Shown here: positions 1 to 64,000 of the stretch, one piece after another
Position numbering within the stretch: the stretch's first letter is position 1
Layout of the letters: each line of letters begins with the position of its first letter
NCBI GenBank assembly: GCA_013416795.1
Contig: RQSC01000015.1
Location: 719,369 to 783,368, forward strand
Length of the DNA: 64,000 nt
Source of the DNA: Prasinococcaceae sp. CCMP 1430
Lineage: Eukaryota; Plantae; Prasinodermophyta
Reading direction: 5' to 3'
Position numbers and translations under genes: made by a program
The notes under the pieces: model-generated
Told to the model about the DNA's origin: nothing
What the model saw: the letters and a program-made list of their open reading frames with translations, nothing else
Database searches by the model: none

Positions 1-1
1 G

Positions 2-58
2 AAAGAGCCGGCCAAGAGCAAAGTGGACGCCGTCGCGGACGCCGCCAAGAAGAAGTGA
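2..58 (+). CDS. 3' end of a gene entering from the left (…KEPAKSKVDAVADAAKKK*)
   Basis: Coding-like codons ending in TGA at 56-58, with TGTAA at ~235 downstream. Confidence 0.4.
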   Translation, partial: KEPAKSKVDAVADAAKKK

Positions 59-607
59 TGCGCGCGGATTGAGGGCTTGGAAGAGGGAATCGAGGCGACC
101 ATGCACGGCCTCGCAGCTTCGCTCGAAGCTGACTACTGTAGAGATGACCACACGGGCCTTCTCATGAGCTGCCCGACTACGCGTTCGGCGCCGTGGAGAG
201 ATCGAACGGACAGAACGAGGAAGCGCGCGACAATTGTAAGATGCTGTCGTGCCCCGCATCGTGGCTGCCTTGCTGCTGCTGGCCAGCAGCGTGCTCGGCA
301 AGATGTGTGCACGCACGTGCGTGTGTGAGTGGAGTGAGGAAGGACGAGCACTTGCGCAGCCATCAATGTCGAAGAGCACGGCACGGTGCCCGCACGCAAA
401 TTCTGTCACTCATTTTTTCCGTCACTGCTTCTGAAATCAGCACGAACTCTATTGAGCCGCCGAAACCGAAGCGGAGCGAAGGGAAAGTTCAGGCACCTGG
501 GCAGGCACGCGCGAGAGCATGGAGCGATGTCGCAGCCGCCCGCGCGGCAGCTAAAGTGAGAGCGCGGCGTCTTTAGGATGCAGCCGGTTGAAGAGCGTAG
601 CGGCGAC

Positions 608-961
608 TCACTTGCCCGCACGCTTGGCGCCCTTTGTTGCCCCCTTGGACTTGCGGTGCTTCTTGTACGCGTCGAGGACCGCTTCGAAATCCTTCTCCTC
701 GACTTCGTCGCTGCCACGACTCTTGGCTTCGGCGCACGCAGCCGTGTAGAATGCCTCGAGGGCGGGGCCCAAGCTGCGCTCCAGCTCCGCCACCGCCGAG
801 GGGGACAGGGGGAGGCTCGCCGCCTTGGCGCACTCGACTGCGATCCCATGCACCATGTCCTCCACCGCCTCAGGCGTCTGCGCCGACCCGCCGGGGACGA
901 AGCGCCGCGGCGGCGCCGTCGCGCGCGCACTGCGCCGTGCTGCGGCCACCGACGCCACCAT
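608..961 (-). CDS. Small (117 aa) divergent histone-fold protein, H3-like
   Basis: ATG at 961. AARRSARATAPPRRFVPG resembles H3 AARKSAPAT..PHRFRPG. Helix-loop-long helix-loop-helix pattern V..IA….L….SAV..L…KD. Basic C-tail. Confidence 0.5.
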   Translation of the reverse strand: MVASVAAARRSARATAPPRRFVPGGSAQTPEAVEDMVHGIAVECAKAASLPLSPSAVAELERSLGPALEAFYTAACAEAKSRGSDEVEEKDFEAVLDAYKKHRKSKGATKGAKRAGK

Positions 962-1549
962 TGCGGGACCCCGCGGGTGCTGGCGGGGTCGCGCCCACGA
1001 CGGACGCGCTGTGGCCACGCCCGCCGCGCGCCTCCGCGCCGCCGCCGCCGCCGCAGAGCTTGAAAACGCGCTTCCCGCCCTTTTCCGGGTTGGAATCGCT
1101 CATTTGAGGGCAGCTCGCGCGTCGGAGAGGGTCTGCAAACACATCGGTCATGTCATGACCGGTCACCGGTATTGACAATGCGCGTCATCATTGCTATGGC
1201 GTGATGAAGATGCAGGGCATGAATGTTCGGGTGAGGTTTGAGGTTAGGGATAGGGTTCTAGTATTTGGTCAAAGTGCACGCGACGCGCGACCTGGGAGGC
1301 TCAGACGGACTGTACGAGCTGCGCCGTTACGATTTCCGGCAGCTTCCGGGCAGACAGTTGGCACAGTTGGCGGCGCGCGCGCCACGGCGCTCCCCCGGGA
1401 GCGCGGGGCGCGGAGGCCGCAGGCACACGGCGCGGCGCTGAGCGTGCGCGCGCCTGCGGCAACTCTTGCTCCGCACCCGTCGCCACGCGCGCGCGACTCG
1501 TGCGCGTCCTCGCGCGTGCCCTCGCCAGCTGCCGCGCCGGACGCACGGG

Positions 1550-2845
1550 ATGTGGCGCGCGGTCCGCGGCACCGTGGAGCGGATCACGAACAGCGGGGAG
1601 GGCGGCCAAGTGGTGGGCGAAGAGCTGGAGGGCGAAGAGCATGCTGCCTGCGTAGCGTTCATCACCGCCGCGGAGGTGGAGTCGCCCGAGGCATTTCCGA
1701 GCGCCGGGCCCGCCCGGATCATCTGGTCGTCGACGCATCAGCGCGAGGGAGAGTTCGGATGGCGCATGGTAGATGGCCGCCGGGCGTGCGCGGATCGCGC
1801 GCCGGCGCGTCCGCCGGTGATCGGAGAGCGATGCGTGGCGCCGTATGGAACGGAATTGAGACCTTACCTGTGGGACGCCGTCGTGAGGTCATACGATCCC
1901 GAGACTGCCAACGTCGACCTTGACTTCGACGATGGCGACTCATGCAGCGCAGCATGGGACGCGTGCCGTCTACCCCCGCTTGCAGATCCGCGCGGGCCGC
2001 CACAGGACGGGGAGAGCGTGATCGCGCCCATCTGCCGGTACTCGCACAACGACCGTACTGGCTTCGTGCGATACATGCGGGGAACGCTGCTCGGTCGCCC
2101 CGCCCGCTCGGAATACGACCAGCTGCTTTCTCGCACGGAGGAGGTGGAGGCGCTGCGGAGCCTCTTCATTCGCCGCGCAATGGAGCACCACCCTTACGAG
2201 CCTTGGTTGAGGGAAGCGAGCGCGTGGTTGGATGAGGAACGTGGTCACGCACGAGACGAGGACGAGGAGGGGCACGAGCCGCCCCAGAGCTCGCGTTCCG
2301 GCCCTGGCCCTATTTCCGACGAGCTGTACTCGCGCGCACGCGCGCTACTCGAGACACACTTCCCAGCGCACCTTTGCTGCCCGATCTCGATGGCCCCAAT
2401 GCGCGAGCCTGTGGTCGCCGCCGACGGGCACACGTACGACAGGACCAACATAGCGCGCTGGCAGCGCGCAAATCAAGGCGAGCGGGTGCGTTCGCCAGTG
2501 ACGAACGAGGTGTTGGCCTCGAACGAGCTCTTTCCGAACAACATGGCGCGTTCGGCCATTCACCAGGCCCTTGAGGCACTCGTGCTGGTGGGACGCGACG
2601 AAGACGAGGCATCGTCGCCTGTTGGATCCGGGCGGCCGCCTTCACAGCCGGTGCGCTTCGAGGATGCATCGGTACAGACCGTCGAGGCAGCGCCGGCTGC
2701 ACGCCGCGAACCGCGCCTCGCGCGCCAGGCGTCAGTGCCCCTACAGGCCAAGCTGCCGCCGCAGTATTCAGCACCTGCTGACGTCTTCGCCGCCAGCGCC
2801 GTCAAAACGGAGGGCCCTTCGCCGGGAATGGTGCAGGTCTCTTAG
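1550..2845 (+). CDS. U-box E3 ligase-like protein with Tudor-like domain(s)
   Basis: U-box HLCCPISMAPMREPVVAADGHTYDR..I..W…SPVTN..L.PN. Tudor-like GERCVAPY…WDAVV…VDLDFDDGD. Confidence 0.8.
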   Translation: MWRAVRGTVERITNSGEGGQVVGEELEGEEHAACVAFITAAEVESPEAFPSAGPARIIWSSTHQREGEFGWRMVDGRRACADRAPARPPVIGERCVAPYGTELRPYLWDAVVRSYDPETANVDLDFDDGDSCSAAWDACRLPPLADPRGPPQDGESVIAPICRYSHNDRTGFVRYMRGTLLGRPARSEYDQLLSRTEEVEALRSLFIRRAMEHHPYEPWLREASAWLDEERGHARDEDEEGHEPPQSSRSGPGPISDELYSRARALLETHFPAHLCCPISMAPMREPVVAADGHTYDRTNIARWQRANQGERVRSPVTNEVLASNELFPNNMARSAIHQALEALVLVGRDEDEASSPVGSGRPPSQPVRFEDASVQTVEAAPAARREPRLARQASVPLQAKLPPQYSAPADVFAASAVKTEGPSPGMVQVS

Positions 2846-3025
2846 TCCTTTCACATTAGTGCGAACGTCGCGCAGCAGCGTAGAGTAGACTAGTACTATG
2901 GGTGCATAAAGGTGCACAGCGGCCGCTGTGCGGATCAGTTCTCTTACTTGTGCGTGCGCTGGGCGGGAACAATGTCAAATACGGACGGACTGACGAATGC
3001 GATCTCCGTCGGCGCTGCGCGCGCC

Positions 3026-5800
3026 CTAGCCGTCGTTCTTTTTGTCCGTTGCCGTGGCCGCTTGTGGTTGCTGCCCGGCGCCGCCCAAATCAGCCAGCGC
3101 GGCGGCCTGCTCTGCCGAAATCTCCTGATCGAAGAAAGCCACTCGAGCCAGTCGGCCAGTAAAGACTCGCTCGGCGCTGAGGTCCGCTCGCGCGCACAGC
3201 GTGACGGGCCCGGACGGATCGATAGGGCCTTGGCCGAAAAGGCGCTCCACGGCGACGAGCTCTCCGTCAACGTACAGGTCGTGGCCAGCAAGGCCGTCTG
3301 CGCTGTTGCCTGGGCTAACGCTGGTCAGAAGCACGTGGTGCCATTCATTGTCCGAGAGAGCGGCATGGAAGCTCGTATCGCTGTCCATGAAGCGTGTTTG
3401 ATCTAGCAGGTCGCTCTTGGAGCGCGCCACGACGCGGACGCCTTCCAGCTGCCCCAAGTCGGTGCGCTTTGAGAGCACATTGATGTGGTTGGGCTGGAAC
3501 ACATTGACCATCACGTCGGAAGGGTCGAGCTCGCCGTGGGAAAAGAAGTACGCGAACGGGTTGAGCACCGGGTCGACGCCCTCTTCGGGCTCCTGCGTCC
3601 TCAGCATCATGGAGATGGCCCACGCGCCGCTCGAGCCGTACTCCACGTCGGGCAGCTCAGCGTACGTGTCGGCGGTGGCCCCGTCGAGTACACCGCCGCA
3701 GGAGAGCACCATACCCAACTCCTCGTCCTCCACCCATGCCTGGCTGTCAATGTCATCGGGTGCGACGGGCGAGCCCAAGAAGAAGACCTGGCCACTCGGC
3801 CCGCCGAGCGTGTCGCGGACGCTCGTCTGCCTTGCGGTGAGCCCGTCGTTGAGCGGAAAGAACGCCACGGGCCGCGGCACCAGAGCATCCTCCTCGGCAG
3901 GCGCGTAATCGTCTGTCCCGTCACTCTCGGCCACGTCGGCCCCAGCAGCGTCGTCGTCGTCGAGGATCTGCGCGGAGGCGCCGCAGACGGCGCCGTCCTC
4001 TTCGAAGGCAGCACACAGAAAGTTGGCGAAGAGGGAATCCGGATTGCCCCAGCCATCATCGCACACGTCGTCGTCCGGCTTGGGAGCCTTGCCCCCCTTT
4101 CCGACGCAGAAGCCGACGCAATCCATGTCCCCTTTGCACGGTTCCGGCTCCGAGTCGCCGCCGTCGTCGGGATCACCCCCCGGGTAGTAGTCGAAGTAGG
4201 AGCTGTCGTCGTCTGCGCCCGTGGCGCCATCGTCGCTTCCCGCCTCCCCGTCGCCGTCGGCGTCGTTGTTGTCCGAGCCGTCTATGCCGTCCAGGAACTG
4301 TTCCGATGGCGATATGAGAGACCACAGCGGGGCGCCGCTCGACGCCGACGGGATGTCCCACGCGTATCCGAGTGACCCGTAGTTAAATATCGACGCCGAG
4401 CAGCCGCCGCAGGGATTGGAGAACGTGCACGAATCGACAGTGCTGGTGACGCCGACCACTCTGCGGCTGCTGTCGGCGAAGAGGGGGCCGCCGCTCGATC
4501 CGCCCTGAACTGTGCCAAAGTCCCAGCCGGGGAACACCTGCCACAGGTTCCCAGCAAAGCTCCTCGTCGCGCCGGCGGCGCGGCGGCTGAGCTTCTTGTA
4601 GTCCCCTCTCGGGTGATGTATGGTCGTGACGCCCTGGTCGACCTCGGCGCCCGACACCGACGTCGACGTGTCGAAGCCATTGTAGTAGGGATCCGCGCTC
4701 TTCGGAAGACCTCCCTGCAGCTGGATCAGCGCCAAATCGGGATTGCCGTTGTGCCAAAGCACATCGATGCCCTGCGAGGTCACCCCAGTCAGGGGGCAGC
4801 CCGCGCTGCACTCGCGCTCCAGGCCGAATTGCGCCAGCCAGAAGGGGCTGCCGCCGCTGAAGCCGTCCACGCAGTGGTCCGCCGTCAGCGCGAGGAGCCT
4901 GCCCTCCCCCTCGGGATCGCGGATGAGACTCGCACTGCAGACGCTCCCCCCCACGATCAGCTTGAAGACCCCTCGCGACATCTCTTCCCAGCTGTCGCCC
5001 TCGTCGCACGTGATGTCGACCTGGCACTCCGCGGACTCGCACACCCGCGCGCTGGGCAGGCTCACGTTGCCGAGCTCGGTGTCGAAGTGGTGGACTACGT
5101 CGAAAAGCTCCAGCGAGGGCACGCACCCGGCGTGTGCGGCCCTCGGGCCGCGCACGTACTCGAGCAGCACCTCATCGCCGATGGTCTCCGTCAGGATGGC
5201 GCCCGCAGGCGGAGCGTCCGCGTCGGCCATCGTGCGCACGGCCGGGTCGCCGAGCATGGCGCCACCGGCCGAGTCCACGGCGGTAGCGAACACGGCGCCC
5301 CCACACAGCGACGCGTTCGCCATGCGCACGGTCAGCGCGATGGCCCCCGGCGAGCGCACCAGCAGGCGCAGCAGGGGCGGTGCTCCCAAATTCACGTCCA
5401 CGTCGTCCTGCCCGGCGGCGTGTGAGGTGCGGTTCCACTCTGCTGTGCTGCCATTGTAGAAAACCCAACCACCGGCCTGGAAGAGGTCGGTGCCGTTCGC
5501 GGGCAGCTCCAAGCCGTATCGCAGCGGCCGCCGCCCATCACTCTCCTTGACCGCCTCGGCCTCGGCTGCGCGCAGCGCGGCCGCGTCGAGCTGTGGCGGC
5601 AAGTCAAAGCGGGGCACGCTCTCCGCCCACGGCAGGCCGCGACGCGCCGTTGGCGATACCGCGCTCGGAGGTGCGCCGACAGCGTCCGCACCGCGCGGCC
5701 AGCGAAACACCGCCACCGCCAGCGCGAGCAGAAAGAGGGGGAGAGGGAGTGCCGCTGGCACCGGCGCGGCGCGGCCGAGGGCGCTGCGGCGCGCGGGCAT
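3026..5800 (-). CDS. Secreted trypsin-clan protease (lysyl-endopeptidase-like) with Cys-rich LNR-like repeat and C-terminal LamG/ConA-like domain
   Basis: Hydrophobic signal segment after ATG 5800. Triad motifs LTADHC, DLALIQL, GSSGGPL, plus IHHPRGDYKKLS. LamG motifs WHHVLLT, LYVDG, FTGRLARVAFFD. Confidence 0.85.
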   Translation of the reverse strand: MPARRSALGRAAPVPAALPLPLFLLALAVAVFRWPRGADAVGAPPSAVSPTARRGLPWAESVPRFDLPPQLDAAALRAAEAEAVKESDGRRPLRYGLELPANGTDLFQAGGWVFYNGSTAEWNRTSHAAGQDDVDVNLGAPPLLRLLVRSPGAIALTVRMANASLCGGAVFATAVDSAGGAMLGDPAVRTMADADAPPAGAILTETIGDEVLLEYVRGPRAAHAGCVPSLELFDVVHHFDTELGNVSLPSARVCESAECQVDITCDEGDSWEEMSRGVFKLIVGGSVCSASLIRDPEGEGRLLALTADHCVDGFSGGSPFWLAQFGLERECSAGCPLTGVTSQGIDVLWHNGNPDLALIQLQGGLPKSADPYYNGFDTSTSVSGAEVDQGVTTIHHPRGDYKKLSRRAAGATRSFAGNLWQVFPGWDFGTVQGGSSGGPLFADSSRRVVGVTSTVDSCTFSNPCGGCSASIFNYGSLGYAWDIPSASSGAPLWSLISPSEQFLDGIDGSDNNDADGDGEAGSDDGATGADDDSSYFDYYPGGDPDDGGDSEPEPCKGDMDCVGFCVGKGGKAPKPDDDVCDDGWGNPDSLFANFLCAAFEEDGAVCGASAQILDDDDAAGADVAESDGTDDYAPAEEDALVPRPVAFFPLNDGLTARQTSVRDTLGGPSGQVFFLGSPVAPDDIDSQAWVEDEELGMVLSCGGVLDGATADTYAELPDVEYGSSGAWAISMMLRTQEPEEGVDPVLNPFAYFFSHGELDPSDVMVNVFQPNHINVLSKRTDLGQLEGVRVVARSKSDLLDQTRFMDSDTSFHAALSDNEWHHVLLTSVSPGNSADGLAGHDLYVDGELVAVERLFGQGPIDPSGPVTLCARADLSAERVFTGRLARVAFFDQEISAEQAAALADLGGAGQQPQAATATDKKNDG

Positions 5801-7300
5801 GTCGCCGGCCGGCGCGTCGGCCCGAGGACCTGACCGACGCCCCGGCAGAGATAACAGAGGCGGCGAGCCGCTCACTGGAAAAATGCCCGCGAAAAGAGAC
5901 ACCGCCGCCGCTCTGCGCGCGCTAGGACCCACAGGCGCGCGCGCGCGGGGCCGCGAGCGCCGCGGCGCCCTCTGAGGGATCAGACGGAGGCGAATCCCCC
6001 TCCACCCCCCACTCTCACCCAACGCACGCGCCGGCCCTCTGCGCGCCCGACCGCCGCGCGCGCTCGCGTCGCGCGCGCGCGCGCGCGTGCGGAGCGCGCG
6101 CCGATGCCAGGCGGCGGCGCCGCCGGCGAAAGCTGGCATCCTCACGCAGTAATTCGGATCATCGCCTCGCCCAGTGCGGAAGCGCCCGGACGTCAACGCG
6201 CGCTCGCCGCGGCGCGTCTGGATCATTGTCCAGCTGTCCGCCCCCAGATTTTTTGTGCAGGGGTGCGAAGAGGCCGAGCCGCCGGACGGCGCGTGGGAGG
6301 GTGCGCACGCACGCTCGGAGGGCGCGTCCGCGACGGGCGAGCGATCGCAGATGCCGTGCAGTGGCCGTGGCGTCCGGCGGGTTTGACCTGTGGACCGCAC
6401 GCGCGCCGCATGGCAAACTTTCGAGTTTTTTGGCGCCTCCTCAGTACTTTGGGCCGGCGTGAGAGGTTTCCTCGCCGGCGACGGAAGCACCGGAGTTGCC
6501 GCATGACAGACGAAGACTACACGCAATGAATTGCAATGCGCGCCTGCGTGTCAATGTGTGTGTGTACCTGCGCGCGCGTGTGTGTCCCCCACTAAGGTGC
6601 GTTGGGTTGGGGGAGGGCGCGAGCGAGCGCCACTCTGCCTGCCTGCGCGAGATTGCTTCCCGTGCGCACCGTTTGACGCAGCGAGGAGCAGCACAGCGCG
6701 CAGCGCGCAGACGGCATCGCACGACGGAGACCGCGGCGCGGAGCGCTGGCACCCACGAGGCGGAGCGGCGGCGACCGGGCGAGGACCGGGTGGGGGAGGG
6801 GCGGGGTGAGGGGGTGCGTGGGCGACCAGCAGGCCCGCGCGCCCCACCATCCGCATCGGAAATTTCCCCTCGTCCCTTCCTTGTTCGAAACCAGCCTCCG
6901 GGCTTGCATGACCAACGCTGGACGTGCGGGCGCCACGACTCTCGGTAGCAGGGGCCGACACGCGCGCAGCTCCTGTCCTGATATCTGAGTCCTGACAGAC
7001 GATGGGCTGTTGCGCCTCGGCCCCCTCCGCGGGCAGACCAGCAGCGGCAGGGCAGACCGCGCCGCCACCGGCCTCTTTGCTCTCCATCGTCGTCTCGACG
7101 AGCTCCTTCCGATCCGCGCGGAGCTCTTTCAGGTCTGCGTCGACGGCGGGGGAGTCTGAGGTACGACTTCCTCGTCTGTGCGCCCGATTTGCGCCCGCGC
7201 TGACACACATACGCGCCCTCGCCGCCTCCCTCCTCACCGACAGCGCGATGTCGCCGCCTCCCCGCGAGCGTCCCTCGCAGCGCGCCTCAGGCGCTCCTTC

Positions 7301-8491
7301 ATGTCCGGCCGACTGCGGCGACCCGATCAGCCAAAGGATGAGGGCGCCGCCGTCGAGGCCCTCCGCCGCGAATTGGTCCGCCGAGGCGCGCTCGAGGACG
7401 ATGCGACGGCCTGGCACGGTGGAGCGCAGCCAATTGGCGCCGTGCTGCGAAGGTTCTTGCGCGCACGGAAAGGGGAGGTCGCCGCCGCCGCGGACATGTT
7501 CGAGCGGCAGGTCGAGTGGAGGCGAAGCCTCGGCGACGGCGGGGTCGATTCCATCGAGCGCTGGTTTGACTTTCCCGAGAAGGCGAGCGTGCGCGAGCTG
7601 TACCCTGCGGGCTATTTCAGGACGTGCAAGCAGGGCCGTCCGGTGTATTGCGAGCGTCTGGGCCGCGTGGACATCGAGGCGTTGGCCAAGGTGTGCTCCG
7701 TTGACCGGCTGGTGCTTTATCACGTGCTCGAGTACGAGTTTCTCATGCGGCACCATCTGCCGGAGCTGCAGGCGCGTCTGCCCGAGGAGAAGCGATGGGA
7801 GGTCTCGAGCACGCAGACCGTGACAATTCTGGATTTGGCGGGCCTCCACTTCGGCAACTTGAAGAAGTCCAAAGGCATGGCGCTCGACTACTTTCGTCGC
7901 GTGAAAGACATCGACAGGTGCGAGCATGATGGCTCGTTCGTGTTGCCTTGGATGGTCGTAGAAGTCGATAGCAAGCTGTGCGCTGACTCGCGGGCGTCTC
8001 TTTACTCTCGCACCGGCAGCGATTGCTACCCAGAAATGCTCGGCAGACTCCTCGTGATCAACGCCCCGTTCGCGTTTCGCGCGATTTGGTCTCTGTTGAG
8101 GCCCATGGTGCCGCGCGAAACGCTTTCGAAGGTTTCAATCCACGGGACGGACTTCGAAAAGGCGCTGCACTCGCTGGTCTCGCCCGCAGATCTGCCGCCC
8201 TCGCTGGGCGGAAGCGACGAGTCGCTCGAGCTGGGCACGTGCTTGAGCGACGAGTACCACGCCGAAACGCATCTGTGCGCAGACGAGGAGAGCGCTGATG
8301 CCGCCAGCCAGAGTCCGACGGGTACCGACGACGATGACACACAGCCTGTTCCCCCGCGGTCTCTTGGCCGCCGAGCGACCAAGATGGTCGTCAAGGTCGG
8401 TTCGATGCTGGCGTCACCCGTAGCAGCGCCCGCGGCGCAGGCAGCCTTCGTGCGGGGCATCGTTGAGCACGGCGCGCAGCACGACATCTAG
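7301..8491 (+). CDS. SEC14/CRAL-TRIO lipid transfer protein (intron 7918-8019)
   Basis: LRRFLRARK, GRPVYCERLG, TILDLAG and YPEMLGRLLVINAP motifs. Splicing the GT..AG intron gives DIDSDCYPE. Confidence 0.9.
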   Translation: MSGRLRRPDQPKDEGAAVEALRRELVRRGALEDDATAWHGGAQPIGAVLRRFLRARKGEVAAAADMFERQVEWRRSLGDGGVDSIERWFDFPEKASVRELYPAGYFRTCKQGRPVYCERLGRVDIEALAKVCSVDRLVLYHVLEYEFLMRHHLPELQARLPEEKRWEVSSTQTVTILDLAGLHFGNLKKSKGMALDYFRRVKDIDRCEHDGSFVLPWMVVEVDSKLCADSRASLYSRTGSDCYPEMLGRLLVINAPFAFRAIWSLLRPMVPRETLSKVSIHGTDFEKALHSLVSPADLPPSLGGSDESLELGTCLSDEYHAETHLCADEESADAASQSPTGTDDDDTQPVPPRSLGRRATKMVVKVGSMLASPVAAPAAQAAFVRGIVEHGAQHDI

Positions 8492-9071
8492 CTGCTAGAA
8501 AGAGCCACATGCTCGTTGTTGATCCTCTCCATCTAGCTTTCCAGAGCAGCGGCTGGACGTGCAGCAACAGAGTCTGCACACCCAGTACCGTGCACACTCA
8601 CCTTGCCCGTGGCGAGCCTCCCGTTCTGCTGCGCGGTGAGCAGCGGGCCGCCCTAAGTTTTGGTTCTGCGTGTAATGTTCGGGGTTGGAAAACGCGGACC
8701 CTACGCACGTCAGACCGCATGGCTCTCACCCCCATTTTCCAGGTTTTTTAGCGGGTTCCGCGCCCGCGCCGGAGGGCCTCCATGACCTCGAGTTCGAAAG
8801 TGCGATTCGAAAGCGGCGGCGTTCTGTGCAGCGTGCGCGCGCCGGCGCGCGCCATTGCGCGCGGGTGCGCCCCCCCCCACCCACCCCCCACCCACCCCTT
8901 CCGCTTCGCGAAGCGGGCCGCGCTCGCGCGGGGCGGGGCGGAGAAAGGAACCAGCGCGCAGCCACCTCCCGTCGATCGACTTCTCTACCACCACTTTGCA
9001 GCCCCCCCCTCCCCGTCCCCACACTCCGTTTTGTTGCCGGGCGGAGAAGGCGGGGCAGAGTACGCGCTGCG

Positions 9072-10783
9072 ATGGCGGCGGCGGTGTGCGAGTGGCCGGC
9101 CTCGGGCAAGCCGGACCTGGAATGGGTGCAATCGCTCGCCGAAGCGATGCTTGCGGCGAGCCAGGCACGGGGTGGCGGGTCGCTGTGCAAAACGCGCGGG
9201 CTCGCCGCGCGCGTGCCGTACGCCACCGCCGAGGCGCTGCTCTCAGAAGCGGCGTCGGCGCTCGCAAAGGACGCGACCGTCGTGGACGTGGAGGGGTACG
9301 ACGTGGACGAGGTGATCGTGGTGGGGGACACCCACGGGCAGTTTCACGATGTGCTACGTCTAATTGAGCTCAGCGGACCGCCGGGCGCGGGCTTCGCAGG
9401 CGCGGACGCGCGCGAGTGCGCGTCCGCGCGGCTTGCGGCAGACAGCACGCAGCGCATGCGCGTCGAAGGTGCGTACGCGGGTGAGGCGGCCGTCCCTGCC
9501 GCGAACGCGGTGGACACGGAAGCCGCGGTCGCTGCCGACATGGATGCAACGTCGGACTCGAGCTCGGACGACGAGGTCACCATCAACCCACGCCGGCGAG
9601 CGAATCCGCAGCAGCAGGAGCGACATGCTGGGGGCGGAGAGAAGGAGCAGGACCAGCTTGGGGCGGACGAGGGACAGGCGAGCGCTGCGCCGATCCCGGT
9701 GCGCAAGAAGACGCGCACGATTGTCTTCAACGGCGACTTCGTGGATCGCGGCGCGTGGTCCGTCGAGACGCTGCTGTTGCTATGCGCGTACCGGCTGGCG
9801 GCACCCGGGCGCGCCGTGCTACTGCGCGGCAACCACGAGTCCAAATTCTGCACGATGTGCTACGGCTTCAACACCGAGCTGGAGGCCAAGTACGGTTCGG
9901 ACGCCAAGGCGCTATACCGCCGTTGCCTCCGCGTCTTCTCCAATCTGCCTCTCGCGGCGCTCGTGGCGGGCAAAGCCCTCGTGCTGCACGGCGGTCTCTT
10001 CAGGGCACCCCCCAAGAAGTCGAAGAAGGCTGGAGGGAAGGGCGGCCGCAGCAAGCGCCACTACGCCGTGCAACTTGGCACGGTCGACGAGCTCCGTCGC
10101 GCCTCCCGCGGTGGGCAAGACCCTGACGGAGAGGGTGTGCGCGCGGTGGCCTCGGACGTGCTGTGGTCGGACCCCACGATGGATGAGGGCCTGGAGGAGA
10201 ACGACAACCGTGGCATCGGACTGCTGTACGGCCCGGACGCGACCAAGCAGTTTCTCAAGGTGAGGACGCTCGGGCGACTCGGGCCGACGCTTGCTCGCGC
10301 TCGCGCTTGCGATCGCGCTCGCGCGCCCTACGCTCGGCTTAAACCCCTCGCGCGCCGTACGCTCGGCTTAAACCCCCCAGCTGACCGCCCGCCCCCGCTC
10401 GAATCCACTCACAGGAAAACGACCTCAAATTGGTGCTGCGCTCGCACGAGGGGCCGGATGCGCGTGCCGACCGCGTGGAGGACGGCATGAAACCAATGGA
10501 TGCGGGCTTCACCGTCGACCACGACTGCGGCGAGGTCGGCAAGCTCTGCACCGTGTTCTCGGCGCCGTCGTACCCCCAGTTCCTCTCGCCGGGCGAGGAG
10601 CGCATCCACAACCAGGCAGCGTTCGTCAGGCTCACGGCCGGGACCGACTTCAGCGAGCCTTCGCCCTTTTCGTTCGATGCCGCCGAGCGGCCCGCAGCCT
10701 CGTGTTACTACGACCTCGTAGACGACGCCGAGACAGAAGCGGGCGACCTGGAGGACTCAGACTTGGATAGCGACTACAAGTAG
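9072..10783 (+). CDS. PP7: PP7-type Ser/Thr protein phosphatase (intron 10260-10414)
   Basis: GDTHGQ, GDFVDRG, RGNHE, HGG, SDVLWSDP and the PP7-typical RSHEGPDAR. Splicing gives FLK|ENDLKLVLRSHE. Confidence 0.9.
10320..10378. repeat. Two near-identical ~29-bp tandem units (cgcgcgcc.tacgctcggcttaaacccc) inside the PP7 intron
   Basis: Direct reading. Confidence 0.7.
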
Positions 10784-11077
10784 ACGCGTGACAGCTCCGA
10801 ATCTCGTCGGTCATCGCGGACGCCTGATCTTAAGGTGGTCGTGCCGATAACACTCAGGATGCACGCGTCCAGCGATGCGCCGTGCCGCAAGCGCCGATCG
10901 TGCGCAAGAGTGTGACAAAAATGATTTCATATAGCGGGCGAAGCGAGGTGGTGCAATGGTGTCCCGACGTGCTCCTGTCTGGACACCTACATGGCCCGGT
11001 CGCCGCGCCGGCAGCCCATGGAAGCAATCACTGGCACGCGCGTACGCTCGCACGGTGCAGAACGCCCCCACCCCAGC

Positions 11078-11706
11078 TCACGCGCTGCCCTCCCCCGACT
11101 TCTTGGCCGCCCAGTCCTTTTGGAACTGCTCCCACTTTTGGCGCAGCTCCGCGTCGGACATGTCCGTGCTATTCATCTTCAGCTGCTCGCGGCGATTGAG
11201 GTGGTCCTTCTTATGCAAGCACCGCTGCGTGGCCGCGCAGGCGGGCCATGCACGTGCGAGGAACCACGCGGAGGCGTCGACAGAGCGCGGAACGCCCGCA
11301 CGAGTTAGCACACAGCTGCGAATGGCGAGGCCGCAGGCGCGCAGCACCAAGGGCGACCGGCGCCAACAACGCAACTGCTCAGCGCGCTTTCGCGCGCACA
11401 GGGAGGACGGCAGCAGCCCGCGGGATGGCACCGCGTATGTGCACGTGGTGACGTGCTTGAGGCGCAGCGACCACCCCTCGACAGCACATGCGGCAGCAGG
11501 GAGCGCAGCGCGCTTCCCGCGCACGACGTTGTGCGAGGCATCCTCGGCGCCATCCGCGCGCCCGGAACTCGCGCGCGCACCTTGTAGTCCTCCAGAAGCG
11601 CGCGGCAGGCGCGCTTGGGGTTGTCGGCCTGCGTGAAGCACCACTTGAAATCCATCCACAGTGGGAAGCACGGGTGGACCCCCCCGCGCCAGTCGAAGTA
11701 CACCAT
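11078..11706 (-). CDS. NDUFS5: Complex I accessory subunit NDUFS5-like, twin-Cys (exons 11581-11706 and 11078-11224)
   Basis: Spliced product CFPLWMDFKWC…C..LLEDYK|RCLH matches the plant-type C..W.DF..C…C….EDY.ECLH pattern. Confidence 0.8.
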
Positions 11707-12394
11707 GGCCTCTGCGCAGTGCGCGCCCGTGTGCCCTCCCCCCCCCAACCCCAAATGCGGCCCGCGTCAGGCGGCGCGGGCACGCGGCTGCCCGCGCCGC
11801 AGGGCCGGTCGGGCACGGCGCGGGCGCGCGGACGGGCCCCGCGGAGCCTCGGAAGGGAGGGGCCCGCCCCCCTGTCTGCCACGCGGCGCAGCGGGGAAGG
11901 CGCGAGCGCGGGAGGCGCGGGCTGTGCCCCCCGCGCACCGGGCGCCCTAAAAATCTGCTGGCGCGGAACTGCTGTCATCAATCGGATCGCGCAATAAACC
12001 TCAAACATTCGCTCGCACACGCGATCGGAATCAACATGACACGACATCAAAAACACCCAATCACAAACCCTCATTTTCACACCCAGAACGGCTGGGGGAG
12101 TGGCAGGGATAGGGCACACGCCTCTGAGACCGGACGACTCACCCGCGCGCCTGCTACCGCTGCAGCCTCACTCAGGGGCGTGGGGACGTGATGGCCTGGT
12201 CTAGAAGGCACGCACGTACACAGCAACAACACGTACGCGCGCGCACACACACGAGCGTACCCTTCCACTGCACCCGACTGAACAATGTGAACAACGTCAG
12301 CTCCACCGCCGCATTAGACGCAGCTATAGCGCAAGGCGGCGAGAGGACTGTCAGGGTGGAAAGACGAGCTTGAAGGTAACAACGCGCAAATTCA

Positions 12395-12613
12395 TCAATT
12401 CTGTGCCCAGCCAGCGGGCGGCTCCCACTGCGTCTTGCCACTCGCATTGAAGTAGTACGTGCGGCCGGTCGACGGGTCCACCGCAGCAGACCAGCGCTCC
12501 GCCACCACCGGCGCGGGCACAGGGACTGGTCCATCGCGCTCTTGCACAGCACCTGTGCCACCGCCATGCTCAGTTAGGACGACATTCTCCTGCGCATCCC
12601 CCTGCTTTTGCCG

Positions 12614-12648
<35 letters not shown>

Positions 12649-13990
12649 GCTCCTGCTCCTGCTGCTGCTGTGGCTGCTGCTGGGTCTCGCGTGCACGCCC
12701 CGGCCCCTCCTGCTTCGCGTGTGCCCCACCTTGCGCCTCTTTCCTTCTCTTCGCGCGCTGCGCGCGGCCCTGCGCTCTTTCCGCCTCCTTCTCCGCGTTG
12801 GTCATGAGCAGGTTGTGGTGGCGGAGCGGGTGCGCCTTCACGAACTTGTGCGCACCAACACCCACACCAGCGAGCAGGGCGACCTTAAAGACGACGCCCA
12901 CCAGGCGGCGGAGCGGACCTCGCCTGCGGCGCGCAGGCACCCCGGCATCCGACATCGCAGTGGAAGCAATCGATGCGCGCGAGCCCTGACGCGACAGGGG
13001 GGCGGACGGCGCGCCTGCCAGCGCGTGATCCTCAAGTGACACCAAGTACCGCCCCGTGAAGGTCCTGAGGAGCTTGTCGAGGGCGCGGTTGGCGAAGCCG
13101 CGCAGCAGGCGCGGCGGTGGGCGCACCCACTCGACACGCCAAGACACCGATGCCGCAGCCGCACCCTCCGGATTGCCGGCCTCCTCCGGCGACACGGCGA
13201 TCTGCTGCCAGATTACCAGCCGCGGGCTCGACTTGCCGTTATCGTTGACCTGGCACACCTCAACCACGCCCGTGCCCGCCGCCGGGTCCTCGTGCACCAC
13301 CATCTGTAGCTCGATGGCGTCGCACGCACCGCGCATGAGCAGGCGATTGGGCGCGTGCGTGAAGCGCACGCGACGCCATCGGATTGGCGTCGCGCTCGCG
13401 CCGGTGTACAACGCGCGCAGCGAGATGTCCTTCGGTGTGCCGCGGCACCACGCGCCTACCTGCAGGCCGGTAGAGTTGGCGCTAGAGTGCCACGCCTCCG
13501 CGAAGCCGATGCTGGTGAGCGCAGTGAACGCGCGCTGCGGCCGGCAGCTGATCGCGCGAGCCAGCGGGCGGGCGTTGAGCGGCGCGGGTGGCGGGTTGGT
13601 CGGGGTGGTGCCGACGGCTGCACGCGCGGCCGCACGTCGCCTGGCGGACGGCGCCCGCCGCCGCGGGAGGCTCGGTACTCCCAGGCTGGCCTTCTCCGCG
13701 GCGGGCACACCTGCGGGCGCGCCGGTCGTCGAAAGCGCCGCAGCCGCATCGCCTGCACCGCCCCTGCTCGACGGCTGCGTGGCAGCCGTGTAGAGCGCTG
13801 ATGGCGCGCGCGGCGCCGCCCCCCGCTTTGCTGTGGCCTTTGCGGCGGCCGCGCGCACGGCGTGCGCCTGCGCCTCGCCGAAGGCCTGTGCCTGCACGGC
13901 CGCGGCGGCGAACGCGTCGATCTGCTCTTGCTCAAACGCCTCCGCGGGCCCCGCTCCCGCCGCCCCCCCCACGGCCGCTGAGCGGTCGCC
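12395..13990 (-). CDS. VASt/START-like domain, TM helix, coiled coil and C-terminal WW domain (5' structure uncertain)
   Basis: WW domain WSAAVDPSTGRTYYFN…TQWEPP. Hydrophobic LVGVVFKVALLAGVGVGA. VASt-like strands W…RRVRF…VSWRVEW followed by a helix. Confidence 0.6.
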
Positions 13991-14751
13991 TGTAGGTGCT
14001 GGCCTCGTGGCCCAGGGGGAGCGCGCTGGGCCCGCACACGACACACTCCTCACCAGCCCCGCCCAGCACCAGCGCAGGTCTTTTTTTTTTTTTTTTTTGG
14101 TGCCGGGTGATTTTCGCGCGCCCGCCGGCCAGGGTTGTTTCCGTGGTTGGGTGGACTCGCGCGCCGCGTTCGCGCGCGCTCGCCGCTCCGCTCGCCAGAG
14201 GACGGAAAGCATTGAAAGCGGCGTCAGGACGCGCCTGTTACAAACCCTATTGCTCGAACGCACCCCAAATACCGCGGCGGGCTGCGCGCGCGCGTCCGGT
14301 CGGAGGAAGAATCCGCGGCCGCAACCAACCACACCGCGCGCGAAGGTGCGAAGCTGCGAGGGCATGCCCGGGATGGGATGTTTGCGCGCCCGCGTTTGGT
14401 CGGTTGGGGCGGCGCTTGAGTACGACTCGATCGATTTTCCGGGTTCTTTTCGGGCCTAGCGCGCGCGGAGCGGCGCCGCGGCGCGAGAGGGCGCGCGCAG
14501 AAATTGGGCCGAAAATTGGGCGAGCGGGGAAGGGCGGGGCGGGAACGGAGGAAGGGGGGGGGGAAAGAAAGAGGGCAGGTCGTCGTCGTTCGGAGCGCGC
14601 CGCGATGACTCGCGGCCCGCCCCGCCCGCGCTGCGAGTGGAGCCCGGGGCACAGCGCGCGCGCGGGCCGTGGGGGAGCCTGGGCCTCGCGCGCCACCACC
14701 TCCCTGGTTGAGGCCATCGGAGGACGCAGCGGCCCGGGCGGGGCGGCCGCT

Positions 14752-14807
14752 CCCTAAACCCTAAACCCTAAACCCTAAACCCTAAACCCTAAACCCTAAA
14801 CCCTAAA
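14752..14807. repeat. Interstitial telomeric array (CCCTAAA)8
   Basis: Eight perfect copies counted. Confidence 0.97.
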
Positions 14808-14808
14808 A

Positions 14809-14860
14809 GGGATTTGGGATTTGGGATTTGGGATTTGGGATTTGGGATTTGGGATTTGGG
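14809..14860. repeat. (GGGATTT)7 + GGG array abutting the telomeric array
   Basis: Seven perfect copies counted. Confidence 0.97.
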
Positions 14861-15513
14861 TAAACCTGAATTTCTACCCTGAAAAGTAAAATAAAAAATT
14901 AAAATTAAAAAATTAAAATTAAAATACTTCGGGTATGGCATATTTGGAGCAAAACAACGTAGAGTGCGCATGCAGGGGGATGTGCTGGAACGAATCCCGC
15001 CCGACGTTGCTCGCGCCAACCATTCATTCAAATCAAAGCATCCAACCGACCAAAGCTTTGAACCGACCAACCGCCAGCCGGCGCGCGCGCAGCACTCGGT
15101 TAGTTAGGGTGGGCGCCGTAGCGCGCGGGAGCGCGCGCCGTGGCTGCGCGGCGCGCGCGTCCGCGCGGAGCAGCCGGCCGAAAGCTTCGCTCTGCCGCGA
15201 TGCTTCGTGTGTGCTTTGATGTGGTCTTCCGGGAGCGCGCGCGCGCCGAAAAGAGTTGCGCATGGCACGCGCGCGCTCTCCCCCGCCCCTCGGCCGCGTG
15301 CTCAACCCCGCACCTCGGCCGCGCTCCGCACCGTCGCAGCGGAGCCCCCCCCTCCCCCTCCCCCTGCCGCCCGCTCTTGAGACGCGGTGGATGCACACGG
15401 CGTCTAGCGTGCACCTCCGTCCGAAGGCGGTTCCGACGATCGCAGCGGCCGCTGCGCCGGCGTCCCTTGAAAGAGACGCGCGCGAAGGCGACGAGGCGCT
15501 CGACGGGGAACTC

Positions 15514-16248
15514 ATGGCATCGTCAGCGGCCTACGGCGCGGGCGTAGTAAACAGGGGGAGCATGGGGGGTGGGCCGGGCAGCTGGGAGCAGCTGCGCAAG
15601 GACGCGCGCAAGCTCGAGGGCGAGCTCGACATGAAGCTCGCGTCGTACTCGAAGCTCGGGGCGCGCGGCGCTGGCGATGTGAGCGACGCGTCGGCGGACG
15701 CGGCAGCGGCGGAGATCGAGGGGCTGCTCAAACGGCTGGGGCTTGTGAATGATCGCATGGTCGATGCGGCCACCCGGACGCCCGGCACGGCGGACGTGCT
15801 CACGCACACCCTCGCGCGGCACCGCGACATCCTGCAGGAGTTCAGCCAGGAATTCAGGCGCGTGAAGAGCACCGTGACGGCGGCCAACGAGCACGCGCGG
15901 CTGCTCGCGGGGGCGCATCGGCGTGACAACATCGGCCTGGGCGGGACGGGGCTGAGCCAGTCGCAGATTCACCAGCAGCTGCTGCGCGAGCGCTCCGGGC
16001 TGCAAAGCGCGACCAACGCCGCCGACGAGGTCATCAGCCAGGCGCAGAGCCAGGCGCTCGCGCTGGGCCAGCAGCGCTCGCTGCTGATCGACATCGACTC
16101 CAAGGTCGGCTCCGTGGGGCAGAAGTTCCCCGTCATGAACTCGATCATGACAAGCATCCGCCGCAAGAAGTCGCGGGAGCAGCTCATTCTCTCGGCGGTG
16201 GTTGCGTCGTGCCTGCTGTTCATCATCATCTACTGGATGAATAAGTGA
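15514..16248 (+). CDS. GOS1: Golgi Qb-SNARE, GOS1 family
   Basis: WEQLRKDARKLEGELDMKLASYSK, TLARHRDIL.EF..EF, and a C-terminal TM anchor. Confidence 0.92.
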   Translation: MASSAAYGAGVVNRGSMGGGPGSWEQLRKDARKLEGELDMKLASYSKLGARGAGDVSDASADAAAAEIEGLLKRLGLVNDRMVDAATRTPGTADVLTHTLARHRDILQEFSQEFRRVKSTVTAANEHARLLAGAHRRDNIGLGGTGLSQSQIHQQLLRERSGLQSATNAADEVISQAQSQALALGQQRSLLIDIDSKVGSVGQKFPVMNSIMTSIRRKKSREQLILSAVVASCLLFIIIYWMNK

Positions 16249-16649
16249 GCGGGCCAGCGTCGCGGGCGCTGGGGCGGACGCGGGGTGCGCGCTGGCGGTG
16301 GCGTGGCCGGGCGAGCGTGCCCGCGCCCATTGTAACGCGGACGCGCAGTCGTTGAGATTTGTGTACACCGTGTCGACTGACGTCGGCGGCGTCGCTTCGC
16401 GAGCGCGGCGTCAAACAAGGGCTGGGCCCGCGGCTCGCGCACCCTTCCCTGTTGCAGGAGGTTGGGGATCGGGGTCGTGTGTGTGTATGTGTGGGGGGGT
16501 GGGGGGGTACAGGGACGGGGTGGGGTCGCAGGACCCCGGTGGGCGCGCCGAACGGTTGAGATGCGCGGCCGGCGAGCAGTTCGGGGCCTCTCGGTACGGA
16601 TGAGGATGGCGCGATGCCACACCTCGCATTACTTACAATCCAACTTAAC

Positions 16650-17656
16650 TTACAGCTGGGGCCACAGGCAAGGGGTGCTGATGGTCACGCCGCTGAAATC
16701 GACGGAGTCATCGAGCACGCACTGGCCGAGGTTGTTGAAGAGGGTCTGCGTGAACGGCGAGCCCACGTGCAAGTTGAGCGCCTCCACCGGGCCCAGGCCG
16801 GTGGCCTGGTAGCAAATGACCTCTGTTCGGAAAGGGCGCGAGAAACGCGGAGAGCGGGCGGCCAGGTCAGCAGGGGGCACAACAAGCAGCTGCATGGGGC
16901 GCCGCCCTCGGCGCCACCAGCACAAATCCACGAAAGCAGCGATTCGTCCACGCGCACAATCGCGCGCACGCAACGCATCGACGGTCTCCCTCCACCAGCT
17001 CTTTCACTCGTGGGCGGCGCAGCGGCGGCGCGGCGCGATGGCGCAGCGGCGGGGCGACGGCGCCGCAACGCACCACCCATGAACGCCACCATAGCCAGCC
17101 TGCCCCAGTACAGCTCCCTCGTCTTCGCCGCGTCAAGGTCGCCCTGCAGGAGCGCGAGAGCAGCGATCGGGCGGCATTGGCGGCGCCGCGTCAGCGCGCG
17201 CTCGCGGCGCACAGGATCGCACTCGCATGGCGTCGTAGCGTTCGCTCGCGCGGAAGCGCGGTCGCGAGACGCTCGCGCCCTCAGCGCACCTTGCTGAAGC
17301 CAAGGGGGTCGAAGGGGCCGCCGGGGTAGCCCGGGTCGACCGTGGTCAGCTTCTGCTCCGAAAAGATGGGGTCCTGGTTGGCCGAGCCCGGCGTGCGGAT
17401 GTCCATCCAGCGGCGGATCTCCACCCAGTGCATCATGAGGAACTGGAACGCGAGGAGCGCGGCGGGGTTCATGGGGAGATCGACCTCGAGCGGCGCCGTG
17501 TAGAAGTTGATGCCGGTGAACACCTCGCCGGCGACCGAGCCCGCGACGCCGACCATCGCCCAGCGCGCGTGCTGCAGCTCCGCCTGGCGGTACCACGTCA
17601 TCGCGTTCGGGTCGGCGCCCAGGCCCAGCGGGTCGAGGCCGAAGTCGCCGGGCATG
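16650..17656 (-). CDS. PSI light-harvesting protein, algal Lhca5-like (exons 17290-17656, 17074-17143, 16650-16822; 5' exons unresolved near gap)
   Basis: PGDFGLDPLGL, ELQHARWAM, WVEIRRWMD, GYPGGPFDPL. The C-tail C….SVD..G.TI…CLWP resembles Chlamydomonas Lhca5. Confidence 0.9.
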
Positions 17657-19903
17657 CTGCAAAGGCGGTGCATATGGGTCGCGGCGGCGTCAGCGCGGGG
17701 CAAGACGGCGGTGGCACTGGCATCAGCAGCCCGCGCTTCCGGCGACGCGCCGGCGGAGCGCGTGCGCGGGCCGCCGCGCGACACCGGCGAAATCTCCTTC
17801 CCGACCCCTAATTGGGGGGCGCTGCGACGCCGGCGCGCGCGACGCGCGCGCCCTCGCTCGCCCGTCGCCGCGGCCGTGAGTCCCCACGCGGCCCGCGGGC
17901 GACAGCGAAGTGGGAGCGGGTGCCACCGCACCAGTCCCGCGCGCCCTCCCCTCCGGACACTGGCAGCACGCCCTCGGCGGCCTCCTGCGCTCGGTGCCGG
18001 CGTTCCGCGTCCACCGGGGCGCGCGCCGCGCAGCNNNNNNNNNNNNNNNNNNNNNNNNNNNNNNNNNNNNNNNNNNNNNNNNNNNNNNNNNNNNNNNNNN
18101 NNNNNNNNNNNNNNNNNNNNNNNNNNNNNNNNNNNNNNNNNNNNNNNNNNNNNNNNNNNNNNNNNNNNNNNNNNNNNNNNNNNNNNNNNNNNNNNNNNNN
18201 NNNNNNNNNNNNNNNNNNNNNNNNNNNNNNNNNNNNNNNNNNNGCGCCGCACCCCGTCGCCCGCGGGTTCCGAGCGCCCCTCACGTGTGAGGACGTCCAG
18301 GGCGCGGAACCCCTCGTCGCGAGGGGCGGCGGTGCGGCGGGGCCCGCGCGAATGCGCCCCCGCCCTCGCCCCCCTCCCCCGGCCTCCCCGCGCAATCCTC
18401 GGGGCGCCGCCCGGGCGCGCGCGCGGATAAGCTTGCGTTTTCGCGTTTCTCCCCGCGCGGTTCGGTGCGGGGAACACGACTTTTGCGGCGTTCGGCGGGT
18501 TCGTTTTGACAGGACATCGACCTTGCAACTCGGTTCCTCTAAATTTGGTGTGTGGTGACTCCGCAAAATATATTTGAGGAAACAGAAACTGCGCTGCGCG
18601 GACGGCCGGTCCGCGCGAGGCGTGCGTTGCGCGACGCGCGCGGAATCGTATCATATCGCATGCCGATCGGAGCGGCGTCGCGTCGGCGCCGCGCGAAAGC
18701 GCCATCGCAACGCGCTCGAGCGATTTGGGGTTGGGTCGGCGGTGCGGAACAGAGGCTCGCTTCTCTGCGCTGGCACTGGCCTGCCGCCCTCGCCGGCCGC
18801 GGTCCGGACCCCACGACCTGTTCAACCCTAAACACAAAACCTAAACCCTGGGCGGCGGGCGCTCGGCTCGAGCGCACGCGGCGCGTGCCGTGCTCGGGTG
18901 CGCGCGCGCAGAAGGAGAGCCCGCGCGCGCGCGTGGTGATGCGTCGCTGGGTGTGTGCGTGCGCGGCGCGCGCGCGTGCGCGCGACGCGTGCACTCATGC
19001 CAAGCAGAGGTGAGCGTGTATCGGAGACATGGCACATGGTCTTCATGGGCGTAGGCGTGCCCGCGTGCAAGCGTTCGTGTCCACACTTCTGCTCCCTGCC
19101 CGTGTGCACCGGCTGGCTGGCTGTAGTGCGCGACCGAATGCGCTCATCGCCGACCGAGAGAGAGAGCTGCCGCGAACCTAGGCAGGCTGGCAGTGCTCCA
19201 CCCCAGTCCATGCTCAACACCAGTCCGAGCCACAGTCCGAGGCGCAGGCGGGGGGGCGCGCTCCTCGCCGCGCGCACGAGGGGAGCGCGCGAGGAGAAGA
19301 GGTGCGCCGGCCAGCGTGGCCGCGGCCGGGCCAGCGCAGCGCGCTCGCCGGCTGCGCGCGGATCTNNNNNNNNNNNNNNNNNNNNNNNNNNNNNNNNNNN
19401 NNNNNNNNNNNNNNNNNNNNNNNNNNNNNNNNNNNNNNNNNNNNNNNNNNNNNNNNNNNNNNNNNNNNNNNNNNNNNNNNNNNNNNNNNNNNNNNNNNNN
19501 NNNNNNNNNNNNNNNNNNNNNNNNNNNNNNNNNNNNNNNNNNNNNNNNNNNNNNNNNNNNNNNNNNNNNNNNNNNNNNNNNNNNNNNNNNNNNNNNNNNN
19601 NNNNNNNNNNNNNNNNNNNNNNNNNNNNNNNNNNNNNNNNNNNNNNNNNNNNNNNNNNNNNNNNNNNNNNNNNNNNNNNNNNNNNNNNNNNNNNNNNNNN
19701 NNNNNNNNNNNNNNNNNNNNNNNNNNNNNNNNNNNNNNNNNNNNNNNNNNNNNNNNNNNNNNNNNNNNNNNNNNNNNNNNNNNNNNNNNNNNNNNNNNNN
19801 NNNNNNNNNNNNNNNNNNNNNNNNNNNNNNNNNNNNNNNNNNNNNNNNNNNNNNNNNNNNNNNNNNNNNNNNNNNNNNNNNNNNNNNNNNNNNNNNNNNN
19901 NNN

Positions 19904-22124
19904 GCGGCGCGCGGCGGCGCGCGCGGCGGCGGCGGATGGCGCCGGTGGCAAGAAGGTGGCCGCGGTGGCGGTGGAGGCGTCCGTCGACGCGGAGGATCCC
20001 TCGTACGACCAGAAGGCCGCCATGGAGATGGAGACAGGCCAGCTGCGCTCGGCGTTCCCGCTGGCCGCCGTCGTGGGTCAGAGCGCGATCAAGAGCGCGC
20101 TGCTGCTCGGCGCGGTCGACCCGAACATCGGCGGCATCTGCATCAGCGGCCGCCGCGGCACGGCCAAGTCCATCATGGCGCGCGGCATCCACGCGCTGCT
20201 GCCGCCCATCGAGTACGTGGTGGGCTCCATGGCCAACGCCGACCCCAAGGACCGCAAGGACTGGGACCCCGCGCTGGTCGAGCGCGTCGAGGCGGGCGAG
20301 TTCCCCATCGGCGAGAACGGCCTGCCTGAGTTCGAGACCGCCGTCAAGGCCACGCCCTTCGTGCAGGTGCCGCTCGGCGTCACCGAAGACCGCCTGCTGG
20401 GCTCGGTCGACGTGGAGGAGTCCATGAAGACCGGCAAGGCCGTCTTCCAGCCGGGCCTCCTCGCCGAGGCGCACCGCGGCGTGCTGTACATCGACGAGAT
20501 CAACCTGCTGGACGAGGGCATCGCCAACCTGCTGCTGAACGTGCTCACGGAGGGCGTGAACATCGTGGAGCGCGAGGGCGTGAGCGTGCGCCACCCGTGC
20601 CGGCCGCTGCTGATCTGCACCTTCAACCCCGAGGAGGGCAAGCTGCGCGAGCACCTGCTCGACCGCATCGCGGTGGTCCTGTCGGCCGACCAGCCCATGT
20701 CCATGGCGGACCGCGTGGCGGCGTCCATCGCCGCCGAGAAGTACGCCAACTCGCCCGCCGGGCTCGCCGCCGAGGTGGATGAGGACACCGACGGCGCGCG
20801 CACGCAGATCATCCTCTCGCGCGAGTACCTGAAGGACGTGACCATCACCGACGCGCAGATCGGCTACCTGGTGAAGGAGTGCATGCGCGGCGTGGTGCAG
20901 GGCCACCGTGCGGAGGTGTACGCCACGCGCGTGGCCAAGGCGTGGGCGGCGCTCGACGCGCGCGACAAGGTCAAGGCGGAGGACCTCGCCAAGGCCGTGG
21001 AGCTCGTCATCGTGCCGCGCGCCCTGCCGCAGCCCGACATGCCCCCTCCGGAGGAGGAGCAGCCGCCGCCGCCGCCGCCGCCCGAAGACGAGATGCAGGA
21101 CATGGACGAGGAGCAGAACGAGGACGAGGAGAACGAGCAGGAGGAGAGCGAGCAGGAGCAGGAGGACGAGCCCGACATGCTCCCCGAGGAGTTCGTCTTC
21201 GACGCCGACGAGACCGCCATGGACGAGGGTCTCATGCAGCAGGCCGCGAGCGCCAACCGCACCGGCGGGCGCTCGGGCCGCTCCAAGCAGCTCATCTTCT
21301 CGGACGACCGCGGGCGCTACATCAAGCCTATCCTGCCCAAGGGCCCGGTGCGGCGGCTTGCGGTGGACGCGACGCTGCGCGCGGCGGCGCCCTACCAGAA
21401 GGTGCGCCGCGAGCGCGCCAAGAACACGCCCGGGGCGAAGGAGAAGCCCGTCTACGTGGAGCAGGCCGACATGCGCGGGAAGAAGCTGGCGCGCAAGGCC
21501 GGCGCGCTGGTGGTCTTCGTGGTGGACGCGAGCGGCTCGATGGCGCTCAACCGCATGAGCGCGGCGAAGGGCGCGGCGCTCAAGCTGCTCGAGTCGAGCT
21601 ACCAAAGCCGTGACCAGGTGTGCATCATCCCGTTCTGCGGCGACGCGGCCGAGGTGCTCATGCCGCCCTCGCGCTCCATCACCATGGCGCGCAACCGCCT
21701 GGAGAAGCTGCCGTGCGGCGGCGGCTCGCCGCTCGCGCACGGTCTGTCGCTCGCGACGCGCGTGGGCATCAACGCGATGTCCAGTGGCGACTGCGGGCGC
21801 GTGATGGTGGTGGCCGTCACCGACGGGCGCGCGAACATCTCGCTCAAGAAGTCCAACGGCGACCCCGAGGCCAACATGCCCGACGCGCCCAAGCCGACGC
21901 AGGACGAGATCAAGGAGGAGATCCTCGACGTCGCCGGCAAGATCAACGCGACGGGCCTGCAGATGCTGGTGATCGACACGGAGAACAAGTTCGTTAGCAC
22001 GGGCTTCGCCGAGGAGATCGCGCGCGTGAGCGGTGGCAAGTACTACTACTTGCCTAACGCGGGCGAGGCGGCGCTGGGCGCGGCGACGCAGAATGCGCTG
22101 GACGCCATGCGCAACGAGAAGTGA
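19904..22124 (+). CDS. CHLD: Magnesium chelatase subunit D (5' end in N gap)
   Basis: [20 protein letters not shown] domain, Pro/acidic linker, and v[14 protein letters not shown]. Confidence 0.97.
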
Positions 22125-22328
22125 GCGCGCGCCGTTTTTGTTATGAAGGAATTGGGGCCTCTTTGCACACCGCTGTAGTACTGCTCGCTACCCACAGCTC
22201 CTCCCTAGCTTGATAGCGCCTCGGAAGGGGTCGCTACCGGCTGTTGGCGCGGCTAGGGGGCAGGGAACAAAGTCAGGTACAAATACGATCGTCGCTGCGT
22301 ACGCCAAGTGTGCGGCGCACCCGCCCGT

Positions 22329-23222
22329 TCATGCAAGCCCGTGGGCCGCAGCGAGCTTGTTCTGCACGTAGGTCCACGGCCAGAGATTCTTCTGGAGAAA
22401 GCCGAGCAAGCGAAACTTCGTGCAGCTGCCGGCAGCGCCGATGAACGCCAGTGGCTTGGGTTTGCTCATCGCGTCGACGAGGTCCTTCGCGACGCGCTGC
22501 GGCGGCTGTGCGATGTTGCCCTGCTGGCTGGCGAATGTGCGCGCCTCGAGCGCCTCAGCGACGTCCGAATAGAGCGCCGAACCCTCCACGCCCTGCATAG
22601 CCGCACGGCCTGTTTCGGAGAAGCCGCTCTTGAAGCTGCCCAGAACAGCCACGCTGACACTGACCGAGTAGCGCTCGACCTCCATGCGCAGTGCCTCGGC
22701 GATTTCATGGACTGCAGCCTTGGAAGCGCTGTACGCACCAGCGAATGGCGTGGTGAGCGTCGCGGAGACCGAACCGATGATCAGGACCTTTCCGCGCCGG
22801 CGCTCGCACATGCTGGGCATTGCGGCCTGTATCGTGTGCAGTACGCCGAACACGTTCACCTCGAACACCGCCCTGACCTCGTCGACAGGCTGCTCCAGCA
22901 TCGGTCCGAAGCGCGTCCCCCCGGCGTTGCAAACGAGCAGGTCGATCGGGCCCAACTCCCCCACCACGCGCTCCACGCACGCTGCACACGAGGTCGGGCT
23001 CGTCACGTCGCACTGGAATGCCGCGGCGGCCCCCTCATCCCCGCCGGCCGCCTCCCTCGCGCGCGCGACCGTCTCGGTGAGCCGCGGGTCGGAGCTGCCC
23101 GCACGCGCCGTCGCCGCGACCGCGTACCCCCGGCTGGCGAGCTCCACGCACAGCGCCGCGCCCAGGCCCGAGGCGCTACCGGTCACGAGGGCCACCTGGC
23201 GCGGCCTCGCCACCGGCGCCAT
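22329..23222 (-). CDS. Classical short-chain dehydrogenase/reductase (AYR1-like)
   Basis: TGSASGLG, CNAG, VNVFG, YSASK. Confidence 0.9.
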   Translation of the reverse strand: MAPVARPRQVALVTGSASGLGAALCVELASRGYAVAATARAGSSDPRLTETVARAREAAGGDEGAAAAFQCDVTSPTSCAACVERVVGELGPIDLLVCNAGGTRFGPMLEQPVDEVRAVFEVNVFGVLHTIQAAMPSMCERRRGKVLIIGSVSATLTTPFAGAYSASKAAVHEIAEALRMEVERYSVSVSVAVLGSFKSGFSETGRAAMQGVEGSALYSDVAEALEARTFASQQGNIAQPPQRVAKDLVDAMSKPKPLAFIGAAGSCTKFRLLGFLQKNLWPWTYVQNKLAAAHGLA

Positions 23223-23402
23223 GCTTCCCCTCTCCTCTTCCTCCCTTCCTCCCCACCGACGCCTCGGGGCTGGCCCGCCGCCCTGCTCCGGCCCGGCGCT
23301 CTGCGCCCGCGCGCGCTGTGGCCCGCCCGGCGAGCGCGCGCTGCTGCCGCTTGGCGCGCGCCTCTGCACCAGGGCGCGTTCGAAGAAAGGGAGGGAAACC
23401 GA

Positions 23403-24226
23403 ATGGGATCATGGGGGGATATGGGATTGTTTGTTGTAGACCCTACAGTAAATGCGCGGGTGCGCTCGCTCGCTCGGTTAGGGTTTCGGGCTGCTGCTGC
23501 GGCGCGCGCGGATCGCGCGGGCGTGTGCCGCCCGCCGCAGGCGCGCGTCCGTCCGCAGGGGAGCGCTCCGCGGCGCGCGCGCGCGGCGGCGTGCGCAGGG
23601 GTGGCGCGCGAGGCCGGGGTGGGCGATGTGGTGACGCTCAACTACCGCGTGCGCGCGCAGGACGGCGAGGAGGTGGAGTACCAGGAGGGCCTCACGTTCG
23701 AGGTCGGCGCGCCGCTCGAGAATCCGCTCTTCAAGTCGTTCGATGCGGCGCTTCGCGGGTGCACGGCGGGCGACGTGGTCACCGTGGAGGCCAAAGGGGC
23801 CGAGTGGGACAGGGATCTCGTCTTCAAGGTACGCGCCGCCGCGGGCGCGTGCTCCCATTTGTTTCCCGTCCCTCTCGCGCGTGCATGTCACCATGCGCGC
23901 TCGCGAATCGGGAGAATGCGCCGCGGCGGAGCTTCCCGTGCGCGTGGCAGCTGACCGCCGTCGCTCCACGATTCGCCATGCGTGCCGCGCCGCGCGACCA
24001 GGTGCCCACCGAGCACCCCGAGATCACGCGCCTCAACGGCCGATACAAAAATCAAGGCGGACTCAAGGAGGGCGGCGTATTCGAGCTTGCAAACGGCGCC
24101 ATGGCACTTGTGATGTCAATGACTGACGAGGAGGTGACCTTCGACTGCAACAACATGCTGGCGGGCCAGACGCTGCAGTTCGAGCTCGAGCTGCTCGACG
24201 TGGCGGACGGGAGCACCCTCGGGTAA
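23403..24226 (+). CDS. SlyD-like FKBP peptidyl-prolyl isomerase with insert-in-flap domain (intron 23829-24001; start uncertain)
   Basis: GDVVTLNY…LTFEVG, VTFDCNNMLAGQTLQFELEL, and an Ala/Arg-rich transit-like N-terminus. Confidence 0.8.
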
Positions 24227-24537
24227 GGTGGCGGGCTCCTCCCCGGCCTCGGCGCGCGCTCATGCGCGCGTGCACGCGCTCATGCGCGCGCCGCTGCGGG
24301 TGAATGCCTCCTCCTAATATGCACCTCTGAGGCAACACTGGCCGCACGAGTGCCGCGCAAGCGCCTTGAGGCACGGTGGGGTCGGGCTTGTACAAACCAT
24401 GTGTCGGCAACAAATACACACGGGCGCAGCCGGGAAGGCCGCGCAGGCGCCGCGCGCACGCTCCGCGCAGCTGCTCAGCATCGTTTGCCCCGTCGCAGCT
24501 GCGACGCGCTCCTCGGGGCGACGGGCAAGGCCTAAGT

Positions 24538-25485
24538 CTAGGCCACCCGCGCGTCCACCGTGTAGTCGTACTCGATGGTGGGCACTACCGCAGCGATGAA
24601 CTTGAGGAAGATAATCAGGTAGGAGCGCACATCAGGCTCGCCGCCGCCTGCCGACAGGTTTTCCGAGAGGCGCTTCATGACCGCCGCGTGCTTGCACGGG
24701 TGAATGGACGCGCACGCCAGCCCGAGGTGCGGGTGCTGCTCCACCGTCACCGTCTTCTGCGCGTGGTCGCCGCTGATGTCCTCGAGGGCGCGCTCGGGCG
24801 GCAGCGGTGAGCCGTCCTCCTCGTAGCCCACGAGCCACACCCTGGGAACCTGGTAGAATTTGTCGTAGCAGATGGAGATGTCGTACGTGCGCGTCGAGAG
24901 GATGTGATCGTTCTTGCCGCCGGGTGCCGTGCCCCCGCTTCCACCGGCGCCTGGGGCCGGAGCGGCGGCGCACACGTCGTCCTCCTCGTCGTCGAGGTCG
25001 TCCATGTCCGGCACGTCGTCGTCGTCGTCGTCGTCGTCGTCTCCAGTCGCTGGACCTACGGAAAGCTTGGCCATCGCGTCCGCGGCGTCGCCGTCGTCAC
25101 CGTCCATGCTCGGGATGGCATCGTCCTCGTTGGCGCTCTGCCCGGTCGCGCCGTCGTACAGTGTAAATCCGTCTGTGCCCTCCGCAGCGGTCTCAGCGCC
25201 GGCGGCTGCGGCGGCCTCGTACTCGGCCAGGCGCTGCAGGCAGGGCACGCGCCTCGTGACCAGAAACTGCTTGTCTTTGGGCAGGAAGTCGCGCTTGGTG
25301 TCACCCGCCTCCCAGCTCCACGTGGGGCACTTGGCGACGAGCTCGTCGCCCGCGAGCACGAACTCGCCGGGCGTGAGCACGCCCCGCGCGGCGAACTCGC
25401 TCCGCGAGAGCGCGGGCACGATCTTCTCGTGCGCCGCCTTGGCGGTGTCGTGCACGAACTTCTTGGCGCTGTTTATGAGGTCCAT
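24538..25485 (-). CDS. ATG3: Autophagy E2-like enzyme ATG3
   Basis: GVLTP.EFV.AGD.LV.KCPTWSW, RTYD..I.YDK.YQ.PR, and catalytic IHPCKHA. Confidence 0.96.
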
Positions 25486-25846
25486 GCCGGGGCGCGGGGG
25501 GGCGCCTCCGCCGCCGCACGCGCGCGCGCGCCCCGCACGCGGGGTCTGGCGCCCCCCCCCCGCGTCCCAGTCAGCAGCGCCAGGCCAGCGAGAAAAGCGC
25601 GCGCCGCGCCTCACGTGCGAATCGATGTTGACTGGTTGGTGGTTGACCTTTTGAGCATGGAGCCAACCTCAACCCTTGTCACGAGTTTAGGTTCATTACC
25701 GTCTGAAGGGTTCACAGATGACCGGGCGCGCGCTCGCACAGCCGCCGCCGGCGCCGCCGCTCGATGCCGCCGCTCGCGGCCGTGCCGTCGCCGTCAGAGT
25801 CCGGCCAGCTGTCCTTGGTCAGCGGGTTTCGCGTGGGGCGGCACCC

Positions 25847-27457
25847 ATGGGGGCGAGCGCGCGCCTGACCGAGTGGCTGACGTCAGCGGCCGTCGGTGGG
25901 GTGGTGCACCCGGCGGTCGACCTGTGCGCCGAAGGGGAGGGCCTGGCGGGCGGCCGCGGCGTCCGCGCGACCGCGGACATCGAGGAAGGGGCGCTGCTCG
26001 TAGCGGTGCCGGCGCGCAGCTGCGTGCGCGCCGACGCGTGCGAGACGCTCGCGTCGGAGCGCATTGTGTCCTTCCTCGGCACGCAGAGCCTCTCGGGATT
26101 TGTCGCGCTCGCGCTCGCGCTCATGCACGAGGCGGCGCTCGGGGATAAGAGCGCCGCATTCGAGTACCTGCTGTCCATGCCGGCGCACGTCGACTCGCCC
26201 ATCGTATGGAACGACGCTGAGCGCGCGCTACTCTCGGCCACATCGGTGTGCCACGACCTCGCTGGCGGCAAGGGCGCCGAGCGCGCCCTCTTCGAGCGCA
26301 ACGTGCTGCCAGTGGTGCGAGCCGCGGGCGAGGAGCTCTTTCCAGAAACCAAATGCGGCGTGGACGCGTTCCTGCGTGCTGCAGCGCTGGTCGCGAGCCG
26401 CGCCTTCAACGCGCAGGACCACCGGCAAGGCACCAGTGCAGACGATGCGAGCGCCCCATCTTCAGCGCCATACCTCATCCCGGGCATTGACATGCTCAAT
26501 CACTCTGTGCACGCCTCGCAGCGCTGCACGCGGCTTGCCTACAGCGCGGATGGCGTGGCAACCATCCGAGAGCCCGCCTTCCTGCTGTGCGCGGACCGCC
26601 GCGTGCGCAAGGGCGAAGAGCTCTTCAACACGTACGGCGACGCTCTCAGCGACGCACAGCTGCTGGCAACTTATGGATTCGTTCCGGAGGACGACCCGCA
26701 GCTCGGGCCTAACCCTGCGCGCGCAGCAGCTGTCGCGCGGGCGGACTTCGTGAATGCGGTGATCGCGTACACGTCGATCGAGGAGGCCGAGCCGGCCACA
26801 AAGCGTGCAAGGATCGACGGCCCTCTTAGTGACGGGAGCGGGGGCGGCGGCAGCAGCAGCGGTGCCGGTGCGAACGATGGCGTCAGGGCAACATGTGAAG
26901 GGCGCGTAAAACGCCTGGAGGAGGCGGGTCGCGCGCCTCCCGTGTTCGTCTTCTATCCTCCAGATGTGGGCGCTGGCGGCGGCAGCGGTGGCGGCGATGG
27001 CGCAGATGGCAAGCCTGGCGGTCGTCGCGGCGGGACCGCGCAGCCTGCGGCTGGCGCCGCGACCGTGGGGGGCTTTGCATCCGATGAGCTTGTCACGTTC
27101 ATCCAAGCGCTCCTGCTGCCAGAGGAGGCGTGGGAGGAATACGCGGAGGAGCCCAACGCATTCGCCCAGTTGAGCGCCGCGGCCTTCCTGGACGGCTCGG
27201 TAGCGGAGGTGACCATGCGTGCCGTCGCGGGGCGGGTCGGCGCCATGAAGGAGCTCGCGAGCATGGACAGTCCCCCATCGGGTGTGGGGGAATCAGTGTT
27301 CGAGTCAGCGAGAAGGCTGTGCGCATCGGAGATGGCGCTGCTCAAGGATGTGTGCAAGGCCATCTTCAAGTGGAAGCTACTCAATGATGACGACGACGAC
27401 GGTAGCGACGACTACGATAGCGCGGATGATTACGGCGACGAGTCGGACGGCGCGTGA
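25847..27457 (+). CDS. SET-domain lysine methyltransferase, SETD6/LSMT class
   Basis: GRGVRAT, SRAF, DMLNHS, ELFNTYG, LLATYGF. Confidence 0.88.
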   Translation: MGASARLTEWLTSAAVGGVVHPAVDLCAEGEGLAGGRGVRATADIEEGALLVAVPARSCVRADACETLASERIVSFLGTQSLSGFVALALALMHEAALGDKSAAFEYLLSMPAHVDSPIVWNDAERALLSATSVCHDLAGGKGAERALFERNVLPVVRAAGEELFPETKCGVDAFLRAAALVASRAFNAQDHRQGTSADDASAPSSAPYLIPGIDMLNHSVHASQRCTRLAYSADGVATIREPAFLLCADRRVRKGEELFNTYGDALSDAQLLATYGFVPEDDPQLGPNPARAAAVARADFVNAVIAYTSIEEAEPATKRARIDGPLSDGSGGGGSSSGAGANDGVRATCEGRVKRLEEAGRAPPVFVFYPPDVGAGGGSGGGDGADGKPGGRRGGTAQPAAGAATVGGFASDELVTFIQALLLPEEAWEEYAEEPNAFAQLSAAAFLDGSVAEVTMRAVAGRVGAMKELASMDSPPSGVGESVFESARRLCASEMALLKDVCKAIFKWKLLNDDDDDGSDDYDSADDYGDESDGA

Positions 27458-27580
27458 AGGGCAATCGCGCGTTGGACGGAGTGCAGGCCGATTCGTCTAC
27501 ACTACTTGTACATATCTTAATAGGACTGTGGCTGTGCGGGCGTGACGGTGTGGAGGCACGCGCGCGGCGCTGCTGGATGC

Positions 27581-28441
27581 TCAACTCCGGTTGTTGCGTG
27601 CCTGCCACTCGGCCTTCTCGCGCTCAAGCCGGCTCATCTTCTTCTTGAAGCCAACTCCCAGGCCACCCTCGAAGCCAGCAGCGGTAGCGTCCGGCTGCTG
27701 CCTGCTCGTTTGTCTGCTGTCAGCCTGCTGCTCGGCGTCTCTCTCCTCGCGCTTGGCCGCGAGCTGCTCGAGCTCAAGCTTGGAGAGCTTCTTGGTGAGC
27801 AGCGCGTCGAGCGGCGCGCCGTCGAAGCCCGCGCTCAGGCGCTTGGGCGCCGCCGCGCCCACGCGCGCGAGTTCCGCCTCGCGCTTGGCCGCGAGCTGCT
27901 CGAGCTCAAGCTTGGAGAGCTTCTTGGTGAGCAGCGCGTCGAGCGGCGCGCCCCCGAAGGACTGGAGCGACTCGTCGACCGTGCAGGCGCGCGGCAGCTC
28001 GGGCGGCGTGTACGGCTCGCGCACCTCAGAGTGCGCGCGGCGCGCCTCTGCGACAGCCTGGACGGCCACCGCGGCGAACTCTGGCGGCACGACGCCCCCC
28101 GTCGCTTCGGCGATAGCGGTCACAAATAGCGCCTCAATCTGGGCCTCCTCCGCAAGGGCGGCCGCGGCGTGGCGGCGCTCCTTGAGCTCCTCCTGCTCGC
28201 GTTCGAGGCGGCTCTTCTTGCGGCCCTCCTTCATGACCGAGCCGAGGGCGCGGTCTGCGACACCCGCGAGCTCGTTGGCGGCGATGGTGGCGAGCTTGCG
28301 CGCCATGAAGGTGTCGCCGTCGAACGGCTTGCGCGCGACGTACCCGCAAGGCGTGGGCGCGTACGCTTGCGGCGTCGCGTTCTCGTCGCCGCCCGGCCGC
28401 GGCGCGCGCGCGGGCGTCGCGAAGCCTTCCTCGGACGCCAT
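27581..28441 (-). CDS. Hypothetical protein with four KKxS(R/K)LExE motifs
   Basis: ATG-started ORF with coding-like codon use and an internal duplication. Confidence 0.7.
   Translation of the reverse strand: MASEEGFATPARAPRPGGDENATPQAYAPTPCGYVARKPFDGDTFMARKLATIAANELAGVADRALGSVMKEGRKKSRLEREQEELKERRHAAAALAEEAQIEALFVTAIAEATGGVVPPEFAAVAVQAVAEARRAHSEVREPYTPPELPRACTVDESLQSFGGAPLDALLTKKLSKLELEQLAAKREAELARVGAAAPKRLSAGFDGAPLDALLTKKLSKLELEQLAAKREERDAEQQADSRQTSRQQPDATAAGFEGGLGVGFKKKMSRLEREKAEWQARNNRS
27745..27952. repeat. 76-bp direct repeat (27745-27820 and 27877-27952)
   Basis: Identical by eye; encodes GAPLDALLTKKLSKLELEQLAAKRE. Confidence 0.9.
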
Positions 28442-28517
28442 TGCGTGCGTCCCGGTCTGGACCGGGCCTCACGTGTGCGGTGCGGCGCGACGCGCGAGCG
28501 GGCGCGCTGTGGCCCGC

Positions 28518-28548
<31 letters not shown>

Positions 28549-29142
28549 NNNNNNNNNNNNNNNNNNNNNNNNNNNNNNNNNNNNNNNNNNNNNNNNNNNN
28601 NNNNNNNNNNNNNNNNNNNNNNNNNNNNNNNNNNNNNNNNNNNNNNNNNNNNNNNNNNNNNNNNNNNNNNNNNNNNNNNNNNNNNNNNNNNNNNNNNNNN
28701 NNNNNNNNNNNNNNNNNNNNNNNNNNNNNNNNNNNNNNNNNNNNNNNNNNNNNNNNNNNNNNNNNNNNNNNNNNNNNGGGGGCTGGATGAGAGAGAAGGT
28801 GTGTGTGTGTGGGAGGGAGAGAGAGGAGGAGGAGGCAGGCGCGCCGTCTCCTCCCCGACGGCCTCCCCTCCCTCCGGCCCCGCCCGCCCCGCGCCCCCCC
28901 AACGTTCCCCCTCGCGGGCGGAGCTGTCCCCGCGCGCACGTGTCGCGCGCGGCCGCTCTCGTTTTTTTTTTTTTCCTTTTGCTTTTGGGGTGGGGTGAGG
29001 TGGGTGCAGGAAGGAGCGTTTCAAGAAACGTTTCAGGTCGGGAGGGGAGGCGCCGCGCGGTATCGCGGCGGCGACAGCTGCTACACGCAGCGCGCGGCGA
29101 GGTGCGCGCTCTGCCCCCCTCCCCCCCCCCCTCCTCTGGCAG

Positions 29143-30605
29143 CCGGCGCACGCACGGTGCCGCACACGAAGCAGCAGCTCCCGGGCCACCAGCGCCCGGG
29201 CAATGGCGCGGGCCAGCACGTGCGCGTCGCCCAAAACGCAGCCCAGCACGCGCTTGCGCTCGCGGCCGCGGGCCAGCCCGCGACCGCGCCGGTGCATCCG
29301 CACCCGACGCACGACCCGGTGCTCGTCGACGCGCTCGGCCCACAGGCGCCAGCCGAAGTGGAGCCGCTGCTCTGGCTGGACGACTCGCTTGACACGCTGG
29401 TGCGTCGGCTCGCACCGAAAGATCCCATCGCCGCGGCGGCGGGCGGCATGCACGCGCCCCCTCATGGCACACCCACTTCGAGGGCGCACAGTGCGCAGGC
29501 CGCCGCGCCCTGTGCGCCGGTGGCCAACGGCGACGGCGCAATCGCAACAGCAGTGGATGCGGCAGCAGCGGCGGCGATGGCGGTGGTGTACAACGCCGCG
29601 GTCGGAGCGACAACTGCAACAACCACATCGGGATGGCCGGCAGCGGGCGTCGCACCGAGCACGGGCATCGCCGCAGACGGGATCCAGCAGACGGACCAAG
29701 TGCCATTTCGCCGCATGAGCGGCCCAGAGATCACCGTGGCGCGCTCCGCGAGCGCCGCCGTCAGGAGCGCCACCCCTCCGGTGCCTTTCGCGCTGACGCC
29801 GCAGGAGATCTCACAGCTGTCATCACAGCCCCCGCTCGGGATGCGAGGGAATGGCGGTCCGCGGCGCTCCAGCGAGAATGCCGCTGTCGGTAGCGCCGGG
29901 ACGAGGCCCCGCAAGTCAAGGCCGCGGCTGCGGCCTGACCTGCCCGGCCACGCGCGATCCGAGAAGGCGCGGCGCGATCGCATCAATGACCTTATCGGCT
30001 CGCTGCGAGAGCTCACGAAAGTTGGAAAGGCTGCAGACAAGGGCACTGTGCTCAGCGAGACGCAGAAGTATGTCTTGGAACTCAAGGAGCGCGTGAGCGA
30101 GCTCGAGACGCGGCTGGCCGACGTGGGGGCGAACAAGCTGCCGGGCTCGCCGGAAACTCTGACGGACTCGGAAGTGTGCGGTGCGGATGTCGGCGCCGCG
30201 CGCGTCATGGAGACCCTCAGAGCGCGCTCGGACGGGGCCGCTTCCTCAGGCCAGCCCGAGGTGATCGTTCAGGAAACGGGCCCAGGCGCCGCCGTCCTGC
30301 ACGTCGCGTGCGACGATCGGTCCGGGCTGCTGTCGGACCTCGTGACGACGCTCGCGGCGAGCTCAGCGGAAATCAGCGACGCGCGCATCACGACCGACCC
30401 CAAGACCGGGAGCATTCGCGACACGTTCGCCATCAGCTTCGCGGAGGGTGTGGACTTGGAGCAGATCCGCGGCCGCCTGGCGGCCACCGTCAACTGTGCT
30501 TTCGGGCGGCCTCGTTCAAAGTCCGAACCTCCTCTGAGCATGCCCGAGGCGCGTCCAGAGAAGCGGGCACGGCTCTCCCCGCCGCTGCCGCGGAGTGACG
30601 AATAG
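29143..30605 (+). CDS. bHLH transcription factor with C-terminal ACT domain (5' end uncertain)
   Basis: HARSEKARRDRIND…L..L…DKGTVL…YV.EL. ACT LHVACDDRSGLLSDLV…DTF. Confidence 0.85.
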
Positions 30606-30731
30606 ACCCCAATCTGTAATTCATTCGCATGCGTGGGCGCTCTCTTACAAGCACTCGCTCACGAGGCGTTCGGGGCCGCGCCGCGCCAATGGCGATGCCC
30701 ATGGCGCCGCGTGTGTCAACCAGCTGGTGAG

Positions 30732-32960
30732 CTAGCGCTTCTGCGTCTTGCTCTTGCCACCGTCGGGCACGCTGAGCAGGCGCAACGGGTGGCCAGGCAT
30801 GCAGGCCTTGTCGACCATGTAGTAGCCCTTGCGCTCGATCTGCAGGTGCTCGCCCTTCTGCAGCTGGCGCATGTTCTGATCGCCGTGCGCGAGCGTGACC
30901 TTCATGGTGTCCTTGTTGAGCACGTCCTTGAAGTCGTCGTCGGGGTCGAGCTTTGGCTTGGTGATGAGGTAGTCGAAGTCCACCAGCTCGACATCCACGA
31001 CTTCACTATCGGTTGAGAGCCAGTGGAGCTTGAGCTTGGTGCTCTTGACCGAGCCCTCCAGGTGCAGCTCGCAGGCGATGTGTGTGATGGTGCCATCGGC
31101 ATCTTTGTCGATCTTGCGAACATAGGCATTGCCCCAGTCCATGAAGGTCACCTCCTGGCCCTCAGTCATGGCTAGCGCGTCCTCCATGTCGATGATGAGG
31201 TTGGGGCTCATCAGGGTGGCCTTGAAGCCAGCACCCTCGAACTTCTTGTGCTTGGGCACGGTCTTGACCTCGGCCTGCGGCGCGCCGGCCATGGTGACCT
31301 TCACCTTGGTGTCAACCAGCACGCACGCGTGGCGCGGGCACACGGGGTCGATCATGCGCTTGTTGATGGTCCAGAGCTTGTCCCACTCCATCAGGTTGGA
31401 GTTCTTGCTCGCACCCTGCAACAGGATGAACTCCTGCAGCGCCTCGACCTTGAGGCCTCGCCGGACCATGCCCTGCACGGTGGGGAAGCGCGGGTCGAAC
31501 CAGCCCTCCACCTTCTTGTTGTCGACGAACCACTGCAGCTTACGCTTTGACATGAGCGTGTACATCATGTTGAGGCGCGAGAAGTCCCAGATCTCCACGT
31601 GACTCACGCCGTGCGCCTTGAGCATCCAGTTGTAAAGCGCGTTGCGATCGTGGTACTCCGACGAGCGAAGCGCGTGCGTGACGCCCTCGATAGCGTCCAC
31701 GAAGGGGCACGCACAGTCGTACGTGGGGTACACCTTGTACTTCGTGCCCGTGCGGTGGTGCGGCGTGAGGTTGCAGCGCGCCATCACGGGGTCGCGCAGA
31801 CACTTGTTCTTCTCCTGCATATCGATGCGCGCACGCACGCAGCACTGCTGCCCGCGCTCCGTGCCCGCGAGCATCTCCTTCCAAAGCTCAAGGCACTCCG
31901 CGGGCTTGGCCTCCTTGCGCCACTTCGACTCGATACCGTCCATGCGCTCCTTGCTCATCTGCTCAGCGGGGGTGTCGTCTATGTAGAACAAGCCGCTCTT
32001 GAGGTGCTCCTCGATCTTCTTCATGATTTTCGGGAAGTGGTCCGACGTGTAGGTGATCTCGTCCGGGATGATGCCGAGCGTCTTCAGATCGTTGGTGATG
32101 TTCACCACGAACTCATCCTTCTCCTTGGACGGATTGGTGTCGTCGAAGCGACAGATGAGCTTGCCACCGTACTTGCGCGCGAAGTGCGCGTTGAGCAGCG
32201 CGGCCTTGACGTGCCCGATGTGCAGATAGCCGGAGGGCTCGGGTGGGAAACGCGTGCACACCTTGCCGTGCACGGCGTTGGGCAGCTCGATGTCGGCGGG
32301 GCCCTCCCCGCCCTTGCCTTGGATTTGCTTGCCGCCCTTTCCGCCCTTGCCGGCGGCCTCCTTGCGGTCCCCCTTGACGAAGACCGGGCGGCCGTGAGCG
32401 GCGCGCGTCGCAGCCATCGGGGGGCAGAGCGACACGTACGCCGCCCAGCGCGCGAGGTGGGCGAGTGCCGGCTGGCGCGCGACCGCGCCCCAGCGCGGTG
32501 CCGCAGTGAACGCCGCCCACAGCGCGATGTCGGCAATCGACAGCGCGTGGCCGACAGCGAACGTGCGCAGCGCCAGCGCCTCAGAGGCAGCCTTGGCTGC
32601 GTCCATGTACGTCGCGCCGCTAACCGATGCCGCGAATTCCAGCCACTGGTCGATCTCAGCCGCCTGCGCGGCCGAGCCGTCGCCGTACAGCGCGATCGCC
32701 GCGCCCTCCACCGGCGCGTCGCTGGGGTTGGCCACGGCGGCGCCCCACTCGCGCGCAATGTAGCGCATGATGGTGGCCTCGCCAAATATCTTGGAGCCAT
32801 CCGCGGCGAGAACCAGGCAGATCTCGTCCGAGTCCTCAACGGGCTTGGGCGTGAGGACGACGCCCGCCGCTGCCGCGGTCGCGAGCACCGCGAGCGGCTT
32901 GTCGCCCGACGCGGCCTTCGGGTAGCGAACCGCGCCGGCGGGCGCGGCCGGATCCGCCAT
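30732..32960 (-). CDS. Cytosolic glutamyl-tRNA synthetase with GST-like N-domain
   Basis: RFPPEPSGYLHIGH, RFDDTNP, LMSKRKL, Q.ERKGYY. Confidence 0.95.
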   Translation of the reverse strand: MADPAAPAGAVRYPKAASGDKPLAVLATAAAAGVVLTPKPVEDSDEICLVLAADGSKIFGEATIMRYIAREWGAAVANPSDAPVEGAAIALYGDGSAAQAAEIDQWLEFAASVSGATYMDAAKAASEALALRTFAVGHALSIADIALWAAFTAAPRWGAVARQPALAHLARWAAYVSLCPPMAATRAAHGRPVFVKGDRKEAAGKGGKGGKQIQGKGGEGPADIELPNAVHGKVCTRFPPEPSGYLHIGHVKAALLNAHFARKYGGKLICRFDDTNPSKEKDEFVVNITNDLKTLGIIPDEITYTSDHFPKIMKKIEEHLKSGLFYIDDTPAEQMSKERMDGIESKWRKEAKPAECLELWKEMLAGTERGQQCCVRARIDMQEKNKCLRDPVMARCNLTPHHRTGTKYKVYPTYDCACPFVDAIEGVTHALRSSEYHDRNALYNWMLKAHGVSHVEIWDFSRLNMMYTLMSKRKLQWFVDNKKVEGWFDPRFPTVQGMVRRGLKVEALQEFILLQGASKNSNLMEWDKLWTINKRMIDPVCPRHACVLVDTKVKVTMAGAPQAEVKTVPKHKKFEGAGFKATLMSPNLIIDMEDALAMTEGQEVTFMDWGNAYVRKIDKDADGTITHIACELHLEGSVKSTKLKLHWLSTDSEVVDVELVDFDYLITKPKLDPDDDFKDVLNKDTMKVTLAHGDQNMRQLQKGEHLQIERKGYYMVDKACMPGHPLRLLSVPDGGKSKTQKR

Positions 32961-33365
32961 CTGCGCGGACGCACGGGGCTCGCCCGTCCGCAGGGGACAG
33001 AGGGCGATAGGGAGGGCGCGCGGCGCAGTTGCGCGTGCGCCGCCGGCGCGCGCTGTGGCCCGCCGGCGCGCTGCGGCTGTGCCTGGGACCCACAGCCGCC
33101 GCCACGCCCGATTGAAGACATTCGCAAACCCTTTTCGATGGGCGTCAAGCCTCTTATCGCATCGTGATGATACGTACAGTAAAGGCGAGAATCGTGAAAC
33201 CGGAATTCCTCGCGCTCGCGCCCGCTCGGGTGGCGCCCGCGAGATGGATAACGGCTCAGGTCGGAGCATGTGAGAAACCCTCGAAGCCCGGCTCGGTGCC
33301 GGGGCGCGCATGGTGTGCGCCACCCCGCGCACGAGCCGCGCGCCTGGCCCCTCGATCGCGTGGAC

Positions 33366-34122
33366 ATGTCCGCCGCCCTCCGCGCCTCCGCGCGCGCCGC
33401 GTCGCGCGCTGCGTCGCGTGCCGCGCCGCTCGCCGCGCGCCAGCCGCGCCGCGCCTACTGCTCGGCCAAGGAGGTCATCTCGACCGACAAGGTGCGGAGC
33501 GCCCACGAGCGGGCGGCGCGCCGGGCACGATGCTCTCGCTGTAGCAGCTGCCCGCTCCCGTGTGGGCAGACACGCGATCTGACAGCCCATCATCGGCGAC
33601 CCGCGCGCAATTGCAGTCGCCGGCCGCGCTTGGGCCGTACTCGCAGGCGATCCGCACTGGTGACACGCTCTACTGCAGCGGCATGCTCGGCCTCGTGCCC
33701 GAGACGATGAAGTTCGCAGGCGACTCGGTCGAGGAGCAGACCGAGCAGGCGATGAAGAACATCGGTGAAGTGCTCAAAGCGGGCGGCTGCACGTACGCCG
33801 ACGTTGTCAAGACTACAATCCTTCTGGCTGAGATGGATGACTTTGGGAAAATCAACCCCATCTATGGCGCGGTCTTCCCTGAGGACGCGCCGCCCGCACG
33901 CTCGTGCTTCACGGTCAAGGACCTGCCACTGGGCGCGAAGATCGAGATCGAGGTGATCGGTGAGCGCGCGCACGCGCTCGCGCTCGCGCCAGCGCGCCCA
34001 AAGTCGCGCCCCCGCGAGGATCCCGCCAAGCAGTGCGCCATGGGAGTGCCACTGACGACGCGCCCTCCGTGCCCCGCCGCCCGCCCACCTGCCGCATGCG
34101 CAAAGCCACCGTGCCCAAGTGA
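33366..34122 (+). CDS. RidA: RidA enamine/imine deaminase with transit peptide (exons 33366-33491, 33617-33959, 34106-34122)
   Basis: PAALGPYSQA, VKTT, PARS, LPLGAKIEIEVIA. Confidence 0.92.
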
Positions 34123-34501
34123 GGAGCGCGCATCGTTTGCGCGCTCTCTCAGCACGCGCCAGCGCGCCAATGGCGTGGGTAACGACGCATGGTACACGTG
34201 CAGCTCGGCCCGCGGCAGCGGCAGGGTGCACGCGCCCCGCGCAGCGCGCCCAGCGCGGTAACACGATGTCGGTGCGCGCCCGGACGTCTCACACTCTCTT
34301 GCAATCATATCGTATAGGTACTTCTACATGCCTCTCGAGCGACGCTCGGCGCGCATGTGCGCGCGTGTGCGTGCCACGTGCGAAAGACCCCCCTCCGCGG
34401 CCGCGCAGAGGCAGCGTGCGGCTGGTCTTCCAGTGCTGGTGCGGCTCTTTTGGGGCAGTGCTGCGCGTCGTCGCCATTTGGCAGTTCGCCTCTGGCGAAG
34501 C

Positions 34502-35311
34502 TTACGCCGCCATGGCGGCGGCTGCAGGCACGGCCTCGCCTCCCGCCTTCTCCTCCTCGACCTGCTCGAGCGCGGCGGTCGGGATGAGCGGCATCTTCTC
34601 GACGCGGGGCACCATCGCGATGGCCTTCAGGAAGGTCTCGTTGTCGTTGAGTGCCGCGGCGGCGCTGTTGTACCTGCACGCGGCATCCAGCACGACGGGC
34701 TTCGAGGCGGCGACCATCGCGGTCACCTGCGGCGAGGTGACGAAGGCCTTCCACGCGGACGAGACGGTCGCGAGCGCCTGCGCCTGCACGTCGAGAGCGA
34801 CCTCCACGCCCTTGGCGCGCGCGGACGCGATGGCCTCGCGCAGCCCCTCGAGCTGCGGCGAGACCTTGTCAGCGTAGAGCGACTGCACCTCGTCGGCGGC
34901 CTTCTCGATGGACACGAGGTACGCCTCCTTGAGGTCGTGCAGGCGCTGCGCGCCAGCGTCGACCGTCGGCTTGACGCGCTCGGTGTACACCGTCTCCGCG
35001 CGCGTGAGGTAGGCGTCCATGCGCTCGTCCACCGACGCGATCAGCTCGGGGGTGGCGTACTTCTCCAGGAGGGGGCGCGCGAGCCCGCTCACCGCCCCGG
35101 CGGCGAGCGTACCCTTCTCTTCGGCGTACACGACGTACGAGGCGTACGCGTCCGGCACGTACTTGGACTTGAGCGAGGAGTAGCTCTCGGCGATCATCGC
35201 CGCCGAGCGCTGCGCGAACGGCGCGACGACCTGCAGTCGCTTCAGCGCGGGCGCGTCGCCCTCCGCGTCGGGCGGGACGGGGTGCGTCTCGGGCGCCGTG
35301 TCGACGGCCAT
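34502..35311 (-). CDS. REF/SRPP/LDAP-like lipid-droplet coat protein
   Basis: LKRLQVV, ELIASVDERMD, VSSAW, RYN, MPLIPT match the REF-family pattern; all-helical amphipathic. Confidence 0.65.
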   Translation of the reverse strand: MAVDTAPETHPVPPDAEGDAPALKRLQVVAPFAQRSAAMIAESYSSLKSKYVPDAYASYVVYAEEKGTLAAGAVSGLARPLLEKYATPELIASVDERMDAYLTRAETVYTERVKPTVDAGAQRLHDLKEAYLVSIEKAADEVQSLYADKVSPQLEGLREAIASARAKGVEVALDVQAQALATVSSAWKAFVTSPQVTAMVAASKPVVLDAACRYNSAAAALNDNETFLKAIAMVPRVEKMPLIPTAALEQVEEEKAGGEAVPAAAAMAA

Positions 35312-36014
35312 GGCTGGCTTCGCTCTCTTCGCTCCCTGGGCTGGCCGCCGTGCGTGCGCGCGCTGTGGCGCGCGGGAAGGGGGGGGGGCACCCTGCTGAC
35401 AGTCCACGGCAAGAGCTTGATGGCGTTGAAGTCTGCCACGCACACGGCCAGCGTGAAGAGCGATGACGCGTTAGAGACGACCTGGCGCTGGGCGAAGCCC
35501 TCCTCGTCTGTAGCGGGCTGACGAGCCACTCGCAGTCTGAGTCGCGTCGGATAGGACACGTCTTTTGCACGCTCCGTACCATNCGCGGCGCCGGCGCGCG
35601 CGGACGACGGGCGACCCCAGCTGACGACCCGGCCGGCCGGGGCGTCGCGCGCAAAACGGTGGGTCGGTTGGTCGGGGGGTGCCTGGCATCGAATCGAGAC
35701 GACTCAAGCAAGTCATCGTGAAAAGAACCCACGGGCGTCGTGGAGCGCTGGAGCTTTTTGAGCTCCTCCTGTCCTCCTCGTCGAAGAGCAGTCTCTTCCA
35801 TCAACCGTCGTTGCCCTCGTCATAATAGCCATGGTACGGAGAACACAAAATATCTCGCATCGCGCGTGGGGGCGCGTCGCAGCCGGGCCCGGCCGAGCCG
35901 GCCGGGCCTGCGGAAGGGGCGTGCGTGTGTGTGTGAGGGAAAGGGACCGAAAAGCAAACCAGATTTTTTGGATTTCCGCGGGTGCAGGCCCACGAAAAGC
36001 TCTGGAAAGCGGAA

Positions 36015-37352
36015 ATGGATAACTCTCTGACGGCGGCGACTCAGCGCAGCGGTGCAGCGGAGCGGCGCGCGGGCGGCGGGCGCGCGTCGCCACACGGCGG
36101 CCGCGCAAGCTGGAGGGCCGCGGCAGAGCGAGGAGGGGGGGGAGGGGCAGAGGAATGGCGGCGATCGAAGGGGCGCGCGTCGGCGCCCGTCGACCTTCAG
36201 GGTTTGCGAGGGGGTCGTGGCTTCGGCGCGCCGCAGCCTCCGCCGCCGCCGCCGCACAAGCAGCAGCAGCAGCAAGGGCAGCGACAGCCGCTGGCGCCGC
36301 CCGCCGGCGAGGTCGACGCGGCCTCCCAGCCGCGGCGGAAGAAGGCGCCGAAGATCGTGACGCAGCGCAGGCAGGTGGACGAGATCCTGCGCAAGGCTGC
36401 GGCGGAGGGCGGGCGCGCACATCCGGACGTCGACTACAGCAAGGCCTCGCGGGGGCGCGCCGACTTCGTCAAGGTCTCCGACTGGGGCGGCGGCGACGGG
36501 GACGAGGACCTCGCCAACCTGAAGGTGGAGAGCTACGCCAACTCGTACAGCGACAACTTCGTCGACGCGCCGCTCTTCGAGGAGCTCACCAAGCGGCTCA
36601 CGCTGCTCGAGACCAACCACGAGCTGTCGGTGGCGTCCGTACGCGACCTGCCCCCGTTCGAGCGCTGGGCGTTCCGAAGGGAGCACTACGCGCAGTACCT
36701 GGCGGACTTGCGCGCTGTGCACACCTCCCTCGAATCGGCGATCGATGCCGCTGCTGGCGCCGCGGCGGCCATGGCCGTGGAAGCCAAGCGGGGCAAAGCG
36801 AAGGGCGCCGCCGAGCTCGCCGCCTCGGCGGACGCCCTGCTGTCGCCCCTCATGGAGCCAGAGATGCTGGGCGTGCGGCGAGCGCAGGCCCTCTCTGATG
36901 ACCTCGAGGCGCTGCTCGGGCCCGAGGGGGACGAGGCCCCTGCCCCGACCACCAACGCCGCGGCGTATGCCAAGCTTGTGTCCAGGTTCGGCGCCAAGGC
37001 AGCCGACTGCGAGTCGGACCTCCCGGCACGCGTCGACGCTGCGCGGGCGCTCTTCTCGCACGCCGTTTGCGTGTACCTGGCGCTGCTTGGCACGGGTCAG
37101 CGCTTCGGCGCGCGAGCGGTTGAGGCGCTGCCACAGGTGCGAGAGCGGCGCGCGCTCTCGACGTATGCGCGCTATCCCGAGCGCGTGGGCAACCCCTTGG
37201 TTGCTCTGAGTGCGGCTGTGGACGCCGCCGGCGCGAGCGGCGCGGTGGACGAAGCGGCGCGAGAGCGCTTGATGGCGGAGTTGCCGTCGGCCATTCAGCG
37301 CACCAGCGTGCTGCTCGCGCCGTTGGCTGTGGCCGACAAAGCGACCGAGTGA
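36015..37352 (+). CDS. Heme-oxygenase-fold protein, probably non-catalytic (start uncertain)
   Basis: YAQYLAD…VH..LE, GVRRAQAL.DDL, AAAYA..V, and LFSHA..VYLA..GTG..FG parallel plant HO1. Confidence 0.65.
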   Translation: MDNSLTAATQRSGAAERRAGGGRASPHGGRASWRAAAERGGGGGAEEWRRSKGRASAPVDLQGLRGGRGFGAPQPPPPPPHKQQQQQGQRQPLAPPAGEVDAASQPRRKKAPKIVTQRRQVDEILRKAAAEGGRAHPDVDYSKASRGRADFVKVSDWGGGDGDEDLANLKVESYANSYSDNFVDAPLFEELTKRLTLLETNHELSVASVRDLPPFERWAFRREHYAQYLADLRAVHTSLESAIDAAAGAAAAMAVEAKRGKAKGAAELAASADALLSPLMEPEMLGVRRAQALSDDLEALLGPEGDEAPAPTTNAAAYAKLVSRFGAKAADCESDLPARVDAARALFSHAVCVYLALLGTGQRFGARAVEALPQVRERRALSTYARYPERVGNPLVALSAAVDAAGASGAVDEAARERLMAELPSAIQRTSVLLAPLAVADKATE

Positions 37353-37408
37353 GGTGTAAAGAATTGCACTTCACCATTACATCGTCCTCTAGCCTCTATT
37401 TCCTTCTG

Positions 37409-39126
37409 TCAGTCGTCGTCCTCCTCCTCGGGGCTCAGGAGCCCCGCCTCCTCGAGCACCGTCTGGAAGGCCTCCTCATCGTCGTACTTGACACTCGGGA
37501 TGGGGTGCGAGTAGTGCGCGGCAATCTTGTCGACGATCTCCTGCTCGGCGCTTCCGGTGACAAGGTTGAACGCCGCGCCCTTGTTGCCGAAGCGGCCAGA
37601 GCGCCCGATGCGGTGCATGTACTGCGGGTCGCACGAACGCCAGCACGCGGGGTCAGCGCGCGCACGAGAGAGCGGCGTGGCGGACGACCGGGCGGGCGCG
37701 GGCAGCGCGCGGGCGATGGGCGCGGGCGGCTCGATCGCGCGGGGCAGCAGCGACGCACGGTTTCGTAGGCGGGCGTGGTGCTGTCCCTCTCCGTGGGCGC
37801 GTCGTAGTTGACCACCAGCGTGACGGTGCTCTGGTCGAAGCCGCGCGACAGGACGTCCGTGACCACGAGGATCTTGGTCTTGCCCTCTCTGAACTCGTCG
37901 ATGACGCGGTCGCGATCCTCGTGCTCCATGCCGCCCTGCAGGCTCGTGCACTTGTGCCCGATGTCGTCCAGCGCCTTGTGCAGCGCCGTCGCGCGTTCGC
38001 GCGTGCGGCAGAAGACGATCGCCTGCCCGAGCTTGTCGCACCAAGAGAGGATGCGCTCGCGCAGCACGGTGGTCTTGTCCTGCGACGTCGGGCACTGCAC
38101 CTGGTACTGCTTGATCACGTCGAGCGACAGCTTCTCGCGCGGCAGCACCACCTGGTTGACCGGCGGCGGCACCACCCGCTGGCAGAACTTCATCACGCTC
38201 TCCGAGAAGGTGGCCGAGAACAGCAGCACCTGCACGTGGCCATTGACGCGCGCGGTGGCCGTCTGGATGGTCTTGAACAGGCGCATCGAGTCGTCGGCGA
38301 AGCCGTCCCTGCTCAGCATCTGGTCGGCCTCGTCGAACACGAGGATCTTGATGCCCGACACGTTCAGCTGCTGGAAGCGGCCCGGCTTCATCCAGTTCTT
38401 GAGCGTGCCCGGCGTGCCGATCACCACCTGCGCGTCGATGGCGGGGCCCTTCAGCGGGCGCGCCTCGCCCGTGGTGGTGCATTTCAAGCCGGTGTACTTC
38501 CCCATTTTCTCCAGCACGCGTTTGTTCTGCAACACGAGCTCGCGCGTCGGGCAGACGCACAGCGCCTGCGGCTGCGCGACGGACGGGTCGCACCGCGAGA
38601 GCATGCCGAGGGTGAAGCAGGTGGTCTTGCCGCTGCCGTTGTGCGCCTGTGCGATGAGGTTGGTGTTGGGCGGCTGGATGATCATGGGCAGCGTCTCGGC
38701 CTGGATCTTCGACGGTTTCTCGAACTTCATCTCCGCGTACAGCCCCTTGAGCAGCTCCGCGCTCAGACCGAGCTCATCGAAGCTCTTGGCAGCGGTGTAG
38801 ATGCCATCCTGCACCTTCACCTCCAGCTTGACTTCTGCTGCCTCGGCCTCGGGGTCGAGCCCCTTCGCGGGGATCCCCACGCCGTCCGCCGCCGAGTCCT
38901 GCACGCCGTCCTCGAGCTCGCCCTCCTTGGGCGCGACCGACGCGCCCGCGAGCGTGTCAGCGACGGCGTCGGCGGCAGCTCCCGCCGCCGATCCGGCACC
39001 CGCATCGTCGGACCCCTGATCGCCGCCGCTCGCGACTCCTTCGAAGCCCGGCGGCGCCGCCGGCGCCGCCTCCTCGCTGTCCGAGTCGGACGCGGCGAGG
39101 TCGAGACGCGGCGCGTCGAACGGCAT
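37409..39126 (-). CDS. DBP5: DEAD-box mRNA export helicase Dbp5/DDX19/LOS4 (intron 37622-37758)
   Basis: KPSKIQ, AHNGSGKT, PTREL, DEAD, SAT, and spliced PAYETYMHRIGRSGRFG. Confidence 0.93.
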
Positions 39127-39903
39127 CGCCGCGCGTTTGCGCCCTCCCCTTCTTGCCCCGCCCTTCCCTCGGCGGCAGCCCCTGTGAGGCCCACGATCCG
39201 CGCCGGCCGGGCGCGCGCGGCGGCGACGCCACGGAGGGCTGCGGGCGGGCGGCGGCGGCGGCGGCCGGTCCGTGCTGGTCGAGCGGTGTGGCGCACACAC
39301 GCGCACGCACCGCGCGTCTCTCGCTGCCGCTGCCCGCCTCCGCACGTGATGGCAAAAAAAAAAAAAAATGTCACGACCCGCGCGGCCGTCCGGATCCGGA
39401 TCCCATTCAACGCGCGCCCGCGCCCTCGCCGGCCGCGCAAACATCATTTTGAATGAAAACGAGCTGCATGTATACTCTCCCGTGGGGTGTATTCATCTGA
39501 CGGATTGGGATTCGACTGGCGCGAGTGCGTTCGAATTTTAATTAACCCTACCTCAAATCACCGACCGGGCCAACCGAACCCCAAACCCTACGCCGCGCCC
39601 GCCGATCGCGCGCGCGCCGGCGGCTGCGCATTACAAACGCAGTGGAGTCGCAGCAGCGCGGAGCGGAGCGGAGGAAGCTGCCGGTCCTTTTGCCGAGGCC
39701 GCTCCTTTTTTTTTTTTTGGACGGATTTGCGCGCGCTTTTTTTTTGTAGCGCCCGCGCGGCCGCGGGGTGCTCCCCCGTCTCGCGCGGGATGAGGCGCCT
39801 GGCGCGTTCCCCAAGCGGTCGTGCGCGCGCGGCGCAGCGCACGCGCGCCACTGCGTGCCCTCACCATCCCCACCACCGCAGGCACGCTCGCTGCCTCCTC
39901 GCA

Positions 39904-42667
39904 ATGGACGAGGGGGCACGCGGGGCGGCGACGGCGGCCGCCGCGGTCGGCAGCGGGGCGACGCGCTTGCCCCCCGCCACACACACACAGACTTCCCGGG
40001 CCGTCCTCCATCCAGCGGTGGAGGCGATCGCACGGTGCCGCTCCTGCGCCGCGTCGCTGCCCGCAGACGGCGCGATGCGAGCTGCTGCTGACCTGTGCGT
40101 GCGACACCGCCCGCCCCCTACCCACTCGCGCCGGCCTCACCCCGCCGCGCCTCGGATCCGATCCGATCCGATCCGATCCGATCCATCCGCGCCGGCGATG
40201 CAGGAGGTGGCGCGCGGCGGCGGCGGCGGCGGCGGCGCGACGCGGCGCCAGCACAGCCGAGGCGGCTGCCGTGCTGCAGCGCGACAATGCGGCATGCGTC
40301 GTGCTCTTTGCCGAGGCGAACGGAGAGGAATCGGAGCTGCGCGTGCAGCAGGCCATCCCGATAGCGTCGCACGCGCTGCTGCTGGCATCGCCGTCGGGAC
40401 CCACCCCCTTGCAGCTCGACGCCGACGTTGACGGAGTGCACGTGAGCCTCGACGTTGCAAGCACGGCCGGCGCGGCGGCGCTCGAGGGCGGCCTTGCGCT
40501 CGCGGCACGCGTAGCCGCCCAAAATGAGCGCAAACCGCTGCGGCGGATGGCCGCGGCCCGGCTCGCCGTGGACGTGCGCTCTCTCGGCAGCGGCGGTGCA
40601 GGGCTGGGGAGCGGGTCTACCGTCGGCGCGTGCAGGCGCGCGTCGACGCTTATGGACCTGGCGATAGCGGATGGAAGCCGCTGTGCTGTGGCAGACGCAA
40701 GGTTGAGCCTGCTGCTAGGCCCACCCGCCGTGCGCGCGGGTGCGCTGCTTGGCGTGGTCGACACGCTGTCACAAGGCTCGCGAGCCCCGTTCGCCGCGCG
40801 GCGGCGCGCAGCAGCGATGCTCGCCGCCGCCGCGCTGTGGCCGCTTCCCGCTGATGCGGCGCTGTGCGGTGGTGATATGGAGGACCGAGCGAGGGTAGCA
40901 GTGGGGGCGCTACGGCGCTTCGCCTCGCGCGAGGAGTCGCAGGATGCCGAAGCGGCTCTGAGCGAGTACCTATACGCCGAAGCAGCGCAGCGCAGCGCTG
41001 GGCGGATGGCAGCCTCGGCCTCGGCCGCAGTGCGCCTTTCACCACAGCGCCACGCGCTCTCCGATGGGCTCCTGAGCGGTTCAGGAGCGCTGCAGGCGCC
41101 TGAAAGCGACATGCGAACGCCCGCTGCGAGCGCACCGGCGCCACGCACGGGCGCCGCTGATGTGCGCATCAGCGGATCCAGCTCTTCAGCGAACTCAGCA
41201 CCTCAGCGAATCATGCACGCGCTGCCAACAGTGCCCAAGGGGTCGACGCAGTCTGAGCGGGGCTCGCGAACGCCGGAGAGCAAATCACCAGCCCCCGCAG
41301 CCGCGGCTGTGCCACCGGGCTCTAGCTCGTCGCCGCCAACGATGTCGCCATCAGCTGCGGTAGCGGCGGCGACCCTCGGCGCGCTCGCCGGCGGCGGAGT
41401 AGCTGAGACAATGGCCGCAGTGGGCTCCCCTGCACGTACTCCGTCGCGCGTCGAGTCGGCTGTCAGAGGCGAAAGATCAGCCGGCCAGCGCTACAGTGGT
41501 GTGAGTGCGAAGAGGACCTCGCACGCTGCCGACGAAAGCGACAGCAACTTCGCGCAGGCTTTGACAACGGAGACACCACCGCCGCGGCGCCAGGAGGGGG
41601 ACGAAGGTGAGGGGCCACACGCAGATGAACGCACATCGCTCTCCAAGCAGCCCTGGGAGGCATCGCTGGAGGATGCACAGTCGGGAGCTGGTTCGGCCAG
41701 CGGGTCAGTGCAGCGTGAGCCCCGGGCGAGCACGCCGCCACGTGCGCCGTCGCCGAGCCAGGACGTCGACCGAGCTGCCTCTTCCGCAGCTGCCTCCGCG
41801 TCGACAATAGAAGCACCTTCCTCGCCCATTGCTCTTTCACCTGCGAAGGAGCTCGCTACAAGACTGCGAGCCGCCGCGCTCGCCGAGAGCTCTAGTCCGC
41901 CACAGTGGACCTCACCGAGAGCCGAAGGGGGCACAGATTCGCCCGCCCATGAATCTCCTGCGAGGAGCCTCGCTGCAAGGTTGCGGGCCGCCGCCGTCGC
42001 CGGGAGCTCCACCCCGCTGTCGCCGACCTCGCCGAGAATTCAACGGGACACCCACTCGCAGGGGCACTCGCAGGCGCAGCATCCCTCATCCCAGAACGCG
42101 CTGGCGGACCTCGTGGACGAGCAGCTCGCGCTCTCGCGCCAGCGCTTCGAGGGCGCCGTCGCGATGGCGCGTGAGTACGCGGGCGCCGTTCATACCCTGA
42201 GGGCGCTCGCCCCCACCGCCGAGCTCGCCCTGACCATGTCCAAGAGCGTCGACGAGGGGGCGCAGCTACTGCGCGAACAGGAGCAGCAACAGCATCGGCG
42301 CCGACAGCATGGGCGCGCGAGGAAGCACCAGCCCGCGCGGCAGCCGGCGCCCGTTCCGCACGTGCGCCTGAGCCTGCAGGACATCATGACGGAGGGTTTG
42401 CGCGCGAGCCCGCTGGCAAAGCGTCCAGACGTCGTGGTGGACAGCGCGCCGGATGCCGATCCGAAGCAGCCCGCCGGCGCGCCAGCAACCCGATCGTCCG
42501 AGCGCGAGTACACCAGCCCCGTCGCGAGGCAGCTCAAGGAGGCAGCAGATCGGCTGACCGCCATGCGGCTCGGCTACAGTGCCTCGCCGCGCGCGCCGCG
42601 AGCGGCCGCATCAGCAGGCTCGCTTGGGGGGGGACAAGAGGCTCTCGCTCCAGCTCTATCTGGGTAG
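39904..42667 (+). CDS. Hypothetical Ala/Ser/Pro-rich protein (exons 39904-40034 and 40204-42667)
   Basis: Phase-compatible GT..AG intron with CTGAC joins the ATG exon to an >800-codon ORF; no recognisable domain. Confidence 0.55.
40155..40188. repeat. (GATCC)6 microsatellite in a predicted intron
   Basis: Direct reading. Confidence 0.9.
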
Positions 42668-42739
42668 GAGGAGCTCGAAGCCTCGTAATGATCTGAGACG
42701 TAACGTTGTGTACAAATGTGTGCGTGGCGCGTATCACTC

Positions 42740-43802
42740 TCACTCTGGTGGCTTGTAGGACGCCAGTGGCGACTCACCGGGAGTCTCCTCTGGCATGCGC
42801 GTGCGCTGCGGCTGGAAGCCGTCGCCCATCAGCGCCTTGGTAGGGTCGCGCAAGAATTGGTTCTCGGCATCCTCAGAGTGGTAGATGCAGCTGACCTCTG
42901 GCGAATCGTTGATATCACCCACTGCGCCGAGCGCGCGCGCACACACATGACGGGTGGAGGGCGGGGAGGCGAGTAATAGGTCAGTGGCAGCAACGCCAAA
43001 CGCAGATGCGTATTGAGAGCGGGGGACTCGGCTTGATCGTGGGCGGCGCTGGCGCATGCTGAGCGCGAGCGACACACCGAAGCCGAACGTCGACTTGGTC
43101 TGCTGACACTGCGACACCTCCCTGTTCGTGAGCAGGTCCCTCTTCTCCAGCACGCGCCAATTGCTCGGCCGCATGACGCAGCCGGGCTTGACCTCGGGCT
43201 GGCTGATGTACACGTTGAAGGGGTTGAGCGAGAGGAAGACGCGCGTGTCCATCACCATGGCGGAGTATCCGTTCTCCAAGCAAATGTCACGGTTGGGCGC
43301 CATTTGATCGACGACTTCGCGCGTCGCGATGTTGTTCGGGTCGATGTTGATGGCCGAGTCGACGCTCACGCCCGCGCCAATGCCGAAGAGGAAGGCTGCC
43401 GCGATGGTCGGAAACATCGACTTCGCGCCCGGAGGCGGGGGCGGCCTGCCACCGCTGCCGCCGCCACCCATCCCACCGCCGCCGCCGCCGCCCGGTCCGC
43501 CGAACCGCGGGGGTGCTATGCCTCCTCCGTCGTCCCACCGCGACTGCTGCTGTTGCTGCTCCTGCTGCGGGCGCGGCGGCGGCGCTCCGGACCGCGCCGC
43601 CGCCACGTCGCCATATCGGCGCGAGGAGCTCTCGAGCTCGCTCTCCCGCGTGGCGAAGTAGCTCTCCCCACCGCTCGAGCCTGCGGCGTCGCCCTCGCCC
43701 TCGCCGTAGCCCCAATCACCGCCGCCGCCGCCGCCGCGCCTTCGCCTTCGCCGCGCGTCGCCCTCGCCGTTGCGGCCCCTCGCGCGCGCCCTCGCGCTCG
43801 CC
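42740..43802 (-). CDS. DUF3172-family protein of cyanobacterial type (intron 42922-43077; 5' end in gap)
   Basis: TM helix, then APN…C…G.SA.VMD.RVF..LNPFNVY..QP…PGCV.R..NW…C….TFGF|VGD…P…C.Y. Confidence 0.8.
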
Positions 43803-44002
43803 NNNNNNNNNNNNNNNNNNNNNNNNNNNNNNNNNNNNNNNNNNNNNNNNNNNNNNNNNNNNNNNNNNNNNNNNNNNNNNNNNNNNNNNNNNNNNNNNNN
43901 NNNNNNNNNNNNNNNNNNNNNNNNNNNNNNNNNNNNNNNNNNNNNNNNNNNNNNNNNNNNNNNNNNNNNNNNNNNNNNNNNNNNNNNNNNNNNNNNNNNN
44001 NN

Positions 44003-44700
44003 CGCGGCTTCCGCGCGCGCGGCGACGTCGGCGCGCGCCGCTGCGTGCCCGCTGTCCGCCGCGCTGCCCACGTGGGACGACGACCGCAGGAAGCGCGAGG
44101 GCGACGCGCGGAGGCGCATGGGCGACATTCTGAAGGCGTGCCTCGGCGTGGTGCGCGCGCTGCTCACGCACCGGTGGGCGTGGCCCTTCGCCAAGCCTGT
44201 GGACGCCGCCACGCTCGGGCTGGCGGACTACTACAAGGTGATCACGCGGCCGATGGACCTCGGCACGGTGAAGACGCGCCTCGACAAGGCCATCTACACG
44301 CACCCCGCGCAGGTGCTGTCAGACATGCGGCTGGTGTTTGAGAACGCGCGCGCGTACAACGCGCCGCGCTCGGACGTGTGGGTGATGGCCGGCACGATGG
44401 CGGAGCGGCTGGAGGAGCGCTGGGAGGCGCTCGTGGAGCCCAAGCTCGCCGAGGAGCGCGCGCGCGTGCGCGCGGAGGAGGAGGCGGAGGAGCTCGCGGC
44501 GGCGCTGGCGAAGGACAGAGGCGAGGCCGCCGCGGCGGAGCGGCGCTACGCCGCGCTGGCACGCACGCTCACCGCCGTGGACCGCGCGCTGGCGGGCATC
44601 CGCTCGGAGGCGCGCTTCGCCGCGGGCGCGCGGCCGAGCAAGGAGGAGCGCGCGGAGCTCAAGGCGGCGCTGCAGGCGCTCGGGCCGGAGTGGGAGGCGG
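44003..44700 (+). CDS. GTE1/BET-like bromodomain protein; 5' end in gap, ET domain truncated
   Basis: HRWAWPF.KPVD…L.DYY..I..PMDLGT, LVFENA..YN, coiled coil, and ET start SKEERAEL..AL..L. Confidence 0.85.
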
Positions 44701-46629
44701 CGGGCGCAGCGTGCCCCCGCGCGGTGCGGCGGGGACCGCACCAGCGGCATTGGCCGCGCGGCATCCTCCCCGCCCGCGGCCGCCGACACGACGGGCGCTC
44801 GGACGTTCATCTCGGGGCCGGCGGAGACCAAGGGCGACGAGAGCGACGAGGAGGACTCGTCGCACGAGCGCGTGCCCGCCAAGCGGCCGGTCTCCAACAC
44901 GGCGGCGGCTGCGGCCGCGGCGCCGCTGCTTGAGGCCGGGGCCGCGTCACAACCGCTGCTGCAGGTGGCGCCCTCGGACCTGCAGCTCCCCCCTGGGGCC
45001 GTGTCGGGCGTCCGCGGCGGGGGCGTGATCGTTGGCGCGGCAACGGCGGACGGGGCGGGCCTCGACCCGTCGCTGAGCGGCATGGGCTACCTCAAGCGCA
45101 TCCTGACAAGCCGCGTGTATGAGGCGGCGGTCGAGACGCCCATGATAGTGATGGAGCAGCTCAGCGACCGCGTGGGCAACAAAGTCCTGCTCAAGCGCGA
45201 GGACCTGCAGCCCGTCAAGAGCTTCAAGCTGCGCGGCGCCTACAACCGCATGGCTGAGCTCACGGAGGAGGAGCTCGCGCGCGGCGTCATCTGCTCGTCG
45301 GCGGGCAACCACGCGCAGGGCGTTGCGTACAGCGCACAGCAGCTTGGGGCGGACGCCGTCATCGCCATGCCGGTCACCACTCCGCGCATCAAGGTGGATT
45401 CCGTCAAGCGCCTCGGCGGCACCGTCGCGCTCGTTGGCGACACGTACGACGCCACGCAGGCGTACGCGATGCAGCGCGCGAGGGACGAGGGGCGCATCTT
45501 CATTCCCCCGTTCGACGACCCGGCCGTCATCGCCGGCCAGGGAACCACGGGCATCGAGATCCTGCGCGACGTTGGTAAGCTCCTCGGCCGCGGCGAGGTA
45601 CCGCACGCGGTCTTCGTGCCGGTGGGTGGAGGTGGACTGATCGCGGGCATCGCGTCGTACATCAAGCGTCTCGCCCCAGAGGTGCGCATCATCGGTGTGG
45701 AGCCGGCAGGCGCCAACGCCATGGCGCAGAGCCTGCAGCGCGGCCGGCTGGTGGAGCTTTCGAAGGTGGACCCGTTTGCCGACGGCGTGGCGGTGCGCAA
45801 GGTGGGCGCAGAGTGCTTCCGGATCTGCCAGGAGCTGCTCGACGGCGTGGTCCTCGTGGGCAACAACGAGATCTCGGCGGCCATCAAGGACGTCTTCACC
45901 GAGACCCGCTCGATCCTCGAGCCCGCGGGCGCTCTCTCTCTGGCGGGCGCCAAGGCCTACCTGGAGTACCACGACATGGAGGGCGAGGCGGTCGTAGCCA
46001 TTAGCTCGGGCGCCAACATGAATTTCAACCGGCTGCGCCAGGTGAGCGAGATGGCCGACGTGGGCAACCGCCGCGAGGCCGTGCTCGGAACGGTCATCCC
46101 GGAGGAGCGCGGCGCCTTCAAGAAGTTCGTGTCGATGCTGGGCGCGCTCAACATCACCGAATTCAAGTACCGCCAGGGCGCCTCGCAAGACGCGCGCGTC
46201 TTCTATCGTGTCAATTACTCGGGGGCGGACGTCATTGAGGAGCTTTGCGACCGGATGCGCACGGAGAACATGCCCACGTACGACCTCACCGAGGACCAGA
46301 TCACCGAGATGCACTTGAGCCAGATGATTGGCTCGTCGGCCACGGTTGCTAATGAGCGGGTGTTCACCTTCAACTTTCCGGAGCGGCCGGGGGCTCTTGC
46401 GCTGTTCCTGGACACGTTCTCGCCCAAGTGGAACATCACGACCTTCCACTACCGCGCCTCGGGCGAGGCCGCCGGGCGTGTGATGGTGGGCTTCGAGGTG
46501 TGCGACGACACGCGTGAGGAGTTCTTCGCGGCCGTTGACAAGCTGGGCTTCGACTACGAGGAGACCACGGACAATCTGACCTTCAGAATGTTCCTGCAGG
46601 CGAGCGGCACGTGGGATAGCGTCGCTTGA
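44701..46629 (+). CDS. ilvA: Biosynthetic threonine dehydratase (IlvA/OMR1); true start codon not visible
   Basis: KREDLQPV.SFKLRGA (PLP Lys), SAGNHAQG, GGGGL, and two ACT-like regulatory repeats (PEERG, PERPG). Confidence 0.95.
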   Translation, partial: RAQRAPARCGGDRTSGIGRAASSPPAAADTTGARTFISGPAETKGDESDEEDSSHERVPAKRPVSNTAAAAAAAPLLEAGAASQPLLQVAPSDLQLPPGAVSGVRGGGVIVGAATADGAGLDPSLSGMGYLKRILTSRVYEAAVETPMIVMEQLSDRVGNKVLLKREDLQPVKSFKLRGAYNRMAELTEEELARGVICSSAGNHAQGVAYSAQQLGADAVIAMPVTTPRIKVDSVKRLGGTVALVGDTYDATQAYAMQRARDEGRIFIPPFDDPAVIAGQGTTGIEILRDVGKLLGRGEVPHAVFVPVGGGGLIAGIASYIKRLAPEVRIIGVEPAGANAMAQSLQRGRLVELSKVDPFADGVAVRKVGAECFRICQELLDGVVLVGNNEISAAIKDVFTETRSILEPAGALSLAGAKAYLEYHDMEGEAVVAISSGANMNFNRLRQVSEMADVGNRREAVLGTVIPEERGAFKKFVSMLGALNITEFKYRQGASQDARVFYRVNYSGADVIEELCDRMRTENMPTYDLTEDQITEMHLSQMIGSSATVANERVFTFNFPERPGALALFLDTFSPKWNITTFHYRASGEAAGRVMVGFEVCDDTREEFFAAVDKLGFDYEETTDNLTFRMFLQASGTWDSVA

Positions 46630-46756
46630 GCCCCCCACACCGTGGGCTTGTAATATGCAAACGACATCTTGAGCACTACCTGCAGCCGATGCCACGCGCG
46701 CGCGCATGCCGGTGCCGGACAGATGCAACGAGCACGCCATACAAGGAAACTTTAGC

Positions 46757-47822
46757 TCAGCGCCGCCTGCCACCACTTCGGCTCCCGCCCTGGAGCGCGT
46801 CTGCTAGCTTCTCCGCCGCCGATATTTGCTTGACACGCTTGCCGCCCTCGTACTCGCCCTTGAGGTACTTGGTTTGATTCTTCGCGATGAACTCCAGCAT
46901 CTCTGTGCAGTGGGTGGCCGCGCCCTTCACGAGCTCCTCTGTCACATCCTCGCGCTCGACGGCACCCATGATCGCGGGTAGCTTGACAAACAGTCTCAGC
47001 AGGTGCTCGCCGCCGTAGACGTCACACGGAGAGGCGCCACCCTGTCCGCGAAGGCCGTCGTGGGCAGGGAAAGGGTCGCGCGACAAGCCCGCGGCAGATC
47101 GGTTCGGCGGGGGTGGGGTGGGGTGGGGTCGGGGGTCAAGGCAAGGGAACAGCGGTCGGAGAGACGAGCGTCAACGACCTGCGCTAAACGCTACGAGGGA
47201 TAATTCGCTAGCGCGCGCCCTCGAGGAACGCACCTTGGCGCAGTGTTGCGTGTACTGCTTGCGCTCTGGGTCGTACAGCAGCTGCTTTTCGCATGCCAGG
47301 TCGAACCAGTCGAGCACACCGTTGGCGACTGACGTCGCGTCGAGTAGGCGCTGCCCCGAGGTTGCGCGCTTAAGTTTCTGCAGGGCAGGTGCGGGTCCAT
47401 GCCCCAGCGCGCGCGGGCGGCAAGCAGTCAGCGTGAGCTCGCGGGACCAGGGCGCGCAGGCGATGAAGACCCGGTGCCGGCTGGGCACGCACATGCGCGA
47501 AGCGCACGCACCTCTGTGTAGTCCTCGACGAGCTGCCTGACAGTCGGCGCGCTCGGCACGACGTGCAAGCGCCCTTCGTGCGTGATGGCCCGCCAGTCGT
47601 CCACCAGCCATTGCTTGAGCGCCCCCGGCACGCTGAGCACGAGTTCGGGGCCCTTCGCGCCCTCCTCCTCGAGCTCGATGTCGTCCTTGCGCCGCCTGCC
47701 TGGGCGACCCGCCGGCTTGGCGCCTGCGCCGCCCTTCGCGCCGTCGGCCGCGGCGTCAGCCGACTTACGCTTGCCGCCTCCAAAAGTGAGGCGGACGGTC
47801 TGAGAGCCGAGGTTGAGCAGCT
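46757..47822 (-). CDS. MRG: MRG15/Eaf3-family protein (exons ~47512-47822, 47234-47377, 46757-47041; 5' unresolved)
   Basis: LKQWLVDDW..IT, P..PTV…EDY, QLLY..ER.QY, VYG.EHLLRLFVKLP. Confidence 0.88.
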
Positions 47823-48324
47823 CTCCCCCCCCCCCCCCCCCCCCCCCCCCCTCCCTCCTTCCCCAGCCCCAACCCACCCCAGCCCGCGCGTGCGCGCCCC
47901 TCGTAGGCCGTGTCGCCGCAGACGAGCCGCACGCGCACGCGGACGCGCGCGCCGCGCACGCGCTGTGGCCAGGATGAGGCGAGGGCTGAGGTGCTGGGGT
48001 CGCCAGCCGCTAAAGTCGGTCGCGTGCAACCGAAAATGAGGGAGGGCGCAGCACAGACGGGCAGGCGCGGGAAACGGCCCCACCACCCGCCCGCCCGCCG
48101 CGCGCACCCGCATCCCTTTCAATCCCCGTGCTCTAATTCGTTTCTGGATTCGGCGCCCATTGCGTCGCGCGCCCCGACGCGACGCGCGCGCCCCAACGCC
48201 TATCCGACGGCTGGGTCCCGCCGTTTGCGGCGCAGCGGGCCGACCGCGGGCCGATTCCCGCTGGCTGGCGCGCCCGCGGCCACGCGGCGCGCTTGCTCGC
48301 GGTCGAAACGGCCGATCGCGCGCC

Positions 48325-51300
48325 ATGGCGGCGGGTGCCGTGGCAGGCGCCAGCGGCTCGCTCGTCGGCCGGCGCGTGGAGTGCTTCTGGGAGGAACCCA
48401 AGGAATGGTTTGCAGGCGTCGTCGAGAGCTTCGATGGCCAGTCTTACACCGTGCGGTACGACGACGGCGAGCACGAATCTGGTATCGTTTTTGATGGCGA
48501 CCCAACACTGCGTTTCGTTGGCGACGGCGCACACGTGACCAAGGCCGGCGCCGACGCGGCTGACACGGATGACGAAATGGCCGTCGCCGGCGACTCAGAG
48601 GTGGAAACCTCCGCGGACGAGGGCGCACAAGCGCCGGCTGCAGGCGAGGACGCGATGGGAAAAGACGGCGAGGCGACCGCCGAGAAAGTACAGGCGGCGA
48701 ATACGGGCGGTGGGGATGCCATTGGCCGCGGCAACGATGCAGACACGCTGGGCGCCAGCGGCTCGCTCGTCGGCCGGCGCGTGGAGTGCTTTTGGGAGCA
48801 GTACGAGGAGTGGTTTGCAGGGGTCGTCGAAAGCTTCCAGGGTGGATCCTACACCGTCCGTTACGACGACGGTGAAAGGGAGAGCGGCATCGTCTTCGAT
48901 GGCGACCCGACCCTGCGCCTCATCGACGAGACCACCTCGCCATGCGGAGCCACAGTGGCGACAGCTGCAGGCGTTGAAGCCGCGGATTCGGGCGACGAGG
49001 CTCTCATTGCCCGCCACGCGAATGGAGAGACCGACGGCGCCGACGATCATGTGCGCGCTCCGCCTGCGTCGCAACCGCGCCAGCGGCAGCAGCAGCAGCA
49101 AAAGAAGCAGCAAAAGAAGCCGCTTGAGCCTGGGGAGAAGGGTGAGGAGGAGAGCGAGGTCATCGAGGTTGGCGACAGCGAGAGCGACGATGATGGCTTC
49201 TGTATGATACGATCGAGTAGGGATCCGACGGATGGGCCTGCCGACGTCGGCGACAAGGACACGCCATCGTCAAAGCGCCCGAGGCGCACGTGCACATCCC
49301 CGGAGGCCCGCCGCGCGCAGGCGGCCGCGCGCGAGGCGACGCAGGCACGCTCCACGCCCTCCCACAGTTCGAAGCGCGTGCTCGAAGCGAGTGCGCCGAC
49401 TACCACCGGCGGCCCCGCCGCAAAGAAGCAGAAGAAGCCACTCCGGAGCACAGGCGCTTCCTCGGGGGCCACAAAGAAGAGCTCGACGCCCCAGGCGGAC
49501 GAGAGTGCGGCGCATGCAGAGTGGCGAAAGACAGCCGAGCCACCCATGTGCGAATTCATCGAGAGCGACCTGCCGAGTGCGAGCGACACAGCATACATCA
49601 ACGATGCGTCGGCCTTCGTGTGGCCCCCGCACGCGCCGCGCGCCGATGACCCCCCTGAGGCGACGGCGCTGCGCCGATGCCTGACCGAGTACAACCGGTT
49701 GCGCCTGCAGCGGGTGCTCTCCGAGCGTGCGCGAGCCGAAGCGGCTGTCGGCAAAGGGGGGAAGAAGGTCTCTCAGAGGCCGGACACCAAGGCAATCGAG
49801 GACACCAAGAGGTCGGGGCTGTGCACGCGCATCAAGGATGAGGCCGACGCGCTCAAAAAAGGGTGGAGGGCGCTCGCATATGGCGCAGTGGTGGGGGCCG
49901 TGCACGGCGTCCGAGTCGGCCAGGTGTTCTGGTCGCGCGCAGAGCTCAGCGTCACGGGCATGCACTTCCCACCGGTGGCAGGCATAGACTGCGCCGAGGT
50001 ATGTACCGACGCTGGCGACTCGCTCAAGGTGGCGACCTCCATTGTCGTGGGTGGCAACTACGAGGACGATAAGGACGATGACGCCAAGGCTGGCGAGATT
50101 GTCTACACGGGCGCCGGGGGGTGTGATTTGCTTGGAAACAAGAAGCAGGTGGCCGACCAGACGCTGGACACGCCCGTGAATCGAGCTCTTGCAAACAACG
50201 TTCTCGCAAAGTCGCCCGTGCGCCTCGTCCGCAAGAACAAGCTGGCCGTGTCGTACACCGCGCAACGATTTGTCTACGATGGTTTGTGGGATGTGACGTC
50301 CCAGTGGGAGGAGAAGGGCCTGAGTGGCTATAAGGTGCTCAAGTACCGCCTGAAGCGCAGAAATGGCCAGCCCGCCATCGACAACGTGCGAACGCTCGCC
50401 GAGGAGAAGAAGCAGGCTGCCGACAAGCGCAAGGAGCGTGCGCGCGTGGCTGAAGTCGAGCGCACGGTGAAGGCCGAAATGCAGCAGGCGCTGAGGAAGG
50501 AGCGCGACGACGAGCGCAAGGCTTTGCGCTTGGAGAAGGTCGCCGCGCAGGAGCACGCCAAGGCCCAGCATGCGATTGAGCGGGCGCAGGCCAAGGAGGT
50601 GAGGGATGCGGCAAAGGAGGCGGAGCGGAAGGCCCGCGAAGCAGTCCGAGCAGCGCGCGTGCAGATGCGCGGCGAGAAGAAGACGTCGGCGGGCCTTCGG
50701 AAGCGCCCTTCGCCGCCGCCATCGCCTGAGAAGCCCCAGGAACCTCCGCTGCAGACGCTGATAGCAATGGAGTCACAAGATGCTGCGACATCACAGTCCG
50801 CTGCTACCATCGCGAGCTTCTGTGCCAAGTTCGGCGGCGTGCTGGGCTTGCCTTCGCGCGCGTCGAGTGCCCTCGTACTCATGCGTGTCCCAAAGCTCCG
50901 TGCAGAGTTGGCGCACGTGGCTGTGGCCAAGTGCTGCCCTTTGACTGCGTGGTGGGGCGAGGTCGACTTCTCCGAGAACATTGGCGCGAGGTGGGCAGAG
51001 GCGGCTGACGTTGCCTGGCCGGAGGTCATGCGCAGGCTGCTGCTGTGCCGCCCGCTGGCGGGAAGGCAGATGGATGCGGCATCTCAGGCCGCATGCGGCA
51101 TGGGCGACACGTACTGGTGCGCCCGGGCAGCGCGCGTGTCGAGGGTGGCCTCGCACCTCAGCGCCCAAAGCTGGCACGAGCTGGATGCGGGCGATCAGCT
51201 GGCTGCAATTGAGGCCATTGTTGACGAGCTGGTCGACACTGCTGAGGTGCGAGAGGCAATCCGCTCGCGGGCGGAGGAGCTGGCAGAGAAAGAGATTGCG

Positions 51301-52641
51301 TGGCGGAAAGCTGAGCGCGAGTCGCAGCGAATGATCAAGGAGGCGGCAGCTGCAGCGCGCGATGAGATGCTCGAAAAGCTCAGCGCGGAGGCCGACGACG
51401 ACGCAGAAGCTGAAGCCGCGGAAGCCGTCGCGCAAGCTGGTGCTCAGGGTGCGGACGCCGCCGACGCCCTCGCGCGCCAGCGTGCAGCCAAGGCTGTGTG
51501 CGCCGCCAAGGCAAGCAAGGCCGGCGAGATCCGCAAGCACGTGTCTGAGGCCATCGAAGCCATCAAGGCCGAAATGGCCGACGAGAACAAGGAGCGGCGG
51601 CAGGAGCAAGTGCGTGAGCGACAGCGGCTCATGGTGCGAGACGCGCCCATCGGCGTCGACCGCGAGGGCTCGCGCTACCGACTGATGGCGGTTCCGAAGC
51701 TCGCCGTGGCGATGGAGAGCGAGCACGGAGGGCGGCTGTCAATCGTCGGCAGCGTCGGCAGCGATGCTGTGCAGGCACGCGCGAAGGAGCTCGGCCCCGG
51801 TCTGGAGGATCGAGCGCTCTTTGCTGCGCTGCAGGTGATCGAGGAGGACACCGACGACGATGTCCAGGATGAGGATGGTGTCGCGAGCGCAGGCGATGCC
51901 GCGGCGCGTTCCGCGTTCGTTTTGCGGGTGGAATGCGAACGGGCAGGCCGTGCGCTGCGGGACGCGCTCGTCGTTGGCGAAGCCGCCGCCACACAGCTGC
52001 CGTCCGGTGGCGAGGCCTCTGCCGCGAAGGCGGCGCTGAAGAAGGCCAAAGTTGCCCTGAGTGCCGCGCTTAGGGATGCCCAGCTTGGCGCCCTCCGCGC
52101 AGCCGCGCTTAACGTCGAGAGCGCGCTGGTCGCCACCGCGGGTGGGCAGACGCCGGATGCCCAGCACATTGACGAGCACCTTGCGCGCGAGCTGGAAGAC
52201 CGCGAGATGCGCGCGCTACCCCCGACCAAGTCCGAGGAGGGCGCCGTTGCCCGCGCCAGCGGTACCGAGGCGGAGACACCACCAACGAGCATGCTCGACT
52301 CGCAGCTCCAGGACTCGGGCGACCAGACCAACGCGGAGGGCGACGCACACGAGCGGGCGCAGGCTGCCGCTGATGACGCCGCCGAGCGCCACCACCTGGG
52401 CCACGCTGACATCTTTGAGATGGCTGTCGTCGAGCCGGGCCACCTACCCAAGGCACCGACCAAAAGCGCGCTGCCGCTGTGGCGCGTTGCCGCTGAGCGC
52501 GCCGCATGGCGCTACGACGCGCTCCACGCGACCTCGCCGGCGTGCGTGGGTCTCGAGGCCGCGCGGCTGCTGAGCAGGGCGCGTGCGGTGTTCGTGGATG
52601 CGCCCACAGTCAGGCGCAAGCGCGGCACCGCGCGTGGCTAG
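48325..52641 (+). CDS. Tudor x2 - SUVH-type SRA/YDG - coiled coil - DDT - WHIM1/2/3 chromatin protein (1438 aa)
   Basis: Two LVGRRVECFW…WF.G.V..F….Y.VRYDDGE repeats. SRA G.V.GV.VG..F.SRAEL…G.H…AGID…SIV..G.YEDD…YTG.GG…PVR…YDGL. WPEVMRR, WHIM1 L..LVDT..VR..I, WHIM2 PIG.DR…RY. Confidence 0.85.
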   Translation: MAAGAVAGASGSLVGRRVECFWEEPKEWFAGVVESFDGQSYTVRYDDGEHESGIVFDGDPTLRFVGDGAHVTKAGADAADTDDEMAVAGDSEVETSADEGAQAPAAGEDAMGKDGEATAEKVQAANTGGGDAIGRGNDADTLGASGSLVGRRVECFWEQYEEWFAGVVESFQGGSYTVRYDDGERESGIVFDGDPTLRLIDETTSPCGATVATAAGVEAADSGDEALIARHANGETDGADDHVRAPPASQPRQRQQQQQKKQQKKPLEPGEKGEEESEVIEVGDSESDDDGFCMIRSSRDPTDGPADVGDKDTPSSKRPRRTCTSPEARRAQAAAREATQARSTPSHSSKRVLEASAPTTTGGPAAKKQKKPLRSTGASSGATKKSSTPQADESAAHAEWRKTAEPPMCEFIESDLPSASDTAYINDASAFVWPPHAPRADDPPEATALRRCLTEYNRLRLQRVLSERARAEAAVGKGGKKVSQRPDTKAIEDTKRSGLCTRIKDEADALKKGWRALAYGAVVGAVHGVRVGQVFWSRAELSVTGMHFPPVAGIDCAEVCTDAGDSLKVATSIVVGGNYEDDKDDDAKAGEIVYTGAGGCDLLGNKKQVADQTLDTPVNRALANNVLAKSPVRLVRKNKLAVSYTAQRFVYDGLWDVTSQWEEKGLSGYKVLKYRLKRRNGQPAIDNVRTLAEEKKQAADKRKERARVAEVERTVKAEMQQALRKERDDERKALRLEKVAAQEHAKAQHAIERAQAKEVRDAAKEAERKAREAVRAARVQMRGEKKTSAGLRKRPSPPPSPEKPQEPPLQTLIAMESQDAATSQSAATIASFCAKFGGVLGLPSRASSALVLMRVPKLRAELAHVAVAKCCPLTAWWGEVDFSENIGARWAEAADVAWPEVMRRLLLCRPLAGRQMDAASQAACGMGDTYWCARAARVSRVASHLSAQSWHELDAGDQLAAIEAIVDELVDTAEVREAIRSRAEELAEKEIAWRKAERESQRMIKEAAAAARDEMLEKLSAEADDDAEAEAAEAVAQAGAQGADAADALARQRAAKAVCAAKASKAGEIRKHVSEAIEAIKAEMADENKERRQEQVRERQRLMVRDAPIGVDREGSRYRLMAVPKLAVAMESEHGGRLSIVGSVGSDAVQARAKELGPGLEDRALFAALQVIEEDTDDDVQDEDGVASAGDAAARSAFVLRVECERAGRALRDALVVGEAAATQLPSGGEASAAKAALKKAKVALSAALRDAQLGALRAAALNVESALVATAGGQTPDAQHIDEHLARELEDREMRALPPTKSEEGAVARASGTEAETPPTSMLDSQLQDSGDQTNAEGDAHERAQAAADDAAERHHLGHADIFEMAVVEPGHLPKAPTKSALPLWRVAAERAAWRYDALHATSPACVGLEAARLLSRARAVFVDAPTVRRKRGTARG

Positions 52642-54471
52642 AGAGGACGAGAGGTGCTGCTGTCGCGCAGTTGTAGATCTACATGTTGTCCGTACCGACA
52701 GGGGTAGCGGGCTCTTTTGCCGTGTTGGGCATGGCTATATGTGTGGCGCGCGGGCCGCCCTGCCAGCGACCGCGACTGCGCACGAGCCGGGGTGGAGGCG
52801 CGGCGCCTATTACGCCCTGCTGGCCTTCTTCGGCGGCGGGTCGTCGCTGATGGTCGACACTGCTGAGGTGCGAGAGGCAATCCGCTCGCGGGCGGAGGAG
52901 CTGGCAGAGAAAGAGATTGCGTGGCGGAAAGCTGAGCGCGAGTCGCAGCGAATGATCAAGGAGGCGGCAGCTGCAGCGCGCGATGAGATGCTCGAAAAGC
53001 TCAGCGCGGAGGCCGACGACGACGCAGAAGCTGAAGCCGCGGAAGCCGTCGCGCAAGCTGGTGCTCAGGGTGCGGACGCCGCCGACGCCCTCGCGCGCCA
53101 GCGTGCAGCCAAGGCTGTGTGCGCCGCCAAGGCAAGCAAGGCCGGCGAGATCCGCAAGCACGTGTCTGAGGCCATCGAAGCCATCAAGGCCGAAATGGCC
53201 GACGAGAACAAGGAGCGGCGGCAGGAGCAAGTGCGTGAGCGACAGCGGCTCATGGTGCGAGACGCGCCCATCGGCGTCGACCGCGAGGGCTCGCGCTACC
53301 GACTGATGGCGGTTCCGAAGCTCGCCGTGGCGATGGAGAGCGAGCACGGAGGGCGGCTGTCAATCGTCGGCAGCGTCGGCAGCGATGCTGTGCAGGCACG
53401 CGCGAAGGAGCTCGGCCCCGGTCTGGAGGATCGAGCGCTCTTTGCTGCGCTGCAGGTGATCGAGGAGGACACCGACGACGATGTCCAGGATGAGGATGGT
53501 GTCGCGAGCGCAGGCGATGCCGCGGCGCGTTCCGCGTTCGTTTTGCGGGTGGAATGCGAACGGGCAGGCCGTGCGCTGCGGGACGCGCTCGTCGTTGGCG
53601 AAGCCGCCGCCACACAGCTGCCGTCCGGTGGCGAGGCCTCTGCCGCGAAGGCGGCGCTGAAGAAGGCCAAAGTTGCCCTGAGTGCCGCGCTTAGGGATGC
53701 CCAGCTTGGCGCCCTCCGCGCAGCCGCGCTTAACGTCGAGAGCGCGCTGGTCGCCACCGCGGGTGGGCAGACGCCGGATGCCCAGCACATTGACGAGCAC
53801 CTTGCGCGCGAGCTGGAAGACCGCGAGATGCGCGCGCTACCCCCGACCAAGTCCGAGGAGGGCGCCGTTGCCCGCGCCAGCGGTACCGAGGCGGAGACAC
53901 CACCAACGAGCATGCTCGACTCGCAGCTCCAGGACTCGGGCGACCAGACCAACGCGGAGGGCGACGCACACGAGCGGGCGCAGGCTGCCGCTGATGACGC
54001 CGCCGAGCGCCACCACCTGGGCCACGCTGACATCTTTGAGATGGCTGTCGTCGAGCCGGGCCACCTACCCAAGGCACCGACCAAAAGCGCGCTGCCGCTG
54101 TGGCGCGTTGCCGCTGAGCGCGCCGCATGGCGCTACGACGCGCTCCACGCGACCTCGCCGGCGTGCGTGGGTCTCGAGGCCGCGCGGCTGCTGAGCAGGG
54201 CGCGTGCGGTGTTCGTGGATGCGCCCACAGTCAGGCGCAAGCGCGGCACCGCGCGTGGCTAGAGAGGACGAGAGGTGCTGCTGTCGCGCAGTTGTAGATC
54301 TACATGTTGTCCGTACCGACAGGGGTAGCGGGCTCTTTTGCCGTGTTGGGCATGGCTATATGTGTGGCGCGCGGGCCGCCCTGCCAGCGACCGCGACTGC
54401 GCACGAGCCGGGGTGGAGGCGCGGCGCCTATTACGCCCTGCTGGCCTTCTTCGGCGGCGGGTCGTCGCTGA
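51230..54471. repeat. 1621-bp head-to-tail tandem duplication (51230-52850 and 52851-54471)
   Basis: Identical ORF translations offset by 1621; junction …gtcgctga|tggtcgacac…. Confidence 0.95.
52850..54262 (+). pseudogene. Duplicated 3' part of the SRA-DDT gene; open 470-aa frame from a junction-created ATG
   Basis: ATG at 52850-52852 spans the duplication junction. Confidence 0.6.
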
Positions 54472-55954
54472 GCTTCGCGATGAGCGCCCACTTGCTCTTG
54501 GGCAGCGTCGTCCTCAGGCGGCAGATCCTGCCGTTGCCCACGTCGTTGCCCTCCACGCCGCACACCTTGACCAGGTTCCTCCACTTGTCCTTGAGCTCCT
54601 GCGGCGTGCGCGTCTCAAGCATGTGCGGGTTGCCCTCCTTGATGGCCTTCCAACTGTTGGCGCCGTGGTTCTCCACTCCGTCGATGAGCGCGATCAGCTC
54701 GGCCTCCTCCATGCGCGGCTTGCGAGCGGACTTCGCGCCGTCGGCGGTGCTCTTGGGCTCCTTCTTCTCCTTCTTCTCCGCGGGCTTCTTCTCCTTGGCG
54801 TCGTCGTCGCCCTTCTTCTTCCTCTTGGACTGCTTCTCGTCCTTGCTCTTGATGTTCAGGCTGAGCGTCGGATCCGGCCCCATGCCGTACTGGTCCATCG
54901 GCTTGTCGTCCTCCTCGAGCTTGGTCGACTTAGCGCCCTTCCCCCACTTGAGCGTTTGCTGGCGCGGGTGGATCTTGCCCTTGGAGGCCTCCTGGATGCG
55001 CTTCTTGAGGGTCGCCACGGTGGCGTCCTTGCGGATCTTGATCTGGAACTTCTTGAGCGACTCATCCTCAATCTTGTCGCACTTGATGGTCACGGTGATG
55101 GCCTGGCGCTTGCCCGGGGTGGCGGCCGAGCCCTCTTTCTTGTCCTTCTTGTCCTTCTTCTCCTTGGGCGTGCGCGCCATGCGCACGGGCTTGTTGGCGA
55201 GGTGGGGCGGGAGCGGCGGCACGACCTCTGGGTCGTACTTGTAGGCGTGGCAGAGCTTCTTCTTGAGCCACTTGGCGTTGCCCGAGTTGGTCGTCATGTT
55301 GAAGATGTGCTGGAAGTGCTGGCGCAGCTCCTTGATGTTGCAGTGCAGCGGGTGCGGGAGCTCGTCGGGCGGGGACGGCACGTTCTCCGGGATGAAGATC
55401 TTGACCGGGCGGCCCTGCGGCTTCTTCGGGCCGTCCGAGTCCTTCTTGGGCTTGCGCGGCTTCTTCTCCTTCTTCTCGCCGTCCTTCTTGTCCTTCTTGG
55501 CCGCCGCCTTCTTCTCCTTGGGCTCCTTGGGCTTCTTCTCCTTCTTCTCCTTGGGGGGCTTGTCCGCCTTGGGCTTCTTCATCGGGCGCTTGGACGGGTC
55601 GCCTTTGACCGCGATGCCGGCAGCCTCGTACGCCTTCTTGAGCTTGTTGCGCATCCACTCGGCGTTCGACGAGGTGGGCGCCTTCTTGAACACGTGCTCG
55701 AAGTGCTTCTTCAGGTCGGGCATGCCGGCCTCGAGCAGCGGGACGAAGTCCATCGGCGGCTCCTCGATGGTCTCGGGGGCCTTGATCTTCTCGGGGCGAC
55801 CGCCCTTGGACACCGGGGTGTTGGGGTCCTTGATCTTCTTGGCCTTCTTCGGCTTGTCCTTCTTGACCTTCTTCTCCGGCTTGGCCGCGGTCGTCGCGGT
55901 CGACTTCTGCGGCGAGTCGACCGTCGCGGCGATCTTGGCCTTCTTCACCACCAT
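54431..55954 (-). CDS. TRFL-type telomere-repeat-binding protein (two helical repeats, ubiquitin-like domain, telobox Myb)
   Basis: Myb with LKDKWRNL. Ubl ATVATLKKRI…QQTL…LEEDDKPMDQYGM. Two HF.H.F….S.NA.W…KL repeats. Confidence 0.85.
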   Translation of the reverse strand: MVVKKAKIAATVDSPQKSTATTAAKPEKKVKKDKPKKAKKIKDPNTPVSKGGRPEKIKAPETIEEPPMDFVPLLEAGMPDLKKHFEHVFKKAPTSSNAEWMRNKLKKAYEAAGIAVKGDPSKRPMKKPKADKPPKEKKEKKPKEPKEKKAAAKKDKKDGEKKEKKPRKPKKDSDGPKKPQGRPVKIFIPENVPSPPDELPHPLHCNIKELRQHFQHIFNMTTNSGNAKWLKKKLCHAYKYDPEVVPPLPPHLANKPVRMARTPKEKKDKKDKKEGSAATPGKRQAITVTIKCDKIEDESLKKFQIKIRKDATVATLKKRIQEASKGKIHPRQQTLKWGKGAKSTKLEEDDKPMDQYGMGPDPTLSLNIKSKDEKQSKRKKKGDDDAKEKKPAEKKEKKEPKSTADGAKSARKPRMEEAELIALIDGVENHGANSWKAIKEGNPHMLETRTPQELKDKWRNLVKVCGVEGNDVGNGRICRLRTTLPKSKWALIAKLSDDPPPKKASRA

Positions 55955-56390
55955 GGCTGCTGGTGGGGTGCGGCTGGTAGGCTGCGAGCGGCGGCGGGGG
56001 CCGTCGGTGTCAGCGACGCTGCATGTGTTGCCGCGAGGAACGACTTTGAGGCGTGAAGGGGGCGTGGGAGGGGGGCGGCTGGCGCGCCCGCCCGCCGCGC
56101 GGCCCCGACGCGCGGTACGGCGGTCCGNNNNNNNNNNNNNNNNNNNNNCATGGTCCGCTCCTCGCCTCCCATACCCCTGCACCGCCCCCCCACCACGCAC
56201 CTCTTCGTCTGCGCGCGGAGTGCCACCCCCCGCGCCGCCCCGCAGCGCGGCAGCGCCGCGCGCCCCTTCCCCTCCTTCCCCCCCCTCCCCGCGTCGTTTC
56301 ATCAGCGCCGCGCCCGCCGTGGTCTGCGCGCGCGCGCGGACCCTCGGAGGGAGTGATGGGCGAACGCATGCGCGCGGGGTTGGGGTGCGC

Positions 56391-56422
56391 CTAGGGTTTC
56401 GCGCCGCGCGCGCCAACCCTAG
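56391..56422. promoter_or_regulatory. Inverted pair of telo-boxes (CTAGGGTT-N16-AACCCTAG) upstream of the TRFL gene
   Basis: Direct reading; function inferred. Confidence 0.45.
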
Positions 56423-57023
56423 CGAGCGAGGGGGGCGGGCGGGGGCGAGCGGGGGAGCGAGCCGGCATCCGAACGCGCGCTTGCTTGCTTTTTGTTGGCT
56501 TTTTGGCTGGCGCCGCCCACCCCGCGCGCGCGCGTTTGCGTTTGGTTTTGGGGGTGGAAAGGATTCGAAGCGGCGGTGCGTTTTGACCTCCCTTTTTGGT
56601 GTGTCGGTCGGTCGGACAGGCGGCGGGCGGGGCGCGCGTGTTTGGGCCGACCGACCGACGCTTTTGGGGTCGGGTCGGGCCGCGCGCGAGCGTACGTACG
56701 CCCGCAGCACACCAACACCAACAGGCAAACACAAACACAAAAACGCCAACGAAACTTCAGCACTGCGACGCGAGGCGGAGGGGCGCGCCCGCCCGCGCCC
56801 CACCGGCCGGGGTTGGGGTGTTGACGCCGCGCTCCATTCCGCATGCGTTTTGACCTCGCGTCTCTCGCCGGCGTGCTCGTCTCGCCTCGCCTCGCGCGCG
56901 CGCTTCTGTCCAGCTCGCTGGCTGGGTGTGCGCGTGGGTGGGTGGGCCGTCTGCCTGTCTGCGGCGGAAGAAATTCAAACGAAACGCGGCCCGGCCGGGG
57001 GGCGGCCGGGCGAGAGCCGGACC

Positions 57024-57055
<32 letters not shown>

Positions 57056-57057
57056 TC
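57024..57057. repeat. (GGGGTC)n G-rich repeat, G-quadruplex potential
   Basis: About six G-runs of 3-4. Confidence 0.8.
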
Positions 57058-57940
57058 GCCGTTTGTTTGGTGGTGTTGGTTGGGGTGGCGTGGGTGGGGC
57101 AGCCCCGCGGCGGGAGCGGGCGGGGGCATGGGCAGGGGCTGGGGCTGGGGCAGGGGCAGAGGCGGGGGTCGGAGGGTCGACGGTCTCGTCGGTCGGTCGG
57201 TTTTGCTTTTTGCGCCCGTCGTTCCTGCGCATTCGCTTTGACCTTCGTTGCATTTCGGGGCCCCGAAGTGTCTGCCCCTGCTGCGGGCGAGGGATGAGGT
57301 CGGGTTTCGCTCGCGCGCGCGCGCGCGTTCGCCTGCGATGCGAGCAAGCGGCTTTCGCCCGCCGCGCGCGCCCCGGGTTCGTTTTGGGGTACGGCCCTGG
57401 CGGGGCGGCGGGCGCCCGCGCGCGCGCGCGCAGGGGCGGATTTTTGAATTTTGAAAACGGCGGGGACGCCGCGGCCGGCGCGCGCCCCCCCAACAGTCGC
57501 CCGCGAGGGGGGGCGCCCTCTTCTCGCGCGCGTTTATTACGGGGCAGCATTTTCACGGCCATTTTTGGGGGCAGAAATCCACCGGAAAAAGCATCGAAGA
57601 AAAAGCGGCGCGAGGGAGGTCCCCCCACCCAGCCACCCACCCCGCCCGCCACGGCGGACGGGGCGGCGCAGCGGAGGGAAGGGCCGCGCGCCCCGTGCCG
57701 GCGTCGATCGATCGGTCGGTCGGCGAGAAAGAGGGCGGGGGTGGGAGGGGAGGGCGAGAGGGGCACTCGATCGAGCCAGGGCGCGCGCGCCACCTCCAGT
57801 TGAGAACCTCCGGCGCAGAGGCATCGCCGGCGCTCGCGCGCGTCGGTCACCGAACGTCTCCGCGACTCGCTCATTAGTAGTGTGTGTGTGTGTACAGAAC
57901 CATCCGAAGGATGGCATCGCCCAGAGCGAGCGAGGGAGCG

Positions 57941-60900
57941 CTACCGCGCCTCGAAGTCGGCGTCGCTGTCGCCGTCGCTCTCGGAGGACGTGTCCCCGCC
58001 CATGGCCTCGTCGTACTCATCGTCGTCTGAGTCGTCATCGGCGGGCGGCGGCGGCGCGCGCGCGGACACGCGCCGCCGCGCGGTGTGGTGGGCGCGGAGC
58101 GCGCCGCGCGTGGCACGGCCGGCGCGTCCGCCGCCGAGGCGTTCGCCGGGTGCGCCGCACCGCCTGCGGCCTGTTCCGGCCCGGACGACGGCCCGAGCGC
58201 AGCCATGTCGACGCTGACCGTGTCAATGACGCCCTCGACCTCGGGCGCGTCACACCCGACCGCCGCCATGGCGGGCACAGGAGACATGCTGCAATACCAG
58301 GGCTTGTCGCTGTCGATGACCGTGCCCGCCGGAAGCATGCGCCAGCGGTCGCACTTGTCGCAGCACGCGTGGACGTCCACGGGAGGCGCAGCGGCCGCTG
58401 CCGATGCGGCGGCGGCAGCATCGCCGCGCGGGTCGGCCTTGGCCACCTTCGGCGGGCGGCCGCGCCCCGCAGCGGGAGCGCCACCCGCGGCGGTGGCGAC
58501 CTTGGCACTGCCCTTCGGGCGCCCGCGCTTCTTGCCCGCGGGCGGCAGCGGCGGCTTTCCAGCGCTGGCGCCGACGTCCGTCGCACCGCGCTGGCCCAAG
58601 AACTTGCCGCGCGAGCGCCTCTTGCCTGCTCTGGAGTTCTTGATCACTGCGAGGCTAGCCTCCAGCTCGGCGTCGTCCAGCAGAAGCCCCACCACCTCCT
58701 CTGCCTCGAGGTTGTCCGCCGCGCCCATGGCACCGCCCTCCTGCATGACGAGCTTCTGCACGGTCTTCTTCTGCTCGGCGCGTCGCAAGATCTTCTCCTC
58801 GACGGTGTTGCCGCAGATGAGGCGGTAGACGGTGACCTCCCGGGTCTGGCCGAGGCGGTGCGCGCGGTCCATCGCTGCGGTCGCGCGCGGTGTCGCAGTC
58901 AGCAACGCGCCCGCACCCAACGCACACATGGAGCCACCGCCCCGCACGACAAGCGAAAGCACCGAGCGCGAGAGCGCGCGCCTCACCTTGAAGATCCATC
59001 GTGGGGTTCCAGTCAGACTCGTAGAAGATGACGGTGTCCGCGGCCGTCAGATTAATGCCCAGGCCGCCGGCGCGCGTGCTCAGGATGAAGCAAAACACCT
59101 CGTTCGAGCGCTGAAACCTCGCCACCATCTCGCGGCGCTCGCTCACTGAGTTGGAGCCGTCCAGGCGCATGTAGGTGTACCCGCGAAAAGTCATGTAGTC
59201 CTCGAGGATGTCGATCATTTTGGTCATCTGGGCAAAGATGAGCACGCGGTGGCCCTCCTCCGAGAAAAAGAGCCTGCGCATCAGCACGTCGAGCGCCTGG
59301 AGCTTCGCGCTCTCAGCCAGCAGCGCCGCCGCGTTCAGCAGCTTCACTGGCATCGAGGGGCCCCGCACGCGCGACCACAGCGAGCTCGCGAGGCCCGCCG
59401 AGTCACCGCAGCCTGCTGGCTCAATTCCAAGCGCGCCGCCGGCATCGATGGCACTCGCGAGCCTCGCAGGCAGCTGCGGCGGCGGGGGTGAGGGGGTGCC
59501 CGCGGCCGCGGCTCGGGCGCCCCACCCCGCCAGCGCGCGCAGCGTCCACGGGTGGTGCGAGCGCGCAGCCGTGGCATGCGCGAAAGAGCGGTCCGAACAC
59601 ACGAGCGCGGGCGGGGGGGCGGCGGCCCTCGGAATGAGGTCAAAGGTGCGTCGAACAGTGCCGGCCATCGCGTGGAGCCGGTCCTCGCGACTCATGACCA
59701 GCGGAGGCAGGAAGGTGCCGTCGGGGCCCTCAGCGCCCGCCTCCAACAACAGTGGCACCCGCTCTTCGGGCGCCGGAGCGGCCAACGAGAGCGAGAGCGA
59801 GCGCAACAGGCTGCCGCCATGCCCGACGTCGCAGTCGAGGAGCCGCGCGGCGCACGCTGTGGCCCTCTGCGGGCGCTGCACGGCGGCGGCGTACATCCAG
59901 CGCGTCACGGCATCGCAGCCGGTGGCGAGCTGCGCGACCTCGCCAGGGGAGAGGCCCTCGCCAAGCGCTGCACTGAAAGCGCTGCCCACACCGCCCTGTC
60001 GCACGGTCGCGTGAATGTGCTCGGCGTCGAAGATGGTCAGCGCGACGCGCGACCGCGCACCGAGCAGAGAAAAGGCCGCCCTGTCGGTCTCTCCGCGACC
60101 CCAAGCGTTGTCCTCGAGCAGTTCCCTCCACAGCAGCTTGGGCACCGACTGGCTCACCAGCGGCCGACACCCGCCCGCGGCGACCGCGTCCATCTCGCCG
60201 AAGGGAGCCGGCGGGTACTCGGGCGGGCGCTCGCCGAAATGCAGCGCCGAAACCTCCTCGCAGCGCTCAAACAGCTCCGGGTGGTTGCAAACCTTCCGGA
60301 GCTGCATGACAACGTTCATGAGGTTGAGCGCCTTCTTTTCGTTGAAGCTGCCCCCGCCCTCGCCTTGGCCGAGGATCTCCTTGAGGCTGATCTTGTTGCG
60401 CACCTTGTTGTACATGAGCGACTGCTTGCTGGTGAGGTGGCATGGCACCATCACCTCGGTCTTCTTTGCCATCTCCGACACCACGTCGAGCTTGATGCGC
60501 CGCAACATGAACGGCGAGATGATCTGGTGGAGGCGGCGCAGCTGGTGCTCGTTGAGCTCCGCGGAACCCTGTGCAGCCCCCTCGATGCCTCCAGAGAACC
60601 ACTCCTGGAACTGCTCGTGAGAATCGAAGAGCGTGGGCATGATGAAGTGCAGGAGCGCCCAGAGCTCAGCCATATTATTCTGTATGGGCGTGCCGGTCAG
60701 CAGCAGACGGTTCCTGCACTTGAACGAGAGCAGCGTCTGCCAGCGCGCTGACGACGAGCTTTTGATGGCTTGCGCCTCATCCAGCACCATGTACTGCCAC
60801 TTGACGCGCTTGAAGGAAGGCTCGTCGCGCACCACCAGGTCGTAGCTCGTGATGACCACGTGAAAGTCCGAGTCGCGTTTGAACAGCTTCTTGTTGTCAA

Positions 60901-63391
60901 GGCTCCGCCGCAAGATCTGCCGGTCGCCCTGCGAGCCCCAGTACGGCAGCGCGCGGAAGGGTGTGAATCGGGAGACCTCGTCCGCCCAGTTGGGCAGCGT
61001 CGACGTCGGCGACACGATGAGGAAGGGGCCCCAAATGCCCTTTGCCTCGGCCAGATGCAATAGGAATGCCAGGGCCTGCACTGTCTTCCCGAGGCCCATC
61101 TCGTCCGCGAGGATGCCGTTGATGCCCTGTTCGTACGAGTTGGCGAGCCATCGCAACCCCTTGAGCTGATACTCCTTGAGGGTCGCGCCAAAGGAGGCGG
61201 GCTGCTTGACATCCAGGGGCGTGGGCTGTGCCTCCTGCAGACCCTGCCTCGACGCGTCGGCTACAACCGTCCCATCGCGTGGACGCTTGCCATTGCTGCC
61301 ACGGTCTCTCTCGCCGCGCAGCTTGCCAGCCTCGGCGTCGTACTGCGCCGTGCGCTCCCTGGCCTCGTCTGCGGCGGCGCGGGCCTTGGCCTGGGCCTCG
61401 GCGAGAGCCTCGGCGCCGCCGACGTCATCATCCGCGACATCGCCGTCGGATCCGTCCGTCGCAGTTGATCCATCGCCTACCTTCGCACCGGCCTGCGCGA
61501 CGTTCGCACCGGAGCCCTTCATGAAGTGCGAGTACAGCTCTGTCTGCGTGAGCAGGAAGTTGAGCCGTTGTTGCTGTCGTTTTGCCTCGCGCATCTCCTC
61601 TTCGATCAGCCGCTGCTCTTGCTCCTCGCGTTCGCGCTGGCGCGCAGCCTCGGCCTTCTCCTTGGCCACCTTGCGCTGGAGGGCGATGGCGTCGCGCATC
61701 AGGCGGCGGCAACGCGACCCGGCCTTGCTGGCATACATCGCGTTGCGCTTCATCGAGTCACGCACGCGCTGTGCGCAGGCCGCTGCCACCTTCGCTGCCT
61801 CGAGGTTGCGGCGCCGCGAGTGCATGCCGAGCTGGCGCGCGGCGCGAGGCACGTCGCGGCGCACCAGAAGCGACCACTGGCGCTTCCGCCCCAGCGCTGC
61901 TCGCCGCTCCGCCAGCTCCTCGGCGCTGAGGGGCGCCTCGCCGGGCGCCAGCTCCACACCGACTTGCTTGGCCTCAAGGGCGGCAAGCCGCGCGAGCTTC
62001 CTCTCCTCGGCCGCGAGCTGCGCGGCAAGCTTCCTCTCCTCAGCCTGAAGCTTCCTCTCCTCAGCGGCGAGCATGGCTTCTAGTCGCCTCTCCTCGAGAA
62101 TCATCTGTCTCGCCTCCTTGTCCGCGAGCCTCAGCTCCTGCTTGAGCTCGCTCGCGCGCGCCCGCTCGAGCTCCCGCTGCAGGGCGGCCTCCTGCCGCGC
62201 CGCGGCGTGCGCGCGGACGTTCGCGCGGCCCTGCAGCACCGGCGCCGCGTCCATTGCGGCCTGGCGAGCTTTGTGCACCTCGGAGGCGCGCACAGTGGGA
62301 TCCATTGGGTCGAGCTGCTGGATCAGCTGTTGGTCGAGGGTCATCCTCAGCGGCATCTCGAGTGCGTGGCTGTACGCGGCTCCGCCGTCGGCCTGCAGCT
62401 CCCGCAGGCGACGCGTGCTCACGCGCCCACTGAGAACACGCGCGCTCGCCGCGACGTCCTCAAGCGCGGGGAGCCGCAACCTGGGGCGGGCTGTCACGAG
62501 CTCGTCGTAGAACGGCGGTATCGGCAGCTCGAGGCCCGGCATGAGGCGCAGCGTGCCATTGCCCGCGGGCGCGGCGGCAGCGACGTCGACTTCGACGGGC
62601 CGGTCCTGCCACCGCCGCGGCCTGCTCGAGGGGTCGCATCGCTCGCGCCGCTCCACCTCGACCTGCCGTAGCACGAAGCGCGCTGCGCGATACTCTTCGG
62701 CCTTGACCGCAGCGGGGACCCCCAGGTTGGCGCTCGGAAATGTGGCGGGCGTCTCGAGCGTCACCGGCCACGCGTCCGACTTGTACTGCGGGCGCTCGCG
62801 CCGCGGCGACCCGAGCACGTCCGCGCCGCCGGTCTCGGATGCGCGCTCCGCCAGCAGCGCCGCGTACCGCTCCATAGTCATCGGTTCCGCCCCACTCCCT
62901 CCGCTGCCGCTTCCGCCGCCGCTGCCCTCCTCATCGCTGCTGCAGTAGCCATTGGCGGGCGTCCTCGGCGGGCTCACGGCAGCGGGCGCCGCCGCCACTC
63001 CCACCGCCGAGGCGTCGCCGATCGCCCCCTTCGCGTGCCGCGTTGGCGGCGCGCGCCGAGCCGCTCGCCCCGGCGCTGCGCCGCGCCTCCTCTGCCCCGC
63101 GCCGAGCTGCGCGCCGCCTCCATCACCGCCGCTCCTCTGATCGCCGCTGTCTTTGTTGACTGGACCTACAAAGCAGTCAAGCGATGCAACCGCGAGGAGA
63201 GTATGCGAAACGTGCCGCTCCTNGGGGGCGGTGAAGGGCGCGCGCCGGTGGGTGGGAGGGGGGCGCTGTGCGGCGCGCGGATCGGTGCGCCATCCCACAT
63301 CCCATCCCGTCGCCGCACATACGGCGCGCGCACATGCATGGGCACCATCATACAGTACTGCTGCTGCTCTCTGGCCCACCGATGCCCCCAT
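57941..63391 (-). CDS. INO80: INO80 chromatin-remodelling ATPase with C-terminal AT-hooks and CW zinc finger (intron 58875-58986; both ends uncertain)
   Basis: DBINO EAKRQQQRLNFLLTQTELYSHFM, GILADEMGLGKT, LDEAQAIKSSSS.RW, split ATPase, and spliced DLQAMDRAHRLGQ. Confidence 0.95.
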
Positions 63392-63894
63392 GTGCGCGGA
63401 GGCGGTGCGGTGCGGCGCGCGCGACGAAACGCGCGGATACCCTACGTCAAATCCACCCCAATCCCGAAGCATCGCGCGGGGCTCCCGGCCGTAACCGCAA
63501 CCCTCCGCCCGCCTCCCGCCGGGGCGCGGGCGCGCGCGGAGCGCGCGAAATCCAAAAGCGGGAAATCCGCGCGCCTTCGGGCCGCAATCAGAAACCGCGG
63601 AAGCGCCGGCCCGGTTCGCGGTTCCGCGGTTCGAAGCGTTGCTTCGCTTGGCGCCCCCCCCCTTTTTTGACCGGGTTTCGCGCGCGGCGCGCCGACGCCG
63701 CGCGGTCCGGCCCCGGGGGGCGCCACAGGCGCGCGACGGGTGCGGCCCCACCCACCGAGCGACCGACCGGCCGACCGACCCGAGACCGACCTCGACCTTC
63801 TCTCCACCCTTGCGGCGGCGCAGAGAGGGAGGGGGAAGGAAGGGGAGGGGGGATCTTGAGCCTCCCTCACGCGGGGCGCGGCCGGGGGCGAGCG

Positions 63895-64000
63895 ATGGAG
63901 CGCCCGAGTACGCCCTCGCGCTCCTCGGGAGTCGCCGCGTCCGGCATGGCGCTGCAGGGCGGCGCGGTCGCCGCGCCGCCGCGACCGATGACGCCAGGCT
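63895..64000 (+). CDS. Possible 5' start of a gene leaving the window (MERPSTPSR…)
   Basis: ATG with an open frame to the window end, divergent from INO80. Confidence 0.3.
   Translation, partial: MERPSTPSRSSGVAASGMALQGGAVAAPPRPMTPG

What the first reader, a model, noticed from the sequence alone, without database searches (positions are those of the whole stretch)
48325..52641. SET-less SUVH-type SRA reader fused to Tudor pair and DDT-WHIM module: candidate link from DNA methylation to nucleosome spacing
Seen: one uninterrupted ORF with two Tudor repeats, the SUVH4/KYP-like pre-SRA helices (..EYNRLRL…SQRPDTKA), an SRA with YEDD, YTGxGG and YDG motifs, then DDT-like, WHIM1, WHIM2 and WHIM3-like segments. 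There is no pre-SET/SET, RING or PHD. Known: eukaryotic SRA domains flip 5mC and normally sit in SUVH (SET) or UHRF/VIM (RING) proteins. DDT-WHIM proteins (ACF1/BAZ, RLT, Ioc3) are ISWI partners that sense linker DNA, and some prasinophyte algae methylate nucleosome linkers via DNMT5. Inference: this may be an SRA-based analogue of MBD-DDT proteins that recruits ISWI to methylated DNA. I know of no described protein with this architecture.
Basis: partly seen in the sequence, partly recalled or inferred. Interest (0 to 1): 0.85.

Follow-up and report, generated by a model that had tools for sequence, protein, structure and literature searches.

The report
Methyl-DNA reader fused to ISWI-partner module
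A GC-rich marine green alga encodes one 1438-residue protein that joins two histone-mark readers and a methylated-DNA reader to the module that normally docks ISWI nucleosome-spacing motors, a combination I did not find described, but whose function is still only inferred.

Summary
The ORF 48325-52641 (+) is real, and Logan contigs of three sequencing runs tile it without differences. Two Tara Oceans scaffolds carry it at 98.8-99.6% nucleotide identity, and a second species has an ortholog (P0002).

- **Confirmed:** two Tudor repeats and a SUVH-type SRA (Pfam E 5e-38). The Tudors most resemble the RDM15 H3K4me1-reading Tudor (PDB 7DE9), and its cage residues are kept. There is no SET, RING or PHD.
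- **DDT-WHIM claim, mostly upheld by indirect evidence:** Pfam finds nothing in the window's own C-terminal half.
  - An exhaustive profile search hits a Tetraselmis BAZ1A-like protein (E 7e-7).
  - hhalign gives 98.6% probability over 254 collinear columns.
  - By segment: WHIM1 98.4%, WSD 79%, DDT weak (E 0.016), WHIM3 weak (E 0.005).
  - The ortholog passes Pfam's WSD cut-off (26.4 vs 25.4 bits).
  - Language-model features of the DDT-like stretch alone retrieve DDT clusters.
- **Not obtained:** two AlphaFold models were poor, so there is no fold evidence. No RNA data were found. ISWI binding is untested.
an exact 1621-bp tandem duplication covers the gene's 3' end. Read depth supports it, and both Tara scaffolds lack it.

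Verdict: a new variant of the known "5mC reader + DDT-WHIM" adaptors (BAZ2A, plant DDR1-3). Earlier scan notes call the genome Prasinoderma.

The parts
48325..52641 (+). Complete CDS, 1438 aa, no internal stop
   Evidence: Logan contigs of runs X1, X2 and X4 tile it with 0 differences. A Tara scaffold (L001) carries the same 1438-aa ORF with 24 synonymous and 19 non-synonymous codon differences. The ortholog P0002 aligns end to end, apart from most of the first ~270 residues (Tudor 1 and much of the spacer), with in-frame indels.
48349..48510 (+). Tudor repeat 1 (residues ~9-62), RDM15/PTM-DIR17 type
   Evidence: Pfam PTM_DIR17_Tudor, Tudor_KDM3B and Tudor_5 hits at residues 12-51. PDB 7DE9, the RDM15 Tudor, matches at E 2.4e-5. 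Counting along that alignment, the RDM15 cage residues W616, Y623, Y641, D643, D645 and E647 (PMC8184781) correspond to W22, F29, Y45, D47, E49 and E51.
48754..48918 (+). Tudor repeat 2 (residues ~144-198)
   Evidence: Pfam Agenet at 153-186, E 4e-8 for the whole protein with 2 stretches. It is a direct DNA repeat of Tudor 1 (48346-48524 vs 48751-48929, 79%). The same cage residues are read.
48919..49641 (+). Low-complexity acidic/basic spacer with a poly-Q/K tract and K/R-rich patches (possible nuclear localisation signals)
   Evidence: Translation. It is poorly conserved against P0002, with long in-frame indels. The CAG tract at 49081-49112 also occurs in contigs from elsewhere in the genome. 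The nuclear-localisation reading is inference only.
49642..49869 (+). Pre-SRA helical region (residues ~440-515), SUVH-like
   Evidence: The SUVH6 6a5k alignment starts at query residue 481. The stretch is nearly invariant between the window protein and P0002. P0003 (Tudor-SRA-SET) carries a visibly similar motif.
49870..50382 (+). SRA (SAD/SRA) domain, residues 516-686
   Evidence: Pfam PF02182 E 5.1e-38, 130.6 bits. PDB matches are SUVH4 1.5e-29, SUVH9 2e-24, SUVH6 2.4e-24 and SUVH5 5.2e-24, against UHRF1 ~3e-15. The YEDD, YTGxGG and YDG motifs are aligned.
50392..50739 (+). K/E/R/A-rich predicted helix between SRA and DDT (residues ~690-805)
   Evidence: Translation. It gives only weak coiled-coil-type PDB hits.
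50779..50964 (+). DDT-like segment (residues ~819-880), weakly supported
   Evidence: The HMMER profile hit to the BAZ1A-like P0011 starts here (query 22 = P0011 717). hhalign on the segment alone gives E 0.016, 25 columns, correct register. ESM-Atlas features of residues 813-887 alone have DDT (PF02791) clusters at ranks 1, 3 and 6, scores 0.82-0.87. Pfam itself gives no hit.
50986..51282 (+). WHIM1 (residues ~888-986)
   Evidence: hhalign WHIM1 vs WHIM1: 98.4%, E 9.5e-15, 97 columns, with all off-diagonal controls <=0.5%. BLASTP to P0011 gives 34% over 152 aa. The fragment P0013, found by the same profile, carries a weak Pfam WHIM1 match (17.7 bits, below the 19.1 cut-off).
51283..51609 (+). 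Long helical hairpin between WHIM1 and WSD (residues ~987-1095)
   Evidence: The AF2 model has helices at 168-233 and 235-296 of the C-terminal construct with pLDDT 65-87. The stretch does not drive the hhalign score (coiled coil vs coiled coil E 0.063).
51634..51747 (+). WSD / WHIM2 motif (residues ~1104-1141) with the GxD signature (G-V-D)
   Evidence: hhalign WSD vs WSD: 79%, E 1.6e-5. The aligned stretch of the ortholog P0002 hits Pfam PF15613 at E 8e-6, 26.4 bits, above the 25.4 cut-off. The window has RYR where the ortholog has RYW, and it fails Pfam.
52465..52593 (+). WHIM3-like C-terminal motif (residues ~1381-1423), weakly supported
   Evidence: Its best hhalign match is a W-R...E-R...W motif of P0011 lying after WSD and before the C-terminal PHD (E 0.005, 43 columns). 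It is conserved in P0002.
52851..54471 (+). Second, exact copy of 51230-52850 (tandem duplication of the gene's 3' end plus 209 nt)
   Evidence: One search shows 100% identity over 1621 nt. In Logan contigs the 1621-nt unitig has 1.5-2x the flanking depth and a 60-nt junction unitig (52821-52880) has about 1x depth, in X1, X2 and X4. The duplication is absent from Tara scaffolds L001 and L006.

Best explanation
This is a nuclear chromatin adaptor that evolved from, or alongside, a Tudor-SRA-SET (SUVH-type) protein and carries a DDT-WHIM module where the methyltransferase would be.

Shown by sequence:
- A SUVH-type SRA with the 5mC-pocket motifs intact.
- Two Tudors of the RDM15 type with the aromatic and acidic cage residues kept.
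- A C-terminal module collinear with the DDT-WHIM1-coiled coil-WSD-WHIM3 region of BAZ1A/ACF1-like proteins.

Inferred:
- The SRA flips out and binds 5-methylcytosine.
- The Tudors bind a low-methylation-state lysine, possibly H3K4me1.
- The DDT-WHIM module docks an ISWI ATPase (HAND-SANT-SLIDE) and linker DNA, so that nucleosome sliding and spacing are directed to methylated chromatin.
For: SRA:
- Pfam E 5.1e-38.
- SUVH4/9/6/5 are the best solved relatives, at 1.5e-29 to 5e-24, with YEDD, YTGxGG and YDG aligned.

Tudor:
- PDB 7DE9 at E 2.4e-5.
- The cage residues W, Y, Y, D, D and E of RDM15 (PMC8184781) align with W, F, Y, D, E and E in both repeats.
- The ortholog's Tudor is complete once an upstream exon is read.

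DDT-WHIM:
- The profile of the C-terminal half, searched against 1.8 billion representatives, gave only 5 hits at E<=1e-3. The best outside the protein's own family (P0001 and the fragment P0010) is a WAC/HARE-HTH/PHD/WSD protein named BAZ1A in Tetraselmis, matched over its DDT-WHIM1 position (E 6.9e-7).
- hhalign A2 vs A3 gives 98.6%, E 1.2e-15, 254 collinear columns.
- In the segment matrix only the like-with-like pairs score.
- The ortholog passes Pfam WSD.
- ESM-Atlas look-alikes at ranks 2-14 are all DDT/WHIM1/WSD clusters. The DDT-like stretch alone gives DDT clusters.

Conservation:
- 24 synonymous vs 19 non-synonymous codon differences against a Tara scaffold, with none in DDT-WHIM1.
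- The ortholog is 48% identical over the module.

Precedents:
- DDT-WHIM proteins bind ISWI SLIDE and linker DNA (PMC8536118).
- Plant DDR1-3 (zf-4CXXC_R1 + DDT + WHIM1); DDR1 and DDR3 are reported to bind the ISWI proteins CHR11 and CHR17 (PMC10538959).
- Paramecium ICOPs bind ISWI1 experimentally although only a distant WSD match is detectable (PMC11789628).
Against: - Pfam gives no DDT, WHIM1 or WSD hit on the window's own sequence.
- DDT and WHIM3 are individually insignificant.
- The window's WSD has RYR in place of the family's RYW.
- The reference set A3 was itself found with the query profile, so it is partly circular. P0011's WAC and WSD hits are nevertheless independent Pfam calls.
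- Both AlphaFold models are poor (pLDDT 47 and 52), and Foldseek finds nothing, so there is no fold evidence.
- No ISWI sequence of this organism was available and no RNA evidence was found.
- Some WHIM proteins work outside ISWI complexes. MBD9, for example, co-purifies with SWR1 (bioRxiv 10.1101/404152, from its abstract).
Confidence: 0.6

Rival explanations
1. The protein is a reader-scaffold that does not bind ISWI. The C-terminal module is a diverged DDT-WHIM relic used as a DNA-binding or dimerising helical scaffold, or it docks a different partner. The protein would then act like the SUVH proteins that work as adaptors rather than enzymes: SUVH2/9 recruit Pol V, and SUVH1/3 recruit DNAJ proteins.
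For: - The window's sequence fails all three Pfam models.
- W is replaced by R in the RYW motif.
- The family is very narrow and fast-evolving outside the motifs.
- The role of the GxD signature in ISWI binding lacks experimental support (PMC11789628).
- SUVH-type SRA proteins acting as adaptors are known (PMC4737185, from its title and abstract, plus background knowledge).
Against: - All four motifs are kept in order and conserved between two species.
- There are zero differences in DDT-WHIM1 against the Tara scaffold.
- Even more diverged WSD proteins (ICOPs) do bind ISWI (PMC11789628).
Confidence: 0.27
2. The gene model is wrong. The long ORF is really two genes or is spliced, so the SRA and DDT-WHIM parts are not in one protein. 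Long ORFs arise easily in 68% GC DNA.
For: - Many spurious overlapping ORFs lie on both strands here.
- Introns exist in this genome. The neighbouring MRG gene is split into at least 3 pieces, and the ortholog has an intron in its Tudor.
- No RNA contig covers the gene.
Against: - The same frame is open for 1438 codons in the window and in Tara scaffolds.
- The ortholog keeps one frame from Tudor to WHIM3, with all indels in multiples of three.
- The linker between SRA and DDT is itself conserved.
- The 1031-aa variants in the cluster stem from a 100-N scaffold gap, not a real break.
Confidence: 0.06
3. The C-terminal half is not DDT-WHIM at all. It would be a generic coiled-coil or low-complexity tail whose similarity to BAZ1A-like proteins comes from composition.
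For: - Rich in A, E, K and R.
- Confident AF2 parts are mostly long helices.
- Foldseek's top rows are DnaK and F-BAR domains.
- PDB profile search is empty.
Against: - Coiled-coil segments contribute nothing significant (E 0.063), while WHIM1 alone gives E 9.5e-15 and WSD E 1.6e-5. All 30 mismatched segment pairs score <=0.5%.
- The Pfam WSD hit in the ortholog is above the curated cut-off.
- Atlas look-alikes are DDT/WHIM/WSD families only.
Confidence: 0.05

Closest known systems
BAZ2A/TIP5 and BAZ2B (MBD/TAM-DDT-WHIM-PHD-bromodomain; NoRC with SNF2H)
   Same: A methyl-DNA-reader-type domain sits upstream of a DDT-WHIM1-WSD module. In that family the module binds ISWI.
   Different: Tudors replace the PHD and bromodomain as histone readers. 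There is no AT-hook, PHD or bromodomain.
Plant DDR1-3 (zf-4CXXC_R1 + DDT + WHIM1), reported partners of ISWI CHR11/CHR17 (PMC10538959)
   Same: They belong to the green lineage and join a zf-4CXXC_R1 domain, of the kind found in CDCA7, to DDT-WHIM.
   Different: DDR proteins have no Tudor. The window protein also has WSD and a WHIM3-like motif.
BAZ1A/ACF1-like proteins of green algae (P0011 Tetraselmis, P0014 Prototheca: WAC-HARE-HTH-PHD-DDT-WHIM-PHD)
   Same: They are the closest detectable relatives of the C-terminal module. Motif order is the same, with a long coiled coil between WHIM1 and WSD.
   Different: The window protein has no WAC, HARE-HTH or PHD. Its N-terminal half is SUVH-like instead.
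SUVH H3K9 methyltransferases (KYP/SUVH4, SUVH5/6; inactive SUVH2/9) and the algal Tudor-SRA-SET protein P0003
   Same: They are the best SRA matches and share the pre-SRA helices. P0003 shares the N-terminal PTM/DIR17-type Tudor and is 41% identical over the pre-SRA and SRA region.
   Different: The window protein has no pre-SET, SET or post-SET, so it cannot methylate histones. DDT-WHIM occupies that position.
UHRF1 / VIM-ORTH (UBL-TTD-PHD-SRA-RING)
   Same: Tudor-type modules lie upstream of an SRA in one polypeptide.
   Different: There is no PHD, RING or UBL. The SRA is closer to SUVH than to UHRF1 (1e-29 vs 3e-15). The Tudors are single RDM15-type units separated by about 85 residues, not a packed tandem Tudor.
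RDM15/PDS5C Tudor (PDB 7DE9), an H3K4me1 reader
   Same: It is the best solved relative of both Tudor repeats, and the cage and acidic residues align.
   Different: It sits in a different protein context (PDS5/cohesin-related). Y623 corresponds to F and D645 to E here. Binding specificity is untested.

Membership tests
SAD/SRA domain proteins (PF02182) | SRA domain above Pfam's gathering score, with the YEDD / YTGxGG / YDG pocket motifs | tested here: met
   130.6 bits against a cut-off of 30.7. The motifs are aligned to SUVH4.
SUVH (Su(var)3-9 homolog) histone methyltransferases | Pre-SET, SET and post-SET catalytic region C-terminal to the SRA | tested here: not met
   No SET or Pre-SET hit at E<=1 on the whole protein. 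The paralog-like P0003 does have SET at E 7.7e-16.
SUVH (Su(var)3-9 homolog) histone methyltransferases | SUVH-type SRA with N-terminal helical bundle | tested here: met
   The best PDB matches are SUVH4/9/6/5. The SUVH6 alignment covers residues 481-693.
UHRF1 / VIM-ORTH | RING E3 domain and PHD finger flanking the SRA | tested here: not met
   No RING or PHD hit.
DDT-WHIM ISWI accessory subunits (ACF1/BAZ, Ioc3, RLT, DDR) | DDT domain (PF02791) | tested here: inconclusive
   No Pfam hit. hhalign on the segment gives E 0.016 in the right register. The segment is included in the HMMER hit to P0011. Atlas features of the stretch alone point to DDT clusters at scores 0.82-0.87, which is a lead only.
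DDT-WHIM ISWI accessory subunits (ACF1/BAZ, Ioc3, RLT, DDR) | WHIM1 motif (PF15612) | tested here: met
   Met by profile-profile comparison only: 98.4%, E 9.5e-15. Pfam directly gives E 0.14 in the ortholog and nothing in the window.
DDT-WHIM ISWI accessory subunits (ACF1/BAZ, Ioc3, RLT, DDR) | WSD / WHIM2 motif with GxD (PF15613) | tested here: met
   The ortholog segment scores 26.4 bits against a cut-off of 25.4, E 8e-6. The window's aligned stretch gives hhalign 79%, E 1.6e-5, and G-V-D is present. The window's own sequence is below Pfam detection.
DDT-WHIM ISWI accessory subunits (ACF1/BAZ, Ioc3, RLT, DDR) | WHIM3 motif after WSD | tested here: inconclusive
   hhalign E 0.005, 43 columns, to the expected position in P0011.
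DDT-WHIM ISWI accessory subunits (ACF1/BAZ, Ioc3, RLT, DDR) | Physical binding to the ISWI HAND-SANT-SLIDE domain | not testable with these tools
It needs a pull-down or co-IP.
DDT-WHIM ISWI accessory subunits (ACF1/BAZ, Ioc3, RLT, DDR) | Ioc3/ACF1-like helical fold | tested here: inconclusive
   AF2 mean pLDDT was 47 and 52. Foldseek against PDB gave no match at E<=0.001.
RDM15/PTM-DIR17-type Tudor | Tudor barrel with an aromatic cage plus an acidic pair | tested here: met
   By sequence only. 7DE9 matches at E 2.4e-5. The Pfam Tudor-family hits are below their cut-offs but consistent, and Agenet is above its cut-off (34.1 vs 27). Cage residues were aligned against PMC8184781. Binding was not tested.

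The most novel reading that the evidence does not exclude
An SRA-based dual reader of 5mC and H3K4me1-type marks brings ISWI to methylated chromatin in an early-branching green alga. DNA methylation would then directly set nucleosome spacing. This would be a third, independent invention of a '5mC reader + DDT-WHIM' remodeler-targeting subunit, made by swapping the SET domain of a SUVH-like protein for an ISWI-docking module.
Probability: 0.35. Interest if true: 0.8.

Novelty: new variant of a known kind. Interest (0 to 1): 0.62.

Why it matters
If the module does dock ISWI, this protein would show that evolution has wired DNA-methylation readers to nucleosome-spacing motors at least three separate times, with three unrelated reader folds: MBD/TAM, the CDCA7-type zinc finger and SRA. 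It would also show that a SUVH-type reader cassette can be re-used with a different effector.

The protein is a compact, testable handle on how 5mC and nucleosome positions are coupled. Per earlier scan notes the organism is Prasinoderma. A paper reports about 25% mCG and a DNMT5 candidate in P. coloniale (PMC11884799).

The family is narrow: two species-level clusters in about 1.8 billion representative proteins. The impact would therefore be conceptual rather than broad.

Tried and rejected
- **Pfam on the window's C-terminal half.** Whole and in three segments, it gave no chromatin family at E<=10.
- **PDB sequence search with the C-terminal profile.** It returned only a spurious 12.7-bit hit.
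- **Two metagenome-contig scans (A2, A1).** Neither found a relative.
- **Two AlphaFold2 runs.** With 3 and 7 sequences the mean pLDDT was 47 and 52. Only the long helices were confident.
- **Foldseek against PDB on the better model.** It gave no match at E<=0.001. The top rows were DnaK and F-BAR domains, which mean little for so poor a model. I ran no further search on it.
- **RNA evidence.**
  - No listed holder of the stretch is an RNA run.
  - The one run guessed to be RNA (X24) has only 18-32-nt scraps on the gene.
  - X24 does carry a 1555-nt contig that ends at 52819-52850 and runs on into sequence outside the laid stretch, presumably the downstream gene.
  - This says nothing firm about expression.
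- **Assembly artefact as the explanation of the 1621-bp duplication.** Rejected, because the unitig has 1.5-2x depth and a junction unitig has about 1x depth in three runs.
- **The 1031-aa cluster members as a real shorter isoform.** Rejected. In the one contig I inspected (L006), a 100-N scaffold gap in the CAG tract breaks the frame.
- **The ortholog's spliced Tudor.** I described exon 1 and exon 2 by coordinates only.

Full report
**Observation**

The + strand carries an ORF from 48160 to 52641. Its first ATG is at 48325, giving 1438 codons. In 68% GC DNA long ORFs are cheap, and one search lists dozens of overlapping ones here. I therefore looked for independent support.

- Logan contigs of three sequencing runs tile 48263-52880 with no differing letters.
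- A Tara Oceans scaffold (L001, 98.8% nucleotide identity) carries the same 1438-aa ORF. It differs at 24 synonymous and 19 non-synonymous codons. None of the differences falls in residues 806-985.
- Four more cluster members from other assemblies are also 1438 aa.
- The 1031-aa members are probably not an isoform. In the one contig inspected, a 100-N scaffold gap in the CAG tract breaks the frame.
- A clear ortholog from another species (P0002, 53% identical overall) aligns from its Tudor to the C-terminus, apart from most of the window protein's first ~270 residues. All indels are in frame.

The coding region is real.

**N-terminal half**

Pfam finds SAD_SRA at residues 523-682 (E 5.1e-38). 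It also finds Agenet and Tudor-family hits on two repeats. The repeats are a 179-nt direct DNA repeat at 79% identity.

The best solved relatives of the SRA are SUVH4, SUVH9, SUVH6 and SUVH5 (1.5e-29 to 5e-24). UHRF1 follows at about 3e-15. The YEDD, YTGxGG and YDG motifs are aligned, and the SUVH6 alignment extends back to residue 481. No SET, Pre-SET, RING or PHD hit appears at E<=1. A related alga has a Tudor-SRA-SET protein (P0003) that is 41% identical over the pre-SRA and SRA region. This suggests that the window protein shares ancestry with a SUVH-type cassette.

The Tudor repeats match PDB 7DE9 (E 2.4e-5). That entry is the RDM15 Tudor bound to H3K4me1 (PMC8184781). Counting along the alignment, RDM15's cage residues (W616, Y623, Y641) and its acidic residues (D643, D645, E647) correspond to W, F, Y, D, E and E in both repeats.

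The ortholog's gene call looked as if it lacked the first Tudor strands. The DNA shows why:

- An upstream exon in L002 starts at an ATG shortly before 4229 and ends near 4302, and encodes the missing strands.
- A GT...AG intron of about 427 nt follows.
- The second exon begins near 4730.

I describe this by coordinates only and did not join the exons.

**C-terminal half**

This is the crux of the finding. Pfam gives no DDT, WHIM1 or WSD hit on the window's own sequence, either whole or by segment at E<=10. Indirect evidence is nevertheless consistent.

- **Exhaustive profile search.**
  - A profile of residues 806-1438 (A2: window, P0002, P0001) was searched against 1.84 billion representatives. 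It returned only five proteins at E<=1e-3.
  - Two of these, P0001 and the fragment P0010, belong to the protein's own family.
  - The best hit outside it is P0011 (E 6.9e-7), aligned over its residues 717-927.
  - P0011 has Pfam WAC, HARE-HTH, PHD and WSD, and UniRef names it BAZ1A of Tetraselmis.
  - The matched stretch lies exactly where DDT and WHIM1 sit in that architecture.
  - Another hit, P0013, has only a weak, sub-threshold Pfam WHIM1 match.
- **Profile-profile comparison.** hhalign of A2 against an alignment of P0011, the Prototheca homolog P0014 and two fragments gives 98.6% probability, E 1.2e-15. The 254 collinear columns run from the DDT position through WHIM1 to the G-x-D-R...R-Y motif of WSD.
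- **Composition control.** I cut both alignments into six segments and ran all 36 pairs.

| Segment pair | Probability | E-value |
|---|---|---|
| WHIM1 vs WHIM1 | 98.4% | 9.5e-15 |
| WSD vs WSD | 79% | 1.6e-5 |
| DDT vs DDT (right register) | 2.8% | 0.016 |
| Coiled coil vs coiled coil | 0.9% | 0.063 |
| All 30 mismatched pairs | <=0.5% | - |

- **Ortholog against Pfam.** The aligned stretch of P0002 hits Pfam WSD at 26.4 bits, above the curated 25.4 (E 8e-6). The window has RYR where the ortholog has RYW, which probably explains its failure.
- **C-terminal motif.** Its best hhalign match is a W-R...E-R...W motif of P0011 located after WSD and before the C-terminal PHD, as expected for WHIM3. 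The score is only E 0.005.
- **ESM-Atlas feature look-alikes.** For residues 806-1205, ranks 2-14 are all DDT/WHIM1/WSD clusters (scores 0.79-0.87). The 75-residue DDT-like stretch alone retrieves DDT clusters at ranks 1, 3 and 6. By the tool's own calibration these are leads only.

My reading: homology of the module to DDT-WHIM is about 90% likely overall. WHIM1 and WSD are well supported. DDT and WHIM3 are probable but not proven.

**What could not be shown**

- Two AlphaFold2 runs gave mean pLDDT 47 and 52. Only the long helical hairpin between WHIM1 and WSD and a few later helices were confident.
- Foldseek found nothing meaningful, so there is no fold evidence either way.
- No RNA run holds the gene.
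- No ISWI sequence from this organism was available, so no complex prediction was made.

**Mechanism**

Established knowledge supplies three pieces.

- SRA domains flip out 5mC.
- RDM15-type Tudors read H3K4me1 (PMC8184781).
- DDT-WHIM modules bind the ISWI SLIDE domain and linker DNA (summarised in PMC8536118).

The simplest model is an adaptor that reads methylated DNA and a histone mark and brings or regulates an ISWI remodeler there.

Several precedents make this plausible. BAZ2A/B join an MBD-like domain to DDT-WHIM. Plant DDR1-3 join a zf-4CXXC_R1 domain, of the kind found in CDCA7, to DDT-WHIM1, and DDR1 and DDR3 are reported to bind CHR11 and CHR17 (PMC10538959). Paramecium ICOPs bind ISWI1 although only a distant WSD match is detectable (PMC11789628). 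That last paper also warns that the proposed role of the GxD signature lacks experimental support.

I put ISWI docking at about 0.6. The main rival, at about 0.27, is a reader-scaffold that uses the diverged module for something else.

**Organism and context**

Earlier notes of this scan call the genome Prasinoderma (s1-399949, s1-405987). I could not verify this directly. It fits four observations:

- GC content of about 68%.
- A plant-type CCCTAAA array at 14752-14934.
- Matches in marine metagenomes.
- About twenty small 2024 runs of one organism, which is compatible with a published mutation-accumulation study.

That study reports 14% 5mC, 25% mCG, five DNMT candidates and a DNMT5 candidate in P. 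coloniale (PMC11884799). A methylation system for the SRA to read therefore probably exists. Nothing I read reports whether methylation marks nucleosome linkers there.

The neighbouring genes include several chromatin genes, which may be coincidence. They were identified.

- A threonine dehydratase gene lies at 44872-46629 (+).
- A split MRG-domain gene lies upstream on the minus strand (46757-47877).
- A ubiquitin-like + Myb gene lies at 54431-56803 (-).
- INO80 lies at 58655-63751 (-).

**The duplication**

Positions 51230-52850 equal 52851-54471 exactly. In the contig graphs of three runs the 1621-nt unitig has 1.5-2 times the depth of the flanking unique unitig. A 60-nt unitig spans the junction at about single-copy depth. 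This is what a real tandem duplication predicts.

Both Tara scaffolds have one copy, so the duplication is strain-specific and recent. The full gene ends normally in copy 1. The junction happens to create an ATG at 52850-52852, in frame with the remaining 470 codons (end of WHIM1 to the stop at 54262). Whether that fragment is expressed is unknown.

**Novelty**

Paper searches for SRA with DDT, WHIM or ISWI found no description of this architecture. Aravind and Iyer 2012, the key survey of WHIM architectures, is not held in the library, so I cannot exclude a mention there.

The idea of a 5mC reader on a DDT-WHIM protein is established, but the use of an SRA with RDM15-type Tudors appears new. 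I therefore class it as a new variant of a known kind, with interest 0.62.

Noticed in passing
window 51230-52850 and 52851-54471: An exact 1621-bp tandem duplication covers the last 1412 nt of the CDS plus 209 nt downstream. It includes the last 41 nt of the minus-strand ORF 54431-56803. In three runs the repeated unitig has 1.5-2x depth and a junction unitig has about 1x depth. Two Tara scaffolds of the same species lack the duplication. The junction creates an ATG (52850-52852) in frame with 470 codons of the copy.
   Followed up: yes
L002 ~4229-4735: The ortholog's Tudor domain is split by a GT...AG intron of about 427 nt. The gene call P0002 therefore starts inside the domain. The window's two Tudor repeats have no such intron.
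   Followed up: partly
window 46757-47877 (-): The upstream, divergently oriented neighbour is an MRG-domain gene (MRG15/Eaf3-like) split into at least three exons. The gap to the ATG at 48325 is short, so the two genes may share a promoter region.
   Followed up: partly
window 54431-56803 (-) and 58655-63751 (-): Downstream neighbours are a ubiquitin-like + Myb protein (a plant telomere-repeat-binding-like layout) and an INO80 ATPase (DBINO + SNF2). With the MRG gene, four chromatin genes lie within about 17 kb. This may be chance.
   Followed up: no
ESM Atlas cluster, rank 12: A Chlorophyta-dominated cluster combines DDT (48% of members) with DNMT1-RFD (22%). This is another possible link between DDT proteins and the DNA-methylation machinery in green algae.
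   Followed up: no
P0003 (832 aa, metagenomic): A SUVH-type methyltransferase from an N-rich (probably AT-richer) alga has an N-terminal PTM/DIR17-type Tudor: Tudor-SRA-preSET-SET. It is the likely sister architecture of the window protein.
   Followed up: partly
window 49081-49112: The CAG/poly-Q tract in the spacer also occurs in contigs from elsewhere in the genome, so summed contig depth there is ~4-5x the flanks. It also caused the 100-N gap and frame break in Tara scaffold L006.
   Followed up: partly
I used it only as a hint of a plant-type telomere repeat.
   Followed up: no
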